The notes under the pieces were generated by a model. It saw only the letters and a list, made by a program, of their open reading frames with translations. It ran no database searches and had not been told where the DNA came from. Source: a virus. Taken from it: a stretch of DNA of 64,000 nucleotides. The position numbers were made by a program, and so were the translations under genes. The stretch lies in the IMG/VR virus record IMGVR_UViG_3300034691_000049, positions 8,810 to 72,809 of that record. One strand, given 5' to 3'. Shown here piece after piece: positions 1 to 64,000 of the stretch (positions are counted from its first letter, which is position 1; each line of letters opens with the position of its first letter).

Positions 1-113
1 CAACACACAAGAACTCTGAGTGATTATCCCCGCATCGGCCATCATCAGGCGTGTAGTGCGCAGAGAGCGCAGTATCAATGATCATTTGACTTGGTTTAAG
101 CACGGTGCAGCTC

Positions 114-455
114 CTATTGTTCGAGAATGAATGTACGCACAGCGTTTACATCATCAAGGGTCACAACTTCCCAACCCTTGTCATGAATGACAGCCAATAT
201 GGCATCTGGCTTGCTGCCGTATGGTGTGAGCATCATGGTAACTTTAGCTAGGGCACCCGCAGCAGTATCAGGGTCCAAGCGGTAATCAGGGGAATCACGT
301 AGTTGAGTGAGCGCCTCGATAGCGTCAGTGCGAATGGTGGTATCCACCAAGGATTCTATGTGCTCTTTGATTAGGGAATACTGATCACCCGTAACAAGCC
401 GCCTCAACGCAGCATTACGAAGGCAGGCTTGAAGTGCAATGATTAACTCTTTCAT
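114..455 (-). CDS. early-region hypothetical protein (113 aa)
   Basis: ORF with AAGGAG RBS upstream; lies in a run of - strand early genes. Confidence 0.75.
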   Translation of the reverse strand: MKELIIALQACLRNAALRRLVTGDQYSLIKEHIESLVDTTIRTDAIEALTQLRDSPDYRLDPDTAAGALAKVTMMLTPYGSKPDAILAVIHDKGWEVVTLDDVNAVRTFILEQ

Positions 456-466
456 GGATGAACTCC

Positions 467-757
467 TTACTTAGCTGGTTTGGGTGCAACATAAACAGAG
501 TGCATGACATTACGCGTGTTACCCGTAGTGTCAGACATAAGGAAGTCAATGTAGCTGTCGCACTGCGCTTGATCAGCACAATCATGCACCAAAGAACGAT
601 GCACACCTACATAAGGCACGACGGTGAACTTGATCTTGCAAGGGAACTGAATGACACGCTTGATGCACTGAGTGCACAGCAAATCATCATTCACCTTCTC
701 AGCAGCCTCATTGGAACAACCAACAGTGGTGCAATACATAGTAGACAGGAAGCCCAC
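467..757 (-). CDS. early hypothetical protein, Cys-rich N-terminus
   Basis: GTG start with AGGGG upstream; packs between neighbours on the same strand. Confidence 0.6.
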   Translation of the reverse strand: MGFLSTMYCTTVGCSNEAAEKVNDDLLCTQCIKRVIQFPCKIKFTVVPYVGVHRSLVHDCADQAQCDSYIDFLMSDTTGNTRNVMHSVYVAPKPAK

Positions 758-785
758 GGGAATACCCCTAAATGACGAATGGAAA

Positions 786-808
786 TACCTTAACAGGCCC
801 GAATGGGC
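786..808 (-). promoter_or_regulatory. candidate vRNAP hairpin promoter (template = + strand)
   Basis: TACCTTAACAG-GCCC-GAAT-GGGC; shares TACCnTAACAGG with the 1912 element; intergenic. Confidence 0.5.
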
Positions 809-810
809 AG

Positions 811-1038
811 CTATTCAAGCATTGCAGCAAGTTTTATGACATCAGGGACATCATCTGCATTAAGGCGTTGAGCACTGCCAGTGAGATGGTCAAGTTTGAT
901 ACAGTACCAGCCGTTTATTGGGTTATACCAATAATAAGCAAGCCCCTCGTGTAACCGCATCGCTTGAACCACATCCTCCTGCAAAGGCAGGGTCTCGAAC
1001 GCTTTGACACCATTATCAGGGAGCAGCATGAATTCCAT
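811..1038 (-). CDS. early hypothetical protein (75 aa, MEFMLLPDNG...)
   Basis: 3' part of the 811..1422 ORF; GAGG RBS before ATG at 1038; the upstream part is low-complexity DNA. Confidence 0.6.
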   Translation of the reverse strand: MEFMLLPDNGVKAFETLPLQEDVVQAMRLHEGLAYYWYNPINGWYCIKLDHLTGSAQRLNADDVPDVIKLAAMLE

Positions 1039-1467
1039 AACGAAAGCCTCACATGAATACCGCCACAGCACCGATAGGTGACAGGTACACATAGGTATGA
1101 CGAAAGGGGATGAAAGGATATAGGAAAGGGGAAACCTTATCTCAACTGAACCCAAACTCACTGAGTTACCTCCTAAACCTCCCCTATTTCTCCCCCTATG
1201 GGGAATGGGTGGTGATATCCACTCTGACGAGTGGGAATCTGACTCATTGAAGGGGAAAGGACTCTTCCGAACCAACTGTCTAAAGGGGAAAGGGATGTGT
1301 GATGTTGATGTGTGCTTTGTGTGTGCTCTTGAAAAAAGATGCCTCACCTCCGAAGAGGTAAGGACTTGGTGAAGATGTTGTGCAAGTACCAGCCAATGAC
1401 GATCAAAGACCAGACTAAGCACGAAGAGAGAGCAAGAGAGGTTTCAAAGGTCATGGATGGTTACCAG

Positions 1468-1761
1468 TTAAGCAGCGACGGCGTCAGCCTCGACTTGCAG
1501 GGCTTTCAGCTTGGCATTGAGGTCAGAAGCAGACAGAGCAGACTCAGCAGCACGAATGCGTTGATTGATGTCGTATTTGCCACGGAGAGCGTCGAGTTTC
1601 TCGTTACGTTCCAGAGTAGCGATTTCATTGAAGCCTTCAGCAGCACCCTCAACCCAGGAGGCAGAGTGGACAGCGGCATTGGACAACTTGGTACCAGCAG
1701 TGAACAGGTTGGTCAACATCAGGAAGAACTGAGCAGCCATAGCAAAGAACTGAGCAAACAT
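1468..1761 (-). CDS. N4 gp1-like early protein
   Basis: Amphipathic Phe-rich N-terminus then helical Ala-rich part as in N4 gp1; GGAG RBS; first - strand gene after the hairpins. Confidence 0.65.
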   Translation of the reverse strand: MFAQFFAMAAQFFLMLTNLFTAGTKLSNAAVHSASWVEGAAEGFNEIATLERNEKLDALRGKYDINQRIRAAESALSASDLNAKLKALQVEADAVAA

Positions 1762-1800
1762 GGTGTATCTCCAATCGATTGGTAAGGATGAGCACCGAAG

Positions 1801-1823
1801 TACCCATCACATAGCCGAAGGCT
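1801..1823 (-). promoter_or_regulatory. candidate vRNAP hairpin promoter
   Basis: TACC...ACAT-AGCC-GAA-GGCT, a C-GNA-G triloop hairpin just upstream of the gp1-like gene. Confidence 0.6.
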
Positions 1824-1911
1824 TAGAGTAGAACATCCTCTACGTAGTGAATGACAAGCAAGACACACATAGCTGAGATCATAGGTAAGGTCCATGAAAG
1901 GTACAGGATTG

Positions 1912-1934
1912 TACCGTAACAGGGCCGCAGGCCC
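1912..1934 (-). promoter_or_regulatory. candidate vRNAP hairpin promoter
   Basis: TACCGTAACA-GGGCC-GCA-GGCCC, 5-bp stem with GNA triloop like N4 P1-P3. Confidence 0.6.
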
Positions 1935-2131
1935 GTATGCACACCCTAGGGTGGGTGGGTCATTGAGGAAAGTGGATTGTAATCAGACCCGGGGGGGTAG
2001 AAACGGAATAGGGGGTTGTTGTTACAAATGCCCTGAATCAACCTGTCTATAATATTTTTTCACCCTACTGCGTACTGCGACCAATGGTATCTATGCCATA
2101 CTCCCCTATATCTCAACGATGGGTGGCTTCC

Positions 2132-2431
2132 ATGACTGTTCAGCGTTTCACTCGGCGGGATCGTCCCTTCCAGTACATAGCTGCACGTTTGGGCGGCCCA
2201 TTCGATCCCTTGCCTTATTGGTTTCAGGTTTTGGAACGAAACGGTACACTAAGGTACGATAGCGAGTACAATGTCGAAGTTCGCGTGATAACGGGTGCTT
2301 GGCAGACTGTCTCGCAGGGTGATTGGGTGGTTCTACAGCGCGGCGGTGAGTCTGACCTTGCTGGTTTCGATAAGGCCAACGTTTGGCTGGTAGAGCACGA
2401 AGACTTCATAAAATTATGGGAGAAGGTATGA
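2132..2431 (+). CDS. hypothetical protein
   Basis: ORF (alternative start 2084) overlapping the next start (ATGA); GDW-containing phage-protein pattern. Confidence 0.6.
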   Translation: MTVQRFTRRDRPFQYIAARLGGPFDPLPYWFQVLERNGTLRYDSEYNVEVRVITGAWQTVSQGDWVVLQRGGESDLAGFDKANVWLVEHEDFIKLWEKV

Positions 2432-2673
2432 GCTTGCAGCGTAATGATCCAATGGACGAATTTAAGGACGTAACACCGGTGACTGTCCGCAATGCTGCAC
2501 TGTTGGTGCGCCAAGCCGCGCTTGTTGAAGCCTCTGCGGTGTTGGCCCTGGAAGACTTGAAGGGTCAAGTAAAGGCGGCTCAGGGTGTCGCAGAAGATGC
2601 TCACTATCTACATAAAGCTGCGCTGCACCGCTTGAGTATCTCGGCCATGCAGCCGAACGGTGGCGAAGCATGA
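2428..2673 (+). CDS. hypothetical coiled-coil protein
   Basis: ATGA overlaps with both neighbours. Confidence 0.65.
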   Translation: MSLQRNDPMDEFKDVTPVTVRNAALLVRQAALVEASAVLALEDLKGQVKAAQGVAEDAHYLHKAALHRLSISAMQPNGGEA

Positions 2674-2885
2674 ACCTCGAAGATCTGAAGGAAGGTGACG
2701 TAGTTGCTGCGGTATGTGCAGGATGTGCGCAAACGCACGCATGGGATATTGTTCGCCCAGTAAGTTCCTTGCATGTGACCATGCAGCGAGGCTGGCACCC
2801 TGGGTTTTGTACTTGTGCGCGACAGACCACGTCTGTGGATAATGTTGTCTGTGTGCTTGCTGAATTTGCAGGGTTGAAACTATGA
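2670..2885 (+). CDS. small Cys-rich hypothetical protein
   Basis: CxxC and CxC motifs; ATGA coupling. Confidence 0.55.
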   Translation: MNLEDLKEGDVVAAVCAGCAQTHAWDIVRPVSSLHVTMQRGWHPGFCTCARQTTSVDNVVCVLAEFAGLKL

Positions 2886-3565
2886 CTGACTTGCTGACAC
2901 CGGAAGAGTTCAAGATGGTGCTCCCGGCACAGTTCCGGGGTAATGTGACGCAAGAGGTGATGGACGGGGTCAATGCGTTGTTGGCTGACCCGAACCTGGC
3001 GGAAGCGTACCGTGAACGCATGATTGGGCACACGTCTGTGCTGCGCGAAGGGAAGTTCAAGCTTGAGAGTTATCTCGGTGCCGTGAAGTACGTCACGCAG
3101 AAGATGATGAACAAGAGCAACCTGGATGCGTACATTGCTACGTTCCCGGCAAAATATCAGGACTTTGTTGCCCGGGGCGTGAGTCAGAAGGACATCAGCT
3201 CTTACGTGTCGGCGTTCAACAAGTCGAAGCTGGTGAACCTGATCATGGAGCAGGCTTTGATCCCGGCGTGGGTTGGGAATCAGGACATGTACCAGCAGGC
3301 GTTGAATGCACAGTTTGACCTGGGTATGAACGCGTCGAGTGAGAAGGTGCGCGTGGAGGCGCTTAACAGCGTGCTGGGGCAACTCAAGCAGCCGGAGAAG
3401 ACCAAGATCACGCTGGATATCAGCGAGGAAGTAGGCGACACCATGGCGGCTGTGCGTAAGCAGATGCAAGACCTGGCGGATCAGCAACGCAATCATATTG
3501 CGGGTGGGTTCGGTAATGCCAAAGAGGTCGCGGCTCAGCGGCTCCCGTTTGAGGTACAACAGTGA
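2882..3565 (+). CDS. N4 gp69-like protein (putative terminase small subunit)
   Basis: 227 aa, upstream of terminase; SEKVRVEALNSVL motif; N4 synteny. Confidence 0.75.
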   Translation: MTDLLTPEEFKMVLPAQFRGNVTQEVMDGVNALLADPNLAEAYRERMIGHTSVLREGKFKLESYLGAVKYVTQKMMNKSNLDAYIATFPAKYQDFVARGVSQKDISSYVSAFNKSKLVNLIMEQALIPAWVGNQDMYQQALNAQFDLGMNASSEKVRVEALNSVLGQLKQPEKTKITLDISEEVGDTMAAVRKQMQDLADQQRNHIAGGFGNAKEVAAQRLPFEVQQ

Positions 3566-4023
3566 TGGGCGTATTAGACAAGGCAGTGCCAGGGTTCTCC
3601 AGCATCTTCCCTGACCGCGAGGACCAAACGCCACAGCTTGGGATCTTGGGCCAATGGGGAACGCAGCAGGATAACGCGATCCGCAACTTTGGGACGCAGA
3701 TCCAGAGCCCGGGTGTGTCGCCAGACACGAAGCTGAACTTCGAGAAGCGCATCCTCAAGCCGGGTTCGTACCCGACGATTGATAATGGTGACGGTTCCGT
3801 GTCCACGCACCGCATGGCCTACGGCGGTGTCGATAATGGGTTTGTGGCGTACCCAACTATCGTGCAGAAGCCCGACGGTAAGCTGGTGCAGTTGGGTGAC
3901 GATGAAGCTTTCAACTTCGCCATGAAGAACCGTGAGTACCGGATGTTCGACAAGGAAAGCGATGCAGCTTCCTACGCCGAGGGTGGGTACAAGAAGTTCT
4001 GGGGCCTGGGTGAAAAGAAATGA
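3562..4023 (+). CDS. hypothetical protein between gp69-like and terminase
   Basis: 153 aa; overlaps both neighbours; two YPTI motifs. Confidence 0.7.
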   Translation: MMGVLDKAVPGFSSIFPDREDQTPQLGILGQWGTQQDNAIRNFGTQIQSPGVSPDTKLNFEKRILKPGSYPTIDNGDGSVSTHRMAYGGVDNGFVAYPTIVQKPDGKLVQLGDDEAFNFAMKNREYRMFDKESDAASYAEGGYKKFWGLGEKK

Positions 4024-5669
4024 TCCTGCCTGTTGATGAAGTGTACCAATCTGTTGATGGTTGGCTTGATGGGGTCGATTACACGATGGACCCGGGCTAT
4101 ATCCCTTCACAGTTCGCACTTGAGTTCGTAACCTTCATCAAGCTGGTAAATGGTGGCGTTGGTGAAGAGAACGAGACGCCTGTGCTCCACTTGCACATGC
4201 TTGATGAGATTGAGTTCATCGAGTACGACGAGAAGGGTGAAGTCAACCGATTCCCCCGTATTGCCAACATGGTGTTCCGTGGTGCGGCAAAGACCACCCT
4301 GATGGGCGAGTACCTGTTCCTTTACATCGGTATGTACGGGGGCCTGCCAAACTTCGGGCGTATTGAGCTGGCGCTGTACGTTTCCGACTCCATGGAGAAC
4401 GGCGTGAAGAACATGCGCAAGAACTTGGAGTTCCGGTATGAGAACAGCGACTTCCTCAAGAAGTACATGCCAGCCAAGGGACCGGACAACCCGGTGGGCA
4501 CTGAGTTCACGGATATCCGCTGGAAGTTTGTGAACCTCGACGGCAACGTGTTTATCGTCAAAGGTTACGGCGCCAAGACCGGTGTGCGGGGTTCCAAGGA
4601 AATGGGTAAGCGGCCGCGGCTTGCAGTGCTCGATGACTTGATTTCCGATGATGATGCACGTTCGCCGACGGTAATCGCCGCAGTAGAAGACACAATCTAC
4701 AAAGCGGTCGATCACGCACTGCATCCACAACGAAACATGATCATCTGGTCGGGTACACCCTTCAACGCGAAAGATCCGCTGTATAAAGCGGTTGAGTCTG
4801 GCGCTTGGCGCGTCAACGTGTATCCGGTGTGCAATCAGTACCCGTGTGCAGAAGAAGACTTCGTTGGCGCCTGGCCTGACCGTTTCCCGTACAGCTTTGT
4901 GAAGAAGAAGTTCGACACGGCCATGAAGGTGGGCAAGGTTGACACTTTCAACCAAGAGCTGATGCTTCGCATCATGTCCGACGAAGATCGCCTGATTCAG
5001 GATGGTGAGATCAGTTGGTATCGCAAAAAGAACGTGATGCAGTTCAAATCTAACTTCAACTTCTACATCACGACCGACTTCGCCACATCCGAGAAACAAG
5101 CGGCGGACTTCAGCGTGATCAGCGTGTGGGCGTACAACTACAACGGTGACTGGTACTGGGTGGATGGCATCTGCAAACGGCAGGACATGTCAGCCAACTT
5201 GATTGATCTTTTTGAACTGGTTTCGAAGTGGCGCCCTATGGGTGTTGGCATTGAAGTCTCTGGTCAGCAATCTGGTTTCATTCCTTGGATTCAGGACATG
5301 ATGATCCAGAAGAACATCTTCTTTGTCATGACTTCGGAGAACAACAGCACTAAGCCGGGTATTCGGCCGAACACCAACAAGATGCAGCGATTCAACACAG
5401 TTGTTCCATTGTTCAAGCTTCACAAGATCTATTTCCCGGAAGAGGATAAGACCGGGTCCGTTATGATGGAAATGGTCAACGAGTTGAGCCTTGCGTCGTC
5501 AAGCGGGTTCCGGTCGAAGAAGGATGACTTTATCGACACAATCTCGATGCTTTCTGTCATGCGGCCTGTTGCCCCAACCTCGCAAGAGGTAGAGCAGCGC
5601 GAAGGTGGTGGAATGTGGGATGATGACTACGCCCCGACTCCGGGGGCACTGGCCAACTACTTAGCGTGA
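4020..5669 (+). CDS. terL: terminase large subunit (N4 gp68-like)
   Basis: FRGAAKTT Walker A, VLDDL Walker B, SGTP motif, nuclease DFATS and DDFIDTIS. Confidence 0.95.
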   Translation: MILPVDEVYQSVDGWLDGVDYTMDPGYIPSQFALEFVTFIKLVNGGVGEENETPVLHLHMLDEIEFIEYDEKGEVNRFPRIANMVFRGAAKTTLMGEYLFLYIGMYGGLPNFGRIELALYVSDSMENGVKNMRKNLEFRYENSDFLKKYMPAKGPDNPVGTEFTDIRWKFVNLDGNVFIVKGYGAKTGVRGSKEMGKRPRLAVLDDLISDDDARSPTVIAAVEDTIYKAVDHALHPQRNMIIWSGTPFNAKDPLYKAVESGAWRVNVYPVCNQYPCAEEDFVGAWPDRFPYSFVKKKFDTAMKVGKVDTFNQELMLRIMSDEDRLIQDGEISWYRKKNVMQFKSNFNFYITTDFATSEKQAADFSVISVWAYNYNGDWYWVDGICKRQDMSANLIDLFELVSKWRPMGVGIEVSGQQSGFIPWIQDMMIQKNIFFVMTSENNSTKPGIRPNTNKMQRFNTVVPLFKLHKIYFPEEDKTGSVMMEMVNELSLASSSGFRSKKDDFIDTISMLSVMRPVAPTSQEVEQREGGGMWDDDYAPTPGALANYLA

Positions 5670-5676
5670 GGCAACA

Positions 5677-6342
5677 ATGAAATTGAACTACATCTTCAGC
5701 CAACTGGAAACCAGTGAGCTGAAACAACTGAACTGCATCGACCCGGTCACGGGAAAGATCAAAGCTGATCAGCACCAGGGCATTGTCGATGTGATGAACC
5801 AAGGGATGGTTGATCTGCATACGCGCTTTGATCTGAAGATCGGCAAGGTCACAGTGCCTATCGATTCGGCCGTCGAGCTGTACGACATGACCAAGTTCGA
5901 TCCCCAGGTGCGTGGCCGCTTTCTGCAACTGCATAAAGTGACCGATGAGCGGGGGTGTGATCTGCGCGTCAACGACTTCAGCCAACGTGGCCTCAACTTC
6001 CGCAGCCAGTTCATCTTTGAGGTGCCTGAGCATTTGCGTACGGTGCACCCGTTGCGCCAAGCCGTTATCTTGTACCGGTCACTGCCGACAAAGATCGGGG
6101 ACTGTTACGGTGATATCGACCCGGAAATGATCGAGGTTGAACTGCCGGTGGCCTATGTCTGGGCGCTGTGCCTGTATGTAGCCAGCCGCTTGCACACACC
6201 CGTCGGTTTGCAGGACGGAACCTACCGGGTGAATGCATTCCTTGGGCTGTTCCAGGCAGAATGCAAACGGTTGGAAGAAGTCGGTATGGATATGGACTTC
6301 CAGCAAGATGTAAACCATCTCCGAAAAGGGGGTTGGGCGTAA
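5677..6342 (+). CDS. N4 gp67-like virion structural (head-tail adaptor) protein
   Basis: Follows terminase; ALCLYVASR and C-terminal GGW typical of this position in N4-like phages. Confidence 0.75.
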   Translation: MKLNYIFSQLETSELKQLNCIDPVTGKIKADQHQGIVDVMNQGMVDLHTRFDLKIGKVTVPIDSAVELYDMTKFDPQVRGRFLQLHKVTDERGCDLRVNDFSQRGLNFRSQFIFEVPEHLRTVHPLRQAVILYRSLPTKIGDCYGDIDPEMIEVELPVAYVWALCLYVASRLHTPVGLQDGTYRVNAFLGLFQAECKRLEEVGMDMDFQQDVNHLRKGGWA

Positions 6343-6345
6343 ATG

Positions 6346-6376
6346 AAAAAAGGAGCCGATTGGCTCCTTTCTTTTT
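6346..6376. terminator. bidirectional intrinsic terminator
   Basis: A-run, GGAGCC-GATT-GGCTCC, T-run between convergent genes. Confidence 0.8.
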
Positions 6377-6433
6377 GAATAGGTGGCGGGATTGCTCTCC
6401 CGCCTGTTCGCACGCTTTAACAACGGCGCAGAA

Positions 6434-6913
6434 TTACAGAATTTGCCAATCTTCAGCAAGGCAGTCGTTGATGCTCGGCACCCAGGTGCTTACGGTATCA
6501 TTGACGTTCTTGATTGCAAAGTAAGCGTTGTACGGCACAGGAGCGTCAGCAAAATACTCAAGTGCCGCTCCAGTGCGGGCCGGGTAAGAACCTGGCGGCA
6601 CATAGTAAATAAACATGCCCTTCCCGTTCCAGCCTGCGCGAGCTACGCGGGAGCCCAGCTTCAATGCTTCGATAGCGATGCCAAAGGTTAGACCTTCAGT
6701 TTTACGGTATGCATTGTCGAATTGTTCCTTTGGCGACCAACTAATGTAGCCGACATGGGCTGAATGGTTGGGGGCACCGCCGTCGGTGTACTCGACAAGA
6801 TAACCGGCGTCCTCGCCGTTCTCATCTGCCGGAAGCTCCCAACCACGGTACACATTGTAAGTGCCCCGGGTCATCGCGGATGCTTTAACGACTTTCGTCC
6901 CGATATACATCAT
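6434..6913 (-). CDS. DUF2829 (Tad2-like) domain protein with extra N-terminal domain
   Basis: C-terminal FGIAIEALKLGSRVARAGWNGKGMF...WVPSINDCLAEDW pattern; ATGA overlap with the dUTPase stop. Confidence 0.8.
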   Translation of the reverse strand: MMYIGTKVVKASAMTRGTYNVYRGWELPADENGEDAGYLVEYTDGGAPNHSAHVGYISWSPKEQFDNAYRKTEGLTFGIAIEALKLGSRVARAGWNGKGMFIYYVPPGSYPARTGAALEYFADAPVPYNAYFAIKNVNDTVSTWVPSINDCLAEDWQIL

Positions 6914-7335
6914 TTGCCGGTACTCCCGAAACCACCAGCACCGCGGGCGCTGGAATTGGTGAACTGATCCACGAACTGCAAAGCAGGCGTGGCAACTGGA
7001 ACAACAATGAACTGAAACATGCGCTCGCCTGCCGCCCACTGAATAACATCACCCGGACGACCTTGAATGTTCACCTTCCATTCACCTTCGTAGTCGCTGT
7101 CGATTACGCCCACCGTATTGCCCAAACGAATGCCTTGTTTCACACCGGCACTCGAACGTGGCAGAATCAGCGCAACATGGCCGACCGGAACCTTGGCGGC
7201 GAAGCCAAGACCGTGAAGTCCTGCGGAACCGCTCAAGTTGCTGCCACTTGCAGGCATGTACAGGTCATAACCTGCTGCACCTTCAGTTCCGCGGGTTGGT
7301 GCGATCAAATCCGGGTGTAGTTTAACGATTTCCAC
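6910..7335 (-). CDS. dut: dUTPase (trimeric)
   Basis: AAGYDL, PRSS, GVIDSDYEG and RGAGGFGSTG motifs. Confidence 0.95.
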   Translation of the reverse strand: MEIVKLHPDLIAPTRGTEGAAGYDLYMPASGSNLSGSAGLHGLGFAAKVPVGHVALILPRSSAGVKQGIRLGNTVGVIDSDYEGEWKVNIQGRPGDVIQWAAGERMFQFIVVPVATPALQFVDQFTNSSARGAGGFGSTGK

Positions 7336-7371
7336 TATGATGCTTCCTTTACTGGTTTAGGAGACGTGCCC

Positions 7372-9525
7372 ATGGCACAGGATGAACAACAACCGCTCGT
7401 TACAAAGAACGAGCATAGCCTAACTGATTGGGCAAAAGAACCCACTCTTGCTGAGCTGAAGCTTGACGTTGATGGGTCGAAGAACTCCCATGACGCACAA
7501 GTCCAGCAAATTGACTTGTGGCTGGACTATCTCCACACCAAAGGTAAAGGCGCAGCACCAAAAGTCGCAAACAAGTCCACTGTTCAGCCAAAGACGATCC
7601 GTCAACAGGCAGAATGGCGCTATGCCTCACTGTCTGAACCGTTCCTGTCCTCGCCTGACATCTTCGAACTGAAGCCGGTGACCTGGGAAGATCGCGGTGC
7701 CGCTATTCAAAACGGGATCTTGCTGAATAACCAGCTCAATACCCGCATTGATAAGCAGCACCTGGTCGATACCATGGTGCGATGCGCCGTGGATACCGGT
7801 GTGGCCTTCCTGAAGGTGGGCTGGAAGCGCGAAACCAAGAAGAAAAAGCGCATGGTTCCGCAGTACGAGCTGACGCAGAATCCAGAATACCTGGAAATCA
7901 TGCAGCAACTCGACCAACTCAAGCAGGAATCCCCTTCGCAATACTACGAAGTGGATGAAGGCTACCGTCTTGCCCATGAAGCGTACGAAACGGACGGAAT
8001 CCCATATGCCCCATACCAAAATGGCATGATTGAGGAAGAATACGAGGACGTTTTAGCGAACCATCCTACTTTGGAAGTGGTTTCGCACAAGAATGTCATC
8101 GTCGATCCTTCTTGCAACGGTGTGTTGGAGAATGCCGGGTTCGTGGTCCACAAATTCCTCTCCAGTCACTCGGAGTTGTTGAAGGACGGGCGCTACAAGA
8201 ACCTCGACAAGATCAACGCCGACAAGTCGAACCCGCTATCCGAACCCGATTACTCGGTGAATGCGAAAGACAAGACGTTCAACTTCGCAGACAAGGCGCG
8301 AACCAAGTTCGTCGTGTACGAATACTGGGGTTTCCGTGATGTTCATGGCAAAGGTGAGCTGACTGCCTTTGTTGCGGCCTGGGCCGGTGGTGTTCTGATC
8401 CGTATGGAAGAGAACCCGTTCCCGGATGGGCAGATTCCTTTCGTGGCGGTCCCGTACTTGCCCGTATTCGAGTCCGTTTACGGTGAAAGCGACGGTTCGT
8501 TGCTGATCGAGAATCAGAAAACGATCGGTGCTGTACAGCGTGGGATGATTGACGTGCTCGCGAAGTCCGCCAACGGGCAGACCGGTATTGCAAAGGGCGC
8601 GCTCGATGCAGTGAACCAACGCAAATTCGAAGAAGGGCGGGACTACCAGTTCAACCCGGGCAACGATCCGCGTTCGGCAATCCACACCCACACTTTCCAA
8701 GAGCTGCCGACCTCTGCCTGGCAGATGGTGCAGAGTCAGAACCAACAAGCGGAGGCCATGACCGGGGTTCAGGCTTTCTCTGCTGGTTTGACGGGGGCTT
8801 CGTTGGGCGATACCGCAACTGGTGTGCGTGGTGCACTGGATGCTGCGTCCAAACGGGAAATGGGCATCCTTCGTCGCATGGCTTCCGGTGTTGTGAAGGC
8901 CGGCCGCAAGATCATCGCAATGAACGCGGTGTTTCTGGATGACCGTGAGGTTATTCGGGTCACCAACGAAGCATTCGTTGAAATTCGCCGTGATGACCTA
9001 CCCGGTAACTTCGATATCTCGCTGACGATCTCGACCGCAGAAGAAGACAACGCGAAAGCGTCTGAGCTGTCGTTTATGTTGCAAACCGTCGGCCCTAACG
9101 CCGGTTGGGAAGTAACAGCGATGATTCTTTCCGACATCGCACGTCTGCGCAAAATGCCAGATTTGGCGAAACGGATTAAGGATTACCAGCCGCAGCCCGA
9201 TCCAATCGCGCAACAGAAAGCTCAACTGGAACTTGCCTTGCTGCAAGCGCAGATTGTTACCGAGCAAGCGCGTGCTGCACAGTTCGGCGCCAATGCTCAA
9301 CTGCACCAGGTCAAACAAGGCACCGAGGTGGCTAAGTCCAACGCACTCAATGCGAGCGCAGACAAAACTAACCTCGACTTCTTGGAACAAGAGTCCGGTG
9401 TGCACCAAGAGCGCAACTTGCAGGCACTTGACCGTCAAGCTGAAGGTCAGGCACGATTGCAAGCAGTGCAGTCACTTATTCGGCAGCAAGAGCCGAGTCA
9501 GATGAATAAGCCTGGCGCTCAGTAA
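7372..9525 (+). CDS. portal protein (N4 gp59-like)
   Basis: About 720 aa; LTDWAKEPT, AEWRYASLSEPFL, EENPFPDG; Gln-rich C-terminal coil; GGAG RBS. Confidence 0.9.
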   Translation: MAQDEQQPLVTKNEHSLTDWAKEPTLAELKLDVDGSKNSHDAQVQQIDLWLDYLHTKGKGAAPKVANKSTVQPKTIRQQAEWRYASLSEPFLSSPDIFELKPVTWEDRGAAIQNGILLNNQLNTRIDKQHLVDTMVRCAVDTGVAFLKVGWKRETKKKKRMVPQYELTQNPEYLEIMQQLDQLKQESPSQYYEVDEGYRLAHEAYETDGIPYAPYQNGMIEEEYEDVLANHPTLEVVSHKNVIVDPSCNGVLENAGFVVHKFLSSHSELLKDGRYKNLDKINADKSNPLSEPDYSVNAKDKTFNFADKARTKFVVYEYWGFRDVHGKGELTAFVAAWAGGVLIRMEENPFPDGQIPFVAVPYLPVFESVYGESDGSLLIENQKTIGAVQRGMIDVLAKSANGQTGIAKGALDAVNQRKFEEGRDYQFNPGNDPRSAIHTHTFQELPTSAWQMVQSQNQQAEAMTGVQAFSAGLTGASLGDTATGVRGALDAASKREMGILRRMASGVVKAGRKIIAMNAVFLDDREVIRVTNEAFVEIRRDDLPGNFDISLTISTAEEDNAKASELSFMLQTVGPNAGWEVTAMILSDIARLRKMPDLAKRIKDYQPQPDPIAQQKAQLELALLQAQIVTEQARAAQFGANAQLHQVKQGTEVAKSNALNASADKTNLDFLEQESGVHQERNLQALDRQAEGQARLQAVQSLIRQQEPSQMNKPGAQ

Positions 9526-9543
9526 AAACAATCAGTAATATGC

Positions 9544-9563
9544 GGGACTTCTCACGAAGTCCC
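9544..9563 (+). other. intergenic stem-loop
   Basis: GGGACTTC-TCAC-GAAGTCCC after portal; no clear U tract. Confidence 0.5.
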
Positions 9564-9589
9564 CTCTAATACCCCAAGGAGCAACCCAA

Positions 9590-9931
9590 ATGGGCAATGC
9601 CATTAAAGAAATTGAAGTAACCATCGAACAGTGCAAAGAAGTCCTCGAACGAGGCAAAGCTCTCGACCGTCTGCTCGAACACCCCGACTTCACCACCATC
9701 ATCATGAAAGATTACATGGAGCGCGAAGCGCACCGTCTAACTCTGTTGCTGGCCGACCCTGCCTGTGAAACTCCACAGGGCCGCGAGAATGTAGTGCGTG
9801 ACCTGTCTGCCATTGCACAGTTGAACGCTTACTTCCGCACTGTACGTAAAGCGGGCGAAATTGCTCAACGTACCCTGACCGAACATCAAGAGTTGCTGCA
9901 AGAAGAACTCGTTCGCGATCTGGAGGCGTAA
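9590..9931 (+). CDS. N4 gp58-like protein
   Basis: 113 aa between portal and scaffold; AAGGAG RBS. Confidence 0.75.
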   Translation: MGNAIKEIEVTIEQCKEVLERGKALDRLLEHPDFTTIIMKDYMEREAHRLTLLLADPACETPQGRENVVRDLSAIAQLNAYFRTVRKAGEIAQRTLTEHQELLQEELVRDLEA

Positions 9932-9934
9932 GCC

Positions 9935-11116
9935 ATGTCTGACTTTCTGACGATGTCCGATGCTGACTTCATGGCGCAAGGCGCCAATAAGTTGGCCGAA
10001 GTACAAGCCACTGCGGCGGAAACTTCCACCGAAGTCAACGAGGAAACTTCCAATGCTGAAGCCCAGCTTGCCGCCGATGCACTTGCCGCGGGCGCAGAGA
10101 CTGGAACTACTGCTACGGATGTTGCCGCGGAAACTGACGAAGAAGGCGAAACGGAGGGCACTGGGACTGAAGAAGAAGAAGGCGGCGCAATCACTGACGC
10201 AGTTAACGAAACTGCTGAAGGCGAGCCAGAACTGGGGGCTGATGGCAAGCCTGTAACCAAGCCGGCTGCCCCGAAGGTAGAACCTGAAGCTTCCACTACT
10301 GGTTTGCCTGAAGGCACTGAACGCATCTTCGAAACCTTCCGTGCGAACGGCCGCGACATGAAAGTGAAGTCTGTTGACGAAGCAATTCGTCTTATGCAGA
10401 TGGGCGCTAACTATTCGCAGAAACAAGCAGCCAACAAGAAGAACTTGGCGTATGTGAAAGTTCTTGAACAAAATGGCATGCTTGACCATGAAAAGTTGGC
10501 GTTTGCTGTTGACTTGATGGCCGGAAAGCCCGAAGCTATCGGCAAGTTGCTGAAAGACTCGAAGATTGACGTACACGACATCGACGAAGACAAAGTTGCA
10601 GCTTACCGCGCAGAATCTCGCGCACCAAGCGAAGCAATTATGGACCTCGACGCAGTCGTCTCGGAAATCCAAGGTACTGAACACTTCGACCGACTTGTCG
10701 GTGAAATGAAAGGTTGGGATCAAAAGTCCCAAGCTTTGATCGGAAGCCACCCTGAGTCGCTGCGACAGCTCACTCAGCAAATGGAATCCGGCGTTTATGA
10801 CAAAGTCATGGACGAAGTGAATCGGCAACAAGTTTTGGGCAGTCTGAATGGTGTACCCCTGATGCAGGCGTATAACCAGATTGGCCAGGAAATGGCACAA
10901 GCCGGTGCGTTCAACGCTCCAGCCGTTGCACCGAAAGGCCCGGTTACCAAGCTGGTCACTCCGGGCAAGAAAGCTACTACAGCCACACAGGCTGATGATG
11001 CACGCCGTCGCGCTGCTGCCCCATCGAAGGGTGTAACGACAGCAACAGAAGAAACCAAGCAACCTGCGTTCCTCAGCATGAGTGACGCAGAATTCTTGAA
11101 ACAATCCAAGCCGTAA
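9935..11116 (+). CDS. N4 gp57-like protein (probable scaffold)
   Basis: Acidic N-terminus, FRANG and LMQMGANY motifs; directly upstream of the capsid gene. Confidence 0.8.
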   Translation: MSDFLTMSDADFMAQGANKLAEVQATAAETSTEVNEETSNAEAQLAADALAAGAETGTTATDVAAETDEEGETEGTGTEEEEGGAITDAVNETAEGEPELGADGKPVTKPAAPKVEPEASTTGLPEGTERIFETFRANGRDMKVKSVDEAIRLMQMGANYSQKQAANKKNLAYVKVLEQNGMLDHEKLAFAVDLMAGKPEAIGKLLKDSKIDVHDIDEDKVAAYRAESRAPSEAIMDLDAVVSEIQGTEHFDRLVGEMKGWDQKSQALIGSHPESLRQLTQQMESGVYDKVMDEVNRQQVLGSLNGVPLMQAYNQIGQEMAQAGAFNAPAVAPKGPVTKLVTPGKKATTATQADDARRRAAAPSKGVTTATEETKQPAFLSMSDAEFLKQSKP

Positions 11117-11131
11117 TAAGGAAACCCGACG

Positions 11132-12322
11132 ATGGCAGCTCCAAACACCTACAAGCCAGCTTCTTATAACGCCCCACCGGGCACTCCGTCTTCGATTGGT
11201 CCACAGGCCTACGAAGAGTACCACCAGAAGCAAGCGCTGATCGAAGCACGCCGTGAACAGTTCTTCACCCAACTGGCCGACGTTACCGTCATGCCGAAGA
11301 ACATGGGCAAGAAGATCACCAAGTTCCACTACATCCCGCTGCTCGACGACCGCAACATCAACGACCAGGGCATCGACGCCAATGGCGCGACCATTGCCAA
11401 CGGTAACCTGTACGGTTCCAGCAAAGACATCGGTGTTATCACCGGTAAGCTGCCAGCCCTGACCGAACACGGTGGCCGCGTTAACCGCGTCGGCTTCACC
11501 CGTATCGAGCTGGAAGGCACCCTGGAAAAGTTCGGTTTCTACGAAGAGTTCACCCAGGAATCCCTGGACTTCGACTCCGACGAAGAACTGGACATGCACA
11601 TCACCCGTGAAATGGTGAACGGCGCCCACCAGATGTCCGAAGCTGCATTGCAGATCGACATTCTGAACGCTGCCGGTGTGATCCGTTACGCTGGTGACGC
11701 AACCTCGAAAGCCACCATCGGCAAAGACGACCTGGTCAGCTACGACGACCTGCTGCGTCTGGGCATTCAACTCACCAACAACCGTACTCCGCGCACCATC
11801 ACGCAGATCAACGGCACCCGCCTGACCGACACCCGCACCATCCCGGGCGCCCGTCCTCTGCACTGCGGCTCCGAGCTGATCCCGACGCTGAAAGGCATGA
11901 AGGACATGCATGGTAACCCGGCCTTCATCTCCGTCGAGAAGTACGCGGCTGGCGGTGAAACCCTGATCGGCGAGATCGGCCAGATCGATGAGTTCCGTAT
12001 CATCATCGTGCCGGAAATGGTGAAGTGGGCTGGCGCCGGTGCAACTATCGAAGCTGGCGATGCTTCCAACCACGATAACGGCACCAAGTACGACGTGTTC
12101 CCAATGCTCTGCATCGGCGATGGCTCCTTCACCACCATTGGTTTCCAAACCGATGGTAAATCGGTGAAGTTCAAGATCATCAAGAAAATGCCGGGTGTTG
12201 AAACCGCTGACCGCCTGGACCCGTACGGCGAGATGGGCTTCATGGCCATCAAGTGGTACTACGGCTTCATGACCCTGCGCTCTGAGCGTATCGGTCTGAT
12301 CCTGACCGTAGCCCGCCTGTAA
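11132..12322 (+). CDS. major capsid protein (N4 gp56-like)
   Basis: [26 protein letters not shown] and DPYGEMGF motifs; strong codon bias. Confidence 0.95.
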
Positions 12323-12340
12323 CGGCAACGTAAACCACTA

Positions 12341-12362
12341 GGGGAGCTTCGGCTCCCCTTTT
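12341..12362 (+). terminator. intrinsic terminator after MCP
   Basis: GGGGAGC-TTCG-GCTCCCC-TTTT. Confidence 0.9.
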
Positions 12363-12397
12363 GGGTATAACCCACATCGTTTCATTGGAGAAACGCA

Positions 12398-13078
12398 ATG
12401 TCTGAAGTAAATCTGGAAAACGCCACCAAAGAACAATTGCTGACTGCTGCTGAAAAGCTCGGTCTGGCTATCGACGGTCGTCTGGGTGTGGACAAGATCC
12501 GCGAAGAAATCGCTGCCGAACTGGAAGTCCGTAAAGAAGCGGACATTCGCGCAGCCGCAAATGCTCAACGTATCGCTGAAGAAGAAGCTGCCGCGAAAGA
12601 AGCGCCAGTCGAAGATGAAATCAAGTCTCCGGTCGAAGTCACCAAAATGCCTTCGCTCGCTGATGCGATGTTGACCAAAGAAGTGGCTGATGCCGGCCCG
12701 GAAACCGAAGGCCAGAAAAAGAACCGTCTGCGTCGTGAAGCGATGGCCCTGGTCCGCGTTCGCGTCTCCTGCATGGACCCGCAGAAGAAAAACCTGAAGG
12801 GCGAGCTGATCTGCGTATCGAACAAAAACTTCGGCACAGTCCAGCGCTTCATCCCTTTCAACCGTGAATGGCACATCGAGAAGGTGCTCTACGACATCTT
12901 GCTCGACAAAGAGTACATGGTGTTCGACCGCGAGAAGACTGGCCGTGCTGGTATCGAAGTCGTCACCCCGCGCAACGTCCCGGCGTTCAACATCCAGGTT
13001 CTGCCACCGCTGAGCAAGGGCGAGTTGAAAGACCTGGCCCAGCGTCAAGCAATGGCCGACGGCACTCGCCAGGAGTAA
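12398..13078 (+). CDS. N4 gp55-like protein
   Basis: LVRVRVSCMDPQKK and LPPLSKGELKDLAQRQ motifs; synteny. Confidence 0.8.
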   Translation: MSEVNLENATKEQLLTAAEKLGLAIDGRLGVDKIREEIAAELEVRKEADIRAAANAQRIAEEEAAAKEAPVEDEIKSPVEVTKMPSLADAMLTKEVADAGPETEGQKKNRLRREAMALVRVRVSCMDPQKKNLKGELICVSNKNFGTVQRFIPFNREWHIEKVLYDILLDKEYMVFDREKTGRAGIEVVTPRNVPAFNIQVLPPLSKGELKDLAQRQAMADGTRQE

Positions 13079-13084
13079 TGGCAC

Positions 13085-13825
13085 ATGGCGAATACCCCAA
13101 CCACAATCACCCTTGCGGACCTGACACAGGCCAAGGTTGACGGTTCTGGGGCATTCGACACGTTGATGCGTTCCATGGTCAGTCACCTCGAACTGGAGTT
13201 CAATAAAGGACGCCTTCGAGGGGCTGACTACGCACAGGTCTACCTGAATGCACTGACCCCGGTATTGCAAAATTCCGTGGTCTTTTTGCTTCAGAAGGAC
13301 GAAGCGGCGAACAAAGCAGCATTGGTCGATGCCCAGGTACGTTTGACCGAAGTTCAGATCCTCTTGGCTGAAGCCGAGCTGGAACGTGAGCTGATCAACA
13401 AGGAACTGGTACAGGCCCAGGTCGATAAGCTTAAAGCTGAAACCATCAACGTTAAGCAGCAACTGAACAACCTGTTGGCTGAAGAATGCGTACTCAAGTC
13501 GCAGTTCGACATCAACAAGTCGCAGAACCTGCAAGTCGTAGCTCAAACCAGCCTGGTTAACCAGAAGGTTGCAACCGAGAAGGCGCAGACCTCCGGCGTA
13601 GGCATTGAGCCAACTTCGGTCATTGGTAAGCAAATCTCGCTCTATGACGCTCAAGCTAAAGGCTTCGTGCGTGATGCAGAGCAGAAAGCTGCCAAGATCA
13701 TGATCGACTCGTGGAACGTACGTCGAACCACAGACGTTGGCACCGTCGCAGATGCGACCAACCAACTTAGCGATCCAAACGTGGGTCGAGCAGTCACCGC
13801 GCTGCTTGCAGGCGTCGGTGTCTAA
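13085..13825 (+). CDS. N4 gp54-like structural protein
   Basis: GSGAFDTLM...GRLRGADYAQVY; coiled coil; synteny. Confidence 0.8.
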   Translation: MANTPTTITLADLTQAKVDGSGAFDTLMRSMVSHLELEFNKGRLRGADYAQVYLNALTPVLQNSVVFLLQKDEAANKAALVDAQVRLTEVQILLAEAELERELINKELVQAQVDKLKAETINVKQQLNNLLAEECVLKSQFDINKSQNLQVVAQTSLVNQKVATEKAQTSGVGIEPTSVIGKQISLYDAQAKGFVRDAEQKAAKIMIDSWNVRRTTDVGTVADATNQLSDPNVGRAVTALLAGVGV

Positions 13826-13842
13826 ACCGGCATGATAGGATA

Positions 13843-13869
13843 GGGGAACTTCGGTTCCCCTTTTCTTTT
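13843..13869 (+). terminator. intrinsic terminator
   Basis: GGGGAAC-TTCG-GTTCCCC-TTTTCTTTT. Confidence 0.9.
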
Positions 13870-13879
13870 GGAGTAATTC

Positions 13880-16168
13880 ATGGGGCTTTTCAGCAGCAAG
13901 ACCACTTACACAGTGAACGTCACAGTTCAGCCTGTGTTTGAGGAAGATCAGATCCCAACGAGCGCACTTAATGGGCTCATTAAAGGGATCATGCAAGAAC
14001 AGGACATTGTCCCGTCAATGCTCGATGAAATCTCGCAATGTATGGGCATTCGTGCCATTACTGCGATGTACAACACGCAGAAGAAAGGTTACGACGTGGG
14101 CATCCCGTCGGCGCAGGTTGCGACCTACATTCAAGCAAAAGCTGAAGTAATTAGTGCGATTGAAGCCAACATTGGCCGTAAGATCAATGTTGAGTATTAC
14201 TACATGGGGCCACTGAACTCCATGCACTTCGGCTGGCAGTATTGTCACGACGCCTTGGGCTATGTGCCCAGTACTAACGAACTGCCGGGGCTCACTGCCT
14301 CTACTGGTTTCAAGTGCTACCTCTCGGACATGAAGGCGACGTATCTGCGCGAAGACTTCGACTGGATGCTGAAGACGAACGATACCGGCATGCTTACGCA
14401 ACTGGGACCGTCTCCGCGCTCTGGCTATCGGCCGTCGGCCCCATTCAACACACTGAGTGGCATGGGCCAGTATGCGGAACAGCCGGCGTACGAAGTCAGC
14501 GACGTTTCTACCGAGGACTATGTGACGATCCAATACGAGTTCCAAGATGCCAATGGCACCTTTGTAACCCGGGGCATCACTGCATCCATGGCGGCGTTCG
14601 ACAACACCGCAGACTTCCACATGTGCCGGTACACCGACTCCATGGGGAAGACTGGGTTCTTCACCTATCTGCACGGTTCCGGTACTTACCCGGCAATCGA
14701 CCAGGCATACGCCCTGGAGCACAGCCAGTTCGGTTCCTACTTCCCTTGGGCGTACTTCCGCTTGCAAGGTGAGGACGCCTATGAGGTCGAAACCCAGCAA
14801 AGCATGGAGCAGATGCACGCATGGTGTGAGCAACTGGGGGTCAGTTACGACCAACTGCATGATGGGGTGCATTCGGACCCGGATGTAGACGATGTAGAGC
14901 AAAGCCTGCTGCTTATGGCTATCTCGCCGGGGAATAAGCACCCAGCGTGCCGGGAATACCTATTCAAGCACTTTGGTGCACTGCACTCCAACGCGTTGCC
15001 GCAAGTGCAGTTAGACCCGACTCTTGAGGGCAAACTCAACGCATTCACGTCGTCGCCGTCGCAAATGCAGCATATTCAGGACAATCGCTTTGCGATGTCG
15101 TTTCAATTCAGCGGTATCTCTCGGCGTCGTGTTCCTGGAAGCATCGGGCGCAAAGGCTCCTACGATTCGCACTTTGGTATCCTGAGTCAGGACAGCCAGA
15201 ACTACTTGACCCAAACGCCTATCGGCACCGGGGTAGATAACGCATTTCTGGAACAACCGGGTTGGATCTACCAACACCAGGTGACGGACACGGTCTACGA
15301 AGAGATCATCGTCTACGGTCTGCGGGTGAACTATGAGGTCCACCGCAAGAAAGGGTTTGCCGCAGGCAATCAAGACCCTGAATTGCTGATCCCGCTCGAC
15401 CGGGCCATCGTGGAAACAATGTCTGTGCCGGCCCGGGAACAACTGCTGTGCCGTGCACTGACAATGCTGGTCAACACGCTGATTGTGTACAAGGCGCCTT
15501 GGTATACCTCTACTGGTTTCAAGATCGTCTTGTTGGTAATTGCCGTGGTCGTCACGATCATTTCGGGGGGTACAGCGTGGCAAGCCATCGTTGCAGCTTA
15601 CGGTGTAGGGATCGGGGCACTTGCCTTGGTGATCCTCACGATCATCGTTAAAGCTGTGGTTATCAGCTATGGCGTGAAGCTGTTCGCCAAAATGGTGGGG
15701 CCTCGCCTCGCATTGGTGATTGCGGTAGTGGCCGTGATTTATGGCAACAGTTCTGCACTGCAATCTGCATCTGCTACCTGGGCACAGAACCTTATTGCCG
15801 TCGGCACCTCACTTGTAAAAGAAGCGGGGGCACTCAGCCAACAACAGATCGCAGCCGGCATCAAAGATCTTGTGGAGGACGCCGAAGCGTTTTCTACCTG
15901 GGCAGAAGACCAAATGGATGGGCTAAGTGATAAGATGCTGGCCTTGGGCTTAAAACCGGAAATTGTCGGGCTAAGCGCATTCGATGTGGTAAAAATGGGG
16001 CCTCAGCTTGTTCTTGGTGAGAGTCCGTCGAGTTACTTCGACCGAACTGTGCATTCTGGCAACATCGGCACACTGTCGTTTGATATGACAGAATCCTACG
16101 TTGCTATGCAAACTATGCTCCCAACATTCAATCAAACGCAGGAGAATTTCAACTATGGCGGGGACTAA
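13880..16168 (+). CDS. N4 gp53-like structural protein with C-terminal transmembrane segments
   Basis: MGLFSSK start; hydrophobic stretch after WYTSTGFK; synteny. Confidence 0.8.
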   Translation: MGLFSSKTTYTVNVTVQPVFEEDQIPTSALNGLIKGIMQEQDIVPSMLDEISQCMGIRAITAMYNTQKKGYDVGIPSAQVATYIQAKAEVISAIEANIGRKINVEYYYMGPLNSMHFGWQYCHDALGYVPSTNELPGLTASTGFKCYLSDMKATYLREDFDWMLKTNDTGMLTQLGPSPRSGYRPSAPFNTLSGMGQYAEQPAYEVSDVSTEDYVTIQYEFQDANGTFVTRGITASMAAFDNTADFHMCRYTDSMGKTGFFTYLHGSGTYPAIDQAYALEHSQFGSYFPWAYFRLQGEDAYEVETQQSMEQMHAWCEQLGVSYDQLHDGVHSDPDVDDVEQSLLLMAISPGNKHPACREYLFKHFGALHSNALPQVQLDPTLEGKLNAFTSSPSQMQHIQDNRFAMSFQFSGISRRRVPGSIGRKGSYDSHFGILSQDSQNYLTQTPIGTGVDNAFLEQPGWIYQHQVTDTVYEEIIVYGLRVNYEVHRKKGFAAGNQDPELLIPLDRAIVETMSVPAREQLLCRALTMLVNTLIVYKAPWYTSTGFKIVLLVIAVVVTIISGGTAWQAIVAAYGVGIGALALVILTIIVKAVVISYGVKLFAKMVGPRLALVIAVVAVIYGNSSALQSASATWAQNLIAVGTSLVKEAGALSQQQIAAGIKDLVEDAEAFSTWAEDQMDGLSDKMLALGLKPEIVGLSAFDVVKMGPQLVLGESPSSYFDRTVHSGNIGTLSFDMTESYVAMQTMLPTFNQTQENFNYGGD

Positions 16169-16631
16169 CTATTTGCCCTTCGACTTCGACCTGAGCAGCA
16201 TCTTCGGAGGCACCACAGGCGCACCAAACAACGGGGCCAATACCAGCCTTGTGAACTTTCCTGGCTTCGGTGGTGGCGGTTCTGCTGGTGCTCCTGTTGC
16301 GGGTGCTGGCAATTCGGGTTTGCTGGGCAATCTCTTCAGCAAGCAGTCTATGTTTGGGGGCACTGACCCGAACAGCGGCATTTCTACCGGAGGCTGGGCA
16401 CCGGTGGCACTTGGTGCAGGTCAGGCAATTTTCGGCGCGTTGCAGGGCAATAAAGCAATGGGCCTGGCCGAGAAGCAATTCAAGGAAGGCCAACGCCAGT
16501 TTGACCTGAACTTCGGGGCACAGCGTCAAACTATCAACACGCAGTTGGAAGATCGCCAACGTGCGCGGGTAGCTTCGAACGCCAACGCTTACGAAAACAC
16601 TGCCGACTACCTGAAGAAGAATAAGGTGTAA
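16155..16631 (+). CDS. N4 gp52-like virion (ejection) protein
   Basis: GGAG RBS before MAGTNY; Gly-rich; INTQLEDRQRARVAS motif. Confidence 0.8.
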   Translation: MAGTNYLPFDFDLSSIFGGTTGAPNNGANTSLVNFPGFGGGGSAGAPVAGAGNSGLLGNLFSKQSMFGGTDPNSGISTGGWAPVALGAGQAIFGALQGNKAMGLAEKQFKEGQRQFDLNFGAQRQTINTQLEDRQRARVASNANAYENTADYLKKNKV

Positions 16632-16633
16632 TC

Positions 16634-17911
16634 ATGGCCGATCCGATTACTTGGCGTAACGTTGGCGGGGGTGGCGGGAGTAATCCCGCTGCTTTGCTCG
16701 CTCTCGGTCAAAATCAGGTAAACCAAGGGTTCAATGCCTTGGGCACCCTGTTTCAAAACGAATCCCGCTTGCAGCAGAAGAATGCACTGCAAGTGCGGGA
16801 CAACAACACGGCTCAGTACCTTGATTCGGTCGCAGCCGCTGGAGGTGTGGATGCTCTGCAAGATCCCGCAAAGCGAGCTGAACTCGAAGCTACTCGGGCC
16901 GGGTTCGGTGCTGCAATCGATCGCAACGCCACTCGGGATGCAATCGACAATCGAGTCAAAGGATTGCAACAGCAAACCTTGGTGGCGAACCAATATGCGG
17001 ACCAGGCGACGGAGCGCGAACAACGAGGCGTAATCGACAAAGGTTTGGAACTGGCCCAAGCCGGCGATGCAGCAGGTGTGCAAAAACTGCTGGCCGATAC
17101 TCAGTTTCTGGATGAAGGCAAGGTCGCCAACAACCTCATGGGGATCTTGGATGCCCGGACCCGCCGTCAGTATGCCGCCGAGGACCAAAGCCGTCAGAAC
17201 CGCGCTGAAGGCCGTCAGATCGCCCAATTCCAGGAGAACATGGCAGCATCTACGGAAAACCGTCTGTATCAACGCGGAGCACGCCAGGACGCCGAGGATC
17301 AACGTACCTATCGTCAAGGTGCCAAGGTTCTCGACGATGCAGCCGAGCAAGCCAAAGGGATCTTGAATAGCAAGCTGTCTGGTAACGAATGGGCCAGCAC
17401 TTCTACCGATCCAACGAAAGACACCCAGGTCATCTTGAAGGCTGCCGGTGGATTGGATAAATTTTCGTCTTGGCTTAACACAGACAAAACGGACTTCGCG
17501 CAGGTACAGAGCGGCATTACTGATTTGCTCACCACGGGTATCGATGTAGAAGGGGAGAACTACAAAGTTCCCCCTGCAATCCTGCAACAGGTATTGCTTT
17601 CGAACAGCAACCGCCTGAACGTCTCTGATAACCCTATGAACGATATCCGTAATGATCTGCGCAATAGCCTATCGGGTAATGCAGGTGCAGCAAACCGTGC
17701 AAAGGTCCGCGAAGCGCAGGATATTCGGGCTAAAGCGGGCAATGTGATGAACACACTTAAACGGGCGAAAACTCAACTCGGGTCTAGCTCTAAGCTCGAT
17801 ACTTCTGGTATTGTGCAGGCACTCGCTGAGTTGGCAGGAAAAGAACCGGTCAAGTCGTCAACGAGTGGCCCAGACCTCCTGCCTTCCGCAGACGAGGATC
17901 TTAAATACTGA
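16634..17911 (+). CDS. N4 gp51-like ejection protein
   Basis: PITWRNV N-terminus; directly upstream of vRNAP. Confidence 0.75.
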   Translation: MADPITWRNVGGGGGSNPAALLALGQNQVNQGFNALGTLFQNESRLQQKNALQVRDNNTAQYLDSVAAAGGVDALQDPAKRAELEATRAGFGAAIDRNATRDAIDNRVKGLQQQTLVANQYADQATEREQRGVIDKGLELAQAGDAAGVQKLLADTQFLDEGKVANNLMGILDARTRRQYAAEDQSRQNRAEGRQIAQFQENMAASTENRLYQRGARQDAEDQRTYRQGAKVLDDAAEQAKGILNSKLSGNEWASTSTDPTKDTQVILKAAGGLDKFSSWLNTDKTDFAQVQSGITDLLTTGIDVEGENYKVPPAILQQVLLSNSNRLNVSDNPMNDIRNDLRNSLSGNAGAANRAKVREAQDIRAKAGNVMNTLKRAKTQLGSSSKLDTSGIVQALAELAGKEPVKSSTSGPDLLPSADEDLKY

Positions 17912-17925
17912 TAGGAGAGACAATT

Positions 17926-20900
17926 ATGGCAAACGGCGACGAGAACAACGGTTTCGACCAACTGTTCCCTGCCGGCCTGCCTGCCGCAAAAACAGGGGGC
18001 TTCCGCCCCCTTTTTGATTTGTCTGCAAAGGCTGATCAAGTTGCGGCAGCTTCTGTTGAAAAGAAGCAAGCTCTCGTCAATAAGCTGGGTTACGACGTTG
18101 AAGATACCGTGGGCGCTGCGATTAACTTCGGTGCGTCCTTTGTGTCGGGGGCTAGCCGTTTGGCTGGCAACCTCACAACCCTGCCTATTGATGCGATCTC
18201 TGGTTTGGCCCAAGGCTCTGTTCCTGAAGAACAGGTTCAAGCATACAACCGACTGCAAACTGGCCAAGCGTCTGACGCTGACCGGGCATTGCTCGATCAA
18301 ACTGCACCGCTCGACGATGGCGTACCTCAAACTTACCTGCAACGCCTGCAAGGCACGCAAGGTCTGCAAGAAGTAGCGCAGAACGTCGATGATTTCTTCA
18401 ATATTGACAGCATCGTCGATCAAACCAACCGTGAGCGTCTGAGCCGGGATCTCAAAGAGAACACCGGTGATGGCGTCAACCGTCTGCGTTATGCGGCGGA
18501 AGCGTTCAAGATTGGTCACTATAAAGACGCGCTGACTGAAGGCTTCGGTGGTCTCGATTCGACCTTGAGCGAGGCGTTGAAAACTGCGGCAAGCAGTCCA
18601 GTTGCTACCGCCGAATACGTGGTAGAGAACATTCCACAACTGCTGGCTGCGGCCTACAGCGCCCCCGTGATGGCTGCATCGAACGCCGGTTACGGTTATG
18701 ACGCCTACCGTGAAGGTGTGCGTCAATACTTCGACCAGAACAACGGCCAACTGCCGAACGCCAATGAGCGTGCGAAGATGGGCCTGTTTGCTGCATCCGC
18801 GGCCCTGGCTGAACAAGTTGGTGACGCCTCCATGCTGCGCGGCTTCCGTGCGGCGGGTACTGGCACTAGCTCCAAGGCCATGGCTGCGGCTGCGGGAATT
18901 GTTGGTGCAATGACACGCGAAGGCGTGACTGAGGGCTATCAAACCTACGCCGAATCCAAAGCCAAACTGGAAGACGCATCTTTGGAAGAAATCGTCGAAG
19001 GCGCTACCATTGGTGCGCTTGTTGGCGGTAACTTCCACGGTGCTGTAGAACTGGGCCACCTTGGCGGTCCTAAACAAGATCCGGCCGCTCGTGCCGCATC
19101 TACTGAAGCATTTACCAATGCTGTTGAATCTGGTGACGTTTCGTCGCTGGCTGATGCAACCTCGCCGACTTACAACCCGGTTCGTGCTGTTGAAGCACTG
19201 CACCAGTTGAACTTGACGCCGGGTGCTGATGTTGACGCAAACCTTGCTAAAGCTGACGAAATTCAGCAAAACGTGACGGCTGATGTGTCGTCGATTCAGG
19301 CTCGCCTGGACAACACCTCCCCGGAGGCTGTTGCCCGTATTGGTGCCATTGTTGATCAGCTTGAGGCCGCTGGTGCAGACCAAGCCCAAATCGCTGAAAT
19401 GCGTGACATTCATGAGGCTGTATCGAGTTACACCCCAGCACAACGCAAAGCTGACCAAGCCCGCCTTACCGAACTGGAAAGCCAGTTGGGTCAGATTTAT
19501 TCGGCATCCGAGCGCTTGCGCGTAGATTCCAGCCCTGAGCAGGCTGAAGTCGAGGCCATCGCTACCCAAGCACAGACAGGCGATACCCAGGCGGCTGACC
19601 GTCTGCTAACCCTGACCATGATCAACCCTGATTCCGTGGACACCCAGATTGCCGAGTCTCTTGCACAGAGCGAAGCACTGTCTGAGCCGCAACGTACTGC
19701 CATGCGCCTTTTCAGCGAGGCTCAGGTGGCAACCAACGCCCTGAAAGGCCTTACTGGCGTACGTTCGGACATTGCCACTGGTGGCGACGGTTTCAAAGGT
19801 ATCTCGCAATATCGCAATGCAATCCGCATGGCCCTGGCCAATGGCAACGAAGACGCAGCCCGCTCGCAAGTCGATGGCATCCGCGCATTCGCTGACAGTC
19901 GTGTGTCGAAACTGAACGCTATCACCACTGCCTTCAAGCAAGTGAAGGGCACTGATAATTCGATCAACATCGTGCGTAATGAGCAAGGCGAATGGGGTCC
20001 AACTGACCTGAAGGGCTCTGCCCTGAAGAAAGCTGGTGGTCTGGTAGTTGACGCACGTTCTTTCAAGCTACGCGACGGTGTAGCTGCGGAAGCTGACGCT
20101 TTGACGAAAACTGCTGCTGCAATGGAAGCTCTGGTAAATGCTGCTCCATCTCCTGTTTCGGCGCCGGTTGTGCAACCGACTGCCGCAGTACAGGGTGAAG
20201 TTACCCCGGCAACTCCTGAAGTTGCAGCCACGCCGACTGTTGACCCTGCACCGGTAGCTCCGGTAGCAGACAAGGCACCTACGTCCGCTGTAACTGAAGA
20301 AGCTGCGGTCACACCAGAAGAAGCCCCGAAAGCGGCCGAGTCGGCACCTGCAAATGTAGGGCAGCTCACTGTAATCGGCGAGCGAACTGGTGCGGCGGTA
20401 ACTGCCGACAACTACCGTTCTGTCAATCTGGTTTCGGAGCTGTTTGAACAACAGGCCGGCAACGAGACTGATGCAAGCGTTCGCCCGCTGGTAGCTGTCA
20501 AAGACTTCGCTTCTGCGATCCGTGCAGGCGAAGTGCAGGCCAAGGACTTTATCGACCAGAAAGGTGACCTGACTGGCCCGCAAACCCAAGCCCTCAACGC
20601 TTTCTTTAACTTCGCGCAATTCTCTGCGCAAGCGATCCGCAACCAATTTAAGGTGACGGAATCTCGCGCTAAACGCCCGGACTTCTTCTACCGGGACATG
20701 GCGCAGTTCCTCCAGAACGCGGATGGGCAAATTGATGAGAACGTGGCGACTGCCGTCTCTTTTGGCATGTTCTCTTGGGCTAACGAAAACGCAACTCAAC
20801 TGCGTAACTCCGACGAGGCAATCAACGCTATTCTGTTGAACGAACTCGATTCTGAGATCTCGTCTGCTGCATACAAAGAACTGTCGCTGATCGGTACGCG

Positions 20901-23900
20901 TGAATCCGTGGTTGCCTCGCAACTCGGTGGCCGTATCGTTCAAGCGATGGGTCTGCGTGTCACTCAGCAAGGCACTGCCGCTGAACTGAGCAAGCTGGAA
21001 GCTTCTATCGGTACGCGAGCAATCGCTGCCATGGAGAAGCTGGGCATCGTTGAGCGCGTACAGCTCTCGGACGTGAAACTCCAAGCGCTGATGGACTCCA
21101 ATGAAAAAGGCGATCCACGCGTCAAGCACACCTTCGTCCGGGTTAAATCGGAAGAGGTGAACGGTAAGCGTGAAGCCAGCCCAATCACCAAGCGTATCCG
21201 CGAGCGCAACGTCGGCTCACAGTCCGTGGTGAACAAGCTGATGTCGGTGCAAGCTGCTGGCATTGAGCCGAGCTACACCCCGATCAAATTCGACCAGGCA
21301 TTCGCCAAACGCACCGGACAAGAAGTGCCTAAAGGCCTGGCCACGATCCTGAATAAAGAAGGCGCCAAACCCCACGTCGTTCGTCAGAACATGTGGCACG
21401 TCTGGGGCAAGTTGAGCAAGCAGGCGTTGTACGAGATGGGCGGCGTGGTCTCCACGACTGACAACCCTACTCACGTTGAGAACCTGGATTCCCGCCGTGC
21501 AAAGAATGACGGTCTGATTCAGCAAGTCGATAACCTCGACACCTTCATCAACGCAATGTCGGCCGATCCAAGCACCAACGGCCTGGAACAGGAAATGTTC
21601 TTCGGGCGCTCGGTCTGGAAGCCTCAACGTGTTGGTTTGACCGCAAACGTGGTGAACCCGCAGACTTCGAAGATCCACCGTCACATGCTGGCCATGAAAA
21701 GCTGGAATGCGTCCATTGACTTAGCTGATGCTGCGTCGATGAACAACTTCAAGCTGCGTGTGCTGGAAGCGTTCGGCAAGAAGACCGAAGCGACCAATAC
21801 CCCTGTTGTTCTGGCTGGCTACGATGCTGTTGTGTCGAACCCGGCAATTCAAGCAGGTGTTGACGCTTTGGTTGATGTGCTGCGCGATACTGGTGAAACC
21901 AATGAAAATGCAATCGTTGCTGCGGTAAAAGCTGGCGGCGAGAACTTCCATTCGTTCGACGCATTGGTAGCCCTGGCTGAGCAGCGCATTGCTGAACAAG
22001 ACGGTAAGCCTGCGTTCGAAACCAGCATGATGGGTGAAGTCGATGGTGTGACCAACGGTCCTATGCTGTCCCTGCTGATGCTGGGCGCAAAAGGCTTTGA
22101 AACCATGAACCAAGGTGGGTTCTTCCAACTGGATAGCCCGTTCACTCAGTTCAATGACTTCCACGGAGTTGATGGCAACCTCGACCTCTATGAGTCGAAC
22201 ATTGCTGGCGCTTTGAACCGTCTGCAAGGCCGTAACGTCAACATGCTGCAAGCAATGCAGACCATCACCGGTCAACTGCAAACTGCCGAAGGCAACGTGA
22301 CCTCTAAAGGCCGTAACATCATCAAGAAGCCGCTGACTGCGTTGATGTTCGGGTCCAACCCGAAAACTGCGGTAGAAGGCATGGCTGACGGCTTCGTTGA
22401 AGCGATCTACAGCCGTATCGAAGATGCTGCTGCAAAGCGTGATGATGCTGCCATTACTGAGCTGTTCACCGCGGTCAATACCTTGCTTCGTTCGCCAAAG
22501 GCTGCACTGGATGCGAAGATGGGTTATGCCCGGGCACTTGAGACCAAACTGAATGATCAGCAAAAAGCGGCCCTGAAGAAGTCGTTCTATGAGCTGCTGG
22601 GCAAGCCGACTGAAGATGCACTGGCTGACAACTACGCGACCTTCATTGCTCGCCGTAACGTGATCAACCAGACCGCACAACTCTCGTTTGACCTGTTCAA
22701 CGCAGTGCGTGACGGTGTAACCGAGTTCGTTGAGCAGTCGAGCCCTGAAGTTGCACGTAACAATAGTGGTGAGGCGATTCGCACCTTGACCAAAGAGCAA
22801 CTGGCACAAGTCCAGGAGCTGATGGGCGATATGGCGCCAATCCTGCAAACTGCTATGTCTCAGGCGGCAAAGCAACGCGAAGCTGGCATGTACATGGCGA
22901 AGTCGCAGCGTAAGCTGGATTCCTCGCTGCCGTACGAGCAAGAAGTCGCATTCGGTGAATTGGTTAACACCATCGCACCGGACGGCCAAATGCAGGGCAT
23001 CGGTTCGTCTCGTGTCTCGTCTTCGCGTACCGAAGACATTGACCCGGGCGTAATGCCGTTCATTACCTCGATTCACTCCAGCGACTCCAACATATCGCAC
23101 ACTGCTATTGGTGATAATGATGTGTTGAACGTGCACGATGCTCACGGCGTTGGTTTGAATGACATCGCCACAGCGGGCCAGCGGCTGAACAAAGCCACCT
23201 TTGATACCCTGCTGAACTACTCCTCGCCGACGGCTATGGCCAACATGCTGGATGAAGTGCTGGCCGGTGTGTCCAAAGTGATGCAGAACCCGGAACTGGC
23301 AGCACTGATTCAGCCAAAGCTGCGCGAGAAGATGATTCAGCGCACTGAGAAGAAGCGCGGCGGCATTGCTGAGCAACTGACCGCTATCCGTGAAACTGCC
23401 AAGCAGGCAGACACTGACAAGCTGAAAATGATGGCCGAGTTGAAGGCTATTGGTCAGTACGCCACAGAAGGTGGTTCGTACCTGGTGAATGACGCAGACC
23501 GTGAAGCTGCATCCAAGAAATTGGGTGAAGTGGGAAGTTCGTTCAACGAAGCTGCTGAATCGGTTGCTGAAATGCTGGACGTTGCCGCTGCTGTCGATCC
23601 TGCTGTGTATCAGCCAGGTCAAACAGCCGTGCTGTCCAACACCTCGGTTACCACACTGGCGCCGGCCACTTCCCTCAATACTCTGGCTTCGCTTGAGCAA
23701 ACTGAGGCGGTGGCCAAGGTCATTGATTCCATGGTTTCGGGTAACCGGACTTTGGCTGATGCTGTGCAGGTTCTGCCTGAGCATCAAGCTGCCGAAGTGA
23801 TCAACGCTGTCAATGGTGCATCTGAAGCGAAACTGTCGGTATGGGGCCAACTGGGCTCGCCGGTAGTGCAATCTGACGTGAATCTGGTGGAACTGCTGGA

Positions 23901-26900
23901 AGGTAACAACCTGACCGCACACAACCTGATCGACTCGATGGTTGCCTACGTACAAGACCCGTTCCAACGCACTGTGTTGCAGATGGCCAAGAAAGGTATC
24001 CCGGCCAACCTGCCAGTGAACTATGTCACCTCCGAGACCGGCCCTGAAGGCGCGTTCGGTGAAGGCGTGGATAAATCCCGTGGTTGGTATGCACAGCGTA
24101 ACAACACCGAAGCTTTGTTCGTGAAGTCGCCTGAATTCGTTGAATCGGGTATCACCCCGGAAATGCTGACCCACGAACTGGTTCATGCTGCCCTGGCGAA
24201 CCTCGTTGATGCCCATGAAGGTAAGAACACTGCCGTCGGCCGTGCTGTTGCTGATCTGGAGGCCATCCGCACCAAAGCTGCCGAGTTCATCGACAACAAC
24301 GGCGCACTGTCGGCCCAGTTCCGCAATGCCACTGCAAACGTGCATGAACTGCTGGCATGGGGCCTGACCAACAAGGCATTCCAACGTGACGTGCTGTCGC
24401 AGATTCAAGTTGAGCAGAAAAACGCCGGCTTGCTGTCTGGCCTGCGCAAGTTCATCAACAGCTTGACCACCATGCTGTTCGGCACCAATAAAGTGTCGGA
24501 AAACAATGGTATGGCCAACCTAGTGGCGAATGCTGCTGGCCTGTTCCAGGAAGCGGCCGCTGTACGCGACTCCCGCTCGGCAAGCACCCACAAGTACGAA
24601 GATGCTGTGGATCACATCAATGCCATGACTGCTGAGCAAGTGTTTGATGCACTGGCTTCGGTGTCGGGCACCCAAACTGACCCACGCCACACTGAGTACC
24701 TGAAGAACCTGCTGAACGAGACAGTTGACCCGATCTACGGCCCTTACGGTGCATTCAAAGAACAAGCAGCGGCTAACCGTGCATTCACCCCAATGGATGT
24801 ATTCCTGAAGGCTGTACAGACCGGCAAACTGCCATTCAGCTCGGAAGCGACCACCAATGCATTCATCCTGTCGCAACAGGAAGCGTTTGTACTGGAATCG
24901 GTTCAAGCTACTGTGGCTTTCGCCATGGACCAAAAGGAAACCTTGTTTGCACGCCAAGGGCTGGAAAACCTGTTCAAGGAAGCGCGAGCTACCCTGAAAC
25001 CGGCCAACTTCCACAAAGGTGTCTGGGCTACCGCAAGCCAGAATGAAAAGGATATCGCCCAAGCGAAGTTCGACTTCATCTTCCGTCCACAGGCTGCAAT
25101 CACCAGCAAAAACGCATACCTGTCGCGCTTTGCTGCACTGGGCCTGGCATCGGCTGAAGTCCGCAACGTAATGGCGTTCTCGACTGCGAACTTGGACGTT
25201 CCGTTGAAAAGCCTGCCATGGGCAAGCCGCCTGACTGAAATCTTCCGTCGGATCATGACTCGCCTGTCTTCGCTGGCGACTAAGACCACCCCGGGCCAAG
25301 CTGGCAACCAAGCGCTGAGCGCCCTGGTAGAGCAGATGGTGGACATCGAAGCCAAGCGTAAAGCTCGCTTCGGCCAAGACAAACTGGGATCCCTCGACCA
25401 AATCGAGACTGTCCTGTCGGCTGCCGGTGAAAAGGTTCGCGAGAAGGCGGATGCCTTCGGCCAATCGAAGTTCTTCCGTCAATCCCGTATCCCGGGTGTC
25501 CCATTCGTGGGTGCGGCGATCTCGACTGTTGCAGGCGACCGTCTGGATGCAGTACTGGACCGGATCACTGTGACCCGAGACCATTACTTCAAAACCCGTC
25601 AGGGCCTGATGATCGGTATCGTGAGCGAGTGGCGTGGTGTCTACGACTCCCGCCGTCTGGCTGCCGAACTGTTCAAAGGGGCCAAGGCCATCGAGCAAGA
25701 ACGCAAGGCTGTGATTGAAAACACTGCCAGCGCGGTCAACGGTGCCTTCGTAAACCAAGGCCAGGATCTGACCCAGGACCAGCGTGATGCGCTGACCAAA
25801 GTCTTCCTGCGTACCAACGCCCAAGCAATTGCTGCGGTGAAAGGTGTGTCGGGCCTGCGTGACCTGATGGAAGATCCGGCTCAGATGGCAGCGTACCGCG
25901 CCGATCTGGAAGCCCAGGTCAAAGCCATCACCGGCAACTCGCAGTACATGATCAGCCAGGCCAAAGACTTGGCTCACCACAAGGTAATTGGTGGCGCGAC
26001 CTCGGCCAACCTGATGCTGTCCACCGGCAACATTGCGGCGATGTACGGCACCAAAAAGGCTGGGCAGGATGCTCATCTTGTTGCTGGTTTGACGCCGTTG
26101 CTGGAGCAGTTGGTGGGTGTCTATGGCCTGCAATATTCGGGTGACGTGGATGTCAACAATGCCAAGCAGGTACTGCGCACCGAGATGAACCGTCAAGACG
26201 GTGGCAACGGTGTGGAATACATGCTGAAGCTGCACACAGGCCTCCAGGAGAAAGCCCGGAAGGATCTGTTCGCCGGTACTGAAGCACTACAACAAACCGG
26301 TTACGTTGCCGAGATTCACGACAACAAGATCGAAGTGTTGCTGGTCTCTCAGGCAGACGTGGCAGCTCACCTGCGGGCCGGTTACGAGGTAGGCACCCGT
26401 CTGCAAATGGACCCTAACGTCAAGGCACTGCAAGGCGGTTCCCGTGTCCTGATGACCCGTCGAGGCTCTGGCCAGAACGCATTGCTGACTGGCGCCCTGT
26501 CGTTTACCGGGATGAACTCGAAAGGTTCCAGCCCGATCACCGAAGCGCTGAACATGATGCAAGGTACGCAGACCACGTCTGCCGCCGTGCGCCAGCAGAT
26601 TGCGGCGGCCAAAGCCGGTGCGATTACCGACTTGTTCAACCGTGGCCCAAATTACGACCCACGGAATGCACAATCTGGGCACATGGCCCCCACCCTGGCA
26701 CCTGACGGCCGCATAGCTGACTACCGTCACCTGATGGTCGAACACAACCGCGATGTCCTACTGGACCGCGATAATTCGATGGATCAGGTGATGGGAGTCA
26801 TGGCCGGTCAGATTACTGACAAGGTGTCGTCTGCTTCGCAGAATGCTGATGTGGTTCGGTCGATGTACGACCAGTATCGTGCTGATTACACCTCGCGGCC

Positions 26901-28074
26901 GGCTTCGTACCTGCGCGTGGCTGCTGATAGCAATGATGCAACCTTGGCTGAGGCATATCGCCTGCTGCCGGAGAGCACCAAGAAAGAAATCAAGAAAGTC
27001 TGGAAAGAAGAGGCGATGTACGTCCCTGCTGACCAAATCGACCTGATTTTTGGCTATCGGAAATTTAGCCTGACCAACGCATTCGCTGCGCTACCGACTG
27101 ACCGTAACTTGTTCGAAAAGACCCTTGTTGGGATCACTTCGGCCATGTTCGGTGAGAAAGCTGCACTGCGGGTTGGTCAAGCTGAAGACATCATCCAGGC
27201 GCTGGTCAAAGAGATGAAAGACATCCTCGTTGTGAAGAACGTGCTGACCTTGGCAGGCAACATCATGTCCAACATGACTTTGCTGGCTTGGGAAGGTGTT
27301 CCACTGCAAAAGGCTGTCGCTTCGCACGCAATCGCAATCAAAAGTGCTCTCGATTACCGTAAGGATTCGAAACGCTTGATGCAGTTGCAGCAATCGGTTG
27401 ATATCGGTTATTACGCCGACGTTGCCGGTGCTGAAGCTGAAATGGTTGAGTTGCGGGATCGTTTGGCGCGTAACCCGATCAAACCGCTGATTGATGCCGG
27501 CCTTATGCCGACAATCGTAGAAGACGTTGAAGTTGACGATGATCGTTACACCTACAAGGCTCAACTGGAGCGTAAGGTAGAACGGTTCACTTCTAAGGTG
27601 CCAGCATGGATGCGTACTGTCGGTCGTCAGGTCTACATGACTCACGATACCGCCACGTACAAATTCTTGAGCCAATCTACTCAATTGTCTGACTTGGTTG
27701 CACGTTATGCGCTCTTTGAGCACGCAACTACTCGCAAGAAAGATCCTTTGAGCAAAGCTGACGCATTGCGTCTGGCTGAGGACAGTTTCGTAAACTACGA
27801 CCTGCCTTCGCACCGTACCCTGCAATATCTGAACGATATGGGTATTGTGATGTTCACCAAGTATTACTTGCGAATCCAGAAGGTGATTATGCGCTTGGTG
27901 CGGGAACGCCCAGCACGCGGGCTGATCTTGGCCACACTGGAACATTTCATCTCTGGTTTGCAGTCTGTGATGGATTCTAGCTGGGTTGACAAGATCGGTA
28001 ACAATCCACTGCAAGACAGCGCACTTGGTTACCTGGGTTCGTTGAAGGAGTTGCCTGCAATCAAACTTTTGTAA
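17926..28074 (+). CDS. virion-encapsidated RNA polymerase (N4 gp50-like), 3382 aa
   Basis: Size; motif A EVDGVTNG, motif B RNIIKKPLTALMFGS, motif C VHDA; no Cys seen. Confidence 0.95.
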   Translation: MANGDENNGFDQLFPAGLPAAKTGGFRPLFDLSAKADQVAAASVEKKQALVNKLGYDVEDTVGAAINFGASFVSGASRLAGNLTTLPIDAISGLAQGSVPEEQVQAYNRLQTGQASDADRALLDQTAPLDDGVPQTYLQRLQGTQGLQEVAQNVDDFFNIDSIVDQTNRERLSRDLKENTGDGVNRLRYAAEAFKIGHYKDALTEGFGGLDSTLSEALKTAASSPVATAEYVVENIPQLLAAAYSAPVMAASNAGYGYDAYREGVRQYFDQNNGQLPNANERAKMGLFAASAALAEQVGDASMLRGFRAAGTGTSSKAMAAAAGIVGAMTREGVTEGYQTYAESKAKLEDASLEEIVEGATIGALVGGNFHGAVELGHLGGPKQDPAARAASTEAFTNAVESGDVSSLADATSPTYNPVRAVEALHQLNLTPGADVDANLAKADEIQQNVTADVSSIQARLDNTSPEAVARIGAIVDQLEAAGADQAQIAEMRDIHEAVSSYTPAQRKADQARLTELESQLGQIYSASERLRVDSSPEQAEVEAIATQAQTGDTQAADRLLTLTMINPDSVDTQIAESLAQSEALSEPQRTAMRLFSEAQVATNALKGLTGVRSDIATGGDGFKGISQYRNAIRMALANGNEDAARSQVDGIRAFADSRVSKLNAITTAFKQVKGTDNSINIVRNEQGEWGPTDLKGSALKKAGGLVVDARSFKLRDGVAAEADALTKTAAAMEALVNAAPSPVSAPVVQPTAAVQGEVTPATPEVAATPTVDPAPVAPVADKAPTSAVTEEAAVTPEEAPKAAESAPANVGQLTVIGERTGAAVTADNYRSVNLVSELFEQQAGNETDASVRPLVAVKDFASAIRAGEVQAKDFIDQKGDLTGPQTQALNAFFNFAQFSAQAIRNQFKVTESRAKRPDFFYRDMAQFLQNADGQIDENVATAVSFGMFSWANENATQLRNSDEAINAILLNELDSEISSAAYKELSLIGTRESVVASQLGGRIVQAMGLRVTQQGTAAELSKLEASIGTRAIAAMEKLGIVERVQLSDVKLQALMDSNEKGDPRVKHTFVRVKSEEVNGKREASPITKRIRERNVGSQSVVNKLMSVQAAGIEPSYTPIKFDQAFAKRTGQEVPKGLATILNKEGAKPHVVRQNMWHVWGKLSKQALYEMGGVVSTTDNPTHVENLDSRRAKNDGLIQQVDNLDTFINAMSADPSTNGLEQEMFFGRSVWKPQRVGLTANVVNPQTSKIHRHMLAMKSWNASIDLADAASMNNFKLRVLEAFGKKTEATNTPVVLAGYDAVVSNPAIQAGVDALVDVLRDTGETNENAIVAAVKAGGENFHSFDALVALAEQRIAEQDGKPAFETSMMGEVDGVTNGPMLSLLMLGAKGFETMNQGGFFQLDSPFTQFNDFHGVDGNLDLYESNIAGALNRLQGRNVNMLQAMQTITGQLQTAEGNVTSKGRNIIKKPLTALMFGSNPKTAVEGMADGFVEAIYSRIEDAAAKRDDAAITELFTAVNTLLRSPKAALDAKMGYARALETKLNDQQKAALKKSFYELLGKPTEDALADNYATFIARRNVINQTAQLSFDLFNAVRDGVTEFVEQSSPEVARNNSGEAIRTLTKEQLAQVQELMGDMAPILQTAMSQAAKQREAGMYMAKSQRKLDSSLPYEQEVAFGELVNTIAPDGQMQGIGSSRVSSSRTEDIDPGVMPFITSIHSSDSNISHTAIGDNDVLNVHDAHGVGLNDIATAGQRLNKATFDTLLNYSSPTAMANMLDEVLAGVSKVMQNPELAALIQPKLREKMIQRTEKKRGGIAEQLTAIRETAKQADTDKLKMMAELKAIGQYATEGGSYLVNDADREAASKKLGEVGSSFNEAAESVAEMLDVAAAVDPAVYQPGQTAVLSNTSVTTLAPATSLNTLASLEQTEAVAKVIDSMVSGNRTLADAVQVLPEHQAAEVINAVNGASEAKLSVWGQLGSPVVQSDVNLVELLEGNNLTAHNLIDSMVAYVQDPFQRTVLQMAKKGIPANLPVNYVTSETGPEGAFGEGVDKSRGWYAQRNNTEALFVKSPEFVESGITPEMLTHELVHAALANLVDAHEGKNTAVGRAVADLEAIRTKAAEFIDNNGALSAQFRNATANVHELLAWGLTNKAFQRDVLSQIQVEQKNAGLLSGLRKFINSLTTMLFGTNKVSENNGMANLVANAAGLFQEAAAVRDSRSASTHKYEDAVDHINAMTAEQVFDALASVSGTQTDPRHTEYLKNLLNETVDPIYGPYGAFKEQAAANRAFTPMDVFLKAVQTGKLPFSSEATTNAFILSQQEAFVLESVQATVAFAMDQKETLFARQGLENLFKEARATLKPANFHKGVWATASQNEKDIAQAKFDFIFRPQAAITSKNAYLSRFAALGLASAEVRNVMAFSTANLDVPLKSLPWASRLTEIFRRIMTRLSSLATKTTPGQAGNQALSALVEQMVDIEAKRKARFGQDKLGSLDQIETVLSAAGEKVREKADAFGQSKFFRQSRIPGVPFVGAAISTVAGDRLDAVLDRITVTRDHYFKTRQGLMIGIVSEWRGVYDSRRLAAELFKGAKAIEQERKAVIENTASAVNGAFVNQGQDLTQDQRDALTKVFLRTNAQAIAAVKGVSGLRDLMEDPAQMAAYRADLEAQVKAITGNSQYMISQAKDLAHHKVIGGATSANLMLSTGNIAAMYGTKKAGQDAHLVAGLTPLLEQLVGVYGLQYSGDVDVNNAKQVLRTEMNRQDGGNGVEYMLKLHTGLQEKARKDLFAGTEALQQTGYVAEIHDNKIEVLLVSQADVAAHLRAGYEVGTRLQMDPNVKALQGGSRVLMTRRGSGQNALLTGALSFTGMNSKGSSPITEALNMMQGTQTTSAAVRQQIAAAKAGAITDLFNRGPNYDPRNAQSGHMAPTLAPDGRIADYRHLMVEHNRDVLLDRDNSMDQVMGVMAGQITDKVSSASQNADVVRSMYDQYRADYTSRPASYLRVAADSNDATLAEAYRLLPESTKKEIKKVWKEEAMYVPADQIDLIFGYRKFSLTNAFAALPTDRNLFEKTLVGITSAMFGEKAALRVGQAEDIIQALVKEMKDILVVKNVLTLAGNIMSNMTLLAWEGVPLQKAVASHAIAIKSALDYRKDSKRLMQLQQSVDIGYYADVAGAEAEMVELRDRLARNPIKPLIDAGLMPTIVEDVEVDDDRYTYKAQLERKVERFTSKVPAWMRTVGRQVYMTHDTATYKFLSQSTQLSDLVARYALFEHATTRKKDPLSKADALRLAEDSFVNYDLPSHRTLQYLNDMGIVMFTKYYLRIQKVIMRLVRERPARGLILATLEHFISGLQSVMDSSWVDKIGNNPLQDSALGYLGSLKELPAIKLL

Positions 28075-28079
28075 ATAGA

Positions 28080-28153
28080 TGGAACGCGGGGGGAGACGAA
28101 CCCCCGTTCTCTCGCTTGTTAGCAAGGTGTCCTACCATTAGACGACGCATCCC
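28080..28153 (-). tRNA. atypical tRNA-like gene (possible AAC anticodon; 8-bp acceptor; may be a pseudo-tRNA)
   Basis: GGGATGCG/CGCGTTCC-A acceptor, GTCT-AATGGTA-GGAC D arm, GGGGG-TTCGTCT-CCCCC T arm; irregular anticodon arm. Confidence 0.6.
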
Positions 28154-28161
28154 ATAACTGA

Positions 28162-28232
28162 TGGAGGTGGCAGGAATCGAACCTGCGTCAAACGCTTAGA
28201 AGGCGCCTGCTCTACCATTGAGCTACACCCCC
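28162..28232 (-). tRNA. tRNA with TCT (Arg) anticodon and an Ala-like acceptor stem
   Basis: Full cloverleaf GGGGGTG TA GCTC AATGGTA GAGC A GGCGC CTTCTAA GCGTT TGAC GCAGG TTCGATT CCTGC CACCTCC A; CCA not encoded. Confidence 0.9.
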
Positions 28233-28234
28233 AC

Positions 28235-28262
28235 AAAAAACCCCCTACTTTGGGGGTTTTTT
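28235..28262. terminator. bidirectional terminator-like hairpin
   Basis: AAAAAA-CCCCC-TACTTT-GGGGG-TTTTTT. Confidence 0.7.
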
Positions 28263-28454
28263 ATTGCATGACTGCCAGAACTCTTTGATTCCGGCCCAAA
28301 CCAGCACACCAATGAAGAAGATCACGCATAAGACGGCTAACAAGAAGCCAATGATCTTAATTGCGTAACCAAACACAATGAATGACGTGATTAGGGCAAG
28401 CAGCGCGCCAATGCTGAAGCAAATCTTCAACAGGCGCAGACCTGCCCGGATCAA
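28245..28454 (-). CDS. small membrane protein (2 TM)
   Basis: 69 aa with two long hydrophobic segments; TTG start overlapping the upstream stop. Confidence 0.65.
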   Translation of the reverse strand: MIRAGLRLLKICFSIGALLALITSFIVFGYAIKIIGFLLAVLCVIFFIGVLVWAGIKEFWQSCNKKPPK

Positions 28455-28789
28455 TGCTTAGTCGGGCCAATTACAACAACCCGGCCAATAGCCGCACCAT
28501 TGATGTACATGATGCCATCGTCGCTGATGGTGAAGCCCTGGGGCAGTTTAGAGCCAGATTTCTTTCCCGGTTCAGCTTTTTCAGGCTCAGCAGGGGTTTC
28601 GGCAGGTTCGGTGTTATACCTGCCGGACGGCACATCGCTCTTGACGCTACTGAACAGCTCAGCGGCGGCAACAGCCAATGTCTTCGATTCATTGTGCTGG
28701 TTGATGTCGTAGAGGTCTTTTGCTGCACTCGCGAGCAAACTGGCTGCTTGTGCCGCTGCAAGCAGATCACGGTTACATTGTTCACACAT
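28451..28789 (-). CDS. hypothetical protein (MCEQCNRDLL..., 112 aa)
   Basis: AAGGA RBS before ATG at 28789. Confidence 0.7.
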   Translation of the reverse strand: MCEQCNRDLLAAAQAASLLASAAKDLYDINQHNESKTLAVAAAELFSSVKSDVPSGRYNTEPAETPAEPEKAEPGKKSGSKLPQGFTISDDGIMYINGAAIGRVVVIGPTKH

Positions 28790-28810
28790 AATGCATTCCT
28801 TCTGTTGGTG

Positions 28811-29745
28811 GGTGTTCTGGAAGTACATCTACCGCGGCTTCCCATGGCAACACTCACTACTGAGTGGCAGATGTACCACCAGAACACCATCTAAGTGCAA
28901 ACCTCTCTTACGAGTCAGCTTGCGGAGATAATGTTCCGGGCGAGTAACCATCTCACAACTTTATAGGTTATTAGCCACAAACTTGCTTGTTCGTGTACAA
29001 CTGACTTCGGCTGAAGTTATGTTGAGATTTAAATTCATTATTCCCCTGCCCGTCAGGTCAGAGGTACGCTAATACGGCTAACTTGCACGCTCGCGTAACC
29101 ACATTTCTGTTTTTACCAAATTCAGCACTTACTCGTACTGTTAGGTACAGCGGCGGATCTTTTTAATACCCTAGGGGGTATTGGGGAACACACCGGCGTA
29201 ACAGACCACTTCCAGTTACAAATGGTCGTTATCCCTCCCGGTATGCTCCCCAATACCACCGTAAACGGCGATATTGGGTTCGATCTTATGTTCGAACAGA
29301 CATACCGACTCTATGCTCGTCGGGTCAGCAGCCCCTGCCCGGGACAAGGGTTCAAATGAGATTGGTGATGTCGGTAGTCACGGTCGGTCATCACAAGCGC
29401 GTGAACGCTCAGCTTTACCTTCAATCTCAACCTGGGTGGCAGCATGATCGGTGCTACACCTGATCAGCTTCAGCTCTCATCCCACAGTTAGGATGACTTT
29501 CGCACAGCGCTATGAGGCTGATGCCTTGCTGCCAAATTAGGTGGCACTTCAGCTTTGTTTCTGTACCTGCCGTCGCGACGGCGTTTCTGATGTCCAGAAG
29601 AAGTGCCATAAATTTCGGCTCGTTGTTTTCCAAACAGTTTTCGCGGTAACAAACGTCGTTCTGTTCGCCAACTTCAGTTGGTTTTGCTGTTCAGTACCGA
29701 TCACAGCATTATCCGATCTGTATTTACAGGAGCACGAATGACACA
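28811..29745 (-). ncRNA. candidate large structured ncRNA or array of structured RNA domains
   Basis: About 8 tandem domains closed by 6-20 bp helices; mismatches resolve to G-U on the - strand; no convincing ORF. Confidence 0.65.
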
Positions 29746-29762
29746 GGCCCCTCCTGCCTTTT

Positions 29763-30233
29763 TTATACCGGTATATGGTCCGGGGTCGCATTAACACCGA
29801 TCTCGGGAGGCCGAGACGATGTTGCTACGATCTTGCTTCGCATTTCACGGCCACGGGCTGAGCCCTTATCCCATTCCATGCGATTGAAGTCGTCACCTTC
29901 AGGGAAGGCATTGACCAGTTGTTCTGGGTCCGGGACAGTCAGTGCCTGTTCCAAACCAAGGTTGTAAGCTGCCGTCGTGACCGACGGTACTGGGTCCGGC
30001 GAAGTGCCAGTCAGTTCGTACTGGGTCATGTACCCCACATAGGAGACATTGATCAGCACAGCCGCTTCGCCTAATTTGCGCTGCTCTTTCGCAGCATTCA
30101 AGATCGGGATCGACAGACTGCGCTTGTCAGACCAGACGTATGCACTGGCCGGCATGTAACTACCGACCTGTGCGACTGACCATACCGCAAGAAACCAGTG
30201 ACGCTTGATGCTGCTGGGGTCTGCCTTGGCCAT
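29763..30233 (-). CDS. hypothetical protein (156 aa)
   Basis: GAGGT RBS; within the middle-gene run. Confidence 0.75.
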   Translation of the reverse strand: MAKADPSSIKRHWFLAVWSVAQVGSYMPASAYVWSDKRSLSIPILNAAKEQRKLGEAAVLINVSYVGYMTQYELTGTSPDPVPSVTTAAYNLGLEQALTVPDPEQLVNAFPEGDDFNRMEWDKGSARGREMRSKIVATSSRPPEIGVNATPDHIPV

Positions 30234-30276
30234 GTTCTACCTCTGGTTTGCCCTGGTTGCCCAGGGCGTTGCCTGA

Positions 30277-30654
30277 TCAGTCGAACAGGTTGTCGTCTTC
30301 GCCAGCGGCAGCAGGGACTTCAGCCAGGGCTTCAGTCGTGGTAGTCACAGGGACTTCCGCCGCTGCTTCGGCAACCTGCGCAGCTTCGCTTACAGCCCCG
30401 GCTGGTGCAGTGTCCGGGACTTCGGCAAGCGGTGCAGAGGTGGTCACGGTTTCGGTCGCGTCGGATTTCGACTTTGGGGCAACCGGCGCTTCCGGCTTCG
30501 GGTCGGTGTCCAGGGTGCAGATCAGCTCTTTGGTGCCGCGCTTGAAGCTGAAATCGACGGAAGCTTTGCCCGGTTCGAAGGCAGTCATGCCTTTATTGCG
30601 CAGGTCGTTGATCAGGGCAGTTTCGAGGTCAGCGTGGGTCAGAATCAGTTGCAT
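30277..30654 (-). CDS. conserved N4-like protein with Ala/Pro/Glu-rich tail ending DDNLFD
   Basis: AAGGA RBS; MQLILTHADLETAL start. Confidence 0.8.
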   Translation of the reverse strand: MQLILTHADLETALINDLRNKGMTAFEPGKASVDFSFKRGTKELICTLDTDPKPEAPVAPKSKSDATETVTTSAPLAEVPDTAPAGAVSEAAQVAEAAAEVPVTTTTEALAEVPAAAGEDDNLFD

Positions 30655-31214
30655 AATGCGGTTCCTTTATGGAATTGAATGAGTTGTTTGTACTGGTCTG
30701 TGAGCAGACCCGCATAAATCGCGCCGATGGCGTCAGCCATGTGTTCGGCGTCACCGAGCAGGATTTCTCCTTTCGGTTTCCGGGGCCAGGGGGCTTCCGG
30801 GTGTTTTGCCACAGCCCAAGCGATCATTTGCTTTTTGGTTGCCGTTCGGCTGCCAACAGTCGCAAGTTTGACCTCATTGGGCGTTACTTCAAAAAATTGT
30901 GATTTGGCGCGTAGACCGCCCAAAACCCCAATGCAGATGCCAGAACAGAGCGAGGCGCGGGCGCTTTGACTACCTTGCGGAATCTCGGCGAAGTTTAAGC
31001 TCGCTGCCATGAAAGGAGCCACGCCCTCATATAACTGGTTTGCCGTGCGCAGATCTTGTGAATTCTGCCGCACCTGCTTTCCTTCGAGCGATTCAGACCG
31101 CACAACCCGGAGAGTCTTGATGGTCACGATACCTGTGTCGGTATCTATCATACCGCCAGCTATGCCCCAATTCCGTGAGGAAGGGTCATGGCCGGCGACA
31201 GATAACCGAGCCAT
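30645..31214 (-). CDS. RuvC-like Holliday junction resolvase
   Basis: GHDPSSRNWG, EIP, TPNEVK, ATKKQMI and HMADAIG match the RuvC catalytic pattern. Confidence 0.8.
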   Translation of the reverse strand: MARLSVAGHDPSSRNWGIAGGMIDTDTGIVTIKTLRVVRSESLEGKQVRQNSQDLRTANQLYEGVAPFMAASLNFAEIPQGSQSARASLCSGICIGVLGGLRAKSQFFEVTPNEVKLATVGSRTATKKQMIAWAVAKHPEAPWPRKPKGEILLGDAEHMADAIGAIYAGLLTDQYKQLIQFHKGTALCN

Positions 31215-31765
31215 TACACACCAGCGCGAGCAAGGCGGCGTTGGAGCACTTCGACGTAGGACTTCATCAGCCCGTGTTGTTCGCGAAGGTCAGCAACCTC
31301 GTCATCTGACAGATTCAAGCTGGAAAGTTCGCCGCCGTCCAGTTTTGCTAGGAATTCAGACAAACCCATCAGACGAGCGGCAACCTGGAACATCTCGGTG
31401 ATAACGCGCTGCACATGGTCAGGAAGTTCGCGCTGTTCCTGAGTCAGTGGGCGATTACCCCGGTGGATGTCCTCAGCCAGCATGAAGCCGGCCAGCGGCC
31501 ACAGTTGGTCACGTGCATCGCGCATTGCCAGTTGTTTGCCCAGTGCTTCGTCGTAATTCTCCGGGCATACACTGCCCAGGTTCTTACCGACGACGGTGAG
31601 GCCGTTGTGCAAGGTCAGGATGCAAAGCAGGATCGAAGGTTCGATCTTGATCAGCTCCGTGGACTTGATCATGGCGTCCAAAGCAGCCGGTGTAACACGC
31701 GGGGCATTGGTGAGGCCTTTGGCTTGAATCTGGGACTCAAGCGCTTGTTCGGCGGGTGAAGACAT
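31214..31765 (-). CDS. fusion of N4 gp49/Sf6 gp66-family domain and helical-hairpin (crAss001_48-like) domain
   Basis: CILTLHNGLTVVG...CPENYDEALGKQLA...LWPLAGF, then HVQRVITE...LSEFL...QHGLMKSYVEVLQRRL. Confidence 0.8.
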   Translation of the reverse strand: MSSPAEQALESQIQAKGLTNAPRVTPAALDAMIKSTELIKIEPSILLCILTLHNGLTVVGKNLGSVCPENYDEALGKQLAMRDARDQLWPLAGFMLAEDIHRGNRPLTQEQRELPDHVQRVITEMFQVAARLMGLSEFLAKLDGGELSSLNLSDDEVADLREQHGLMKSYVEVLQRRLARAGV

Positions 31766-31810
31766 GGACAGCTCCTGAAATGGGGCCGGTTACCCGACCC
31801 AGGGTGGTGT

Positions 31811-32596
31811 TCAGTCGAACAACGAATCAACTTCGGCGCCGGACGCGTCAGTTGGGGTGCCAGCAGGACCGGCGCCGCCAGCTTCAGGCACGAGGCCTTC
31901 TTTCTTGACTTTGTCGATCACTTTGCCTTTGTTGGCTTCGACCCACTTGTCGTAGAAGTCGGCCGTCGGCGCGGCGCCGGACTGTTTGGCCTGGCGCAGT
32001 TCAGCGATGGTGCACTTGTTGTCGGCGAAGAAGATCTTGCCGATTTCGTTGCTGAAGCGGGTGATCGGGGCACCGGTTGCATCGCAGACCGGTACATAGT
32101 CGTTGCCGACTTTCTTCGTCTTGTTCTCTTCGACCTTCAGCAGGCCCAGGATGAACTGTTTACCGATCAGCTCGACCGCCATTGGCACTTCAGTCGGCAC
32201 GTCGGTTTTGGTATCGAAGTTGCGCAACTTGACGATTTTGGTCTCGAAGTTCAGCGCGTTCAGTTCTTTCTTGGCGCAGAACATCGAGATGGCGTTCATG
32301 TTGTTGAAGCCGGGCAGGTAGGACTTCTTGCCGTCACGTTCGTAGTACGGCTTGTTGCCCTTGGCATCGCCGGAGGTGACCCACTCGGTGAACTTGTGTT
32401 TACGTCCGTCGGCACCCTGGACTTCCAGAGTCATGGAACCGGCGCCGCCTTTGGACTTACCGGCGAAGGCCGACAGGATGGTCACCAGATACGCATCGGT
32501 TTCCCAGGTGAAACTGCCGCCGAGGCGGTCACTGTCGGTTTCGATTTGTTCGTTGGTGGTGTTAGCGGTGTTGGCAAAAGGGTTGAGACTGCTCAT
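31811..32596 (-). CDS. ssb: single-stranded DNA-binding protein (N4 gp45-like)
   Basis: DRLGG, WVTSG, YLPGF; acidic tail SLFD; synteny. Confidence 0.85.
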   Translation of the reverse strand: MSSLNPFANTANTTNEQIETDSDRLGGSFTWETDAYLVTILSAFAGKSKGGAGSMTLEVQGADGRKHKFTEWVTSGDAKGNKPYYERDGKKSYLPGFNNMNAISMFCAKKELNALNFETKIVKLRNFDTKTDVPTEVPMAVELIGKQFILGLLKVEENKTKKVGNDYVPVCDATGAPITRFSNEIGKIFFADNKCTIAELRQAKQSGAAPTADFYDKWVEANKGKVIDKVKKEGLVPEAGGAGPAGTPTDASGAEVDSLFD

Positions 32597-32657
32597 CGTG
32601 TTGCTCCAAATTTAAGGGAAGGTGAATGAATATCGCAATAGCCCCCGGAGGGGGCCA

Positions 32658-33371
32658 CTAGACGTAATATTCGTCCATACGGTCAATGACATTCTGGATG
32701 TCGTTATCGATGAAAACTTCGTTGTCGGCCCACATCAGCATAGGACCGCGGATGCGCGTATTAAGCGTATCCTTCGTGACCTCGGTCTGATAGACGTGCT
32801 TGAAGCCAACGGCACGTTCTTTGTCGGTGATCTTCAGCAGCGGGCTGCCTTCGACCAGGTCGGAGATCTTCACCTTCTGGCACATGAGCACCAGCGAGAA
32901 ATAGGCTTCGATGCCTTGGTTCTTCAGCGAACCGGCGACCGGGATGGCAGTTTCCATCACCATCGCAGTTTCGTTGTAGGTATCGAGCGTGTGCGCGAGG
33001 AAGATAACTTTCTTGGTGGACTTGGCCACGTCAACCTGCATGGTTGACTTGAAGAACTCGGCAAAGTTGCCCCACGCAGCGCGACCATCGGCCGCAGGCT
33101 TGACGTACTGGCTGATGTACATATCGAGCCAGAAGGTCAACGTGTCAATGACGATGACTTTGATGTTGTCGTGTTTTTCAGCCCAGGCGAAAGCTTCTTT
33201 CACTTGGTTTGGGTTCGTCACGGTTCGCTGCACAAACTTCGCAGGGAACGGCAGACGCTTGCCAGCTTCGCAGTTCAAATACAGAACTGATTCAGGGTCG
33301 CGCAGATTTCGCAGGGAAGCAGACTTGCCGCTGCCCGATTTGCCGCAAATGAGCGCCAAATGTTCATTCAT
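32658..33371 (-). CDS. AAA_24/Sak4-like ATPase (N4 gp44-like)
   Basis: GKSGSGKS Walker A, VIDT Walker B, FLAH, RIRGP. Confidence 0.85.
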   Translation of the reverse strand: MNEHLALICGKSGSGKSASLRNLRDPESVLYLNCEAGKRLPFPAKFVQRTVTNPNQVKEAFAWAEKHDNIKVIVIDTLTFWLDMYISQYVKPAADGRAAWGNFAEFFKSTMQVDVAKSTKKVIFLAHTLDTYNETAMVMETAIPVAGSLKNQGIEAYFSLVLMCQKVKISDLVEGSPLLKITDKERAVGFKHVYQTEVTKDTLNTRIRGPMLMWADNEVFIDNDIQNVIDRMDEYYV

Positions 33372-33396
33372 GGGAATACTCCAGAAAAGAGATCAC

Positions 33397-33416
33397 AAAA
33401 GCCCCGGGACGGGGCC
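33397..33416 (-). terminator. probable terminator
   Basis: GCCCCG-GGA-CGGGGC with a T tract on the - strand. Confidence 0.55.
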
Positions 33417-33426
33417 AGTGTGAAGG

Positions 33427-35583
33427 TTATGGGCGTGCCGCGAGTTCTTTGCCGACAGTGACCATGATTGAACCGAGAATCTCGGCTTCGGATAACTTGT
33501 CTGCCAACTTATCGTTGAGAGACGTAACGTGGTCCTTGATTTCGGCCCAGTTCTTCCCGGCCTCGATCAACAGACGGGCATAGCGATGCAACATGACGTT
33601 GCGGTTGCCATCGCCCGTGTTGTTGATGATCCAGCGTTCCAGATTGTCCATTTGCTGTTGGCTGCCCAACCGCTGAAGACGTTCTTCGTTTTTACTGGTT
33701 TTCGGGATGAAAGGCAGGACATCGAACAGCTCGCCATCAACTTGCTCGAAGTTGGCGTTATGCGACATCCATTTCTTGCTTCGGTGGGTACACGATTCAT
33801 CCACTTCAAACGGCAGAGATTCCAGCACGTTCTTCATGAATTCCTTGTATTCCTTCGCATCCATCTGCAACACGTAGTTCGTGGGCAGAACGATACGAAA
33901 CCGGTTTGCATCTTCGGTGTGGCGCTTGGTCGTGTAGTAAATCGCGGCGTAGTCTTTCATGAGCATCTTGGCCGTAGCCAAGTTCATGGTTCCGTCGATA
34001 TCCAGCACGATCATGTTGAAGCCGGGAATACAAGTGTCCTCGGTGCGGTGCCCGCCGTGAACGTGGTGGTTCAGCCAGTGCAGATCGGTTCCGGTAACCA
34101 GACGTTCCAATTGAGTCCACGGAGCTGTCTTGTTTGCGTAACCATGCGCCGGATGTTCACCGGCACCGCCGCGAGCATACGACACCACCATTTTGGTCAG
34201 GTCAGTGACCTTCAGCTTCTCGCCACGCAGGAATTCAATCCCGTCGGTGAAAGCTTTCTTGATGATGACGTTGTTCTTGTAGCCCCAGGCGATTGCCATC
34301 TTGACCATGTCCGAGCGCGCTGCCTGGCTGCCCTTGTAATAAGGCAAGTCCTGCATCAGGTCCGGTTCGGTCACTTCCGTGCCACAGTTCCCCAGATAAT
34401 TCGCCAACTTAACGTAGGGGCGTTCACGAGACAGCAGAAGCTCGAAAGCCTTGCCGCTTTCTTCAGCAAGCTTTACTGCTTGGTAGAAATGCGTTTCCGT
34501 CAGCTCAGGCGAGCCGTCGATGAACGCATATGCACCAGCAGCCTTCAAAGCCTTGAAGTAGCGGTGAGAAATTTCCGCTTTGCGTTGTTCTTCGTGTTCT
34601 GGCAGGGAATCTGCAAAACGCTCGCAGTCGATCTTGTACTGGATCACCAGCAAGCTGGTTTCCTTGGTCATCGTCAACACGGTGCCCATGTTGTGCGAAT
34701 CGGCCAAGTAGCCCAACTTTTCGCTGAAGGAATCGACAAACGTGGACGAAACTTTGTTCGTCATACGGTCATAGATCTCTTCGGCAGACAGCGTCAGATC
34801 GCGGGTGCTTTCTTTGCCGTAGCTGAAGAAACAGCGGCGAGCGTAGCCGGTATCGAGCAATGAAATCAGCTCGTCTTCCGTCTTGCCACCATCGAGCAGT
34901 TTCGACGGTGTACCGAACATCATGAGGTTCGTCGGCGTGTTGCCGTCGATTTCCTCGTGACGTACGTTTTCGGCTGTCACTTTGGTGATCTTCTGACGAA
35001 TGCCACCCATGTCGAACAGTTCCAGCAGTGTTGTGAGCACTTCGGCACTACCTGACAGGTTGGAACCAATTTCGTCGATGATCAAGTTCACCGAGCCGCC
35101 GTCGGCGAGCAACAGCTTGTGACGCATCTGCTTTACAGCGGCAGGTGTGCCAGAGTCGAAGCTATAAACCAGAGGACCAAGGGAAGCGAATTCCTTCTTG
35201 ATCTTTTCCAGCTCAAAGTCGTAATCCGTCGAATCCCGACTGGATCGCTTGAGTGCGATCTTTGCAAGATTCGGTTCTGCGGTGAACGGAAAGTTTTCCA
35301 GGAAACGACTGCGGAATTGGTTGGTAATTTCCTTTTCCAGAATGTTCGTCGAGAAACCTTTACCGGCACCGGAGGTGGCGAGGTTCAGGGCGTACATGTT
35401 GACTGGAATGTCACCGCGATCATGAGTGCGGATCACTACCCGCATTTGTGAGGCGATCATGCACAAGTGGAACGTCGTCAGCACGCGGAAGAACAAATGG
35501 TTCGAACTCTGTGTCTTTTCACACAGAATCCGTACCACGTCTTCCACGTCGGGGTTATGCGACATGTCTTCGACAGCTTTCAT
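33427..35583 (-). CDS. N4 gp43-like primase (with P-loop NTPase N-terminal part)
   Basis: SGAGKG, IDEIG, LDIDG, YTTKRH, RFRIVLP, GNRN. Confidence 0.85.
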   Translation of the reverse strand: MKAVEDMSHNPDVEDVVRILCEKTQSSNHLFFRVLTTFHLCMIASQMRVVIRTHDRGDIPVNMYALNLATSGAGKGFSTNILEKEITNQFRSRFLENFPFTAEPNLAKIALKRSSRDSTDYDFELEKIKKEFASLGPLVYSFDSGTPAAVKQMRHKLLLADGGSVNLIIDEIGSNLSGSAEVLTTLLELFDMGGIRQKITKVTAENVRHEEIDGNTPTNLMMFGTPSKLLDGGKTEDELISLLDTGYARRCFFSYGKESTRDLTLSAEEIYDRMTNKVSSTFVDSFSEKLGYLADSHNMGTVLTMTKETSLLVIQYKIDCERFADSLPEHEEQRKAEISHRYFKALKAAGAYAFIDGSPELTETHFYQAVKLAEESGKAFELLLSRERPYVKLANYLGNCGTEVTEPDLMQDLPYYKGSQAARSDMVKMAIAWGYKNNVIIKKAFTDGIEFLRGEKLKVTDLTKMVVSYARGGAGEHPAHGYANKTAPWTQLERLVTGTDLHWLNHHVHGGHRTEDTCIPGFNMIVLDIDGTMNLATAKMLMKDYAAIYYTTKRHTEDANRFRIVLPTNYVLQMDAKEYKEFMKNVLESLPFEVDESCTHRSKKWMSHNANFEQVDGELFDVLPFIPKTSKNEERLQRLGSQQQMDNLERWIINNTGDGNRNVMLHRYARLLIEAGKNWAEIKDHVTSLNDKLADKLSEAEILGSIMVTVGKELAARP

Positions 35584-35601
35584 TGATATCTCCGTATTCG
35601 G

Positions 35602-36585
35602 CTACAGAACCAGATCGCCGCACGCAATGAGCGCGTCTTTCTGTTTGCACGCAAGGAATGCGTTGCAATATTTGCAGCCGGTGACACCGCCGCGTTTGGT
35701 GACTACTACGCCACCTTTTGTGGCGACCAGGAGATCAGCATCCGCTTTGTTGTCAAAGTTTTTGGTGGATCGGGCACCCGGCTCGCTTGCTTTCGCCGCT
35801 TTGGCAAAATAGCGATAGGTGTCCGGCTTGCGCCACAGTTCCTTGTCGGAGCAGGGTGGCATATCTTCTTCCGGCGCATGCTCAAGGTCAATGAGCTGCT
35901 GCACTTTGCCTTCGACGTAGACCTGGGTCTCTTCGAGGGTCAAGAGCTGCAATTTGCGCGTATGCATGCGGGCTGGTGGGTAATTGTCCGGGTTCATGTT
36001 GCGATCCCGGCCATTCCAGTCAGTGAACTGAAAAGTGAGGTTCATCCACGGCTTCGTTACCTTTTCTGGATTCAGCCAGCGGTACATGCTGCCTTGCAGG
36101 ATGTAGGCCTCGAAGTCAGCCATCAGGTACTTGTAGACCGAGGTATTTTTCAAATCCTCGACCGCGCCGTCACCGATGAAGTCAAACTTACCGGAGACCT
36201 TGATGCCGAGAACAACTTTGCTGCTGCGGATTTCCGTGTAGACCGGAATGATGCCACCGGCCGCGACTTCTTCTTCGGACGGGTTGACCCGGACCTTACG
36301 GGCCACTCCAGGCGGATGACCCAGAGCAATCAGGGTGTCTGCCAGCTTGGGCGACTTCCATGCTGCCTCGAAGGCGTCATGGATGGCGGTGCCGTTACTG
36401 CTCGGGATCATGTCCGCAACGTCCGTAGACATCATCCCAGGCGGTACACGGCGGGCCAAGATCACTTGCTTCACTGGTTTCAGCAGTGTGGTGACCGACA
36501 GGCCGGCTTCTTCTCGGTCATACGTTTCATGTGCGAGGTAAACCTGCGCGAACAGCGACAAACCAGTGTTATTGGTGAACTTCAT
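35602..36585 (-). CDS. PD-(D/E)XK Cas4-like exonuclease (N4 gp42-like)
   Basis: GTAIH, SGKFD...DLK, QGSMY, C-terminal CKYC...C. Confidence 0.85.
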   Translation of the reverse strand: MKFTNNTGLSLFAQVYLAHETYDREEAGLSVTTLLKPVKQVILARRVPPGMMSTDVADMIPSSNGTAIHDAFEAAWKSPKLADTLIALGHPPGVARKVRVNPSEEEVAAGGIIPVYTEIRSSKVVLGIKVSGKFDFIGDGAVEDLKNTSVYKYLMADFEAYILQGSMYRWLNPEKVTKPWMNLTFQFTDWNGRDRNMNPDNYPPARMHTRKLQLLTLEETQVYVEGKVQQLIDLEHAPEEDMPPCSDKELWRKPDTYRYFAKAAKASEPGARSTKNFDNKADADLLVATKGGVVVTKRGGVTGCKYCNAFLACKQKDALIACGDLVL

Positions 36586-36977
36586 GTTTGTTGCTCCGGT
36601 TGTTCGGCCAGCCACGCCCCGAGGGTGCGGTGAGCCTCCTTGAGGTCGTGGTAGACGGACTTGCCGCCAGTTCGTGTGCCAGGCACCAGAAGCTTCTTGC
36701 GTGCGTGATACAGGCGCGAGGAAGGCAATGGGAACAGGTCATCCACCCGATAGGTGTCGATGGCCCGCCAATGATCAGGCAAAGGTTTCCAGTAAGCCGG
36801 GAAATCCAGGGCCATTTGCTCAGCTTCAGTATCTTCACCGCGTACGGTGCCGTAATGAGGAACAAGTCGCCCCATGTTGTTCACAGTGTAAAGCTGCCCC
36901 CCTTTAATAGGGTCGCAATTTACGTCGTGGATGTATTGGTTGGGTTTAACAAGGGGAGTTCGCGTAGGAGTATTCAT
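36582..36977 (-). CDS. conserved N4-like hypothetical protein
   Basis: HARKKLLVPGTRTGGKS motif; ATGA overlap. Confidence 0.75.
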   Translation of the reverse strand: MNTPTRTPLVKPNQYIHDVNCDPIKGGQLYTVNNMGRLVPHYGTVRGEDTEAEQMALDFPAYWKPLPDHWRAIDTYRVDDLFPLPSSRLYHARKKLLVPGTRTGGKSVYHDLKEAHRTLGAWLAEQPEQQT

Positions 36978-37425
36978 GCGTATTTATTGGCCTCTCAAGC
37001 CAGCCGTTGTCGATAATTTGATCAACCTCCATGCCATTGCCAAAACCGCAACGTGTCAGGTGGAAGATCGCCAGTTTGGCCGCAGCCATGTACTTGCGGG
37101 CCTGACGGTCCTCAATATTCATGACGACCATGATCAGCTCAGTGCTGATTCGTTTATTGCGTGAGAGCAAACCATACAGCCGAGGGGCTGATAGGTTCCT
37201 GTCACTGCCTTGATCTAACGCGGCGATACCAGTGATGACATCATCAACGGCGGCGTTGTAGTACATAGAGGGTAGCTGCGAGAGGGCGTCCTGATGTGGG
37301 TTGGCTACCCAGCGTGTGCGTGGACCCCCAATGGCCATTTTATCAGTTTGATAATCACGAATCTTGTCTGTCCGTGGTTTTCCCAGGCATCCCCACAGGG
37401 TAGGGAAGTCGTCAATGTGGGGCAT
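36946..37425 (-). CDS. hypothetical protein (159 aa)
   Basis: AAGGA RBS; first gene of the leftward replication run. Confidence 0.7.
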   Translation of the reverse strand: MPHIDDFPTLWGCLGKPRTDKIRDYQTDKMAIGGPRTRWVANPHQDALSQLPSMYYNAAVDDVITGIAALDQGSDRNLSAPRLYGLLSRNKRISTELIMVVMNIEDRQARKYMAAAKLAIFHLTRCGFGNGMEVDQIIDNGWLERPINTHEYSYANSPC

Positions 37426-37429
37426 GCAG

Positions 37430-37920
37430 CGTCCTTAAAAACTGGTGGTTAAAAAATGATCAGTAAACGGCCCCGTTATATAAGAGGGGGCTCACCTCCC
37501 CCGTCGGCGCCTAATGCGCAAGTGCTCCCGGAGGGAGCCCATCCCCTCAACACCCAACCCCACACCCGGGCACGACCTGACGCGTCCGCGCCCAATCGAG
37601 TGAGCGAAGCGAACGAGTGCCGGGATGCGGAAAGCGGAAGGGAGTGACCAGAAATTGAACAAAAAATAAACAGACAAAGAAAAACCCCCAGAAAATGGGG
37701 GTTTTGGTCTTGAGCACGAATTAACCAATAATTTGTGTGAGGTTCTGCTGACTGACCGGTTGCGATAGTAATTGTGAGATAGATCTACGTCAAGTGTCGC
37801 AAACCCCTGTCGTCTTTCCCATCGCTGTCCTCGTCCGCTGCGCGAACTCGGTTGCGTGGGACGACGACTGGTGTTTGCTAGGGAAAAGGGGTGTAGAATC
37901 GGCTGATTCATGATAAGGGG
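37430..37920. promoter_or_regulatory. divergent intergenic region with hairpin and A-tracts
   Basis: About 490 nt between divergent genes; AAAACCCC...GGGGTTTT hairpin at about 37681-37704. Confidence 0.55.
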
Positions 37921-37925
37921 GCTTT

Positions 37926-39209
37926 ATGAGCCAAGTTTGCTTGGTCACCGAGTCCGGTGACTATGTTTGCGGTACAGGGGACTGGACCGGGCCAAAGCCT
38001 GGAGATCCCAACACATCTGACCTATTGCTGCATGCAGTTCCTGCATTCGGCGGTGTGGATGTCACATGGACGTGGCCAGACACATTTCCCGAGGCTGTTG
38101 CGTACACCACGATTTATCGGGGTACAACTGAAGATTTCAACGCAGCTACGGTGCTTGTCGCAGCCGCTTCGGGCAACTTCTACTACGACCGTATCGAACG
38201 CACCGTTGTAACCCAGTTTTTCTACTGGATCATAGTTCACTCGATTTATGGCACACCATCTCGGCTTATCGGCCCTGCCTGGGCAAATGCGAAGCCCCGC
38301 ATTGAAGAAATGATCGAGGATCTCACCGGACAGATCGATAATGGTGTTTTGGCGCCTGCGCTGAAAAATGAGATTGCGCGTATCGAGCTGAACCATTTAA
38401 ACATCACCCAGGAGATGTTGGATCGCCAAGGCGAAGATGACGCACTCGCGGCCCAAATCACTGTCGTAGGTGCACATTCCGATGGCACCCGGGCACTTCT
38501 CCAACAAGAGGTGCTGGCTCGTACCGATCAGGGCTCTGCTTTCGTTTCCACAGTGAACACGTTATGGGCTGAAGTGAACGGCAATATCGCCGCTATTCAG
38601 GTACAACAGACCGCACTGGTCAACGATTTACAGGCACTTGCGCAACAAGTCACCAATCTGGAAACCCAGGTCGGCGAGGATCTTGCACAAGTGCTTCAGA
38701 CCATGCAGACCAAGATTGACATAGTGGACGGTAAAGTTGTCTCTATTGGGGCACTTTGGACCGCACAGGTAAACGTCAATGGTTTGATTGGCGGTTTTGG
38801 TGTTTACAACGATGGGCGCATTGTTGAGGCCGGTTTTGATGTCGATCGGTTCTGGGTAGGGCGCACTGGCACCAATAAGCGCAAACCCTTCATCATCGAG
38901 AACGATGTGACGTACATCGACGATGCCGCGATCAATAAGCTCACTTTTAGCAAGCTTCGCGATGAGTCTGGCAGCTTCATTGTTGCCAATGGCAAAGTGA
39001 AGGCTCAGTACCTCGAAGTTGATACCCTGACCGTAAACCAGGCCATGTCGAACAACTTTGTGTGGAATACGTCGGGTTGGGCTTTCCTGCGAGACGGCAC
39101 AGTTCAAATTAACGGGTCTGGTGGCCAAGGCCGCATGATCATGTCTCAGTCGCTGATCCAGATCTATGATCAGTACAATCGACTGCGCGTTCGCATGGGA
39201 CTTTGGTAA
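37926..39209 (+). CDS. tail protein with lambda gpJ-like C-terminal region
   Basis: FN3-like N-terminus, coiled coil, KPFIIENDVTYIDDAAI, and ends IYDQYNRLRVRMGLW. Confidence 0.75.
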   Translation: MSQVCLVTESGDYVCGTGDWTGPKPGDPNTSDLLLHAVPAFGGVDVTWTWPDTFPEAVAYTTIYRGTTEDFNAATVLVAAASGNFYYDRIERTVVTQFFYWIIVHSIYGTPSRLIGPAWANAKPRIEEMIEDLTGQIDNGVLAPALKNEIARIELNHLNITQEMLDRQGEDDALAAQITVVGAHSDGTRALLQQEVLARTDQGSAFVSTVNTLWAEVNGNIAAIQVQQTALVNDLQALAQQVTNLETQVGEDLAQVLQTMQTKIDIVDGKVVSIGALWTAQVNVNGLIGGFGVYNDGRIVEAGFDVDRFWVGRTGTNKRKPFIIENDVTYIDDAAINKLTFSKLRDESGSFIVANGKVKAQYLEVDTLTVNQAMSNNFVWNTSGWAFLRDGTVQINGSGGQGRMIMSQSLIQIYDQYNRLRVRMGLW

Positions 39210-39517
39210 TGTCTGCTGATCTTGAGTGTTACGACGAAAACGGCTTTGCTACCCTGACAGCTTCAACGCTGTTCGGGCGCACGCTGGGCACATTCAATAC
39301 CGGCACCGCAAACGGTTCCCTTTACTTTGCTGGTTTGACTTCTGCCGGTGCCACGCCTTGGATGATGTCCATGCCTGTGAGCAGCGAGTTTGTTTCGTGC
39401 CTCCCAACCTTCACCATCGCCAATGACGTGGTGTCCTGGACGTTTACTGACTTTTACGGCCCGGGCAACGTACTTGCGGTTCGCCACGGCTGTTCTTGCA
39501 TCGTAGGAACTAACTGA
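39209..39517 (+). CDS. small tail-tip-associated protein
   Basis: TAATG coupling to the gpJ-like gene. Confidence 0.7.
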   Translation: MSADLECYDENGFATLTASTLFGRTLGTFNTGTANGSLYFAGLTSAGATPWMMSMPVSSEFVSCLPTFTIANDVVSWTFTDFYGPGNVLAVRHGCSCIVGTN

Positions 39518-40173
39518 TGTTTGAACTGTGGAAAGATGACATGTCTCGCGTGCGTTTGGATGAAAATTCCCAAGCCGCGAGTTATTTGGGCGCTTACTGG
39601 ATAGATCGCACTGCGTGGACCTTGTATCCCGACGTAACGTACCCATACGGGTATGGTTCGGTGGGTATTCACCCAAGCACCACTTTTGTGATGTTCGGCA
39701 CCACTGACGGACAAACTGTGGCAATTGAGTCCATGGGTGGAAGCGTCCTTAACTTGGTGGCAACTGGGCGTGCGGGAATGTGGGTTTACTGTTTCGGTGC
39801 CCGTAACGTTACCGGTTCCAACTCTGGTTTGCAGTTACTCGACGCCGCGGGCAATATCACTTTCGACGCGCAAGCCAAGTGGATGCGACTGTCCGGTGTG
39901 ATCAACTCGCCGGCCTTTAATACCGACTATGGCTGGCCTGCGGGTGTAGCCACAGTTGCTGTAGGAATGTCCCACCGTGGTAACTGGATTCAGCAGAATC
40001 AGATCGGGCAGCAACGGGCGTTCCTGGTATTGAATTATGGGCTCCGGGTCAGTACCGGTTTAGCGGCAATCTCCGGCGTAGCTCGACAGGGGCCTCAAAG
40101 TGCCAGCCCACCGCCAACAACACCTCGACCGGCAATAGGGAACCTCATCTTTGCGGACGTAACACGCTATTGA
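39517..40173 (+). CDS. tail-tip-associated protein
   Basis: TGATG coupling; GLQLLDAAGNITFD motif. Confidence 0.7.
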   Translation: MFELWKDDMSRVRLDENSQAASYLGAYWIDRTAWTLYPDVTYPYGYGSVGIHPSTTFVMFGTTDGQTVAIESMGGSVLNLVATGRAGMWVYCFGARNVTGSNSGLQLLDAAGNITFDAQAKWMRLSGVINSPAFNTDYGWPAGVATVAVGMSHRGNWIQQNQIGQQRAFLVLNYGLRVSTGLAAISGVARQGPQSASPPPTTPRPAIGNLIFADVTRY

Positions 40174-40189
40174 TGATAAAGTTCGAACC

Positions 40190-40216
40190 ACCGCCCACGT
40201 TAGGGCGGTTTTTCTT
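40190..40216 (+). terminator. intrinsic terminator
   Basis: ACCGCCC-ACGTTA-GGGCGGT-TTTT. Confidence 0.8.
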
Positions 40217-40228
40217 AGGAGACAGCCA

Positions 40229-42685
40229 ATGACTGCTGTTTTGTTCAAGTTTTCGCACCCTGACGGGACTCCGGTGGCTGATGCCCCGTTTCTTGTCACA
40301 ACACGAAAACCGAGCTTCGATGAGACGCTTCGCAATGGCATTCAGGTGCCTGGCGACGTTGCAGGTGTAACTGACGCACAAGGCGAGGCAACTCTCGAAT
40401 TGATGGCAGGCTTCGCCACGTATTACCTGTTGATGGATAATCCCGGGGCTGTCCCGAGCGAAGATGGTTGCACTGCTGGTTTGCGCTACCGTTTCGTGGT
40501 CACCGAGTCGGATGTCCCGTTGCGGGTGGAAGACTTGATCGTCACCACACCAACGTTCTCCCGTCCGTGGGACGAAACGGCACTGCAAATCATCATTGAC
40601 GCCAAAACCTCTTCCCAGGCATCGGCTACTCATGCCAAAGCCTCTGAAGTGGCTGCTGCGGGTTCCGCTACTCAAGCAGGTCTGCATGAACAGGCTGCCT
40701 CGGGCTTTGCTGACGCCTCCGAAGCCTCTTCGGTTGCCTCGGCTAACTCGGCCACGGCCGCTGGCCTGTCGCAGGTTGCTGCCAAGCTTTCCGAGGACAA
40801 CTCGAAGCTGTCGGAAAATGCATCCCGTGCCAGTGAACTGTCGGCCGCAGCCTCGGCTGACTTCGCTGCCTCGGTGATCACTGACGCCCAGGCACAGGTT
40901 GACGAAGCCACTCGCCAAGCTGGTTTGGCTGGTGATGCGCGTGATGCGGCTGAACTGTCCGCTACCCATGCCAGCGACAGCGCTGCTGCTACCGCGGCTG
41001 ATGTGCTCACCACGGCTGCCAACGTTCAGACGACCCAGACCAACAAGCTGGCAACTGCTGCCGACGTGCAGGCTGTAACCACCCTGAAAGGCGAAACCTC
41101 TGACCTGAAAGATCAGGCCGGCATTGCCCGGGATGAGGCTGTAGCAGCGGCCCAGCAAGCTTCAGGCGCCTTTACCGATGGCGGTCTGGTCAACCTTTCG
41201 ACTGGTGCGTACCCGGCCAAGCCGTCGGTCTCGACCATCTGGCGTGTATCGGTCGGCGGTACTGTGACCAGCACCCCGGAAGGCACGATCAAGTACGTCG
41301 CAGGTGACAACCTGGTCTACTCGAAAACGGCCAACGTCTTCTATAAGACGGACAACAGCCAGACAGTGACCTCGGTAGCCGGCCGCATCGGTGATGTGGT
41401 GGTGACGGCTGCTGACGTAGGCCTACCTAACGTCAACAACACTGCGGACATGGACAAGCCTGTGAGCAATGCTCAACGGACTGAGTTCAATGCCCGGACT
41501 GTGACGACCAGTAACCTGGATACGACGGCAAACCGCTTGGTGAAAGTCGGCGACTACGGTGAAAACGGCGGTGTGCCAATCTCCCGCATCGTAACCGATG
41601 ATGCCAACGCTTTGTCTGTGGCCGGTACTTATGCCTTCACCAATGGTGGTGTAAACGTCCCGGAAGCGGCTTACATCAAGCACATCACGGGAACGGCCAC
41701 CGGCTACGCCAAACAACTGGCGTACGGCATTTTGACGGATAAACAGTATGTTCGAACGCAGAAAGCTGGCGTTTGGACTGCCTGGACTTCCTCGGTGGAG
41801 ATTGTCGATGCATTGAACAGCACCGACCCAAATAAAGCACTGTCTGCCAAACAAGGCAAAGTGCTCTACGATTTGCTGCAAGCCAACAACGTCACGGCGG
41901 TTCGTTACACTTACAACCTCACTGCGGGCCAAACAGCTATCACCGGCGCCGACCTTGCAGGCAAAACTCTGGTGTATACACCGGGTGCCTTGCTGATGGT
42001 GGAACTGAATGGTTTCCCTATCTGGATTGCCAATGACTACACAGCCAGCAATGGTTCGCTGATTACCTTGTTGCAAGGTGTCGAAGCGGCCAGTGAAGTT
42101 GCCGTTACAGTCTTTGGTTCGTTTTCGGTAGCTGATCACTACACAAAGGCTGAGGACGATGCGCTGCTCGCGGTTAAAGCTTCCGCGGCCACAGTGGCAA
42201 CTATTCAGTCCACTTATAACAAATTAACGCTCGATATTACGCAAATCGCTACTAGTGGCGTAAATAAAGATTTTGTTATTCCTTCTAACGCGAAACGGGT
42301 AACATTATTTTTTAATGGTTTGAGCGGATCTGGCAGCGCAGCTATCATTGCACAACTGGGTGCTGGTAGTGTTCAAAGTACCGGGTATGTCTGCGCCAAT
42401 ACTGTTATTTTGAACAGTAGCTCGACAGTAACTCAAGGATCTACCGGGGTTATTTTTGGTGGTACAGCAGGGGCCAACACTGTTTATGGCAGCATAACTT
42501 TTACTCACATGGGGAATAATACGTGGGTGTGCACAGGCACTGTCAATTATAGTAACGTGGCAGCCACTGGCTTTATCTGTGGTGCAGTAACTTTGACCGG
42601 CACTCTTGATCGCCTTCGTGTTACCACAGCTAACGGCACAGACACATTTGATGCCGGTGCTGTTAACGTACTCGTTGAAGTTTAA
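40229..42685 (+). CDS. tail fibre protein (818 aa)
   Basis: Ala/Ser-rich shaft; VTSVAGRIG, DVGLPNVNNTADMDKPVS, ALSAKQGKVL and VWTAW fibre motifs. Confidence 0.85.
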   Translation: MTAVLFKFSHPDGTPVADAPFLVTTRKPSFDETLRNGIQVPGDVAGVTDAQGEATLELMAGFATYYLLMDNPGAVPSEDGCTAGLRYRFVVTESDVPLRVEDLIVTTPTFSRPWDETALQIIIDAKTSSQASATHAKASEVAAAGSATQAGLHEQAASGFADASEASSVASANSATAAGLSQVAAKLSEDNSKLSENASRASELSAAASADFAASVITDAQAQVDEATRQAGLAGDARDAAELSATHASDSAAATAADVLTTAANVQTTQTNKLATAADVQAVTTLKGETSDLKDQAGIARDEAVAAAQQASGAFTDGGLVNLSTGAYPAKPSVSTIWRVSVGGTVTSTPEGTIKYVAGDNLVYSKTANVFYKTDNSQTVTSVAGRIGDVVVTAADVGLPNVNNTADMDKPVSNAQRTEFNARTVTTSNLDTTANRLVKVGDYGENGGVPISRIVTDDANALSVAGTYAFTNGGVNVPEAAYIKHITGTATGYAKQLAYGILTDKQYVRTQKAGVWTAWTSSVEIVDALNSTDPNKALSAKQGKVLYDLLQANNVTAVRYTYNLTAGQTAITGADLAGKTLVYTPGALLMVELNGFPIWIANDYTASNGSLITLLQGVEAASEVAVTVFGSFSVADHYTKAEDDALLAVKASAATVATIQSTYNKLTLDITQIATSGVNKDFVIPSNAKRVTLFFNGLSGSGSAAIIAQLGAGSVQSTGYVCANTVILNSSSTVTQGSTGVIFGGTAGANTVYGSITFTHMGNNTWVCTGTVNYSNVAATGFICGAVTLTGTLDRLRVTTANGTDTFDAGAVNVLVEV

Positions 42686-42723
42686 TTAATAGCTGCCCGA
42701 GAAGGGCAGCCAGGGGGTTTCAA

Positions 42724-43215
42724 ATGGCTTCAACAATTTCGCGGATTCTCTCGCAATTGCGCTTTCCGCTTCCGGTAAGCTTAGGGGGTACAGGCAAGAC
42801 TTCTATGGGTGCGGGGGCTGTAGGTACTGTTTCGCAGGCCGCAGGAATAGCCACTGGGGCTATCTTGCAAAGTGTCACCACGGTTGTTGGTAGCCAAACT
42901 AACAGCTATACCAAGTATGCAGACGGACGTCTTATTTGCACTAGTGTCATTAACTATAACGGTTTAGGTACAACCGTAGCTTGGGGGTCATTATTTATTG
43001 GTGGTTTGGCCGCAGCTCAGGATTATCCTGTACCGTTTATTACAGTACCGGCTGTAACGCAAACCTTCCAATCTAACGGGGTGAGTCTCATGGCGTCACC
43101 CCTATTGAGTACTGCTACACAATGGGGTGGTTGCTACCCTGTAGGTGCTTATAGTACAGGTGGTAGTACTTACACGGCTGAGCTTCATCGAACCGCTATT
43201 GGCCGTTGGTACTAA
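42724..43215 (+). CDS. short tail-fibre-like protein
   Basis: LPVSLGGTG, YTKYADGRLIC, C-terminal AIGRWY typical of fibre tips. Confidence 0.7.
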   Translation: MASTISRILSQLRFPLPVSLGGTGKTSMGAGAVGTVSQAAGIATGAILQSVTTVVGSQTNSYTKYADGRLICTSVINYNGLGTTVAWGSLFIGGLAAAQDYPVPFITVPAVTQTFQSNGVSLMASPLLSTATQWGGCYPVGAYSTGGSTYTAELHRTAIGRWY

Positions 43216-43230
43216 TTCAAGGAATAACAC

Positions 43231-43302
43231 ATGAAACTCAGTGAAGTCCGTAACAAGTTTAAATACCGAGTGTATGTCCGCGGTTATTACTTCAAACGAT
43301 AA
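43231..43302 (+). pseudogene. 23-codon remnant resembling the endolysin 5' end
   Basis: MKLSEVRNK versus MMLTEVRNK; has its own AAGGA RBS. Confidence 0.55.
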
Positions 43303-43313
43303 GGAGCGATACC

Positions 43314-43811
43314 ATGATGCTGACCGAAGTGCGCAACAAGATCTTTCCGAAAGCGTTTAAATTGCTTCCGGCTTCCATGAACTCGCCGGCTGCCCAGGTG
43401 ATCCTTCTCACTATTGGTTTGCAGGAATCGCGGTTCGAGTTCCGGCGCCAATTGGGCAATGGGCCGGCCCGGGGCTTCTGGCAATTCGAGAAAGGCAATG
43501 CCACTTCTCGCGGCGGTGTTTGGGGTGTGGCCAACCACGCCAAGACGGCCGAGACCCTGAAATTTGTGTGTCAGGCTCAGGGCGTGCCCTTTGATGTTGA
43601 CGCCATCTGGGCTGCGCTGGAGACCGATGATGTGCTGGCCTGCTGTGTGGCCCGTCTGCTGATGTACACCGACGCAGCCAAGCTGCCTGCGGTAACGGAC
43701 GCCGACGGTGCCTGGGAGATGTACGCAAAACGTACCTGGCGCCCGGGCAAACCACATCCTGAGACCTGGGCCGCATTTCATGCACAAGCCCGTACAGAAG
43801 TGGGGGTTTAA
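43314..43811 (+). CDS. endolysin (lysozyme/transglycosylase-like)
   Basis: LLTIGLQES...GPARGFWQFE; directly before the spanins. Confidence 0.75.
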   Translation: MMLTEVRNKIFPKAFKLLPASMNSPAAQVILLTIGLQESRFEFRRQLGNGPARGFWQFEKGNATSRGGVWGVANHAKTAETLKFVCQAQGVPFDVDAIWAALETDDVLACCVARLLMYTDAAKLPAVTDADGAWEMYAKRTWRPGKPHPETWAAFHAQARTEVGV

Positions 43812-44318
43812 ATGATCAAGGCCTTCCTCGGCGAGCACTGGATTGCTATAGTGCTCGTCGTCGGGGCCTTGGGTGTTGGATTCGCCCAAGGCACCAGTTA
43901 CAGCGAAAAGGGCTGGCTAGTCCGTTGGGAATCACGCAATGCGGAAGAATCGACGGCCAAGGCAGCATTCGAACTCAAGCAACGTGAAACAGAACGAGGT
44001 TTACGCGATGATCTCGCAACTCAACTTGAAGTCAACGATAGACAACGTATTGAAAGCCAGCGCAATAAACTTGACGCTGATGTTGCTCTTAACAGCATGC
44101 ACGGCGAACTCGGCGCCCTACAGCTACGTCTTCAGCGAGCCAGTAACGCTTCCGGCAATTCCAGCGCAGTTTCGTCAGTTACCCGCGCCGCAATGGTGCT
44201 CTCCGACTTGTTTGCAGGCTGTAGCACAGAGCGACAAGAACTCGCGGGAGCGTTTGACGAATCTCGCAACCGAGCCTTAAAAGTTGAACAAATGTACAAC
44301 AAAGCACGGGGCCAATAG
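43812..44318 (+). CDS. Rz-like inner-membrane spanin (DUF2514-like)
   Basis: N-terminal TM then coiled coil; AAMVLSDL motif. Confidence 0.8.
   Translation: MIKAFLGEHWIAIVLVVGALGVGFAQGTSYSEKGWLVRWESRNAEESTAKAAFELKQRETERGLRDDLATQLEVNDRQRIESQRNKLDADVALNSMHGELGALQLRLQRASNASGNSSAVSSVTRAAMVLSDLFAGCSTERQELAGAFDESRNRALKVEQMYNKARGQ
44008..44280 (+). CDS. Rz1-like outer-membrane lipoprotein spanin embedded in Rz (+1 frame)
   Basis: Lipobox LLLTAC, Pro-rich body, CSPTC; GAGGT RBS before ATG 44008. Confidence 0.7.
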   Translation: MISQLNLKSTIDNVLKASAINLTLMLLLTACTANSAPYSYVFSEPVTLPAIPAQFRQLPAPQWCSPTCLQAVAQSDKNSRERLTNLATEP

Positions 44319-44333
44319 GCCCCGCTTCTTTTT
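44307..44333 (+). terminator. intrinsic terminator
   Basis: CGGGGCC-AATA-GGCCCCG-CTTCTTTTT. Confidence 0.75.
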
Positions 44334-44614
44334 CAGCCGATAACGTTATCAGCGTCAAGTTCGTTCTCTTCGCAGTATTCCCGTACGATCCCGTCCGGGT
44401 CATGCCCCAACTCCAGAGCCAGATCGTGAAGCGCAACGTAAGCAGTCATGGTGTCACCACGCCCGCACGATACGACCTTCACACCTTCAATGATGTCCGA
44501 CTCGTCTGCCAGGGATTTGGTGAAGGGGCCGGCAAACATCCCGGTGAAGTTCTCTTCGTTGGTGATCTCAAAGACCACAGTGAAGTATTTCTTTACTGGT
44601 TTGTCGTTACTCAC
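44333..44614 (-). CDS. hypothetical protein
   Basis: Probable GTG start overlapping the upstream stop. Confidence 0.6.
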   Translation of the reverse strand: MSNDKPVKKYFTVVFEITNEENFTGMFAGPFTKSLADESDIIEGVKVVSCGRGDTMTAYVALHDLALELGHDPDGIVREYCEENELDADNVIG

Positions 44615-44858
44615 CGTAACCCCCAACTTTCGCTTCTTTTGCCAATTGAGTGGCCAGAATCGCCTGATTCTGGAGTTCTTCGTGGTCAGTGTTGCCATGG
44701 GCAACCATATCGACTAATTCTTGCAGTACATCGCACTGCGCGGGAATATGGCCATCGGCCGAGGTCACAACTTCGTACGTCTTACCATTAATGGTTACTT
44801 CACGCGGGTGAACCTGAAGGCCGTCGGTTAGGATTACCAATGTCTGAAATGTGGTCAT
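44607..44858 (-). CDS. hypothetical protein (MTTFQTLV...)
   Basis: ATGA overlap with the upstream gene. Confidence 0.6.
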   Translation of the reverse strand: MTTFQTLVILTDGLQVHPREVTINGKTYEVVTSADGHIPAQCDVLQELVDMVAHGNTDHEELQNQAILATQLAKEAKVGGYGE

Positions 44859-45238
44859 GCAAACACCTTGATGAGGTACATGGCAACTCCGCAGGCTGCT
44901 GCGAGCTGAACGCCGAAGTTGAGATTGTAGAGCGCACGCACTGCGCGTTCTGGCTGATAACGGTCCCACTCTTGTACCGTCATGACGTAATGTTTGTCTG
45001 AAGGCTTGGCCAAGCGGTAAGTGCCCGCATTCAAACCATTACCCAGGCCACGGACGGCAGGCATAAGACTACAGCCTTGAACGTAACCGTCAGCGTGTGG
45101 GTTATTCACCAACAGGATGTCACCGACGGCTTGAGACTGTTTACCTTCAGCGCCCTTGTGGGTGTAGTAGGCAATCTCGGTGGCGATAACGATATCACCA
45201 TGAAGCAAACCCAGCGGGTTCTTACGGTCTCGTGCCAT
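44855..45238 (-). CDS. hypothetical protein with hydrophobic C-terminus
   Basis: 127-aa ORF within the gene run. Confidence 0.65.
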   Translation of the reverse strand: MARDRKNPLGLLHGDIVIATEIAYYTHKGAEGKQSQAVGDILLVNNPHADGYVQGCSLMPAVRGLGNGLNAGTYRLAKPSDKHYVMTVQEWDRYQPERAVRALYNLNFGVQLAAACGVAMYLIKVFA

Positions 45239-45286
45239 GGGAATATGCTCGTAAAAAAGCCCCGCAGAGCGAGGCTTGGTGGTTGA

Positions 45287-45610
45287 TTATTCAGAGGCCG
45301 GATTATCGACCCCCCATCGTTTGCCTAGCACTCCCTCGACAATCGAGAAGAGTTTACCGCCGTAGTGCGCGGCGATGGACGTTGCGATTGGTTGGGTGAA
45401 CCAAACGGGCACACCGTCGGCAATGAGTGGGTACATGTCCCAAACAAGCCAGCCAGCCAACACCGCACCGGTTAATTGTGCCGAGAGCCACAACAGCGAG
45501 AATTTCTGGCCCTTTGCCAAGGCAGAAGCCACGGACAGGAAGCCAGAAAGAAGGCTGAGGACTACAGCGAAAATCGTGCCGGTGACGGCAGGATCTTGTT
45601 TCCATGGCAT
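45287..45610 (-). CDS. putative holin (3 TM)
   Basis: Three hydrophobic segments, LLSGFLS...GAVLAGW...IAAHYG pattern; GGAG RBS. Confidence 0.6.
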   Translation of the reverse strand: MPWKQDPAVTGTIFAVVLSLLSGFLSVASALAKGQKFSLLWLSAQLTGAVLAGWLVWDMYPLIADGVPVWFTQPIATSIAAHYGGKLFSIVEGVLGKRWGVDNPASE

Positions 45611-45683
45611 AGCAAATCTCCGGTCAAATAGCCTTAATCTGGCCAGGGCACATAATAGTGGCAATTTGACCGGAGAGATATAC

Positions 45684-46205
45684 TCAGCCCAGGAGAACCT
45701 GACGAATTACAGCGATGCGGTTAAACAGCACGGTGTATAGCGGATGCTGTCCAAGGAAACGTTCATTTACTTGGTTTACCCACATCGGGCCGTAGATTGC
45801 GTTCATCAAGTCGTTATTCAACGCCTGAAGACCATTTACGTCGGAGATAGGGTCGAACTCTTTGGTTCGTGCCATCAGCAACACTTTTTGATCAGCGTCG
45901 AGGTGGTCCATTTTCTCGATGTCACCGATCACGGTAAACGTGAGGGTTTTCGGGTCAACCTTACGGAACAAGGTTCCGAAGGGGTCGAGACAACCGACAA
46001 TGTAATGATCGCTCGCAGCAAGGAAGAATTCCCGCGTACTCAGCGATCCCATGCTGTTCCAGTAGCAGGTAGAAGTTTGGCCGTGCCCAATGACAACAAG
46101 GCGGCCTTTGCCAGGCGCTTCATCGACCAACGACACAGTAATAACGTCACCAGTGGTTTCGTCTTCAATACGCATGTCTTCGGTCTTGCGGGAAGTTACT
46201 TTCAT
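45684..46205 (-). CDS. hypothetical protein (173 aa)
   Basis: ORF within the packed - strand run. Confidence 0.7.
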   Translation of the reverse strand: MKVTSRKTEDMRIEDETTGDVITVSLVDEAPGKGRLVVIGHGQTSTCYWNSMGSLSTREFFLAASDHYIVGCLDPFGTLFRKVDPKTLTFTVIGDIEKMDHLDADQKVLLMARTKEFDPISDVNGLQALNNDLMNAIYGPMWVNQVNERFLGQHPLYTVLFNRIAVIRQVLLG

Positions 46206-46208
46206 GGT

Positions 46209-46370
46209 TTACAGCTCCAACAGGGCGTCGGCCACCGCCTGGATGATAGTGATGCTCTCTTCGGGCATCTGGCCGGTAGCAATGCTAACAGCCTGTGCCC
46301 GGGAAGTGAGCGGGAAGAACTCCGGGTGCTGCTCTTTAATGGCGGCAGCGACCTCTTCTGGCTCGCTCAT
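46209..46370 (-). CDS. small hypothetical protein (53 aa, MSEPEEVAAA...)
   Basis: Read by hand; fills the gap with ATGA overlap. Confidence 0.6.
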   Translation of the reverse strand: MSEPEEVAAAIKEQHPEFFPLTSRAQAVSIATGQMPEESITIIQAVADALLEL

Positions 46371-46588
46371 TTCACTTCTTCGAACGACGACGTGACGCTT
46401 TGGGCTCGGACTTGGTCGAAGACAACGGCGTTGCTGTGAGCTGCTTTGATATCTTCGCAGGTGTCTTCGCTGTCGCTTTGGTCGTTGAAACGTCCGAAGA
46501 TTTCACCCTTGGCTTCTTCGTAGCTAGGGTTGTTTTCCGGGTCGATGTCGATGATGGTTTCGATGGTGGTGATGAGGCGGACTTGCAT
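46367..46588 (-). CDS. acidic hypothetical protein
   Basis: GGAGG RBS. Confidence 0.7.
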   Translation of the reverse strand: MQVRLITTIETIIDIDPENNPSYEEAKGEIFGRFNDQSDSEDTCEDIKAAHSNAVVFDQVRAQSVTSSFEEVK

Positions 46589-46824
46589 AGAACCTCCTGG
46601 TACAACAATTTGTGAAGCGCTTTGCGCTTCTTGAGCGGGATCTCCAGCGTGTCCTTACGGAACGCTGTCCATTCTTCGAGGGAAACCTGTTCCCAGTTGC
46701 CCGGGACCGGCAGGGAATCCATGTCCCAGCTCCGCACGCAGCGGCTGGCACGATGAACGAAGAAATACCGGCCGTTGACCGGTGCGTTACCGAACTTGCC
46801 GGGTGAGTGCAGAGACTTGGCCAT
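46372..46824 (-). CDS. hypothetical protein; C-terminal half overlaps the next gene
   Basis: AAGGA RBS; N-terminal ~80 aa look globular. Confidence 0.55.
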   Translation of the reverse strand: MAKSLHSPGKFGNAPVNGRYFFVHRASRCVRSWDMDSLPVPGNWEQVSLEEWTAFRKDTLEIPLKKRKALHKLLYQEVLCKSASSPPSKPSSTSTRKTTLATKKPRVKSSDVSTTKATAKTPAKISKQLTATPLSSTKSEPKASRRRSKK

Positions 46825-46838
46825 GTTGTTTCCTTGGT

Positions 46839-47093
46839 TTAGAAGGCTATGCTTTTCAGCGCAGCCAGTTTCTTTTCGGTGGACGCGATCTTGCGTTTCA
46901 CCATGTCGTTTGCCCGCTCTTTGGCGGCCTCTTCAGTGAGGTGCCAGTCGTTACCGTGGGCATATTGGTCGTAAAAAGTACCGGGCCGACGGTAGGAGAC
47001 AAAAGACCCATCTTTGGAGAGGGTGCCGGTCACCGTCATGATGCCTTTAGTGAGCGCGTAGCGCGTCACCCAAACTATTTGCTGTTCTGCCAT
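46839..47093 (-). CDS. hypothetical protein (WVTRYALTKGI family)
   Basis: GGAG RBS; common small phage protein pattern. Confidence 0.7.
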   Translation of the reverse strand: MAEQQIVWVTRYALTKGIMTVTGTLSKDGSFVSYRRPGTFYDQYAHGNDWHLTEEAAKERANDMVKRKIASTEKKLAALKSIAF

Positions 47094-47095
47094 GG

Positions 47096-47617
47096 TTACT
47101 CCGAATCGATGGCGCCGACGGGTTCGTCGGCTTGGGATTGATATTTACCTTTATAAAAGGCAGGTTCTTGGACCTCGTGGAACATCACCTGCGCGATGCC
47201 CGCGCCGGCCGGGATGATCAGCTCACTTTCGCCGTGGTAGACCAGCTCAAGCGTCAGGAAGCCCTTCCAACCCGGTTCGATGACTGTGTTGAACACCGAC
47301 AGCCCACGGCGAGCCCAAGTGGACTTGTCATGGACAATCCCTGTGAGGAAGGGGGGCATGTTGAACTCTTCCATGGCCGAGGCCAGGGCGAAGCGTCCCG
47401 GTTCGTAGATTTCACCGTCAACTGAGACAAAAGGCACCTTTAGGTAGCCATACTGGGGCTTGTCTACATGTTTGAAGTGGATATCCTGCTTGATGCGGAT
47501 GTCATAACCCGCTTCACCCAGCCCGTAGGACGTACCGCCCGGGCCGGTGAGCTTCTTGCCGTGCATATCAACGATAGGTCGGGCTGTCAGCAGGTAACTG
47601 CGATTGACGACCGTCAT
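47096..47617 (-). CDS. dcd: dCTP deaminase
   Basis: SYGLGEAGYDIR, DKSTWARRGL, IEPGWKGFLTLEL, YKGKYQ. Confidence 0.9.
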   Translation of the reverse strand: MTVVNRSYLLTARPIVDMHGKKLTGPGGTSYGLGEAGYDIRIKQDIHFKHVDKPQYGYLKVPFVSVDGEIYEPGRFALASAMEEFNMPPFLTGIVHDKSTWARRGLSVFNTVIEPGWKGFLTLELVYHGESELIIPAGAGIAQVMFHEVQEPAFYKGKYQSQADEPVGAIDSE

Positions 47618-47772
47618 ACCACGTCCTCGAACGTGATAACGATTTCGCGGTTGGGAATAGCCGCTGCCAGGGCAGTTTCCATTGCAACACGCAAATCGGT
47701 GTCGGTGTCTTCAGTTTGCTCGTCATTGGGGACGGCAACTGTCACAACGTAAACATAGGTGCTATTACTCAC
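47614..47772 (-). CDS. small hypothetical protein (52 aa)
   Basis: Read by hand; AAGGAG RBS, GTG start, ATGA overlap with dcd. Confidence 0.55.
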   Translation of the reverse strand: MSNSTYVYVVTVAVPNDEQTEDTDTDLRVAMETALAAAIPNREIVITFEDVV

Positions 47773-47948
47773 TTGGTTTGCTCCTTTTCAAAGCAAGGGA
47801 CGCACTTAGCGCCGTACATGGGACCACCGTGGCCACGAATACCGTGACCGCACTGCGAACACGAGACAACACACGCAGTGGCGATTGTTCCGGGTTTCAG
47901 GTGGTGAATTGGTTTGCCTTCTTTGGTATAGCCGAGAATTTCGCTCAT
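47769..47948 (-). CDS. small zinc-finger-like protein (59 aa)
   Basis: Read by hand; CSQC...CVPC; GAGG RBS. Confidence 0.55.
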   Translation of the reverse strand: MSEILGYTKEGKPIHHLKPGTIATACVVSCSQCGHGIRGHGGPMYGAKCVPCFEKEQTK

Positions 47949-47991
47949 ACGAACGGCCTCACGTAGACGTAATAAAACCAGACAGATGCGA

Positions 47992-48165
47992 TCACGGAAT
48001 GTCGTGCTCCGCTTCGCATTCGATTTGCGCTACTGCTGGGAAGCCGTGCTGCTGAAGTTTGTCGTTAAGACAGCCTTCGACCAGCTCAGCGTACTCATAT
48101 TCCAGCAACTCGTCGATTTGCCCTTCAGGGATGTACAAAGTACACATGACGATGACTTGTTTCAT
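47992..48165 (-). CDS. small acidic hypothetical protein (57 aa)
   Basis: Read by hand; GGAGG RBS; ATGA overlap with the polymerase stop. Confidence 0.55.
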   Translation of the reverse strand: MKQVIVMCTLYIPEGQIDELLEYEYAELVEGCLNDKLQQHGFPAVAQIECEAEHDIP

Positions 48166-50795
48166 GCAGCCTCCTTTTTACGAATTTTGACCATATGTGC
48201 TTTGCACACGGCCTTAATGGTAGGAATGTCGGCATTAACCGGCAATGTCACTGGGGTAGCCCAGTTCGGATAAAACAAGTCGAGTGCAGCGCCGATCTTG
48301 ACCTTGTCGTGGTGCAACTCGGGCAGATCCTGCCAAGACATTTCTTCGATCAACGCATTGTTCGCAAACTCCACCACAGCCGGATCATTTCGGATCAGGA
48401 GGTAGATGGCGTCGTGAATCAACGCAACTGGTTTGATGTCGTAGCGGAATGGGCTTGCATGCACACGTTTCATGAACGCAGCCGCCGCACGGTTGTTCAA
48501 CAAGCCATACGACTGACCCATTGCGTTGCCCGCGGTACGACCTTCGGCTGCCACCTCTTTCGGGGTACAGTCCAGGCCCAGGTACGACCGGCCGAGCATT
48601 GGAGTGCGCAGACGCAAGCCAAATGCCACAGTGACGTAGCCGTCACGGGTCGCTTGAACCAAACGGTCCATGATGTACTCGGTCGAGGCCTTGTACAGAT
48701 CGTGGAAGTTCGCTTCGATCCGTTTCGCTTTCTCTTCTGACCAACCAAGGTTTTTCATCAGAGTGGCGAACGTTCCCTGATAAGTCAGGGCGAAAGTTGG
48801 TGCTTTCGACTCTTGACGCAGGTCCGGGTACTTCTTGGCGATGCTGTTGATCGAATCAACCGAAGTTGGGTCAATGTCTGGCATTTGGTCCATGAAGTAT
48901 GCATAGGCACGCAGACAGTGACCATCGTAGCCGTCGAGGTAAACCTTCAGCTTGTTTGGGTCTTTCGTCGTCAGTGCAGAGATGTAATCCTCCAGACTGT
49001 TGAAGTCAGCACCCGCGAAGATCCAACCCAACGGACCCATGAACATTTCTTTAATCAGCTTGCCGTAAGCGGAGCCAGCCGGCAGGTTTTGCATGTTTGG
49101 GTCGGATGAAGACAGCCGGCCTGATACAGTGCCGCCGATGTTGAACACGCCGTGCAGATAACGCATGCCGTCGGCTTTGAGGATGCCATTCTCGAAAGCA
49201 GGCATAAACGCCTGGAGAATCTTGGTCACTGCTGAATAGTCGATTAACGCTTGCAGCAGAACCTTATACGGTGCTGCCTTTTCATGCTCGATCAACTGGG
49301 CAATGATTTTGCCGCCACTGGCCGGTGCCTTGGTAGGCGTGCGGGCAATGATCGGCAAACCCATCAAGTCATACAGGAGCTTCTGCAATTGCAGCGGGGA
49401 ACCTGGGTTGAACACCGTATCTGCAAACTTCTCCAGCGGGTGCTGTTTCGTCTTCAGTTTAGCGTTCGCCGTCTCCATCGCCGCAGTTTGCAGGATGAAG
49501 TTTAGCTTCGAGGTCAGAGGATCATCTTGGATGATGCGCAGATAACCTTCTTGCAGCTTCTCCAGTTTTTCTTTGGTTTCGATGATCTTCTTCGGGTCCA
49601 TCGGCAGTCCCACCAACTCAACGTTGATGATCAGCTTCATGGAGTCCTTCATCAGGCCGTTGTACAGATCAAGCTGCTGATCACGCACCACGACAGGCAT
49701 GTGCTTGTCATAGGTGTAATTCGTGGCCATGCAGTCTACGCCGTTGTACCGGAGTAGATTCGGCAACGGGATTTTACGGATGTCCTTGATGTCGTCCTCG
49801 GCATAGTTGCCGGTGAACTCTTGCGACTGGTATTTCAGGCCCAGGGTGTTACCCGAGCACGAGTTGACCGACAGGTAACTCAGGATCTTTGTGCAATCGA
49901 GATTGCTGCACATGATGTCCAAACCTTCCAGGCAGCTCTTGTAATCCAGAGGATCACGCATCCAGAGGTTGTAAATCAGGTGCTTTACGTCAAACGTTGC
50001 ACTGTGGAACCGTTTTGCGCCTATGTACTTCTTGAGGAAGTCCTTGAGTATTTGACGTACCTCTTCGTTGTCCCGACGGTAGTGGTAGTTACCATCATCA
50101 TCCTTTTCCCCTAAATCGTTGAGATCTACAGGGAAAGCAATGAAGTCGTGGTGGGTCCAGGCCAAAGCAAACGTGGCAATACCACATTCGTCCAATCGAA
50201 GGCTGTAGCCCTCAATGTCCATCGCCAGATGCGGGAACTTGTGCAGTTCCATCAAAGCGTTACGGATTTGGTCCGGGGTCTTCGGGTAGAACTCCGAATG
50301 GATGATTTGATCGCCTGGCGGGACGTAGTTGCCTTTATAGACGCTGCATAGCGCATCAAGGCCCTGATCCAGGTGGGCTTTCTTATCCGGGGCAAACACC
50401 AGCACCTGGTAGTTCACGCCCAACACAACTTGCATGTGTTCGTACCCGGGCACCGCACAGGGCAGCGAATAACCGAGGTGAACCTCTGCCTTTTTCTGTC
50501 CGGTCAGGTACTTAAAATACGTACCGTCGGTGCAGTAGATGTATTTGACGTGGGCCTTCTCCAATACTTTCAGCAAATTGGCTGAATAGGACTTCACTTG
50601 CGCCGCTGACACCTTTTTTGCACTTTCGTACGAAAGGGTGAAGGCGATGCAGTCTTCCTGCGGAATGCCCCGGTCTTTGAGCGGTTGAATGTAGTTCTTG
50701 TGAATCAGTGCCTGATCAAACGTGTATTGTTTCATCAGGACGGCCACTGGGTAGTGACCGCTTTCGTTCTTCTGAAAGAAGAGATGATGGCGCAC
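48162..50795 (-). CDS. DNA polymerase, family A (N4 gp39-like)
   Basis: DIEG exonuclease I, SGRLSSSDPNMQN, ADFNSLE, DGH, RQESKAPTFALTYQG, IHDA. Confidence 0.95.
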   Translation of the reverse strand: MRHHLFFQKNESGHYPVAVLMKQYTFDQALIHKNYIQPLKDRGIPQEDCIAFTLSYESAKKVSAAQVKSYSANLLKVLEKAHVKYIYCTDGTYFKYLTGQKKAEVHLGYSLPCAVPGYEHMQVVLGVNYQVLVFAPDKKAHLDQGLDALCSVYKGNYVPPGDQIIHSEFYPKTPDQIRNALMELHKFPHLAMDIEGYSLRLDECGIATFALAWTHHDFIAFPVDLNDLGEKDDDGNYHYRRDNEEVRQILKDFLKKYIGAKRFHSATFDVKHLIYNLWMRDPLDYKSCLEGLDIMCSNLDCTKILSYLSVNSCSGNTLGLKYQSQEFTGNYAEDDIKDIRKIPLPNLLRYNGVDCMATNYTYDKHMPVVVRDQQLDLYNGLMKDSMKLIINVELVGLPMDPKKIIETKEKLEKLQEGYLRIIQDDPLTSKLNFILQTAAMETANAKLKTKQHPLEKFADTVFNPGSPLQLQKLLYDLMGLPIIARTPTKAPASGGKIIAQLIEHEKAAPYKVLLQALIDYSAVTKILQAFMPAFENGILKADGMRYLHGVFNIGGTVSGRLSSSDPNMQNLPAGSAYGKLIKEMFMGPLGWIFAGADFNSLEDYISALTTKDPNKLKVYLDGYDGHCLRAYAYFMDQMPDIDPTSVDSINSIAKKYPDLRQESKAPTFALTYQGTFATLMKNLGWSEEKAKRIEANFHDLYKASTEYIMDRLVQATRDGYVTVAFGLRLRTPMLGRSYLGLDCTPKEVAAEGRTAGNAMGQSYGLLNNRAAAAFMKRVHASPFRYDIKPVALIHDAIYLLIRNDPAVVEFANNALIEEMSWQDLPELHHDKVKIGAALDLFYPNWATPVTLPVNADIPTIKAVCKAHMVKIRKKEAA

Positions 50796-51319
50796 TAGCT
50801 ATCTCCTTGGATTAGATTTGTCATTAAGCGCACTTTGAGCGCGTCCAATGATCGCTCGCCGATGCCCATTTCGTGCGCGGCGTCGTCCATGTCAACATCG
50901 GCCAAATTAATGCCTTCTATTGCCAGAACTTGCTGGAACGGGTAACGCAATGCCGTCGGCAAGCGCTGAAAGAGAACTTCAGCATCATCCGAGGAGTTCA
51001 GCCACTTTTGAATGTAGCCGGCCACCAATGGACGTTCTTCTCGTTCGATCAGAAACTGTTCGTCGATAATCTTGTCCATTGCCGGCTGAAGGCTTTCAAA
51101 CAGCCTAGGGATGTTCTGTGGGGGCTTTGCATACCTGGATTGCGTGTGGAACTTGTTGCGGTACATAAAGCCCCAATACTGGACACCAACCAAAGCGTCG
51201 TTCTCCGCGATAAGCTCGGTGAGCTTCCGTTTGTGGCGTTCCTCTACCGGGCCATACACATACGCAAGCAAGGCCTCACGCACTTTCAGTTTGAACGTCG
51301 CTTGTGCTCGGCGGTCCAT
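50795..51319 (-). CDS. hypothetical protein (N4 gp38 position)
   Basis: TAATG coupling to the helicase; GGAG RBS. Confidence 0.7.
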   Translation of the reverse strand: MDRRAQATFKLKVREALLAYVYGPVEERHKRKLTELIAENDALVGVQYWGFMYRNKFHTQSRYAKPPQNIPRLFESLQPAMDKIIDEQFLIEREERPLVAGYIQKWLNSSDDAEVLFQRLPTALRYPFQQVLAIEGINLADVDMDDAAHEMGIGERSLDALKVRLMTNLIQGDS

Positions 51320-52569
51320 TATTTTCTCCGTAAATCTCCGGTCAGAATGATTCGGCTCCGGCCCCGGCTCAGTGCCACATACAAGATGCGGGCAAGCTGT
51401 TCCAGTGTCCGGCATTTGGAACAAATGTCGTTGAGGTCGATCATGACAATGTCATAGGTCGAGCCCTGGGACTTGTTGACGGTCTGTGCGAACGAAGGAC
51501 GCAGATCGATCCAAGTGTCGAGGATGATCTTCATCGCGTGGTAGTCGTCCTCACGGACAGCCTCAGCATGGGCCTTGTCCTTCTGCCCGCGGTGCTTGGG
51601 CATGAAGTAGTAGCTGCCTTTGCCGCGCAATAGCAGTTGGTAACCCTCCACGAAGTATTCCTTGGTCAGTTCCACTTCTTCAAGCGTGACCTCTTCGTTG
51701 GCGTTGCATTTACTGCCGTTGTTTTGCACGGCTTCGTTGACCAGCATACGCTGACCTACTTGCGGCACAGTGGTGCCCAGCACCTTCTTCGACAAGAAGT
51801 TGTTGTAGCGGGTGACGCAGTCGTTGGTGTAGGCGAGAATCTTCACCTGCTTGTCACGTTCCTCGGTAAACAAGCGATACGCTTCGGCATTGAACTCTTC
51901 CTGGGACAACCGATCGATTACGCCCGGGGTGAGCGGAAACTTCGACCAACTGCCTTCCATTACGGCAGCACGTAGGTTGCCCATCAGTGTTTGCAACACA
52001 CCGCCTTCGAAGCGGACCAAATCGGTCAGTTCGATCTCGCACGCGTTCAAATTGAACGCAGGCATGACATCGCTTTCGATAGGCGTGAGTTGCGCCGGAT
52101 CGCCGATAAACACCAGCTTGCAGCGCTTGGTTTGTTGAAGGATCTTGCGCAGCAATACATCATCGATAAAGCTGGCTTCGTCTATGAACACCAGTGAGTT
52201 TTCCAGGCCATCGCCGTACTCGACCAAGGTTTTCTTCTTGGTCTTGTAGTCGGTGGACAAGCGCAGCTCACAGGCACTGTGAATGGTCTTGACCTCTTGG
52301 GCGTAACCAACAGCCAGAGCAAAGGCCTCGGCTGCTTGGTTGGTCGTTGCGGTCAACACGATTTCTGGCGGACGGTATTCGGGCGCACATAGCTTGGCCA
52401 TGGCATCCATTTGCGGAAGATCTTCCAACAACCGGCGCACGAGCGTCGTTTTGCCGGTGCCGCTGTATCCCTTGAGCACCATCACCGTCTGGGCCGGGTC
52501 CAGGTAAAAGCTCAGGAATTTATCGTAACCACGCTCCTGACTCGGAGTTAAATCAAAATGGTTCATCAT
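51319..52569 (-). CDS. Dda/RecD-like SF1 DNA helicase
   Basis: GYSGTGKT, IDEAS, GDPAQL, TVNKSQGSTY, YVALSR. Confidence 0.92.
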   Translation of the reverse strand: MMNHFDLTPSQERGYDKFLSFYLDPAQTVMVLKGYSGTGKTTLVRRLLEDLPQMDAMAKLCAPEYRPPEIVLTATTNQAAEAFALAVGYAQEVKTIHSACELRLSTDYKTKKKTLVEYGDGLENSLVFIDEASFIDDVLLRKILQQTKRCKLVFIGDPAQLTPIESDVMPAFNLNACEIELTDLVRFEGGVLQTLMGNLRAAVMEGSWSKFPLTPGVIDRLSQEEFNAEAYRLFTEERDKQVKILAYTNDCVTRYNNFLSKKVLGTTVPQVGQRMLVNEAVQNNGSKCNANEEVTLEEVELTKEYFVEGYQLLLRGKGSYYFMPKHRGQKDKAHAEAVREDDYHAMKIILDTWIDLRPSFAQTVNKSQGSTYDIVMIDLNDICSKCRTLEQLARILYVALSRGRSRIILTGDLRRK

Positions 52570-53746
52570 CGACATCAAACCGAATTGTGGTGCCGAAGTC
52601 GCAGTGGAACATGTCCTTGGAATATCCATGGATCATCCACATGACCGGGCACCCGGGGTTGAAGGAAGGATGGCTATATTCACCATCCGTGAAGACGCAA
52701 AGCGCCGTCGGCTTGTTGAGCTTCGCCCACTCCATCAGCGGCTCGATGCAAGTACCGCCACGACCACGCAGCTCAAGATTGGCCATGTCGCGGACAGTCT
52801 TCAACCGGTGCACCGATTTGATCTCGCAGGTGAACTGCACCAACGTTATCCGTTCTGGTTTAAGGTTGCGAATCACAGCCATCAGCTCACTGACGTAGCG
52901 CTTGATGTCTTTATCGCTGACCGAACTCGACATGTCGAATGCGAACGCGATGTGTCCCAGCTTTTTGCCTTGCAGCCCGGGCATCAACATCGGGTAGAAC
53001 CGGCGATTGAGCTTCTGCCAACTGTAATTGGACTTGTCGATGGCGTTGAAGAACTTACGCAAATGCGCAGCCATCGGCAGTTTCGGTTTCAGCAGGCTAT
53101 CCAGAAAGACCTGCACGTCGGCCGGGACCGAGCCAGCAGCCTGACCACCTTTCATTTGGGCAGCAACAGCCGCCGAAGTGATGTTGGCTTTGACTGCCTG
53201 CTTGACTTGATTGGGGTCCAGCCCGGGTTCAGACATGCCTGGCTGACGCAGATCGTTCATCGGCGTACCGTCACCAGGTTTGCTGCCACTGCCGCCACCA
53301 TCAGGCTCTGGGTTTTCCTGCAACAGCCGGTAGACCTGAAGCGTGTTCATGCCCCGGTACTGCACGTCGTAGCACCAGTTGACCAAAGGCTCAAAGCCGG
53401 CCTGTACCAGGAAGTCGTTGATGACGTAGTCAGCCGCCCGGTTAAAGCGCATGTGGTTCTCTGGGGAGATCCCGTGAACCTTGGCCAGCTCCATGTGATC
53501 GAGCGCCGCGTGCATCGCCTCGTGGGCAATCAGCGTGGGTCGTTGCTTACGCGTCAGCCCCAGGAAGAAGCCAGTGTTATAGAAGATGGCCAGCCCGTCA
53601 GTAGCCGCGGTCTGATTGTCCGGGCCGTCATCCACGATCTGTTTCATCATCAGGGCCAGGGTGGTCACAAAAGTGGCCGCGGGCATTTGCATCAGGTCCA
53701 GTCGTGCCTTGGTGACAGCCTTCCAAAACTCAGTATTTTGTTCCAT
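52553..53746 (-). CDS. metallopeptidase-VWA protein (N4 gp25-like, DUF2201)
   Basis: TAATDG, HEAMH, DMSSS MIDAS, GRGGT, FTDG. Confidence 0.88.
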   Translation of the reverse strand: MEQNTEFWKAVTKARLDLMQMPAATFVTTLALMMKQIVDDGPDNQTAATDGLAIFYNTGFFLGLTRKQRPTLIAHEAMHAALDHMELAKVHGISPENHMRFNRAADYVINDFLVQAGFEPLVNWCYDVQYRGMNTLQVYRLLQENPEPDGGGSGSKPGDGTPMNDLRQPGMSEPGLDPNQVKQAVKANITSAAVAAQMKGGQAAGSVPADVQVFLDSLLKPKLPMAAHLRKFFNAIDKSNYSWQKLNRRFYPMLMPGLQGKKLGHIAFAFDMSSSVSDKDIKRYVSELMAVIRNLKPERITLVQFTCEIKSVHRLKTVRDMANLELRGRGGTCIEPLMEWAKLNKPTALCVFTDGEYSHPSFNPGCPVMWMIHGYSKDMFHCDFGTTIRFDVDDEPF

Positions 53747-53770
53747 TGGTTTGCCTCCAAGGCAGAATGG

Positions 53771-54202
53771 TTATTGAGAGAGCAGATTGCGCAGTTTGTG
53801 CATTTGCCCGTTTGCTTCGCGATCATCCCACGATTCCTGTCCGCAGCAGACGTGACAGATGCGATATCGTGTTACATCGTCCATATCACGGGGAAGGTAA
53901 CGTTCATAGACTGCGGCTAGCCCTGGGTCAGGCACCAAATTGCTGTGCATAATGGTGCCATCATGCCCATATCGGAATTGTCCGCGCTGGTTAGCAGACA
54001 ATGAGCCCTTTACCGGGAAACATGCGTAATTAAACGAGATTCCTGCTGCCCATAAGGCATCCCTCACAGGACCGCCTTGCACAGAAACTAGAAGCACCAT
54101 CATGTCGCCACATGACCAGATTCTGGGCATTTTGCGAATGTTGAGTGCTTCCAGCACGGCCACGCAGTCATCCGGTTTGAAACCAATAGCTGTAGTGGCC
54201 AT
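53771..54202 (-). CDS. hypothetical protein between ATPase and VWA genes
   Basis: MATTAIG start with GGGG upstream. Confidence 0.6.
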   Translation of the reverse strand: MATTAIGFKPDDCVAVLEALNIRKMPRIWSCGDMMVLLVSVQGGPVRDALWAAGISFNYACFPVKGSLSANQRGQFRYGHDGTIMHSNLVPDPGLAAVYERYLPRDMDDVTRYRICHVCCGQESWDDREANGQMHKLRNLLSQ

Positions 54203-54230
54203 GTTGTAACCCCACTTTATATTGAAGGGA

Positions 54231-55301
54231 TCAGCCGACGAAGTCTTTGGCATTGGCCTTCATCCAAGCGGAAACCGCAGGATCGCCCAATACCGCCATG
54301 CCTTGACGGCGAGTGATGTTGCGCATGGTCACGATTTGGAACTCGGACGGAATCCGTTCGATGTATTCCATCATCACCTTGGCGTTGTCCTTGTCGAACC
54401 AGTCGCCCAGGGCGCCGGTCAATGCGTACAGCGGACCCGGCTCGTGAGAGCCCGGGACCAGCGCAGTTTTCGGGTTGACCAGGATGTCGGATTTCTTCGG
54501 CAGACCTGCACGCATGCTGGCGAAGGCTACGAACTCGGTAGCAATTGCGTTGATGCAGCCGGCAATCGGTACTTGTTTGTTCAATGGGTTGCCTTTCCAG
54601 ACATCCAGCAGCTTGTTCACGAAAGTCCACGAACGTGGGCACGCAAACGGTTGATCCGGGTTTTGGCTGTCGAAGGTGTAGAACGCCGCTGGGCGCCATT
54701 CCAGGTACGAAGTGATCAGGGAACGGACGTTGTTGCCTTTTTGCGCCCACTTCATCCAGTGATTCATGTCGGCAGTGACCGATAGGTTGATCAGCCGGGA
54801 GATCAGTGCCGTGGACATTGGGACTGTCACAGCCTGGTCGTCGTCGTGGTTACCGGCCGCACAGATGTGCGCCAGCGGATGAAGATCGCGCTGCCCAACC
54901 TTCCGGTCGAGGAAGAACTTGTAACTGGCCGCTTGGACCATTTCCGGCGCCGAAGTCAACTCGTCGCAGAACACCAGCCAGCCAGAATACTGCTGACCGG
55001 TTTTTGGGTTGATTGGCAGCTCGTCGGTGTCGAGCGGGAAGTTTTCCAGCGGGTAGTAGCGAGCCACACCTTTGACCATGTCCAGGCCGGGGAAACCGTT
55101 CATATCGGTCGGGTCGAAGCCGGCGAAGCGGTTGTCGATCAGTAGCAGGTTCATTTCGTCAGCAATTTCACTGATGACGGCGGATTTGGTAATGCCCGGG
55201 CTACCGCGCAGCATTGGCACCAGGCCGGCTTGCAGAATGTCACGAACGTGTTGAACTGCTTCGCCCATCGGGATTTCGAAGTCTTTGAGCATAGTTGCCA
55301 T
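54231..55301 (-). CDS. MoxR-like AAA+ ATPase (N4 gp24-like)
   Basis: GSPGITKS, FCDE, AAGN, ALISRL, CPRSW. Confidence 0.88.
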   Translation of the reverse strand: MATMLKDFEIPMGEAVQHVRDILQAGLVPMLRGSPGITKSAVISEIADEMNLLLIDNRFAGFDPTDMNGFPGLDMVKGVARYYPLENFPLDTDELPINPKTGQQYSGWLVFCDELTSAPEMVQAASYKFFLDRKVGQRDLHPLAHICAAGNHDDDQAVTVPMSTALISRLINLSVTADMNHWMKWAQKGNNVRSLITSYLEWRPAAFYTFDSQNPDQPFACPRSWTFVNKLLDVWKGNPLNKQVPIAGCINAIATEFVAFASMRAGLPKKSDILVNPKTALVPGSHEPGPLYALTGALGDWFDKDNAKVMMEYIERIPSEFQIVTMRNITRRQGMAVLGDPAVSAWMKANAKDFVG

Positions 55302-55307
55302 GGGTAA

Positions 55308-55529
55308 TTACACCTTACTGAGATATGGGGGGTTGGTTGCGAGGCGTTCTTTGCACTTCTCGCAGGTAATGTTCTTTATGTTGCGGGTTGTGTGGGCATG
55401 CCACGAACCGTAACCACAAATGGGCATAGGCCCTTCGAAGTTAGCGTTGCTGCCGGTCTTATTGCGCATTTCCACTTCGAGCAAGCCAAAGTGGATATGT
55501 CCCAGCGTGCGCGTGTGGACTTCACTCAT
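55308..55529 (-). CDS. small hypothetical protein with CxxC
   Basis: Packed between neighbours. Confidence 0.6.
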   Translation of the reverse strand: MSEVHTRTLGHIHFGLLEVEMRNKTGSNANFEGPMPICGYGSWHAHTTRNIKNITCEKCKERLATNPPYLSKV

Positions 55530-56346
55530 CGAACAAGTCCACGGGAGTTGGCAGCGTCAGCGTCTTACGGAACACCGGCTGAGCCTTTTCATTCTTCAAC
55601 GTACCGTTGATGAAGAATTGGTGCAGCAAGGCGGCAATCTGGCGATAACCGATGGTGTTCATCTCGTAGTTGTCCGAGACGACCTGCTGCACCTCGGCAA
55701 CGACCTTGGCGCGGTCCGTGTCAGCAAACAACTTGCAGTAGCTGTCCAGTAATTCACTGGTTTCGACTGCGTGTAGGAGGTCGGCGAGTTTCACCTTTTC
55801 CATGCCGAAGATCAGCCCAACACGGCCGAGCAGTTCAGTCTTCACGCCGAAAGCGCGCAGGCGATCCAGATCGAGATCCGGTTCACCGTTCCAGGCGCCC
55901 GCGAAAATGAAAATGCAGTGATCGATAGTGATGTCAGCGTACTGACCGAAATTGCCGGTGAACACGCTGGTGGTGCGACCTTCCAGGATCTTCAGCAATT
56001 CATTCTGGATGCTGGTGGTCGAATCATCGGCCAATTCGCTGTTGTTGTTGCCGCGGATGAACAGTTTGTCGAACTCGTCGAGCAAGACAACCATCGGCTC
56101 CATACCGCTGTTGGCGATAGGGGCCAGGGCCTTGGACAACGAGTTGCCGGACAAACCTTCCTTGGTGAGCTGCGCACAGTTGATTTCAACCATGGGCATC
56201 ATCAATTCGTCGCAAAGCGCTTCGACGTTGTAGGTTTTGCCCGAGCCGGATACGCCGGTCAGGAAAAAGTGGGGGCGGATCTTCGCTTGCGATGCCTGGT
56301 GAATATTCAGGATGCGGCGGACTTGTTCGATGGTCTTCTTGGACAT
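55522..56346 (-). CDS. ClpX/HslU-like AAA+ ATPase (short)
   Basis: GVSGSGKT, LDEFDK, IQNELLKILEG, FAGAW, FGVKTELLGR. Confidence 0.8.
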   Translation of the reverse strand: MSKKTIEQVRRILNIHQASQAKIRPHFFLTGVSGSGKTYNVEALCDELMMPMVEINCAQLTKEGLSGNSLSKALAPIANSGMEPMVVLLDEFDKLFIRGNNNSELADDSTTSIQNELLKILEGRTTSVFTGNFGQYADITIDHCIFIFAGAWNGEPDLDLDRLRAFGVKTELLGRVGLIFGMEKVKLADLLHAVETSELLDSYCKLFADTDRAKVVAEVQQVVSDNYEMNTIGYRQIAALLHQFFINGTLKNEKAQPVFRKTLTLPTPVDLFDE

Positions 56347-56389
56347 GATAGATCCTGTATAGTGGGACTTCGTTAAAAAAGGAGGTTTT

Positions 56390-57850
56390 ATGGCTAACGT
56401 ACAACTGGTACAAAAAACGGGTGTGATTCCGCTGAGCCGGCTGATTACTCAACAACTGTCTTACGGATGGGCGCTTTACGGCAGTCCTTTTGACTTTCAG
56501 GGTAGTCCTGCCCAATTGATGGTTCAGACCTCGGTTCCTGTCGGCGAGGTTGGCGAATATCGCCTCGTCGAGAAAGACGGCAAGATGACCATGGAAGCTC
56601 AACTGAAATCCTTGATGGAGAACGGTTGGACGCTTTATGGAGATCCTTTTACCGCGTACGGCCTGTCGGCCCAAGCGGTTGTTAAAGGCAATGTGCCTAC
56701 GTTCCCGGGACCGTCCGGCTCGGGCGAAATTCCTGCCGAGTTACTGGCACGAATCGCGACCGTCGAGGACAAAGCCACGGGCATGGCAGCCACCCTCGTA
56801 GAACACGATGGTGAGCTGTTGGGTAAAGCATCACTAGTCAATGGCAAAGTGCCCTATGACCAACTGCCTGCGATCCCTGTAGGCCGCAAGGTCAACGTGG
56901 CCAACCAAGCAGCCCGTCTGGCGCTCTCGGTTTACGCCGACCTCACAATCGCGTATCAGAGCGATACAGGCGATGCTTGGGGCTTGGACGCTAACGCAAA
57001 TCCAGCCACTGCGGCTAACTGGTCAAAACTGGGAAATGCGCAAGCGCTCGGTGTCTCTTCCTTTAATAGCCGTACCGGGAATATTGGCCCGCAGACTGGC
57101 GATTACACGACCGAGATGGTCAGTGAAACCCCGGCCAAACGCTACGTTACCACGGAGCAAATTGCCCTATGGAACCAAGCACCAAACCCGGGTTTGATTG
57201 ATGACAAGATCGCCGCGCAGAAGACGGCCGACGGCCTGGTCTATGAGACGAAAGAGCACGCCAACGACACGTTCCTGAGCAAAGGCTCTCGTGGTGCTGC
57301 ATCGGGTGTTGCGCCACTGGATGCCAATCAGAAAGTGCCGTCGGCCAATTTGCCTGCACCACCTGATATCTCTGGTTTGATCCCCGCTTCGCAGAAGGGG
57401 CAAGCCAATGGTGTTGCAACTCTGGATTCCACCGGGAAGCTCGTCGCGGGTCAGTCAACCCGGGGTGTTGCCAATGGTGTTGCCCCGCTTGATGCAAATA
57501 GCCGCGTGCCTATTGCAAACCTACCGGCCTATCTGCCGCAAGCTAAGCGTGAATGGCGTGATGTGAAAGCCAGCCGAGTTGTCGGCACTTACTACAAAAA
57601 CGTCACAGGCAGCGAACAACTAATTCGTGTTCGCCACAAATCGCTTACTAACTCTGGCCGTTTCACTCAAATCGTCGTTCGCTTCAATTCCGGGACTAAG
57701 TGGTATGACTTCACCACTATGAAGAACGGATCTATCGGCACTCAAGAAGAGGTGATGACTATTGTACCGGCAGACTGGGAATACGCTGTAACCACCCAAG
57801 GGGGCACTACAGATATCAGCTTGATTGATACTTGGTACGAAATGTACTAA
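56390..57850 (+). CDS. fibre-like virion protein with DUF1737-like N-terminal repeats
   Basis: GGAGG RBS; two GWxLYGxPF repeats; VSSFNSRTG; three GVAxLD repeats. Confidence 0.75.
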   Translation: MANVQLVQKTGVIPLSRLITQQLSYGWALYGSPFDFQGSPAQLMVQTSVPVGEVGEYRLVEKDGKMTMEAQLKSLMENGWTLYGDPFTAYGLSAQAVVKGNVPTFPGPSGSGEIPAELLARIATVEDKATGMAATLVEHDGELLGKASLVNGKVPYDQLPAIPVGRKVNVANQAARLALSVYADLTIAYQSDTGDAWGLDANANPATAANWSKLGNAQALGVSSFNSRTGNIGPQTGDYTTEMVSETPAKRYVTTEQIALWNQAPNPGLIDDKIAAQKTADGLVYETKEHANDTFLSKGSRGAASGVAPLDANQKVPSANLPAPPDISGLIPASQKGQANGVATLDSTGKLVAGQSTRGVANGVAPLDANSRVPIANLPAYLPQAKREWRDVKASRVVGTYYKNVTGSEQLIRVRHKSLTNSGRFTQIVVRFNSGTKWYDFTTMKNGSIGTQEEVMTIVPADWEYAVTTQGGTTDISLIDTWYEMY

Positions 57851-58030
57851 TCAAGCCAGTTCTGGTAGTTTAGCCAGCAAAGTGTTGTGATACGACCCGA
57901 ACAAGTTACGTAGTCTGTTCGTGGTCAACTCCCCATCTTCCAGCGCATACAAAGCCTCCGCGAGAACATCGTGGAGGCTGTCGTACACCGGAAATACAGG
58001 ATTATGTACGGGTGGGATGAATTGTTGCAT
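57851..58030 (-). CDS. small hypothetical protein (59 aa, ...YHNTLL)
   Basis: Read by hand; AGGT RBS. Confidence 0.6.
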   Translation of the reverse strand: MQQFIPPVHNPVFPVYDSLHDVLAEALYALEDGELTTNRLRNLFGSYHNTLLAKLPELA

Positions 58031-58038
58031 GAATGCAC

Positions 58039-58308
58039 CTACTCGGGGCTTTCACCCCGGACTTCGTTGATTGCGAGGTCAATTGCCTCACGTTTGATTT
58101 TGCGACCTTCTTCGCTATTTTGGACAAGGGTTTCATCGTCCTTTTTAACAACACGCACAGCCTCGTACACGATGTCTTGCATAGTGCCCTGAGTGACGTA
58201 AACCGCATACTGCCGGCCTTTGCTGAACCAACCTTTAATTTCTACAATAACCTGGCGGCTTTTGCTTAGCATGAAGTCGAGCCGCTCGGTGTCAGTGATT
58301 TCACTCAT
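58039..58308 (-). CDS. hypothetical protein (TDTERLDF...REAID family)
   Basis: Common phage motif; packed gene. Confidence 0.7.
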   Translation of the reverse strand: MSEITDTERLDFMLSKSRQVIVEIKGWFSKGRQYAVYVTQGTMQDIVYEAVRVVKKDDETLVQNSEEGRKIKREAIDLAINEVRGESPE

Positions 58309-58311
58309 GGT

Positions 58312-58638
58312 TTATACCTTTACGCTGATGATTGGGGAATCGTCTACTTTTTGCTCCTGGCACAAGCCATAACGTTGAAGCAACGAGTAATACTTGTTAT
58401 TTGACGCTTCAATTTCGCGCATACGACTTTGATGTGCACGAAGCGTACGCATGTGTTGTTTTGCAAACTTTTGAGCATCGTTAAGCTGCTTTTGTACATC
58501 AGCCAGCTCTGCAACCACAGCATCAAGTGATGCTTTAGGTACATACGGGATAACGGTCAAATGCGAAGCTTCTGCTGCCCAACTTGGGTAAATCGAGTGC
58601 AGCGTCTCAATTCCGTCGGAATCGCGGATCGTCCACAT
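58312..58638 (-). CDS. hypothetical coiled-coil protein
   Basis: Packed gene. Confidence 0.65.
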   Translation of the reverse strand: MWTIRDSDGIETLHSIYPSWAAEASHLTVIPYVPKASLDAVVAELADVQKQLNDAQKFAKQHMRTLRAHQSRMREIEASNNKYYSLLQRYGLCQEQKVDDSPIISVKV

Positions 58639-58640
58639 GT

Positions 58641-58829
58641 TTATTCTCGCAGTTCGGCAAAACCTTCCGCGACCATACGATCAAGCACATCTTTGCGCTT
58701 TTCGGTCTGACCGTCAGGTTGCTCGTGGATGTTTTGGGATTCGTTACCGAGAACCCACATGTCATGCATGATGGAACGCAGTTTCTCGGAACGAATTTTC
58801 AAATGACGGGTGTAGTGCGGATGGGCCAT
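58641..58829 (-). CDS. hypothetical protein
   Basis: Packed gene. Confidence 0.6.
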   Translation of the reverse strand: MAHPHYTRHLKIRSEKLRSIMHDMWVLGNESQNIHEQPDGQTEKRKDVLDRMVAEGFAELRE

Positions 58830-58840
58830 GCAATTCTCAG

Positions 58841-59203
58841 TTAAAGAAGCGCATCCCGTACAAGGAACAGCCGACGGCGGGAAATCTCCAGAGGTTTGTC
58901 AACGAACCGCACAGAGGCGTCGTGATACTTGGGATTGCTCAACCGAGGGCCGTAACCTAACAGGAAACGCTTACGGACAATGATATGACGGTTGATGTGC
59001 ACGAAACTACCTGGATGGGCTGCAAGCATCAACAACAAGGAAGTGTCGTTGGTGACCAGCATGTCCATGACATTGTCATGGCGCATGTAGTGAATTCGGA
59101 TCAGCTTTTCGTCGGCTTCCGCGTAGACAATGCGCTTCGCTTCGCAGGTCTTTTGCTGGTCGCCGTAGTGGTACTGGCGGTACGTTGTGGTGTCGCCTTG
59201 CAT
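58841..59203 (-). CDS. stand-alone LytTR DNA-binding domain protein
   Basis: IVYAEADEK, FVHINRHIIV and LEISRRR match the LytTR pattern; GGAG RBS. Confidence 0.75.
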   Translation of the reverse strand: MQGDTTTYRQYHYGDQQKTCEAKRIVYAEADEKLIRIHYMRHDNVMDMLVTNDTSLLLMLAAHPGSFVHINRHIIVRKRFLLGYGPRLSNPKYHDASVRFVDKPLEISRRRLFLVRDALL

Positions 59204-59535
59204 CGTTTGTGCTCCCGGAAGAACTTCGGTGGTCGTTTGTAGAACAAGCCCATGTTGTGGGCATCCTTCTGCTTACGATACACGGTCAGACGGGGAATTT
59301 CACCCGAGAGGAAACGGGCTGCATCTTTAGGGTCAACGTAACCCAGCTTCCCGTTACACACGGTCAGCTCTTTACGGTTGAAGCCTTCTTCCAGGACTTT
59401 ACGTGCTTCTTTCAAAGCGGCGATCAATTCGCGGGCAGCCAAGGCCTGCATTTCAGGGGTGGTGCCAGGGTCCATCGAAGCGATGAACGTATCGACCGTT
59501 TTGAGCGGGACCGGGAGATTCTGTACTTGAGACAT
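59101..59535 (-). CDS. hypothetical protein
   Basis: AGGA RBS; C-terminus overlaps the LytTR gene by about 100 nt. Confidence 0.6.
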   Translation of the reverse strand: MSQVQNLPVPLKTVDTFIASMDPGTTPEMQALAARELIAALKEARKVLEEGFNRKELTVCNGKLGYVDPKDAARFLSGEIPRLTVYRKQKDAHNMGLFYKRPPKFFREHKRCKATPQRTASTTTATSKRPAKRSALSTRKPTKS

Positions 59536-59564
59536 GAGACTTCCTGTTTACTTACTGGTTTGGT

Positions 59565-59831
59565 TTATGGAATGCAGTATTGGGAGCCGCCGCAGTAATA
59601 ACCGATGCGTTCACCGTCGTCATAATTGATTGGGCCGGAGTTGCCACAGCCGCAAGACAACACTACCCGGTAGTGCTCACCGTCGATATCCAGCTCAGCA
59701 GAGCCATCGGCAACACACTCGAAGCAGCAAAACTGCAACTTTGGGTCGATTAGCATTCCCATGTTGGGTTCTTCGCAGCATTCGCAGCTACTGGCGGGCT
59801 CGCATGCAGAAGTCATTGACTGCTCCCACAT
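59565..59831 (-). CDS. Cys-rich small protein
   Basis: 12 Cys in 88 aa; GGAG upstream. Confidence 0.55.
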   Translation of the reverse strand: MWEQSMTSACEPASSCECCEEPNMGMLIDPKLQFCCFECVADGSAELDIDGEHYRVVLSCGCGNSGPINYDDGERIGYYCGGSQYCIP

Positions 59832-60180
59832 CTACGGAGATACCACCCATTTGGGGCAGGATCTGGTCGATGATTTTAAGGCCGAGCTGGATTGTCAGCT
59901 TTTGGCTTTCGCTGGTGTATTGAAAACGACCGGCTTGATCGCGCAACTTCTCTTTAGCGCTGTTCAGGTCACGTTGCAACCTGGCGATCATCAATCGATC
60001 GGTTACATCACTGCCCTGGCCACGCAAGATGCCAACCATGTGCAAGTGCTTTTGGGCCAGCTCTTTGGGCCACATGCCGTGTTGCTCACCGCAAACGTGG
60101 CAGTTATAAGTAGCAGGGCCGGTATTGTCACGTTCACCGGATGCTCCGACGGCTTCACAGAATAAGCAGATGTATTGCAT
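59788..60180 (-). CDS. zinc-ribbon plus coiled-coil hypothetical protein
   Basis: CLFC...CHVC; AGGAG RBS. Confidence 0.7.
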   Translation of the reverse strand: MQYICLFCEAVGASGERDNTGPATYNCHVCGEQHGMWPKELAQKHLHMVGILRGQGSDVTDRLMIARLQRDLNSAKEKLRDQAGRFQYTSESQKLTIQLGLKIIDQILPQMGGISVDVGAVNDFCMRARQ

Positions 60181-60259
60181 GGATATAACTCCTGATGCCC
60201 GGGACAGCCCGGGCGTACTGTATGGGGATGGGTCACCAGACTGCCCGGAGGGCAGAAAC

Positions 60260-60571
60260 TTAGGTGCGAATCCAGCCCCAGATACGGGTCAGCAGGCCAG
60301 CCTGACGCGGCTTCAGCTTCTCGGCGCCGTTGCCATGAATGGTGACTTCTACGCCGTCACGGCTGAAGCTGACGCTGTTGGCATGATGCAGCGCATGTTT
60401 GTTTTGGTTCTGGCGCTGACCCTGGCGATAGCCGATGTAGTACCGATGTGCATGCCGGTGAGTCTTCTTGATGGACTGCGGCCGGCCCGCGATGCCGTCG
60501 GCCAAGCCGCGGTCGTAGGTCTCATTGCCGAGATTGACTTCAGCCTGATTACGTTGAGAATTCTTGCTCAT
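60260..60571 (-). CDS. hypothetical protein
   Basis: GAGGTG RBS; YDRGLADG...YYIGY. Confidence 0.65.
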   Translation of the reverse strand: MSKNSQRNQAEVNLGNETYDRGLADGIAGRPQSIKKTHRHAHRYYIGYRQGQRQNQNKHALHHANSVSFSRDGVEVTIHGNGAEKLKPRQAGLLTRIWGWIRT

Positions 60572-60900
60572 GGGAACACCTCGTTTAGTGTTGCGGTGGA
60601 CATGGGAGAATCTGCGCCGTTGTACCAGACGCAGGAGTAATGTTTGACAGGATCAACACCGTGACCCAAGTTTTGACATTTCTGGCGGAATTGCGTTGCG
60701 CCATTTGGTATTGCGAAGATGAGCCCGCAATCGTACGAATTCGAACGCACATCGCTGAAGATCATCGTGCCATCGTAGTTGAGGTACAAATCCTTTGCAT
60801 AAAGGATCTCGTTGAGATCTTCCCAGGCATCAGTGCCAGAATCGCCAACAGGGGTCTTCAGCTTGCCGAAGTACCCCTGTGATTGAACGTTATCACTCAT
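60568..60900 (-). CDS. hypothetical protein (WYNGADSP motif)
   Basis: ATGA overlaps. Confidence 0.7.
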   Translation of the reverse strand: MSDNVQSQGYFGKLKTPVGDSGTDAWEDLNEILYAKDLYLNYDGTMIFSDVRSNSYDCGLIFAIPNGATQFRQKCQNLGHGVDPVKHYSCVWYNGADSPMSTATLNEVFP

Positions 60901-61100
60901 TCCGGCTTCTCCAGCGCAGTACGACGACCGCCGATGATTTTATGCGTGATTTCGCACTTGATGATGGTGTCGCCGACTTTGATCTCGCCAACAGTGGCGC
61001 AATCACGCGTAAGCTGTCCAGTGGACAGCAAATTGCCTGCCGCGTAAGCACCGCTGCACGTAAGTGCCGTCCAGAGACAAAATGCCCAAAAGCCGTCCAT
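60897..61100 (-). CDS. small membrane-anchored protein
   Basis: AAGGA RBS; hydrophobic N-terminus. Confidence 0.65.
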   Translation of the reverse strand: MDGFWAFCLWTALTCSGAYAAGNLLSTGQLTRDCATVGEIKVGDTIIKCEITHKIIGGRRTALEKPE

Positions 61101-61102
61101 AA

Positions 61103-61438
61103 TTATTCCTTTGCGCTGGGGGCGCCGATGTAAGGCTTGGTCTCAGGATATTCCTGACGCAAGTCCTTGAAGATTGAACCGAAGCTCCAGGCCATGAAGC
61201 CAGGAGACTTGTTTTTGACCACTTCGAGCAGCCGGCCCACATCATCCGCAAGGAAGGTGTAGGGCTGCTGCCCAAGATACATCTTTTGAACCTTACCCAC
61301 GTCAGTTGGTTCAACGAGGTACGCAGTGCGTTGCACTTCGATATCGTCGATCTCATGCCGACGGATTTCACTGACCTTTTTCACGTAAGCGTTTCTCCTT
61401 GGCTTTGTGATACTTTTTCGATGACTTGGACATCCCAC
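61103..61438 (-). CDS. hypothetical protein (start uncertain)
   Basis: ORF within the packed run. Confidence 0.55.
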   Translation of the reverse strand: MGCPSHRKSITKPRRNAYVKKVSEIRRHEIDDIEVQRTAYLVEPTDVGKVQKMYLGQQPYTFLADDVGRLLEVVKNKSPGFMAWSFGSIFKDLRQEYPETKPYIGAPSAKE

Positions 61439-61670
61439 GAGGCTTGATTCCCCGGAATGTGACGGGCTGATAGCCGAGACGTCTGATTACGATGTCCATG
61501 CGTTGCTTGCCACAGAAACCAATGAAATGAGCAGCTTGCTCGCCGGTATAGTCCTCTTTGGCCATGCGAATCAACGCGGCCTGAAAGAGTTCCCCTGTGA
61601 TCTGCTCATATTGCGCAATGATCTTTGTTGCATGCATAGCCATGTTAGAACTGCCATTTCCAGTAGCCAC
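61368..61670 (-). CDS. hypothetical protein (start uncertain)
   Basis: ORF within the packed run. Confidence 0.5.
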   Translation of the reverse strand: MATGNGSSNMAMHATKIIAQYEQITGELFQAALIRMAKEDYTGEQAAHFIGFCGKQRMDIVIRRLGYQPVTFRGIKPRGMSKSSKKYHKAKEKRLREKGQ

Positions 61671-61872
61671 GGCTGAACTTGATCTTACCAGTCCTCTTCC
61701 ATTGCTGGATTTGAGCTTTGGCCGCTTCGGCAGAATCAGCCGAGAAGCAGCGAAGTCTTTGAATCTGCCCGGTGAGCATATCCAGGGTGAATGCGTGGGT
61801 CATACTGGCCCACAACATCACCTTATTGGTTTGATCTTCAGAGAGCTTGTTCTTCACTTCCGTCGCCTGCAT
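61645..61872 (-). CDS. hypothetical protein
   Basis: AGGA RBS. Confidence 0.55.
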   Translation of the reverse strand: MQATEVKNKLSEDQTNKVMLWASMTHAFTLDMLTGQIQRLRCFSADSAEAAKAQIQQWKRTGKIKFSRGYWKWQF

Positions 61873-62584
61873 TTTTCACTTCCTGTATTTTGATTGCGCA
61901 AAGACGCAGCATTTCGAGTCGGTTGATCAAATTGCTGTCGTGTTTGGAGATTGTGTGTTCATACCACTCAGCGCCGAGATATAACTCATCGCAGTTCTCG
62001 GAGATGAACGCTTCGACTGCCTGAAGACCGTTAGGGGCACGATCTTCTAGCAGCTCCTCTACACGGTCGCAGAACTCGTCAAATTTCATATGAGACTGTT
62101 CAGGTGCATGCTTTTGCATCTCCTCGATAACCATATCGAGTGTAATAGGCGCAGAGCCCCCAACCCAGTCAGAAAGTTCGACGTTGTCGCCATCTTCCGT
62201 ATCCGCGTCGATATATGGCACGAATTTGTCTTCCAGAAGACCACAACCTGCCTCAACCAACACTTGTTTGAGGGAATCCTCGCAAAGCTCACGCTTCTCA
62301 CGGTATTCCGAGTTCAGTTTGCTGATCATGTAGCCGCAGACTGACTTTCTGGCAAGGAAGTCGATTCCGTAAGCAGAACCCACACCAAATACCAGACTGT
62401 CTATGTCCCCGTACATGGCGATGCCGAATCGGCTAATCACCAGGTCGAAGCCATAGGTAGAGCTGCCATTGTTGGTACAGCGCCATACTTCAGTCGGGCC
62501 GTTGCCACAAATCAACTCGACCGTGTGATCTTTGACATTCGAGGCTGCCCATTCCAGTTCACGGGCGAACTTGTCCTTAATCAT
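61838..62584 (-). CDS. hypothetical protein (248 aa)
   Basis: Long ORF; acidic C-terminal half. Confidence 0.75.
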   Translation of the reverse strand: MIKDKFARELEWAASNVKDHTVELICGNGPTEVWRCTNNGSSTYGFDLVISRFGIAMYGDIDSLVFGVGSAYGIDFLARKSVCGYMISKLNSEYREKRELCEDSLKQVLVEAGCGLLEDKFVPYIDADTEDGDNVELSDWVGGSAPITLDMVIEEMQKHAPEQSHMKFDEFCDRVEELLEDRAPNGLQAVEAFISENCDELYLGAEWYEHTISKHDSNLINRLEMLRLCAIKIQEVKNAGDGSEEQAL

Positions 62585-62688
62585 TTGGTTTACTCACCTT
62601 AGCCCTCTTCTAGGGCGTCTTCTCAAAGAAAAAAAGATGGCCTCCCCCGTTAGGGGAAGACTCATCAAGGTGCACGGAGTGCACCACT

Positions 62689-62889
62689 CTACTCGAAGAC
62701 AATCACCTTGTTTTCGCGAACTACAGTACCTTTCGGCACGCGAACTGCAATTTCCGTACCCGGAGGCAGATCATCTAGCCAGTGAGTCCACTCCACGTCA
62801 TTTTCGGTGTAGGTTGAATACCCAGAAGTCTTCTCCCGTTGAATGATGACACCAACTTTCACAAACTCCATTATCTCAACTGAGGGCAT
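62689..62889 (-). CDS. hypothetical protein
   Basis: Follows the RNAP subunit gene; probable start 62871. Confidence 0.55.
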   Translation of the reverse strand: MPSVEIMEFVKVGVIIQREKTSGYSTYTENDVEWTHWLDDLPPGTEIAVRVPKGTVVRENKVIVFE

Positions 62890-64000
62890 AATTACTCTCC
62901 AGAATCATCTCTGCAAGCTCATCAGCGTCGTGCTGACCGTTGTAACTAGGCGTAAGCCCGGTGATTTGCTCATAGATGTCCTCAAGTACGCGTGCCCGGG
63001 CCAGATCGGCCATGATTTGTGCGTAAGTGAGGCGCATCCAGTTGCAATCGTTGGCGTGACACTTGAACTCATCGTGCACGGTGACGATCTCGAAGGGAAT
63101 GCGCGCAAGGATCTGATCGGCCAGTGAGATCATCTGAGCGATGTGTTTGTCGTCCATGTACTGTACGTCGTCACTGGTCAGATAGCTGAACAGGCGGGCG
63201 GCCGGCATCTGGCAACCGCCCCAGACAGCAATGAGCTGTTGGGCCATGTTGGTGGCCCCAGTCAGATCGACTTCCGCACGGATACCCTTGGCACGCATGT
63301 CTTGCTCATATTGCAGTTCGTACAGTGAGTTCTTCACCGCAACGAAGTTGTAGTTGCAACGCAGCTCCATTTCCCGCAACAGGTAGGCGTCCAGTGAGTG
63401 AGTCACGTTGGCCACCAGCTTTAGATCAGACTTGGTGCCTTCGTTGATGTAATAGTCATAGGTGAACGTGGCACCGTCCAGCTCGTCAACCTCGACGCGC
63501 TCGCCTTCAACCTTCTGCATCACCTTGATGCGAACATTGAAGTTGTCCGGGCACACCCAGCGGTGTTCCAGTGCATATGGCTGCCAGGCCATGCGTAGGT
63601 CACCCAGCAGCTCTACAGCTTTCGGGGCGACTTCACACAGGCCAGCATAGAACGCATCCAGCTCTGGCGTGTCCTGCCCGAAGATCTCCCGGGGAGTCCT
63701 CTGCGAGCCGTACAGAGCCGTCATGGTGGCCTGCTTGGCATCGTTTCTGGCGATGATCATCTCACCATCCAGCATACGGTTGGCCGCTTCCACCACCATG
63801 GTGTAGGCATCGTTCCGCAGGTTGGGGTCAATCAGGTTGGTGGCCAGGCAGCCGGCCAGGCACCGAGTGACCGCGGACATGATGGACATGCCCGAGCAGG
63901 TGGCATCAAGGCCAACCATGTGACCAATTGCTTCACCGCGGCAAGCGCGGTACAGGGCATTGACAGCTTTCAAGTACAGCGGACGTTCTTTCTTACTGGT
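62876..64000 (-). CDS. RNA polymerase II subunit (N4 gp16-like), 5' end outside the window
   Basis: GLDATCSG motif A, RNDAKQATMTALYGS motif B, ANVTHSLDA, VHDEF motif C. Confidence 0.92.
   Translation of the reverse strand, partial: TSKKERPLYLKAVNALYRACRGEAIGHMVGLDATCSGMSIMSAVTRCLAGCLATNLIDPNLRNDAYTMVVEAANRMLDGEMIIARNDAKQATMTALYGSQRTPREIFGQDTPELDAFYAGLCEVAPKAVELLGDLRMAWQPYALEHRWVCPDNFNVRIKVMQKVEGERVEVDELDGATFTYDYYINEGTKSDLKLVANVTHSLDAYLLREMELRCNYNFVAVKNSLYELQYEQDMRAKGIRAEVDLTGATNMAQQLIAVWGGCQMPAARLFSYLTSDDVQYMDDKHIAQMISLADQILARIPFEIVTVHDEFKCHANDCNWMRLTYAQIMADLARARVLEDIYEQITGLTPSYNGQHDADELAEMILESNYALS

What the first reader, a model, noticed from the sequence alone, without database searches (positions are those of the whole stretch)
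28811..29745. About 940-nt tract of tandem multibranched RNA domains: candidate new large phage ncRNA or ncRNA array
Seen: almost the whole gap between two CDSs folds into discrete domains separated by short linkers. They are 28811-28888 (GGTGTTCTGG..GTACATCT / AGATGTAC..CCAGAACACC), 28895-29088, 29177-29257 (20-bp helix), about 29300-29350, 29357-29429, 29437-29534, 29542-29608 and about 29613-29739. Apparent A-C mismatches on + become G-U pairs on - (e.g. GGAGCAUACCGG/CCGGUGUGUUCC, UCAUCCUA/UGGGAUGA), pointing to selection on a - strand RNA. Known: large ornate phage ncRNAs such as GOLLD and ROOL often lie near tRNA genes. Inference: an RNA system expressed at the end of the middle operon; I do not recognise its family.
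Basis: partly seen in the sequence, partly recalled or inferred. Interest (0 to 1): 0.9.

Follow-up and report, generated by a model that had tools for sequence, protein, structure and literature searches.

The report
Mosaic tRNA-like small-RNA island, N4-like phage
The 0.93-kb gene-free gap of this N4-like Pseudomonas-type phage is a real, conserved string of separately folding non-coding RNA modules, sitting where coliphage N4 keeps its tRNA genes and built partly like them, rather than one giant RNA; what the modules do is not known.

Summary
Window 28811-29745 is non-coding, folds far better than shuffles, and its helices are kept by compensatory changes in related phages. G-U pairs point to the minus strand, the strand of the flanking genes. 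No Rfam family matches.

It is not one giant RNA. It is a mosaic of about 12 modules that relatives share piecemeal, with swaps exactly at module borders.

The locus is syntenic with three others:
- the LUZ7 orf69-orf70 small-RNA hotspot, which is published;
- a PEV2 "very strongly transcriptionally expressed" mini-ORF;
- the four-tRNA cluster of coliphage N4.

Modules B and C, and several cassettes in relatives, are closed by 7-8-bp acceptor-like helices followed by R-CC-N and an AAUU spacer. N4's real tRNAs are joined the same way. Some relatives' cassettes also carry a T-arm. None scores as a tRNA.

Long covarying stems display interchangeable conserved "payload" motifs. The K-L element next to the downstream gene has a conserved alternative pairing.

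Best reading: a phage stable-RNA locus whose non-decoding, tRNA-scaffold-like RNAs are cut out by host tRNA-processing enzymes. Processing and function are inferred.

This scan has found the same kind of island before, on other N4-like phage DNA.

The parts
29614..29738 (-). Module A: 125-nt multibranched domain directly after the stop of the 156-aa gene. It is about 90% identical in L003, L009 and L010, where the flanking CDS is 75-79% identical.
   Evidence: RNAalifold on 6 sequences gives 42 pairs, 6 with changes on both sides. z = -1.98.
29543..29607 (-). Module B: 65-nt unit closed by the 8-bp helix GGCACUUC/GAAGUGCC, preceded by AUUUAU and followed by ACCU-AAUUU. It carries payload P2 (29553-29597).
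   Evidence: The closing stem and inner hairpin covary among 4 phages. P2 recurs in other holders.
29430..29542 (-). Module C: four-way junction closed by the 7-bp helix GGCAGCA/UGCUGCC (29527-29533 with 29438-29444), followed by ACCC. Found only in the window and L002.
   Evidence: z = -3.09.
29357..29429 (-). Module D: 73-nt three-arm unit closed by the 8-bp helix UGAGAUUG/CAAUCUCA. It is 97-100% identical in L002, L003 and L004, and has 1 mismatch in 86 in a contig from an RNA library.
   Evidence: z = -2.36. Too little variation for covariation.
29303..29350 (-). Two small hairpins, E (29332-29350) and F (29303-29330). The F stem CCGAC/GUCGG is replaced by CCAGA/UCUGG in L009 and L010.
29270..29304 (-). 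35-nt block identical in 8 related contigs. It can form a compact pseudoknot (UAUGU:ACAUA with GUUCGA:UCGAAC) and contains the complement of a tRNA T-arm (GAUCGAACC).
   Evidence: No variation, so the fold is untested.
29165..29275 (-). H1-H2-H3 unit: two short hairpins (29252-29275 and 29165-29182) flank a long stem (29183-29251) that displays payload P1. The same segments can instead form one 20-bp helix.
   Evidence: H2 has 7 different closing-stem versions in 10 phages, all paired, around 3 payload types. H1 and H3 covary. z for 29157-29301 = -6.32.
29043..29156 (-). Modules H, I and J: small hairpins. One (29123-29140) has a conserved GAGUAA-type hexaloop and a fully covarying stem.
   Evidence: z = -3.37 for 29099-29156.
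28889..29034 (-). Module K: conserved multi-hairpin core with invariant unpaired runs and invariant G-U pairs. It is also present in a second genus (98PfluR60PP) and in L026/L035.
   Evidence: (helices 1-4).
28811..28888 (-). Module L: 78-nt long hairpin with a conserved UGGGAAGC loop, ending 8 nt before the Shine-Dalgarno sequence (28796-28802) of the downstream gene. Its basal stem resembles a stem found at the same locus in N4, LUZ7 and PEV2.
   Evidence: z = -6.77..
28879..28939 (-). Candidate switch: the K segment CCGGAACAUUAUC (28927-28939) can pair over 13 bp with the 5' arm of L (28879-28891). This excludes the basal stem of L.
   Evidence: 94.0% paired in 9 distinct sequences, against 34-65% in slid controls. 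One pair changed on both sides (G-C to A-U, 3 sequences, one event), and that change is also compensated in the L stem.
28081..28233 (-). Two tRNA genes of the same strand, downstream of two small ORFs and a terminator: tRNA-Arg(TCT) at 28160-28233 and an irregular second tRNA at 28081-28152.

Best explanation
The gap is the stable-RNA locus of this N4-like (Schitoviridae) phage. It is an array of about a dozen independently folding, non-decoding RNA modules, read from the minus strand together with or just after the middle (replication) genes.

The 5' half (modules A-D) contains tandem units of roughly tRNA size (65-113 nt). B and C are built like units of a tRNA cluster: leader ending in U, a 7-8-bp closing helix starting with G, a purine, CC-N, an AAUU spacer, then the next unit. 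D is closed by an 8-bp helix but lacks this junction (its first stem base is U and no R-CC follows). The 3' half, from E to L (E, F, the invariant core, H1-H2-H3, H, I, J, K, L), is conserved in all close relatives.

Long covarying stems act as holders for a few conserved payload motifs that are swapped between holders in different phages.

Inferred mechanism: the precursor is cut into small stable RNAs by host tRNA- and rRNA-maturation enzymes. RNase P would cut at U|G-stem-RCC, RNase E at the AU-rich linkers, and possibly RNase III at the long stems. The acceptor-like helices would serve as processing and stabilising scaffolds. The payloads would then bind a host or phage factor. The mosaic, accessory-like distribution suggests host takeover or counter-defence.

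The last element (K-L) may in addition switch between two folds next to the ribosome-binding site of the downstream gene.

Shown: non-coding; conserved structure; strand; mosaicism; synteny; junction grammar. Inferred: transcription in this phage, processing enzymes, trans-acting function.
For: Structure and selection:
- z = -5.4 for the whole tract.
- K+L has 16 pairs with double changes, against 1-2 in slid controls, and holds when the more distant L026 is added.
- H2 has 7 different, fully paired closing stems around 3 payload types in 10 phages.
- The stems of B covary; A partly.

Strand: about 50 G-U cells against 2 A-C cells in K+L. The minus-strand z is better for G, H, K and D.

Non-coding:
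- No codon periodicity.
- 0 of 7 ORFs from within the gap (5 window, 2 relatives) hit PHROGs. The other 2 of the 9 proteins sent are an extra gene that relatives carry upstream of the gap, and both hit phrog_632.

Array, not one RNA:
- Modules are present or absent independently in 9 relatives.
- Contigs in 4 runs replace segments at 29431/2-29610 and 29186-29248, which are module borders.

Locus identity. The order gp46-like RuvC, 1-2 genes, gap, small genes, convergent vRNAP is shared with five phages:
- phCDa: gap of about 1 kb.
- 98PfluR60PP: 903 nt.
- LUZ7: 398 nt.
- PEV2.
- N4: 1519 nt holding tRNA-Asn, Ser, Thr and Pro.
In L026 tRNA-Arg lies inside the gap, upstream of K-L, with leader UCUUUAU|GGGG.

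Junction grammar:
- N4 tRNAs run ...R-CCA-AAUU-next.
- Window B runs ...GAAGUGCC-A-CCU-AAUUU-GGCAGCA, which is the start of C.
- The same holds for 5 further junctions in relatives (L002 x and B, L005 q, L009 t, phCDa t).

Stems of 7 bp or more followed by RCC: 7 in the window against 2.0 in shuffles (1 of 200 as high); L002 8 against 2.3 (0 of 200); L003 8 against 2.0 (0 of 200).

T-arm plus acceptor strand plus GCC(A) occurs in the phCDa and L009/L010 cassettes.

Expression by analogy:
[quoted passage not shown] It gives RNAs under 250 nt, one of them without a TSS and so probably processed (PMC9163698, passages).
- PEV2 gp67.1 is annotated 'very strongly transcriptionally expressed'.
- An 8683-nt contig of a relative in a metatranscriptome library spans the upstream gene, module A and module D.
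Against: - No RNA data exist for this phage. The RNA-library contig can contain DNA and gives no strand.
- No module scores as a tRNA, even at E<=10 in a 286-nt search. ARAGORN finds none at default settings. 'tRNA-like' therefore rests on the closing helix, the RCC tail, the spacer, and T-arms seen only in relatives.
- The stem+RCC excess is not significant in 7 of the 10 regions tested: 6 of the 9 close relatives and LUZ7. D, G, K and A lack the feature.
- Neither LUZ7, PEV2 nor N4 shows sequence similarity to the window's gap by BLAST or by models R1 and R2, so the link to the LUZ7 RNAs is positional.
- No promoter-like site was found in the gap.
- Folding z-scores of A, B, C and K are only about -2 to -3, and for A, B, C and L they are as good on the plus strand.
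- No partner or target is known.
Confidence: 0.6

Rival explanations
1. Purely cis-acting RNA: the tract is the long 3' UTR of the 156-aa gene and the 5' leader of the downstream gene. Its hairpins would serve only as processing and stability signals, and K-L would be a riboswitch-like or protein-controlled leader for the gene starting at 28789. No trans-acting small RNAs would be made.
For: - L ends 8 nt before the Shine-Dalgarno sequence in all 10 close relatives and in L026.
- LUZ7 and PEV2 have a similar long hairpin just before the next gene.
- There is a conserved alternative pairing between K and L.
- K has invariant unpaired runs, as aptamers do.
Against: - The genes behind the K-L or L-like hairpin are not homologous between genera.
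- In N4 the matching stem lies about 415 nt from the next gene.
- Neither fold hides the Shine-Dalgarno sequence (my reading).
- Modules A-D and the payload swapping are not explained.
- The LUZ7 locus gives discrete small RNAs.
Confidence: 0.18
2. One single large ornate non-coding RNA of about 0.9 kb with a global architecture, in the manner of GOLLD or ROOL.
For: - The whole tract is dense with helices and the global MFE draws some long-range pairs.
- A follow-up in this scan read a roughly 0.55-kb conserved fold in a related phage (note e1-6035562; unchecked).
Against: - Modules are gained, lost and exchanged independently.
- The only long-range pairs RNAalifold proposed show no double changes.
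- No Rfam match, GOLLD and ROOL included.
Confidence: 0.06
3. DNA-level elements: single-stranded DNA hairpins used as promoters by the phage RNA polymerases, as in N4 early and LUZ7 early and middle promoters, or a replication or packaging site.
For: - N4-like phages use DNA hairpin promoters. LUZ7 middle promoters are GC-rich hairpins with a stem of 6 bp or more and a 3-4-nt loop (PMC9163698, passages).
- The tract has small GC hairpins (E, J, the P2 hairpin).
- A one-strand DNA hairpin could also show strand asymmetry.
Against: - The covarying helices are 10-23 bp long, with large multibranched interiors and many invariant G-U pairs, unlike hairpins of 5-7 bp with a 3-nt loop.
- No iteron-like direct repeats were found.
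- No copies occur elsewhere in the window.
Confidence: 0.05
4. Decaying remnants of a former tRNA gene cluster, without present function.
For: - The locus is syntenic with the N4 tRNA cluster.
- It keeps acceptor-like helices, RCC tails and, in relatives, T-arms.
- No unit scores as a tRNA.
Against: - Compensatory changes keep the helices.
- Module A and the 35-nt core are better conserved than the neighbouring genes.
- Module D is 97-100% identical across phages.
Confidence: 0.05
5. RNA anti-CRISPR: the P2 payload (a hairpin flanked by CAGAAAC ... ACAGAAAC) mimics a CRISPR repeat.
For: Only a resemblance, recalled from memory, to repeats that end in ...GAAAC. The hairpin covaries.
Against: The P2 pattern has 0 matches in one genome for each of 185,579 species, and only 5 in IMG/VR, all from this phage group. 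No array-like repetition is present.
Confidence: 0.03

Closest known systems
LUZ7 orf69-orf70 intergenic small-RNA hotspot (sRNA1-3; Putzeys et al. 2022, PMC9163698; passages read)
   Same: - Same place in the genome map: after the gp46-like gene and two small genes, before small genes and the convergent vRNAP.
- Non-coding.
- A long hairpin with a related basal stem sits just before the next gene.
   Different: - 398 nt against about 930 nt.
- No sequence similarity by BLAST or by my covariance models.
- The paper describes no structure, covariation or tRNA-like features in the passages I read.
- Its coordinates are in supplements that I could not open.
tRNA gene cluster of coliphage N4 between gp47 and gp48
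   Same: - Syntenic locus on the same strand as the middle genes.
- Same junction grammar: purine-CC-N, AAUU, next unit.
- N4 also holds non-tRNA hairpin cassettes there, one with the stem AGUGCUCUGG/CCAGAGCACU, close to that of module L.
   Different: - N4's four units are canonical tRNAs (50-78 bits); the window's units score nothing.
- Tails are CCU or CCC, not CCA.
- There are no T-arms in the window's gap.
Stable RNAs C and D (species 1 and 2) in the phage T4 tRNA region. Recalled from memory and named in scan note e1-348453; no paper read.
   Same: Non-tRNA stable RNAs encoded among phage tRNA genes and matured with them. Function unknown.
   Different: - No sequence or structure comparison was made here.
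- T4 has two RNAs, not a mosaic array with swappable payloads.
GOLLD, ROOL and other large ornate RNAs (Rfam)
   Different: - No Rfam match at gathering score or at E<=10.
- Modular and mosaic rather than one conserved architecture.
Engineered 'tRNA scaffold' RNAs, in which a payload is inserted in a tRNA body for stable expression in bacteria. Recalled; no paper read.
   Same: A payload is displayed on an acceptor-type helix that would recruit tRNA-maturation enzymes and protect the ends.
   Different: - This is a natural element.
- The scaffolds here lack the D-arm and T-arm core.
- Processing is untested.

Membership tests
Any Rfam 15 family (GOLLD, ROOL, tmRNA, Y RNA-like, 6S, riboswitches, ribozymes) | Covariance-model score at or near the family's gathering threshold | tested here: not met
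   - Whole window at gathering score: only the two tRNAs at 28081-28232.
- 28000-30000 at E<=10: in the gap only microRNA-type and DUF1874 matches of 16-18 bits, all to long hairpins.
- 29340-29625 at E<=10: nothing.
- 8 relatives at E<=1: nothing in their gaps.
tRNA | Cloverleaf with conserved D- and T-arm nucleotides and a 7-nt anticodon loop (RF00005 / ARAGORN) | tested here: not met
   - No RF00005 hit in the gap at E<=10.
- ARAGORN at default settings: none.
- No T-arm motif in the window's gap.
tRNA | 7-bp acceptor helix followed by discriminator and CCA; short spacers between units of a cluster | tested here: inconclusive
   - B has an 8-bp helix followed by A-CCU-AAUUU; C has a 7-bp helix followed by A-CCC.
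- N4 tRNAs: R-CCA-AAUU.
- D, G, K and L do not fit. Excess over shuffles is seen in 3 of 10 regions.
LUZ7 sRNA1-3 locus | Same genomic position | tested here: met
   Gene order compared.
LUZ7 sRNA1-3 locus | Sequence or structure homology of the RNAs | tested here: not met
   No BLAST hit. R1 and R2 have no hit in L020. Only the basal stem of one hairpin is alike.
LUZ7 sRNA1-3 locus | Abundant small transcripts late in infection | not testable with these tools
   No RNA data for this phage. One RNA-library contig of a relative covers modules A and D.
N4-type hairpin promoters | Stem of 5-7 bp (LUZ7 middle promoters: 6 bp or more) with a 3-4-nt loop upstream of a TSS | tested here: not met
   The conserved helices are 10-23 bp with interiors of 40-70 nt. 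Definition taken from PMC9163698 and PMC3715699, passages.
Riboswitch-like leader (for K-L only) | Conserved aptamer-like core plus mutually exclusive helices next to an expression signal | tested here: inconclusive
   There is a conserved core and an alternative 13-bp helix that is 94% paired with one compensated event. Neither fold covers the Shine-Dalgarno sequence, there is no terminator tail, and no ligand is known.
Protein-coding gene(s) | Codon periodicity of substitutions, conserved ORF, family match | tested here: not met
   - Periodicity p = 0.80 and 0.56 in the gap, against <= 0.0024 in the flanking genes; 1-2-nt indels.
- The longest ORFs are 82 aa or shorter.
- No PHROG hit for any of the 7 ORFs from within the gaps.

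The most novel reading that the evidence does not exclude
Across Schitoviridae, the site that holds tRNA genes in N4 has become a shuffling ground. There, tRNA-derived scaffolds (an acceptor-type helix plus an RCC tail, sometimes a T-arm) would present a small set of exchangeable, non-decoding RNA payloads. The host's own RNase P and CCA machinery would mature these into stable decoy or regulator RNAs. That would make them a natural 'tRNA-scaffold' display system used for host takeover or for countering tRNA-directed defences. The terminal K-L element would act as a conformational switch.
Probability: 0.3. Interest if true: 0.8.

Novelty: new variant of a known kind. Interest (0 to 1): 0.62.

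Why it matters
N4-like phages are a model for phage transcription and are used in Pseudomonas phage therapy. Even so, the abundant small RNAs seen in LUZ7 have no known structure, family or function.

This window and its relatives supply several things for that locus:
- covariation-backed folds;
- a defined strand;
- a modular anatomy;
- a link to the N4 tRNA cluster.

Together these give a testable maturation route (RNase P, RNase E and RNase III) and a cultured system to test it in: phCDa on Pseudomonas fluorescens.

If the units are tRNA-scaffolded decoys or regulators, they would be a new class of phage accessory RNA, and natural parts for expressing stable RNAs.

At least four RNA motifs here are absent from Rfam: K-L, H1-H2-H3, P2 and the 35-nt core.

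Tried and rejected
Searches and tests that led nowhere or were set aside:
- Lowered ARAGORN thresholds and intron mode gave scattered calls in coding and non-coding DNA alike. I treated them as noise.
- A metagenome scan with the 156-aa protein found no relative: 74 pattern hits, 0 confirmed.
- The K-motif pattern in metagenome contigs returned 120 or more stretches (80 listed as loci). Model R2 confirmed 1 of those 80, L113 at 20.9 bits. Of the 13 new viral contigs, R2 confirmed 3: L026, L035 and, in part, L036.
- Model R1 (L alone) found nothing outside the close relatives.
- The CRISPR-repeat idea for P2 found nothing: 0 genome hits.
- The tmRNA idea for the phCDa tRNA-like end has no Rfam support.
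- The promoter scan found 0 sites in 27900-30400. The terminator-like hits in the gap are on the plus strand only.
- Stem GTGCTCTGG...CCAGAGCAC: 21 IMG/VR contigs match, but only 8 are N4-like by flanks or an adjacent giant ORF. The other 13 look like chance or unrelated.
- AAGCUGA occurs 4 times in the gap, out of 18 on this strand in the 64-kb window. It is enriched but unexplained.
- Read laying: the parts of the stretch without cover in run X8 are not evidence of anything.
- The alignment that search_with_rna_model made (A6) mixed in reverse-strand hits of the palindromic hairpin, so I did not use it.

Literature:
- Searches for prior description of these RNAs were. Only PMC9163698 treats the locus.
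- I read passages of PMC9163698 and PMC3715699. All other papers I saw as search listings only.
- Supplements of PMC9163698, which hold the TSS, TTS and sRNA coordinates, are closed and may bear on strand and ends.
- The following are recalled from memory and come from no call: T4 RNAs C and D; the tRNA-scaffold method; the ACCC end of 4.5S RNA; RNase P recognition of RCC; RNA anti-CRISPRs.
Full report
**What the window is**

The window comes from a 72,809-bp IMG/VR virus record. It carries a 3382-aa virion RNA polymerase gene on the plus strand (17926-28074). Its closest named relative is Pseudomonas phage phCDa (Schitoviridae, Shizishanvirus).

On the minus strand the gene order is as follows:
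- Sak4-like protein, SSB, gp49-family protein, RuvC-like/gp46-like protein;
- ORFs of 125 aa and 156 aa, the latter with its stop at 29763;
- the gap;
- a 112-aa ORF, a 69-aa ORF and a bidirectional terminator (28235-28262);
- two tRNAs;
- then the convergent polymerase gene.

The alignment of ten phages puts the true start of the downstream ORF at the ATG at 28789, behind GAAGGAA. The non-coding tract is therefore about 28790-29762.

Yes.
- The whole tract folds with z = -5.42 (minus) and -5.72 (plus); 0 of 20 shuffles are as good.
- Taken singly, only G (29157-29301, z -6.32) and L (28811-28888, z -6.77) are outstanding. A, B, C, D and K lie between -2 and -3.1.

The decisive evidence is comparative. 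Nine related contigs were fetched: L002-L005, L007-L010 and phCDa (L006 ends before the gap).
- For K+L, 60 pairs are 97.2% paired, with 16 pairs changed on both sides. The six slid controls give 1-2 such pairs and 37-46% paired.
- The fold survives the addition of the more distant L026.
- Model R2 also finds the K core in a second genus, 98PfluR60PP, at E = 2.6e-11.
- The long H2 stem exists in seven different, fully paired versions.
- The stems of B covary. A has 6 of 42 pairs with double changes.

The tract is not coding.
- Substitutions against L002 and L003 show no third-position excess (p = 0.80 and 0.56), unlike both flanking genes (p <= 0.0024).
- Indels are 1-2 nt long.
- None of the 7 ORFs taken from within the gaps (5 window, 2 relatives) hits PHROGs.

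**Strand**

In K+L I count about 50 G-U cells and 2 A-C cells. H1 and H2 add about 10 further G-U cells against 1 A-C, by my reading.

**One RNA or many?**

Many.
- BLAST of the gap against relatives gives a patchwork:
  - A is in 5 of 9 relatives at 89-94% identity, above the 75-79% of the adjacent CDS in the same phages.
  - C is only in L002.
  - D is in 3 relatives, at 97-100%.
  - The 35-nt core is identical in 8 contigs.
  - K-L is in all.
- Contigs of four sequencing runs replace segments at 29431/2-29610 and at 29186-29248, which are module borders.
- The interior of H2 comes in three types:
  - P1: window and L002.
  - P2: L003, L008, L009 and L010.
  - P3: L004, L005, L007 and phCDa.
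- P2 is also the content of the window's module B, inside a different closing stem. P3-like sequence sits in yet another holder in L003 and in L026.
- No long-range helix with covariation was seen.

**What the locus corresponds to**

The same map position is a 398-nt gap in LUZ7. Putzeys et al. describe that gap as extensively transcribed late in infection. It gives several RNAs under 250 nt (sRNA1-3), one of them without a TSS and probably processed (PMC9163698, passages).

In PEV2 the position holds a 162-nt "ORF" annotated as very strongly transcriptionally expressed. In 98PfluR60PP it is a 903-nt gap.

In coliphage N4 it is a 1519-nt gap with four canonical tRNA genes (Asn, Ser, Thr, Pro). 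N4 also has further T-arm-bearing and hairpin cassettes there that are not tRNAs. In L026 a tRNA-Arg lies inside the gap, upstream of K-L.

So this is the family's stable-RNA locus.

**tRNA-cluster grammar**

N4's tRNAs are joined as acceptor strand, purine, CCA, AAUU, next unit. The window reads ...GAAGUGCC-A-CCU-AAUUU-GGCAGCA... between B and C, and ...UGCUGCC-A-CCC after C.

Relatives show the same pattern for five further junctions. Leaders such as AUUUAU|GG equal the leader of the real tRNA-Arg of L026, UCUUUAU|GG.

Helices of 7 bp or more followed by RCC, against shuffles:
- window: 7 against 2.0 (1 of 200 shuffles as high);
- L002: 8 against 2.3 (0 of 200);
- L003: 8 against 2.0 (0 of 200);
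- not significant in the other seven regions tested (six close relatives and LUZ7).

Cassettes in phCDa and in L009/L010 carry a perfect T-arm, then an acceptor strand, then GCC(A).

Yet nothing in the gap scores as a tRNA, even at E<=10 in a 286-nt search. These are non-decoding, tRNA-scaffold-like units, not tRNAs.

From established knowledge (recalled, not tested here), a helix with U at -1, G at +1 and a 3' RCC is what bacterial RNase P recognises. AU-rich single-stranded linkers are RNase E sites, and helices of 20 bp or more are RNase III substrates. That is the basis of the proposed maturation route, which remains an inference.

**K-L**

L has a basal stem GGUGUUCUGG/CCAGAACACC. This is close to AGUGCUCUGG/CCAGAGCACU, found at the same locus in N4, LUZ7, PEV2/LIT1-type and related contigs: 8 of the 21 IMG/VR contigs with that stem are N4-like.

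The conserved "unpaired" run of K, CCGGAACAUUAUC (28927-28939), can pair over 13 bp with the 5' arm of L (28879-28891).
- This helix is 94% paired in 9 distinct sequences, against 34-65% in slid controls.
- Its one changed pair (G-C to A-U in the L009/L010/phCDa branch) is compensated in both alternative helices.

That suggests a switch, but it rests on a single event, and neither fold hides the ribosome-binding site. The genes downstream of L-like hairpins are unrelated between genera. This argues against a gene-specific regulator.

**Expression**

No data exist for this phage. A relative's 8683-nt contig in a metatranscriptome library (depth 42.8) runs from the upstream gene through module A (5 differences in 116) and module D (1 in 86). 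This is a weak hint only: DNA can be present in such libraries, and contigs give no strand.

**Comparison and novelty**

My literature searches found only the LUZ7 paper on this locus, and no description of folds, families or tRNA-like grammar.

The scan itself has met the same kind of island before on other N4-like phage DNA (notes e1-5902165, e1-5902156, e1-6008154, e1-6030068, e1-6035562, e1-6035574). Those follow-ups read it, as I do, as a mosaic of small modules with the LUZ7 hotspot as closest known. One also reported tRNA look-alikes, and one a conserved stem with a swappable loop.

I had reached the array, stem+ACC and LUZ7 points before opening those notes (stated), and I tested the shared claims on this genome. 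I rate it a new variant of a known kind: phage small-RNA and tRNA-region stable RNAs.

**Verdict**

The finding is real and interesting, but it is an array, not a giant RNA, and its function is open. Confidence in the structural and evolutionary statements is high. Confidence in the tRNA-type maturation and the decoy or regulator role is moderate to low.

Noticed in passing
window 28081-28152 (-): A second tRNA-like gene scores only 37 bits. ARAGORN at lowered threshold calls a 4-letter anticodon (aaca), which implies an enlarged anticodon loop. It directly follows tRNA-Arg(TCT). Neither window tRNA encodes CCA.
   Followed up: partly
window 29270-29304 (-): The 35-nt invariant core contains GAUCGAACC, the exact complement of a tRNA T-arm (GGUUCGAUC). 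In phCDa it can pair over 10 bp with the T-arm of the upstream tRNA-like cassette. It can also form an H-type pseudoknot. No variation exists to test either fold.
   Followed up: partly
window 29555, 29470, 29415, 28921 (-): AAGCUGA occurs four times in the gap, in modules B, C, D and K, out of 18 occurrences on this strand in 64 kb. In K it is invariant and part of a helix with conserved G-U pairs.
   Followed up: partly
L024 (phage N4) 6254-6317, 6319-6431, 6519-6602, 6611-6711: Beside its four tRNAs, the N4 gp47-gp48 gap holds unannotated T-arm-bearing and hairpin cassettes that Rfam does not call as tRNA. One is a 64-nt unit ending in CCA.
   Followed up: partly
L025 (PEV2) 6112-6273: The 162-nt GTG-start 'gp67.1', annotated as very strongly transcriptionally expressed, lies in the syntenic gap and is more likely a small RNA than a gene.
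   Followed up: no
L004 4447-4893, L009 4380-4904 and equivalents in L003, L005, L007, L010: Relatives carry an extra gene between the 156-aa gene and the island (PHROG 632, labelled 'tellurite resistance'). The window lacks it, so the site is an accessory-gene hotspot.
   Followed up: no
L009 1-705: Partial match to the group I intron model (36.3 bits, E = 1.3e-05, cut at the locus end), upstream in the replication module of a relative.
   Followed up: no
window 31214-31765 (-): A 183-aa protein joins an N4 gp49/Sf6 gp66 domain (PF13876) to a crAss001_48-related domain (PF21825).
   Followed up: no
window 28235-28262: A perfect bidirectional terminator (A6 C5 ... G5 T6) lies between the small ORFs and the tRNAs. 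On the minus strand the tRNAs would therefore need readthrough to be made.
   Followed up: no

Follow-up and report, generated by a model that had tools for sequence, protein, structure and literature searches.

Tal et al. gave the Pfam family PF21825 the name 'Sequestin' and describe it as a sponge for 3'cADPR that inhibits type I Thoeris; 10 of the 13 PF21825 proteins that they tested inhibited this defense, while the other three did not (bioRxiv 10.1101/2025.07.12.664507). The pocket residues reported there for SequestinA are R8, E12, Q47, and R61 (the text prints 'O47', which we take as Q47), and the R8A mutant is described as having no effect. The Acb4 protein of phage SPO1 was assigned to a second family, PF13876, by Chang et al., who found that all eight Acb4 homologues tested bound 3'3'-cGAMP (bioRxiv 10.1101/2024.12.30.630793). 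The cGAMP contacts described for SPO1 Acb4 are K36 and E49 to the guanine, F48 by stacking, and Y57, N63, and T70. The supplementary tables of the two studies list 1,331 Acb4 proteins (Chang et al.) and 3,244 Sequestin proteins (Tal et al.).

Members of the two families also occur within a single chain. Tal et al. show the Acb4-PF21825 fusion of the N4-like phage YH6, with a model (bioRxiv 10.1101/2025.07.12.664507). The Acb4-Sequestin protein gp59 of phage Ab09 is reported as a tetramer that binds 1'',3'-gcADPR very tightly and 3'3'-cGAMP more weakly, and that also binds 2'3'-cAA. Its gene adjoins a RuvC-domain gene, the product of which, gp60, was named Bes1. The anti-CBASS activity reported for gp59 is partial, and its single deletion left the phage resistant (bioRxiv 10.64898/2026.06.04.730250).

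We analyzed a window of 64,000 nucleotides (the whole stretch examined, positions 8,810 to 72,809 of IMG/VR record IMGVR_UViG_3300034691_000049) from a Shizishanvirus-like, N4-like Pseudomonas phage with a genome of 72.8 kb. The closest named relative of this phage is phCDa, which infects P. fluorescens. Judged from its sequence, one gene of the window joins the Acb4 and Sequestin families in a single protein, as had first been noted. This protein is very probably a two-domain sponge that lets the phage blunt nucleotide-signaling defenses.

Domain architecture of the fusion protein

The gene, its start region, and the parts of the protein that it encodes are located as follows.

31214..31765, minus strand: acb4-sequestin fusion gene (P0001), 183 aa; open reading frame and translation, ATG start, two Pfam domains above cut-offs
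31772..31776, minus strand: Shine-Dalgarno-like AGGAG, 6 nt 5' of the fusion-gene ATG; read from the sequence
31700..31765, minus strand: N-terminal extension, aa 1-22, with a predicted helix at 4-16; AF2 model, absent from the 147-aa Ab09 gp59
31472..31696, minus strand: Acb4 domain (PF13876), aa 24-98; Pfam, PDB sequence match, Foldseek
31424..31471, minus strand: connector, aa 99-114, DIHRGNRPLTQEQREL, strongly conserved; alignment A1
31226..31423, minus strand: Sequestin domain (PF21825), aa 115-180, a helical hairpin with R120, E124, Q163, and R177; Pfam, model, alignment

The N-terminal half, which the first-pass annotation had described as an N4 gp49/Sf6 gp66-type domain, matches PF13876 (Phage_gp49_66) over aa 24-98 with an E-value of 4.6e-16 and 59.5 bits against a Pfam cut-off of 27 (61.4 bits at the genome level). 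The C-terminal half matches PF21825 (crAss001_48) over aa 115-180 with an E-value of 6.1e-13 and 48.9 bits against a cut-off of 24.8 (50.4 bits at the genome level), and this match spans profile positions 1-61 of 61. The motif on which a helical hairpin had been proposed is literally present, as Q119-R120-V121-x-x-E124, L135-x-x-F138-L139, and Q163-x3-M167-x2-Y170-x3-L174-x2-R177. The family links proposed at first pass also hold, as PF13876 includes SPO1 Acb4 (bioRxiv 10.1101/2024.12.30.630793) and PF21825 is the family named Sequestin (bioRxiv 10.1101/2025.07.12.664507). We found 63 homologues of the fusion protein, counting the window's own protein, with lengths of 178-195 aa and a precomputed PF13876 assignment in all of them. 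The Pfam E-values and these homologues exclude a chance origin of the domain matches.

The AF2 model of the full-length protein has a mean pLDDT of 86.8. Across the 34 sequences of alignment A1, the connector residues D99, G103, P106, L107, Q111, and L114 are invariant, and R102, N104, and R112 are at least 90% conserved.

The Acb4 domain

The N-terminal domain matches the solved SPO1 Acb4 (PDB 9e4w_A) with an E-value of 5.9e-4 by sequence and 1.2e-6 with the A1 profile. The structural comparison with Acb4 sponges that had been proposed at first pass also gave a match. Foldseek returned 12 matches at E ≤ 0.001 for this domain, and the best 10 of the 12 were all 9e4w chains (E 2.5e-4 to 6.6e-4, probability 1.00, TMt 0.61-0.70), with an rmsd of 1.6-1.8 over 67-71 columns in eight of these ten and of 2.8 and 5.7 in the other two. 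The modeled elements, H26-32, E33-42, E45-52, E57-61, H73-86, and H88-102, are predicted to form the three-stranded antiparallel sheet flanked by helices that is seen in 9E4W.

We then mapped the SPO1 ligand contacts onto the fusion protein, where 9E4W chain numbering equals protein numbering plus one. In the HMMER alignment K36, F48, E49, Y57, N63, and T70 fall on S44, L56, T57, V66, D72, and L79, and the SPO1-type set of 3'3'-cGAMP contacts is not found in the fusion protein. This set is specific to SPO1 and is not stated to define PF13876, and it bears on ligand specificity rather than on membership in the family. Since the guanine and stacking contacts of SPO1 are replaced, a SPO1-like reading of cGAMP by the N-terminal domain is not expected. 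Judging from these aligned residues, cGAMP is an unproven candidate for the ligand of this domain, the guanine-reading residues of SPO1 Acb4 being absent. The altered pocket and the additional helix at the N-terminus might point to a ligand distinct from those of SPO1 Acb4 and Ab09 gp59.

The replacement of the base-specific contacts (K36 by S44, E49 by T57, and F48 by L56) would also fit a protein in which the Sequestin half is the sole working sponge. The Acb4 half would then be a tetramerization scaffold or would bind a non-cGAMP signal, such as 2'3'-c-di-AMP or another host nucleotide, and the protein would effectively be a single-target anti-Thoeris factor. Consistent with this are the properties reported for Ab09 gp59, which binds gcADPR 'very tightly' and cGAMP 'more weakly', is a partial antagonist of CBASS, and binds 2'3'-cAA (bioRxiv 10.64898/2026.06.04.730250). 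The eight of eight divergent homologues of Chang et al. that bound 3'3'-cGAMP speak against it, as does the conservation of the Acb4 domain, in which 10 positions (V24, T25, P26, L52, N54, G55, G60, N62, A84, and A92) are invariant in 34 sequences, which argues for more than a scaffold. We regard a single target as unlikely and continue with the protein as a sponge with two working domains.

The Sequestin domain

Residues R8, E12, Q47, and R61 of SequestinA correspond to R120, E124, Q163, and R177 of the fusion protein, and the spacings agree, with +4 from R to E and +14 from Q to R. These four residues are invariant in the seven PF21825 domains of alignment A2, which includes both stand-alone and fused members. 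Some relatives of the fusion protein have variant C-terminal alleles in which R120 or Q163 is missing and the PF21825 score falls below the cut-off; their specificity may have shifted. The AF2 model places the two helices of the hairpin at residues 116-143 and 154-180, and a model of this domain alone has a pLDDT of 93.7. PF21825 also occurs in a T4-like phage as a 68-aa protein, in Cronobacter phage JK004 as part of a Tad2-PF21825 protein, and in the crAss-like phage cr107_1 within a further Acb4-PF21825 fusion.

Sequence and fold searches of the PDB copies yielded no solved Sequestin chain. The helical hairpin is a widespread fold. A fold search of BFVD with the domain-only hairpin gave no match at E ≤ 0.001; the best E-value was 0.02, which is not significant for so short a hairpin, with TMq 0.70-0.80 to phage proteins of 63-98 aa, among them a 63-aa crAss001 protein with a TMt of 0.91. 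T4, which encodes Y16O, was not among the 10 tblastn records obtained with the C-terminal 79 aa as query, nor among the best 60 of 77 records obtained with the 68-aa PF21825 protein of the T4-like phage. The link to the tested Sequestins is therefore based on Pfam and on the pocket residues given by Tal et al.

Predicted oligomeric state

Structure prediction of oligomers had been suggested as a check of the first-pass reading, and for the fusion protein it yields a homotetramer. Four copies gave an ipSAE of 0.77 (0.76-0.79 between runs) compared with 0.02 for the best control; at least 94% of contacts were common to the runs and the partner pLDDT was at least 85. Among solved pairs, 20 of 30 attained the ipSAE mark, as did 1 of 23 single chains. 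A similar tetramer has already been solved (9E4W), and the score may therefore reflect the model's memory of that structure.

The predicted interfaces of the tetramer are formed by the beta-sheet (residues 39-66), a 'joint' of residues 52-56 and 90-101, and the hairpin, where two copies touch at residues 124, 131, and 153-180 in a predicted pairing of two-helix hairpins. Residues 3-24 contact residues 65-100 of the neighboring copy in the tetramer model.

Genomic context

The following neighboring features of the window define the surroundings of the fusion gene.

33427..35583, minus strand: DNA primase, which bounds the published hot spot on one side; phrog_2135, E 0
31811..32596, minus strand: phage SSB, 261 aa, C-terminal tip ...VDSLFD; phrog_743, E 6.8e-60
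31212..31216, minus strand: TAATG stop/start overlap between the fusion gene and the next gene; read from the sequence
30645..31214, minus strand: RuvC-like protein, 189 aa, homologue of Ab09 gp60 (Bes1); phrog_159, E 1.5e-28
30277..30654, minus strand: 125-aa protein in the Bes2 position, with a small N-domain and an acidic low-complexity tail, tip ...DDNLFD; homologues, position
17926..28074, plus strand: virion RNA polymerase, 3382 aa, which bounds the hot spot on the opposite side; open reading frame, counterparts so annotated in phCDa and YH30

The fusion gene has the primase gene on one side and the virion RNA polymerase gene on the other, adjoins the SSB gene, and is followed by the RuvC-like gene, an arrangement that matches the position of the Ab09 island. 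A TAATG junction with a resolvase gene had been pointed out at first pass, and it is real: on the minus strand, the stop codon TAA of the fusion gene occupies 31216-31214 and the next ATG 31214-31212, and the open reading frame that begins there matches the RuvC-like Holliday junction resolvase phrog_159. The RuvC-like protein is 41% identical to Ab09 ORF60 over 173 aa (E 4e-48), and its match to Pfam RuvC is weak and below the cut-off (E 0.016). The 1-nt overlap of the two reading frames recurs in 12 of 13 related IMG/VR loci, and phCDa and Littlefix have the identical overlap by their annotation.

A location within the replication module, between the SSB and RuvC-like genes and translationally coupled to the latter, might be expected of a replication or recombination accessory factor, the N-terminal domain of which would bind nucleic acid through a dsRBD-like fold, together with the SSB and the RuvC-like nuclease; the Acb4 fold is indeed reported to resemble dsRNA-binding domains (bioRxiv 10.1101/2024.12.30.630793). 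Against such a role stand the direct biochemical evidence, published for both domain families, that they act as small-molecule sponges and the retention of the Sequestin pocket residues. Elsewhere in the Schitoviridae (JWAlpha, Pokken, QDWS595, ort11, and inbricus) the fusion adjoins terminase genes and hence is not tied to replication genes. We consider an accessory factor highly improbable and retain the two-domain sponge as our reading of this gene.

The 125-aa protein downstream of the RuvC-like gene is similar to Ab09 Bes2 in position, build, and C-terminal tip. It has 41 homologues, counting the window's own protein, and no match in Pfam or PHROG. A comparison with Bes2 by hhalign gave a weak match confined to the first 25 columns (probability 15.7%, E 0.0017), and BLASTP was not significant against YH30_41 or against Ab09 ORF61 (E 2.3 for the latter). 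A 156-aa open reading frame was also considered as the Bes2 counterpart, and its comparison with Bes2 gave nothing.

The ends of the 125-aa protein (...DDNLFD) and of the SSB (...VDSLFD) are alike. In all 16 phage loci where both were seen, the last residue changes in step in the two proteins (D/D, G/G, or S/S). The likeness is not universal, as N4 SSB ends in ...KSLFGKK and N4 gp47 in ...NLLCLQV.

Discussion

As a two-domain sponge, the fusion protein would pair its Sequestin hairpin antiparallel with that of a second copy, and pockets at the hairpin interface would sequester 3'cADPR (1''-3' gcADPR), the signal of type I Thoeris, such that ThsA would never be switched on. The Acb4 domain would build a four-copy pinwheel with inter-subunit pockets that sequester a CBASS-type cyclic dinucleotide. 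Given an Acb4 tetramer and Sequestin pairing, we propose that the whole protein is a tetramer carrying two Sequestin dimers, and we infer that it binds such ligands and inhibits the corresponding defenses. The fusion gene, which immediately follows the SSB gene, would be expressed along with the replication genes, and its coupling through TAATG to the Bes1-type RuvC-like gene, followed by the gene in the Bes2 position, would correspond to the Ab09 anti-signaling island.

We tentatively extend this to a coupled three-gene cassette of sponge, Bes1-like, and Bes2-like proteins in which the third protein acts as a decoy of the SSB C-terminal tip, a possibility that we hold to be doubtful. If true, an SSB-tip decoy would be the first mechanistic handle on Bes2, the mode of action of which is left open in the preprint that describes it (bioRxiv 10.64898/2026.06.04.730250). 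For that reason, the SSB-like tip could matter more than the fusion itself.

The gene adds a divergent member from soil Pseudomonas to the Acb4-Sequestin fusions and shows that the island of SSB, sponge, and RuvC-like genes is not limited to the Litunavirus phages of P. aeruginosa, where it was characterized. The assignment can be used to annotate phCDa_1, Littlefix gp04, and the 63 database proteins (the window's own counted) that are labeled 'hypothetical' or are nameless, and it may help in the selection of phages able to evade Thoeris or CBASS in plant-associated Pseudomonas. Both principle and mechanism have been published before; the gene is a further example of a known arrangement and raises no new question.

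Comparison with known systems

The N-terminal half shares its Pfam family and fold with SPO1 Acb4 (PDB 9E4W), along with a predicted tetramer built through a beta-sheet interface and a helix 'joint'. The SPO1 protein differs in standing alone at 96 aa, with an identity of about 21-24% in the Foldseek alignments, and its residues for guanine reading (K36 and E49) and for stacking (F48) are replaced here. Like the stand-alone Sequestins (SequestinA/B and T4 Y16O), the C-terminal half belongs to PF21825, keeps the four pocket residues, and is predicted to pair its hairpin with that of a second copy; unlike them, it is fused behind an Acb4 domain, and its inter-helix loop is ~4-5 residues longer (66 residues compared with 61 profile positions). 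The Acb4-Tad2 protein of Pasteurella phage Pm86 (bioRxiv 10.1101/2025.07.12.664507) and the Tad2-PF21825 fusions likewise place two sponge domains for two pathways in one chain, but with a different partner domain.

The protein is most fully compared with gp59 of Pseudomonas phage vB_PaeP_C2-10_Ab09, which has equivalents in the Litunavirus phages YH6 and YH30. Both have PF13876 followed by PF21825 (E 1.6e-23 and 2.7e-12, respectively, for Ab09 ORF59), both genes lie in the order SSB, fusion, RuvC-like (Bes1) within the interval bounded by primase and virion RNA polymerase, and the four pocket residues (R, E, Q, and R) also occur in the YH30 protein, which is near-identical to Ab09 gp59. A tetramer is reported for gp59 and predicted here. 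The protein of the window is longer, at 183 aa compared with 147 aa, and has an additional helix at its N-terminus (aa 1-22) as well as a connector that is longer and strongly conserved. BLASTP gives 38% identity over 84 aligned positions within the Acb4 half only (aa 23-104), leaving the C-terminal halves unaligned. No gene resembling gp58 separates the SSB and fusion genes here, and the 1-nt TAATG overlap with the RuvC-like gene replaces the 13-nt overlap of the annotated Ab09 reading frames. The host group also differs, phCDa, the nearest named relative here, infecting P. fluorescens. By analogy with gp59, the initial idea of one protein acting on two signals appears to be right, yet it is already in print for this relative and is not new.

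Gene layout of the fusion locus

The virus record is 72,809 bp long and judged 99% complete, and the window covers 64 kb of it. A 3,382-aa ORF (17926..28074, plus strand) occupies the position of the virion RNA polymerase in N4-like phages. Among named phages the closest is Pseudomonas phage phCDa, a member of Shizishanvirus (Schitoviridae) that infects P. fluorescens, with 77.6% DNA identity across the region and a protein, phCDa_1, 86.3% identical to the 183-aa fusion protein studied here. Genome-wide, PF13876 and PF21825 each occur in a single copy, both within the fusion ORF. The features of the locus are as follows.

31214..31765, minus strand: Acb4-Sequestin fusion ORF, 183 aa (translation)
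6 nt 5' of the fusion ATG, minus strand: AGGAG (sequence inspection)
30645..31214, minus strand: RuvC-like ORF (PHROG 'RuvC-like Holliday junction resolvase', E 1.5e-28)
31216-31214 (fusion stop) and 31214-31212 (RuvC-like ATG), minus strand: TAATG overlap (sequence inspection)
30277..30654, minus strand: Bes2-position protein, 125 aa, downstream of the RuvC-like gene
31811-32596, minus strand: phage SSB, C-terminal tip ...VDSLFD

The TAATG coupling to a resolvase gene proposed in the first-pass annotation was thus found in place. Of 13 related IMG/VR loci, 12 share this 1-nt stop/start overlap, as do phCDa and Littlefix according to their annotation. In the proposed mechanism the fusion gene would be coupled to bes1 and expressed together with the replication genes.

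Elsewhere in the region, a tRNA-Arg gene (anticodon TCT; 28160-28233, minus strand) lies just past the virion RNA polymerase gene. Across the ~0.9 kb at 28900-29760, part of a variable hot spot, all ORFs are short (at most 82 aa). A 156-aa protein (29763-30233, minus strand) matches phrog_7212 (E 9.6e-7) and is similar at its N-terminus to phCDa_4 and Littlefix gp07, with which it shares a KRHWF/KHWY motif; its gene is a conserved hot-spot gene.

The C-terminal domain belongs to the Sequestin family

PF21825 (crAss001_48) matched residues 115-180 (E 6.1e-13, 48.9 bits, Pfam cut-off 24.8), and residues 119-177 carry the motif QRVxxE...LxxFL...QxxxMxxYxxxLxxR. The identity given to this hairpin family in the first-pass annotation was correct, as PF21825 proteins bind 3'cADPR and have been named Sequestin, with 10 of 13 tested inhibiting type I Thoeris (Tal et al., bioRxiv 10.1101/2025.07.12.664507). 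R120, E124, Q163, L174 and R177 (full-protein numbering) are invariant across seven aligned PF21825 domains, and the R, E, Q, R spacing equals that of the SequestinA pocket residues R8, E12, Q47 and R61. Alanine at E12, Q47 or R61 abolished SequestinA activity (Tal et al., bioRxiv 10.1101/2025.07.12.664507; the text prints 'O47', taken as Q47).

The model contains two long helices (116-143 and 154-180), and the domain modelled alone reached a pLDDT of 93.7. Sequence, profile and Foldseek searches found no Sequestin chain in the PDB copies used. Against BFVD the best E-value was 0.02, with TM-scores of 0.7-0.8, and a 63-aa crAss001 protein aligned to the model with a target-normalised TM of 0.91; the structural support for this domain as a Sequestin is weaker. 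With the C-terminal 79 aa as query, tblastn matched 10 phage records, among which were small ORFs standing alone as well as fusions of other kinds. By Pfam, crAss-like phage cr107_1 encodes an Acb4-PF21825 fusion, phage JK004 a Tad2-PF21825 fusion and a T4-like Cronobacter phage a 68-aa PF21825 protein. In the Cronobacter phage (vB_Cdu_VP8, locus L003) the stand-alone gene lies directly 5' of the gene for recombination endonuclease VII, an adjacency that resembles the sponge/RuvC-like pair of the window and may be coincidence.

The N-terminal domain belongs to the Acb4 family

PF13876 (Phage_gp49_66) matched residues 24-98 (E 4.6e-16, 59.5 bits, Pfam cut-off 27), so that both families lie above their cut-offs in one ORF. 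The first-pass link to Acb4 was also correct, with SPO1 Acb4 placed in PF13876; it forms a tetrameric pinwheel sequestering four 3'3'-cGAMP molecules, and all eight Acb4 homologues tested bound this ligand (Chang et al., bioRxiv 10.1101/2024.12.30.630793). The solved SPO1 chain 9e4w_A was matched by sequence at E 5.9e-4, and at 1.2e-6 when a 34-homologue profile was used. The alignment of these homologues yielded an AlphaFold2 model (mean pLDDT 86.8) with helices at 26-32, 73-86 and 88-102 and strands at 33-42, 45-52 and 57-61. Foldseek gave 12 PDB matches at E <= 0.001, the best 10 of which were all 9E4W chains (E 2.5e-4 to 6.6e-4, target-normalised TM 0.61-0.70); rmsd was 1.6-1.8 over 67-71 columns in eight of the ten chains listed and 2.8 and 5.7 in the other two. 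The whole model gave 25 BFVD matches at E <= 0.001. The matched phage proteins are uncharacterised; one bears the name of the N4 Gp49/Sf6 gene 66 family, and some have Tad2-like or RyR domains.

SPO1 Acb4 contacts its ligand through K36, F48 and E49 (guanine pocket) and Y57, N63 and T70 (bioRxiv 10.1101/2024.12.30.630793). Carried over by HMMER alignment to 9e4w_A, these correspond to S44, L56, T57 and V66, D72, L79 in the fusion protein. Not all of the SPO1 contacts are kept, so the ligand of the N-domain need not be that of SPO1 Acb4. The loss of the guanine contacts, together with the weak cGAMP binding of gp59, the Acb4-Sequestin protein of Pseudomonas phage vB_PaeP_C2-10_Ab09 (Ab09; 10.64898/2026.06.04.730250), suggests the main alternative, in which the Sequestin half alone is important while the Acb4 half serves as a scaffold or recognises a different nucleotide; we regard this as unlikely. 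Very probably the fusion protein is a dual sponge: 3'cADPR would be captured in the pockets of Sequestin dimers, and a CBASS-type cyclic dinucleotide in those of the Acb4 tetramer. The analysis provides family membership, fold, pocket residues, a predicted oligomer and synteny, from which we infer binding and defence inhibition. The first-pass annotation was right in both observation and interpretation.

Predicted oligomer

Four copies folded with the 34-homologue alignment gave an ipSAE of 0.77 (runs 0.77, 0.79, 0.76) versus 0.02 for the best control, with contact agreement of at least 94% and partner pLDDT of at least 85. Of the proteins solved as pairs, 20 of 30 attained the mark used for oligomers; of those solved as single chains, 1 of 23 did. 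Each copy contacts three others, through a beta-sheet (residues 39-66), through residues 52-56 and 90-101 plus the hairpin (124, 131, 153-180), and through the N-terminal helix (3-24) packed on residues 65-100. This arrangement is consistent with the published Acb4 tetramer bearing Sequestin dimers (10.64898/2026.06.04.730250). Since 9E4W is a solved tetramer, the score may come from model memory, and the prediction indicates likeness, not binding.

Distribution and C-terminal variants

A protein search returned 63 proteins of 178-195 aa, including the window's own. PF13876 was precomputed in all 63, accompanied by PF21825 in 41 and without it in 22. With the fusion protein as query, tblastn matched 652 phage records, 63 with at least 80% query coverage. 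In five other Schitoviridae (JWAlpha, Pokken, QDWS595, ort11 and inbricus; loci L011-L015) the two-domain homologue lies 5' of the genes for the small and large terminase subunits and not beside replication genes. The fusion is thus a mobile module that is not tied to the replication module. That the protein has a housekeeping role in binding nucleic acid is highly improbable.

The terminase-side locus would be a second anti-defence site. A gene annotated DUF2829 domain-containing, which we take to be of a Tad2-like family, precedes the homologue in QDWS595. Close relatives (60-78% identical) retain the Acb4 half and carry alternative C-terminal alleles with R120 and/or Q163 replaced (proteins P0022, P0031, P0038, P0040, P0046, P0062 and others; loci L016 and L028). 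None of six PF13876-only proteins rescanned reached the PF21825 cut-off of 24.8, four scoring 14-22 bits and two giving no match. The substitutions suggest allele swapping or a shifted ligand, and specificity may have been shifted or lost.

An SSB-like tip on the Bes2-position protein

The N-terminus of the Bes2-position protein resembles that of Bes2, but homology is only hinted at (hhalign probability 15.7%). Its tip, ...DDNLFD, resembles that of the SSB, ...VDSLFD. The corresponding tips in Ab09 are ...GGSLFS (Bes2) and ...PASLFS (SSB), those of YH30 and Littlefix match likewise, and two related IMG/VR loci pair ...NLFG with ...SLFG. The comparison covered the window and loci L009, L001, L010 and L016-L028. 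The last residue agrees (D/D, G/G or S/S) in all 16 phage loci with both proteins: the window itself, those of Ab09, YH30 and Littlefix, and 12 of the 13 IMG/VR loci (phCDa among them); the remaining IMG/VR locus is truncated and so has no SSB. Of the window's 600 stop-to-stop frames with 50 aa or more, these two alone terminate in LF[DSG], and N122, L123 and F124 are invariant in 22 homologues of the Bes2-position protein. In N4 itself the tips of the two proteins do not match. Literature searches found no published mention of the shared tip, and the Ab09 preprint (10.64898/2026.06.04.730250) is silent on it, with no occurrence of 'C-terminal tail'. The Bes2-position protein is possibly an SSB-tip decoy; if so, this would bear on the mechanism of Bes2.

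Comparison with published fusions

PF21825-Acb4 fusions were the lead by which Sequestin was uncovered, and that of N4-like Pseudomonas phage YH6 was modelled as a homotetramer (Fig. 1C of Tal et al., bioRxiv 10.1101/2025.07.12.664507). Ab09 gp59 is a characterised fusion that acts strongly against type I Thoeris and partially against CBASS II-A; its binding is very tight for 1'',3'-gcADPR and weaker for 3'3'-cGAMP, it also binds 2'3'-cAA, and it triggers Panoptes (10.64898/2026.06.04.730250). The full-length protein and its Acb4 domain are tetramers and its Sequestin domain a dimer, and the locus runs SSB (gp57), gp58, gp59, the RuvC-domain gp60 (Bes1) and gp61 (Bes2) (10.64898/2026.06.04.730250). 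Ab09 ORF59 carries both Pfam domains (E 1.6e-23 and 2.7e-12).

By BLASTP the fusion protein and ORF59 are 38% identical within residues 23-104 only (E 3e-15), the C-terminal halves having diverged too far, whereas the RuvC-like protein is 41% identical to ORF60 (Bes1) over 173 aa (E 4e-48). In the window, unlike in Ab09, SSB and fusion are not separated by a gp58-like gene. The fusion protein also differs from ORF59 in having an additional helix at the N-terminus and a connector that is strongly conserved, with D99, G103, P106, L107, Q111 and L114 invariant among the 34 homologues. The kind of protein is already known and a homologue has been tested elsewhere; the fusion protein is a new, divergent member.
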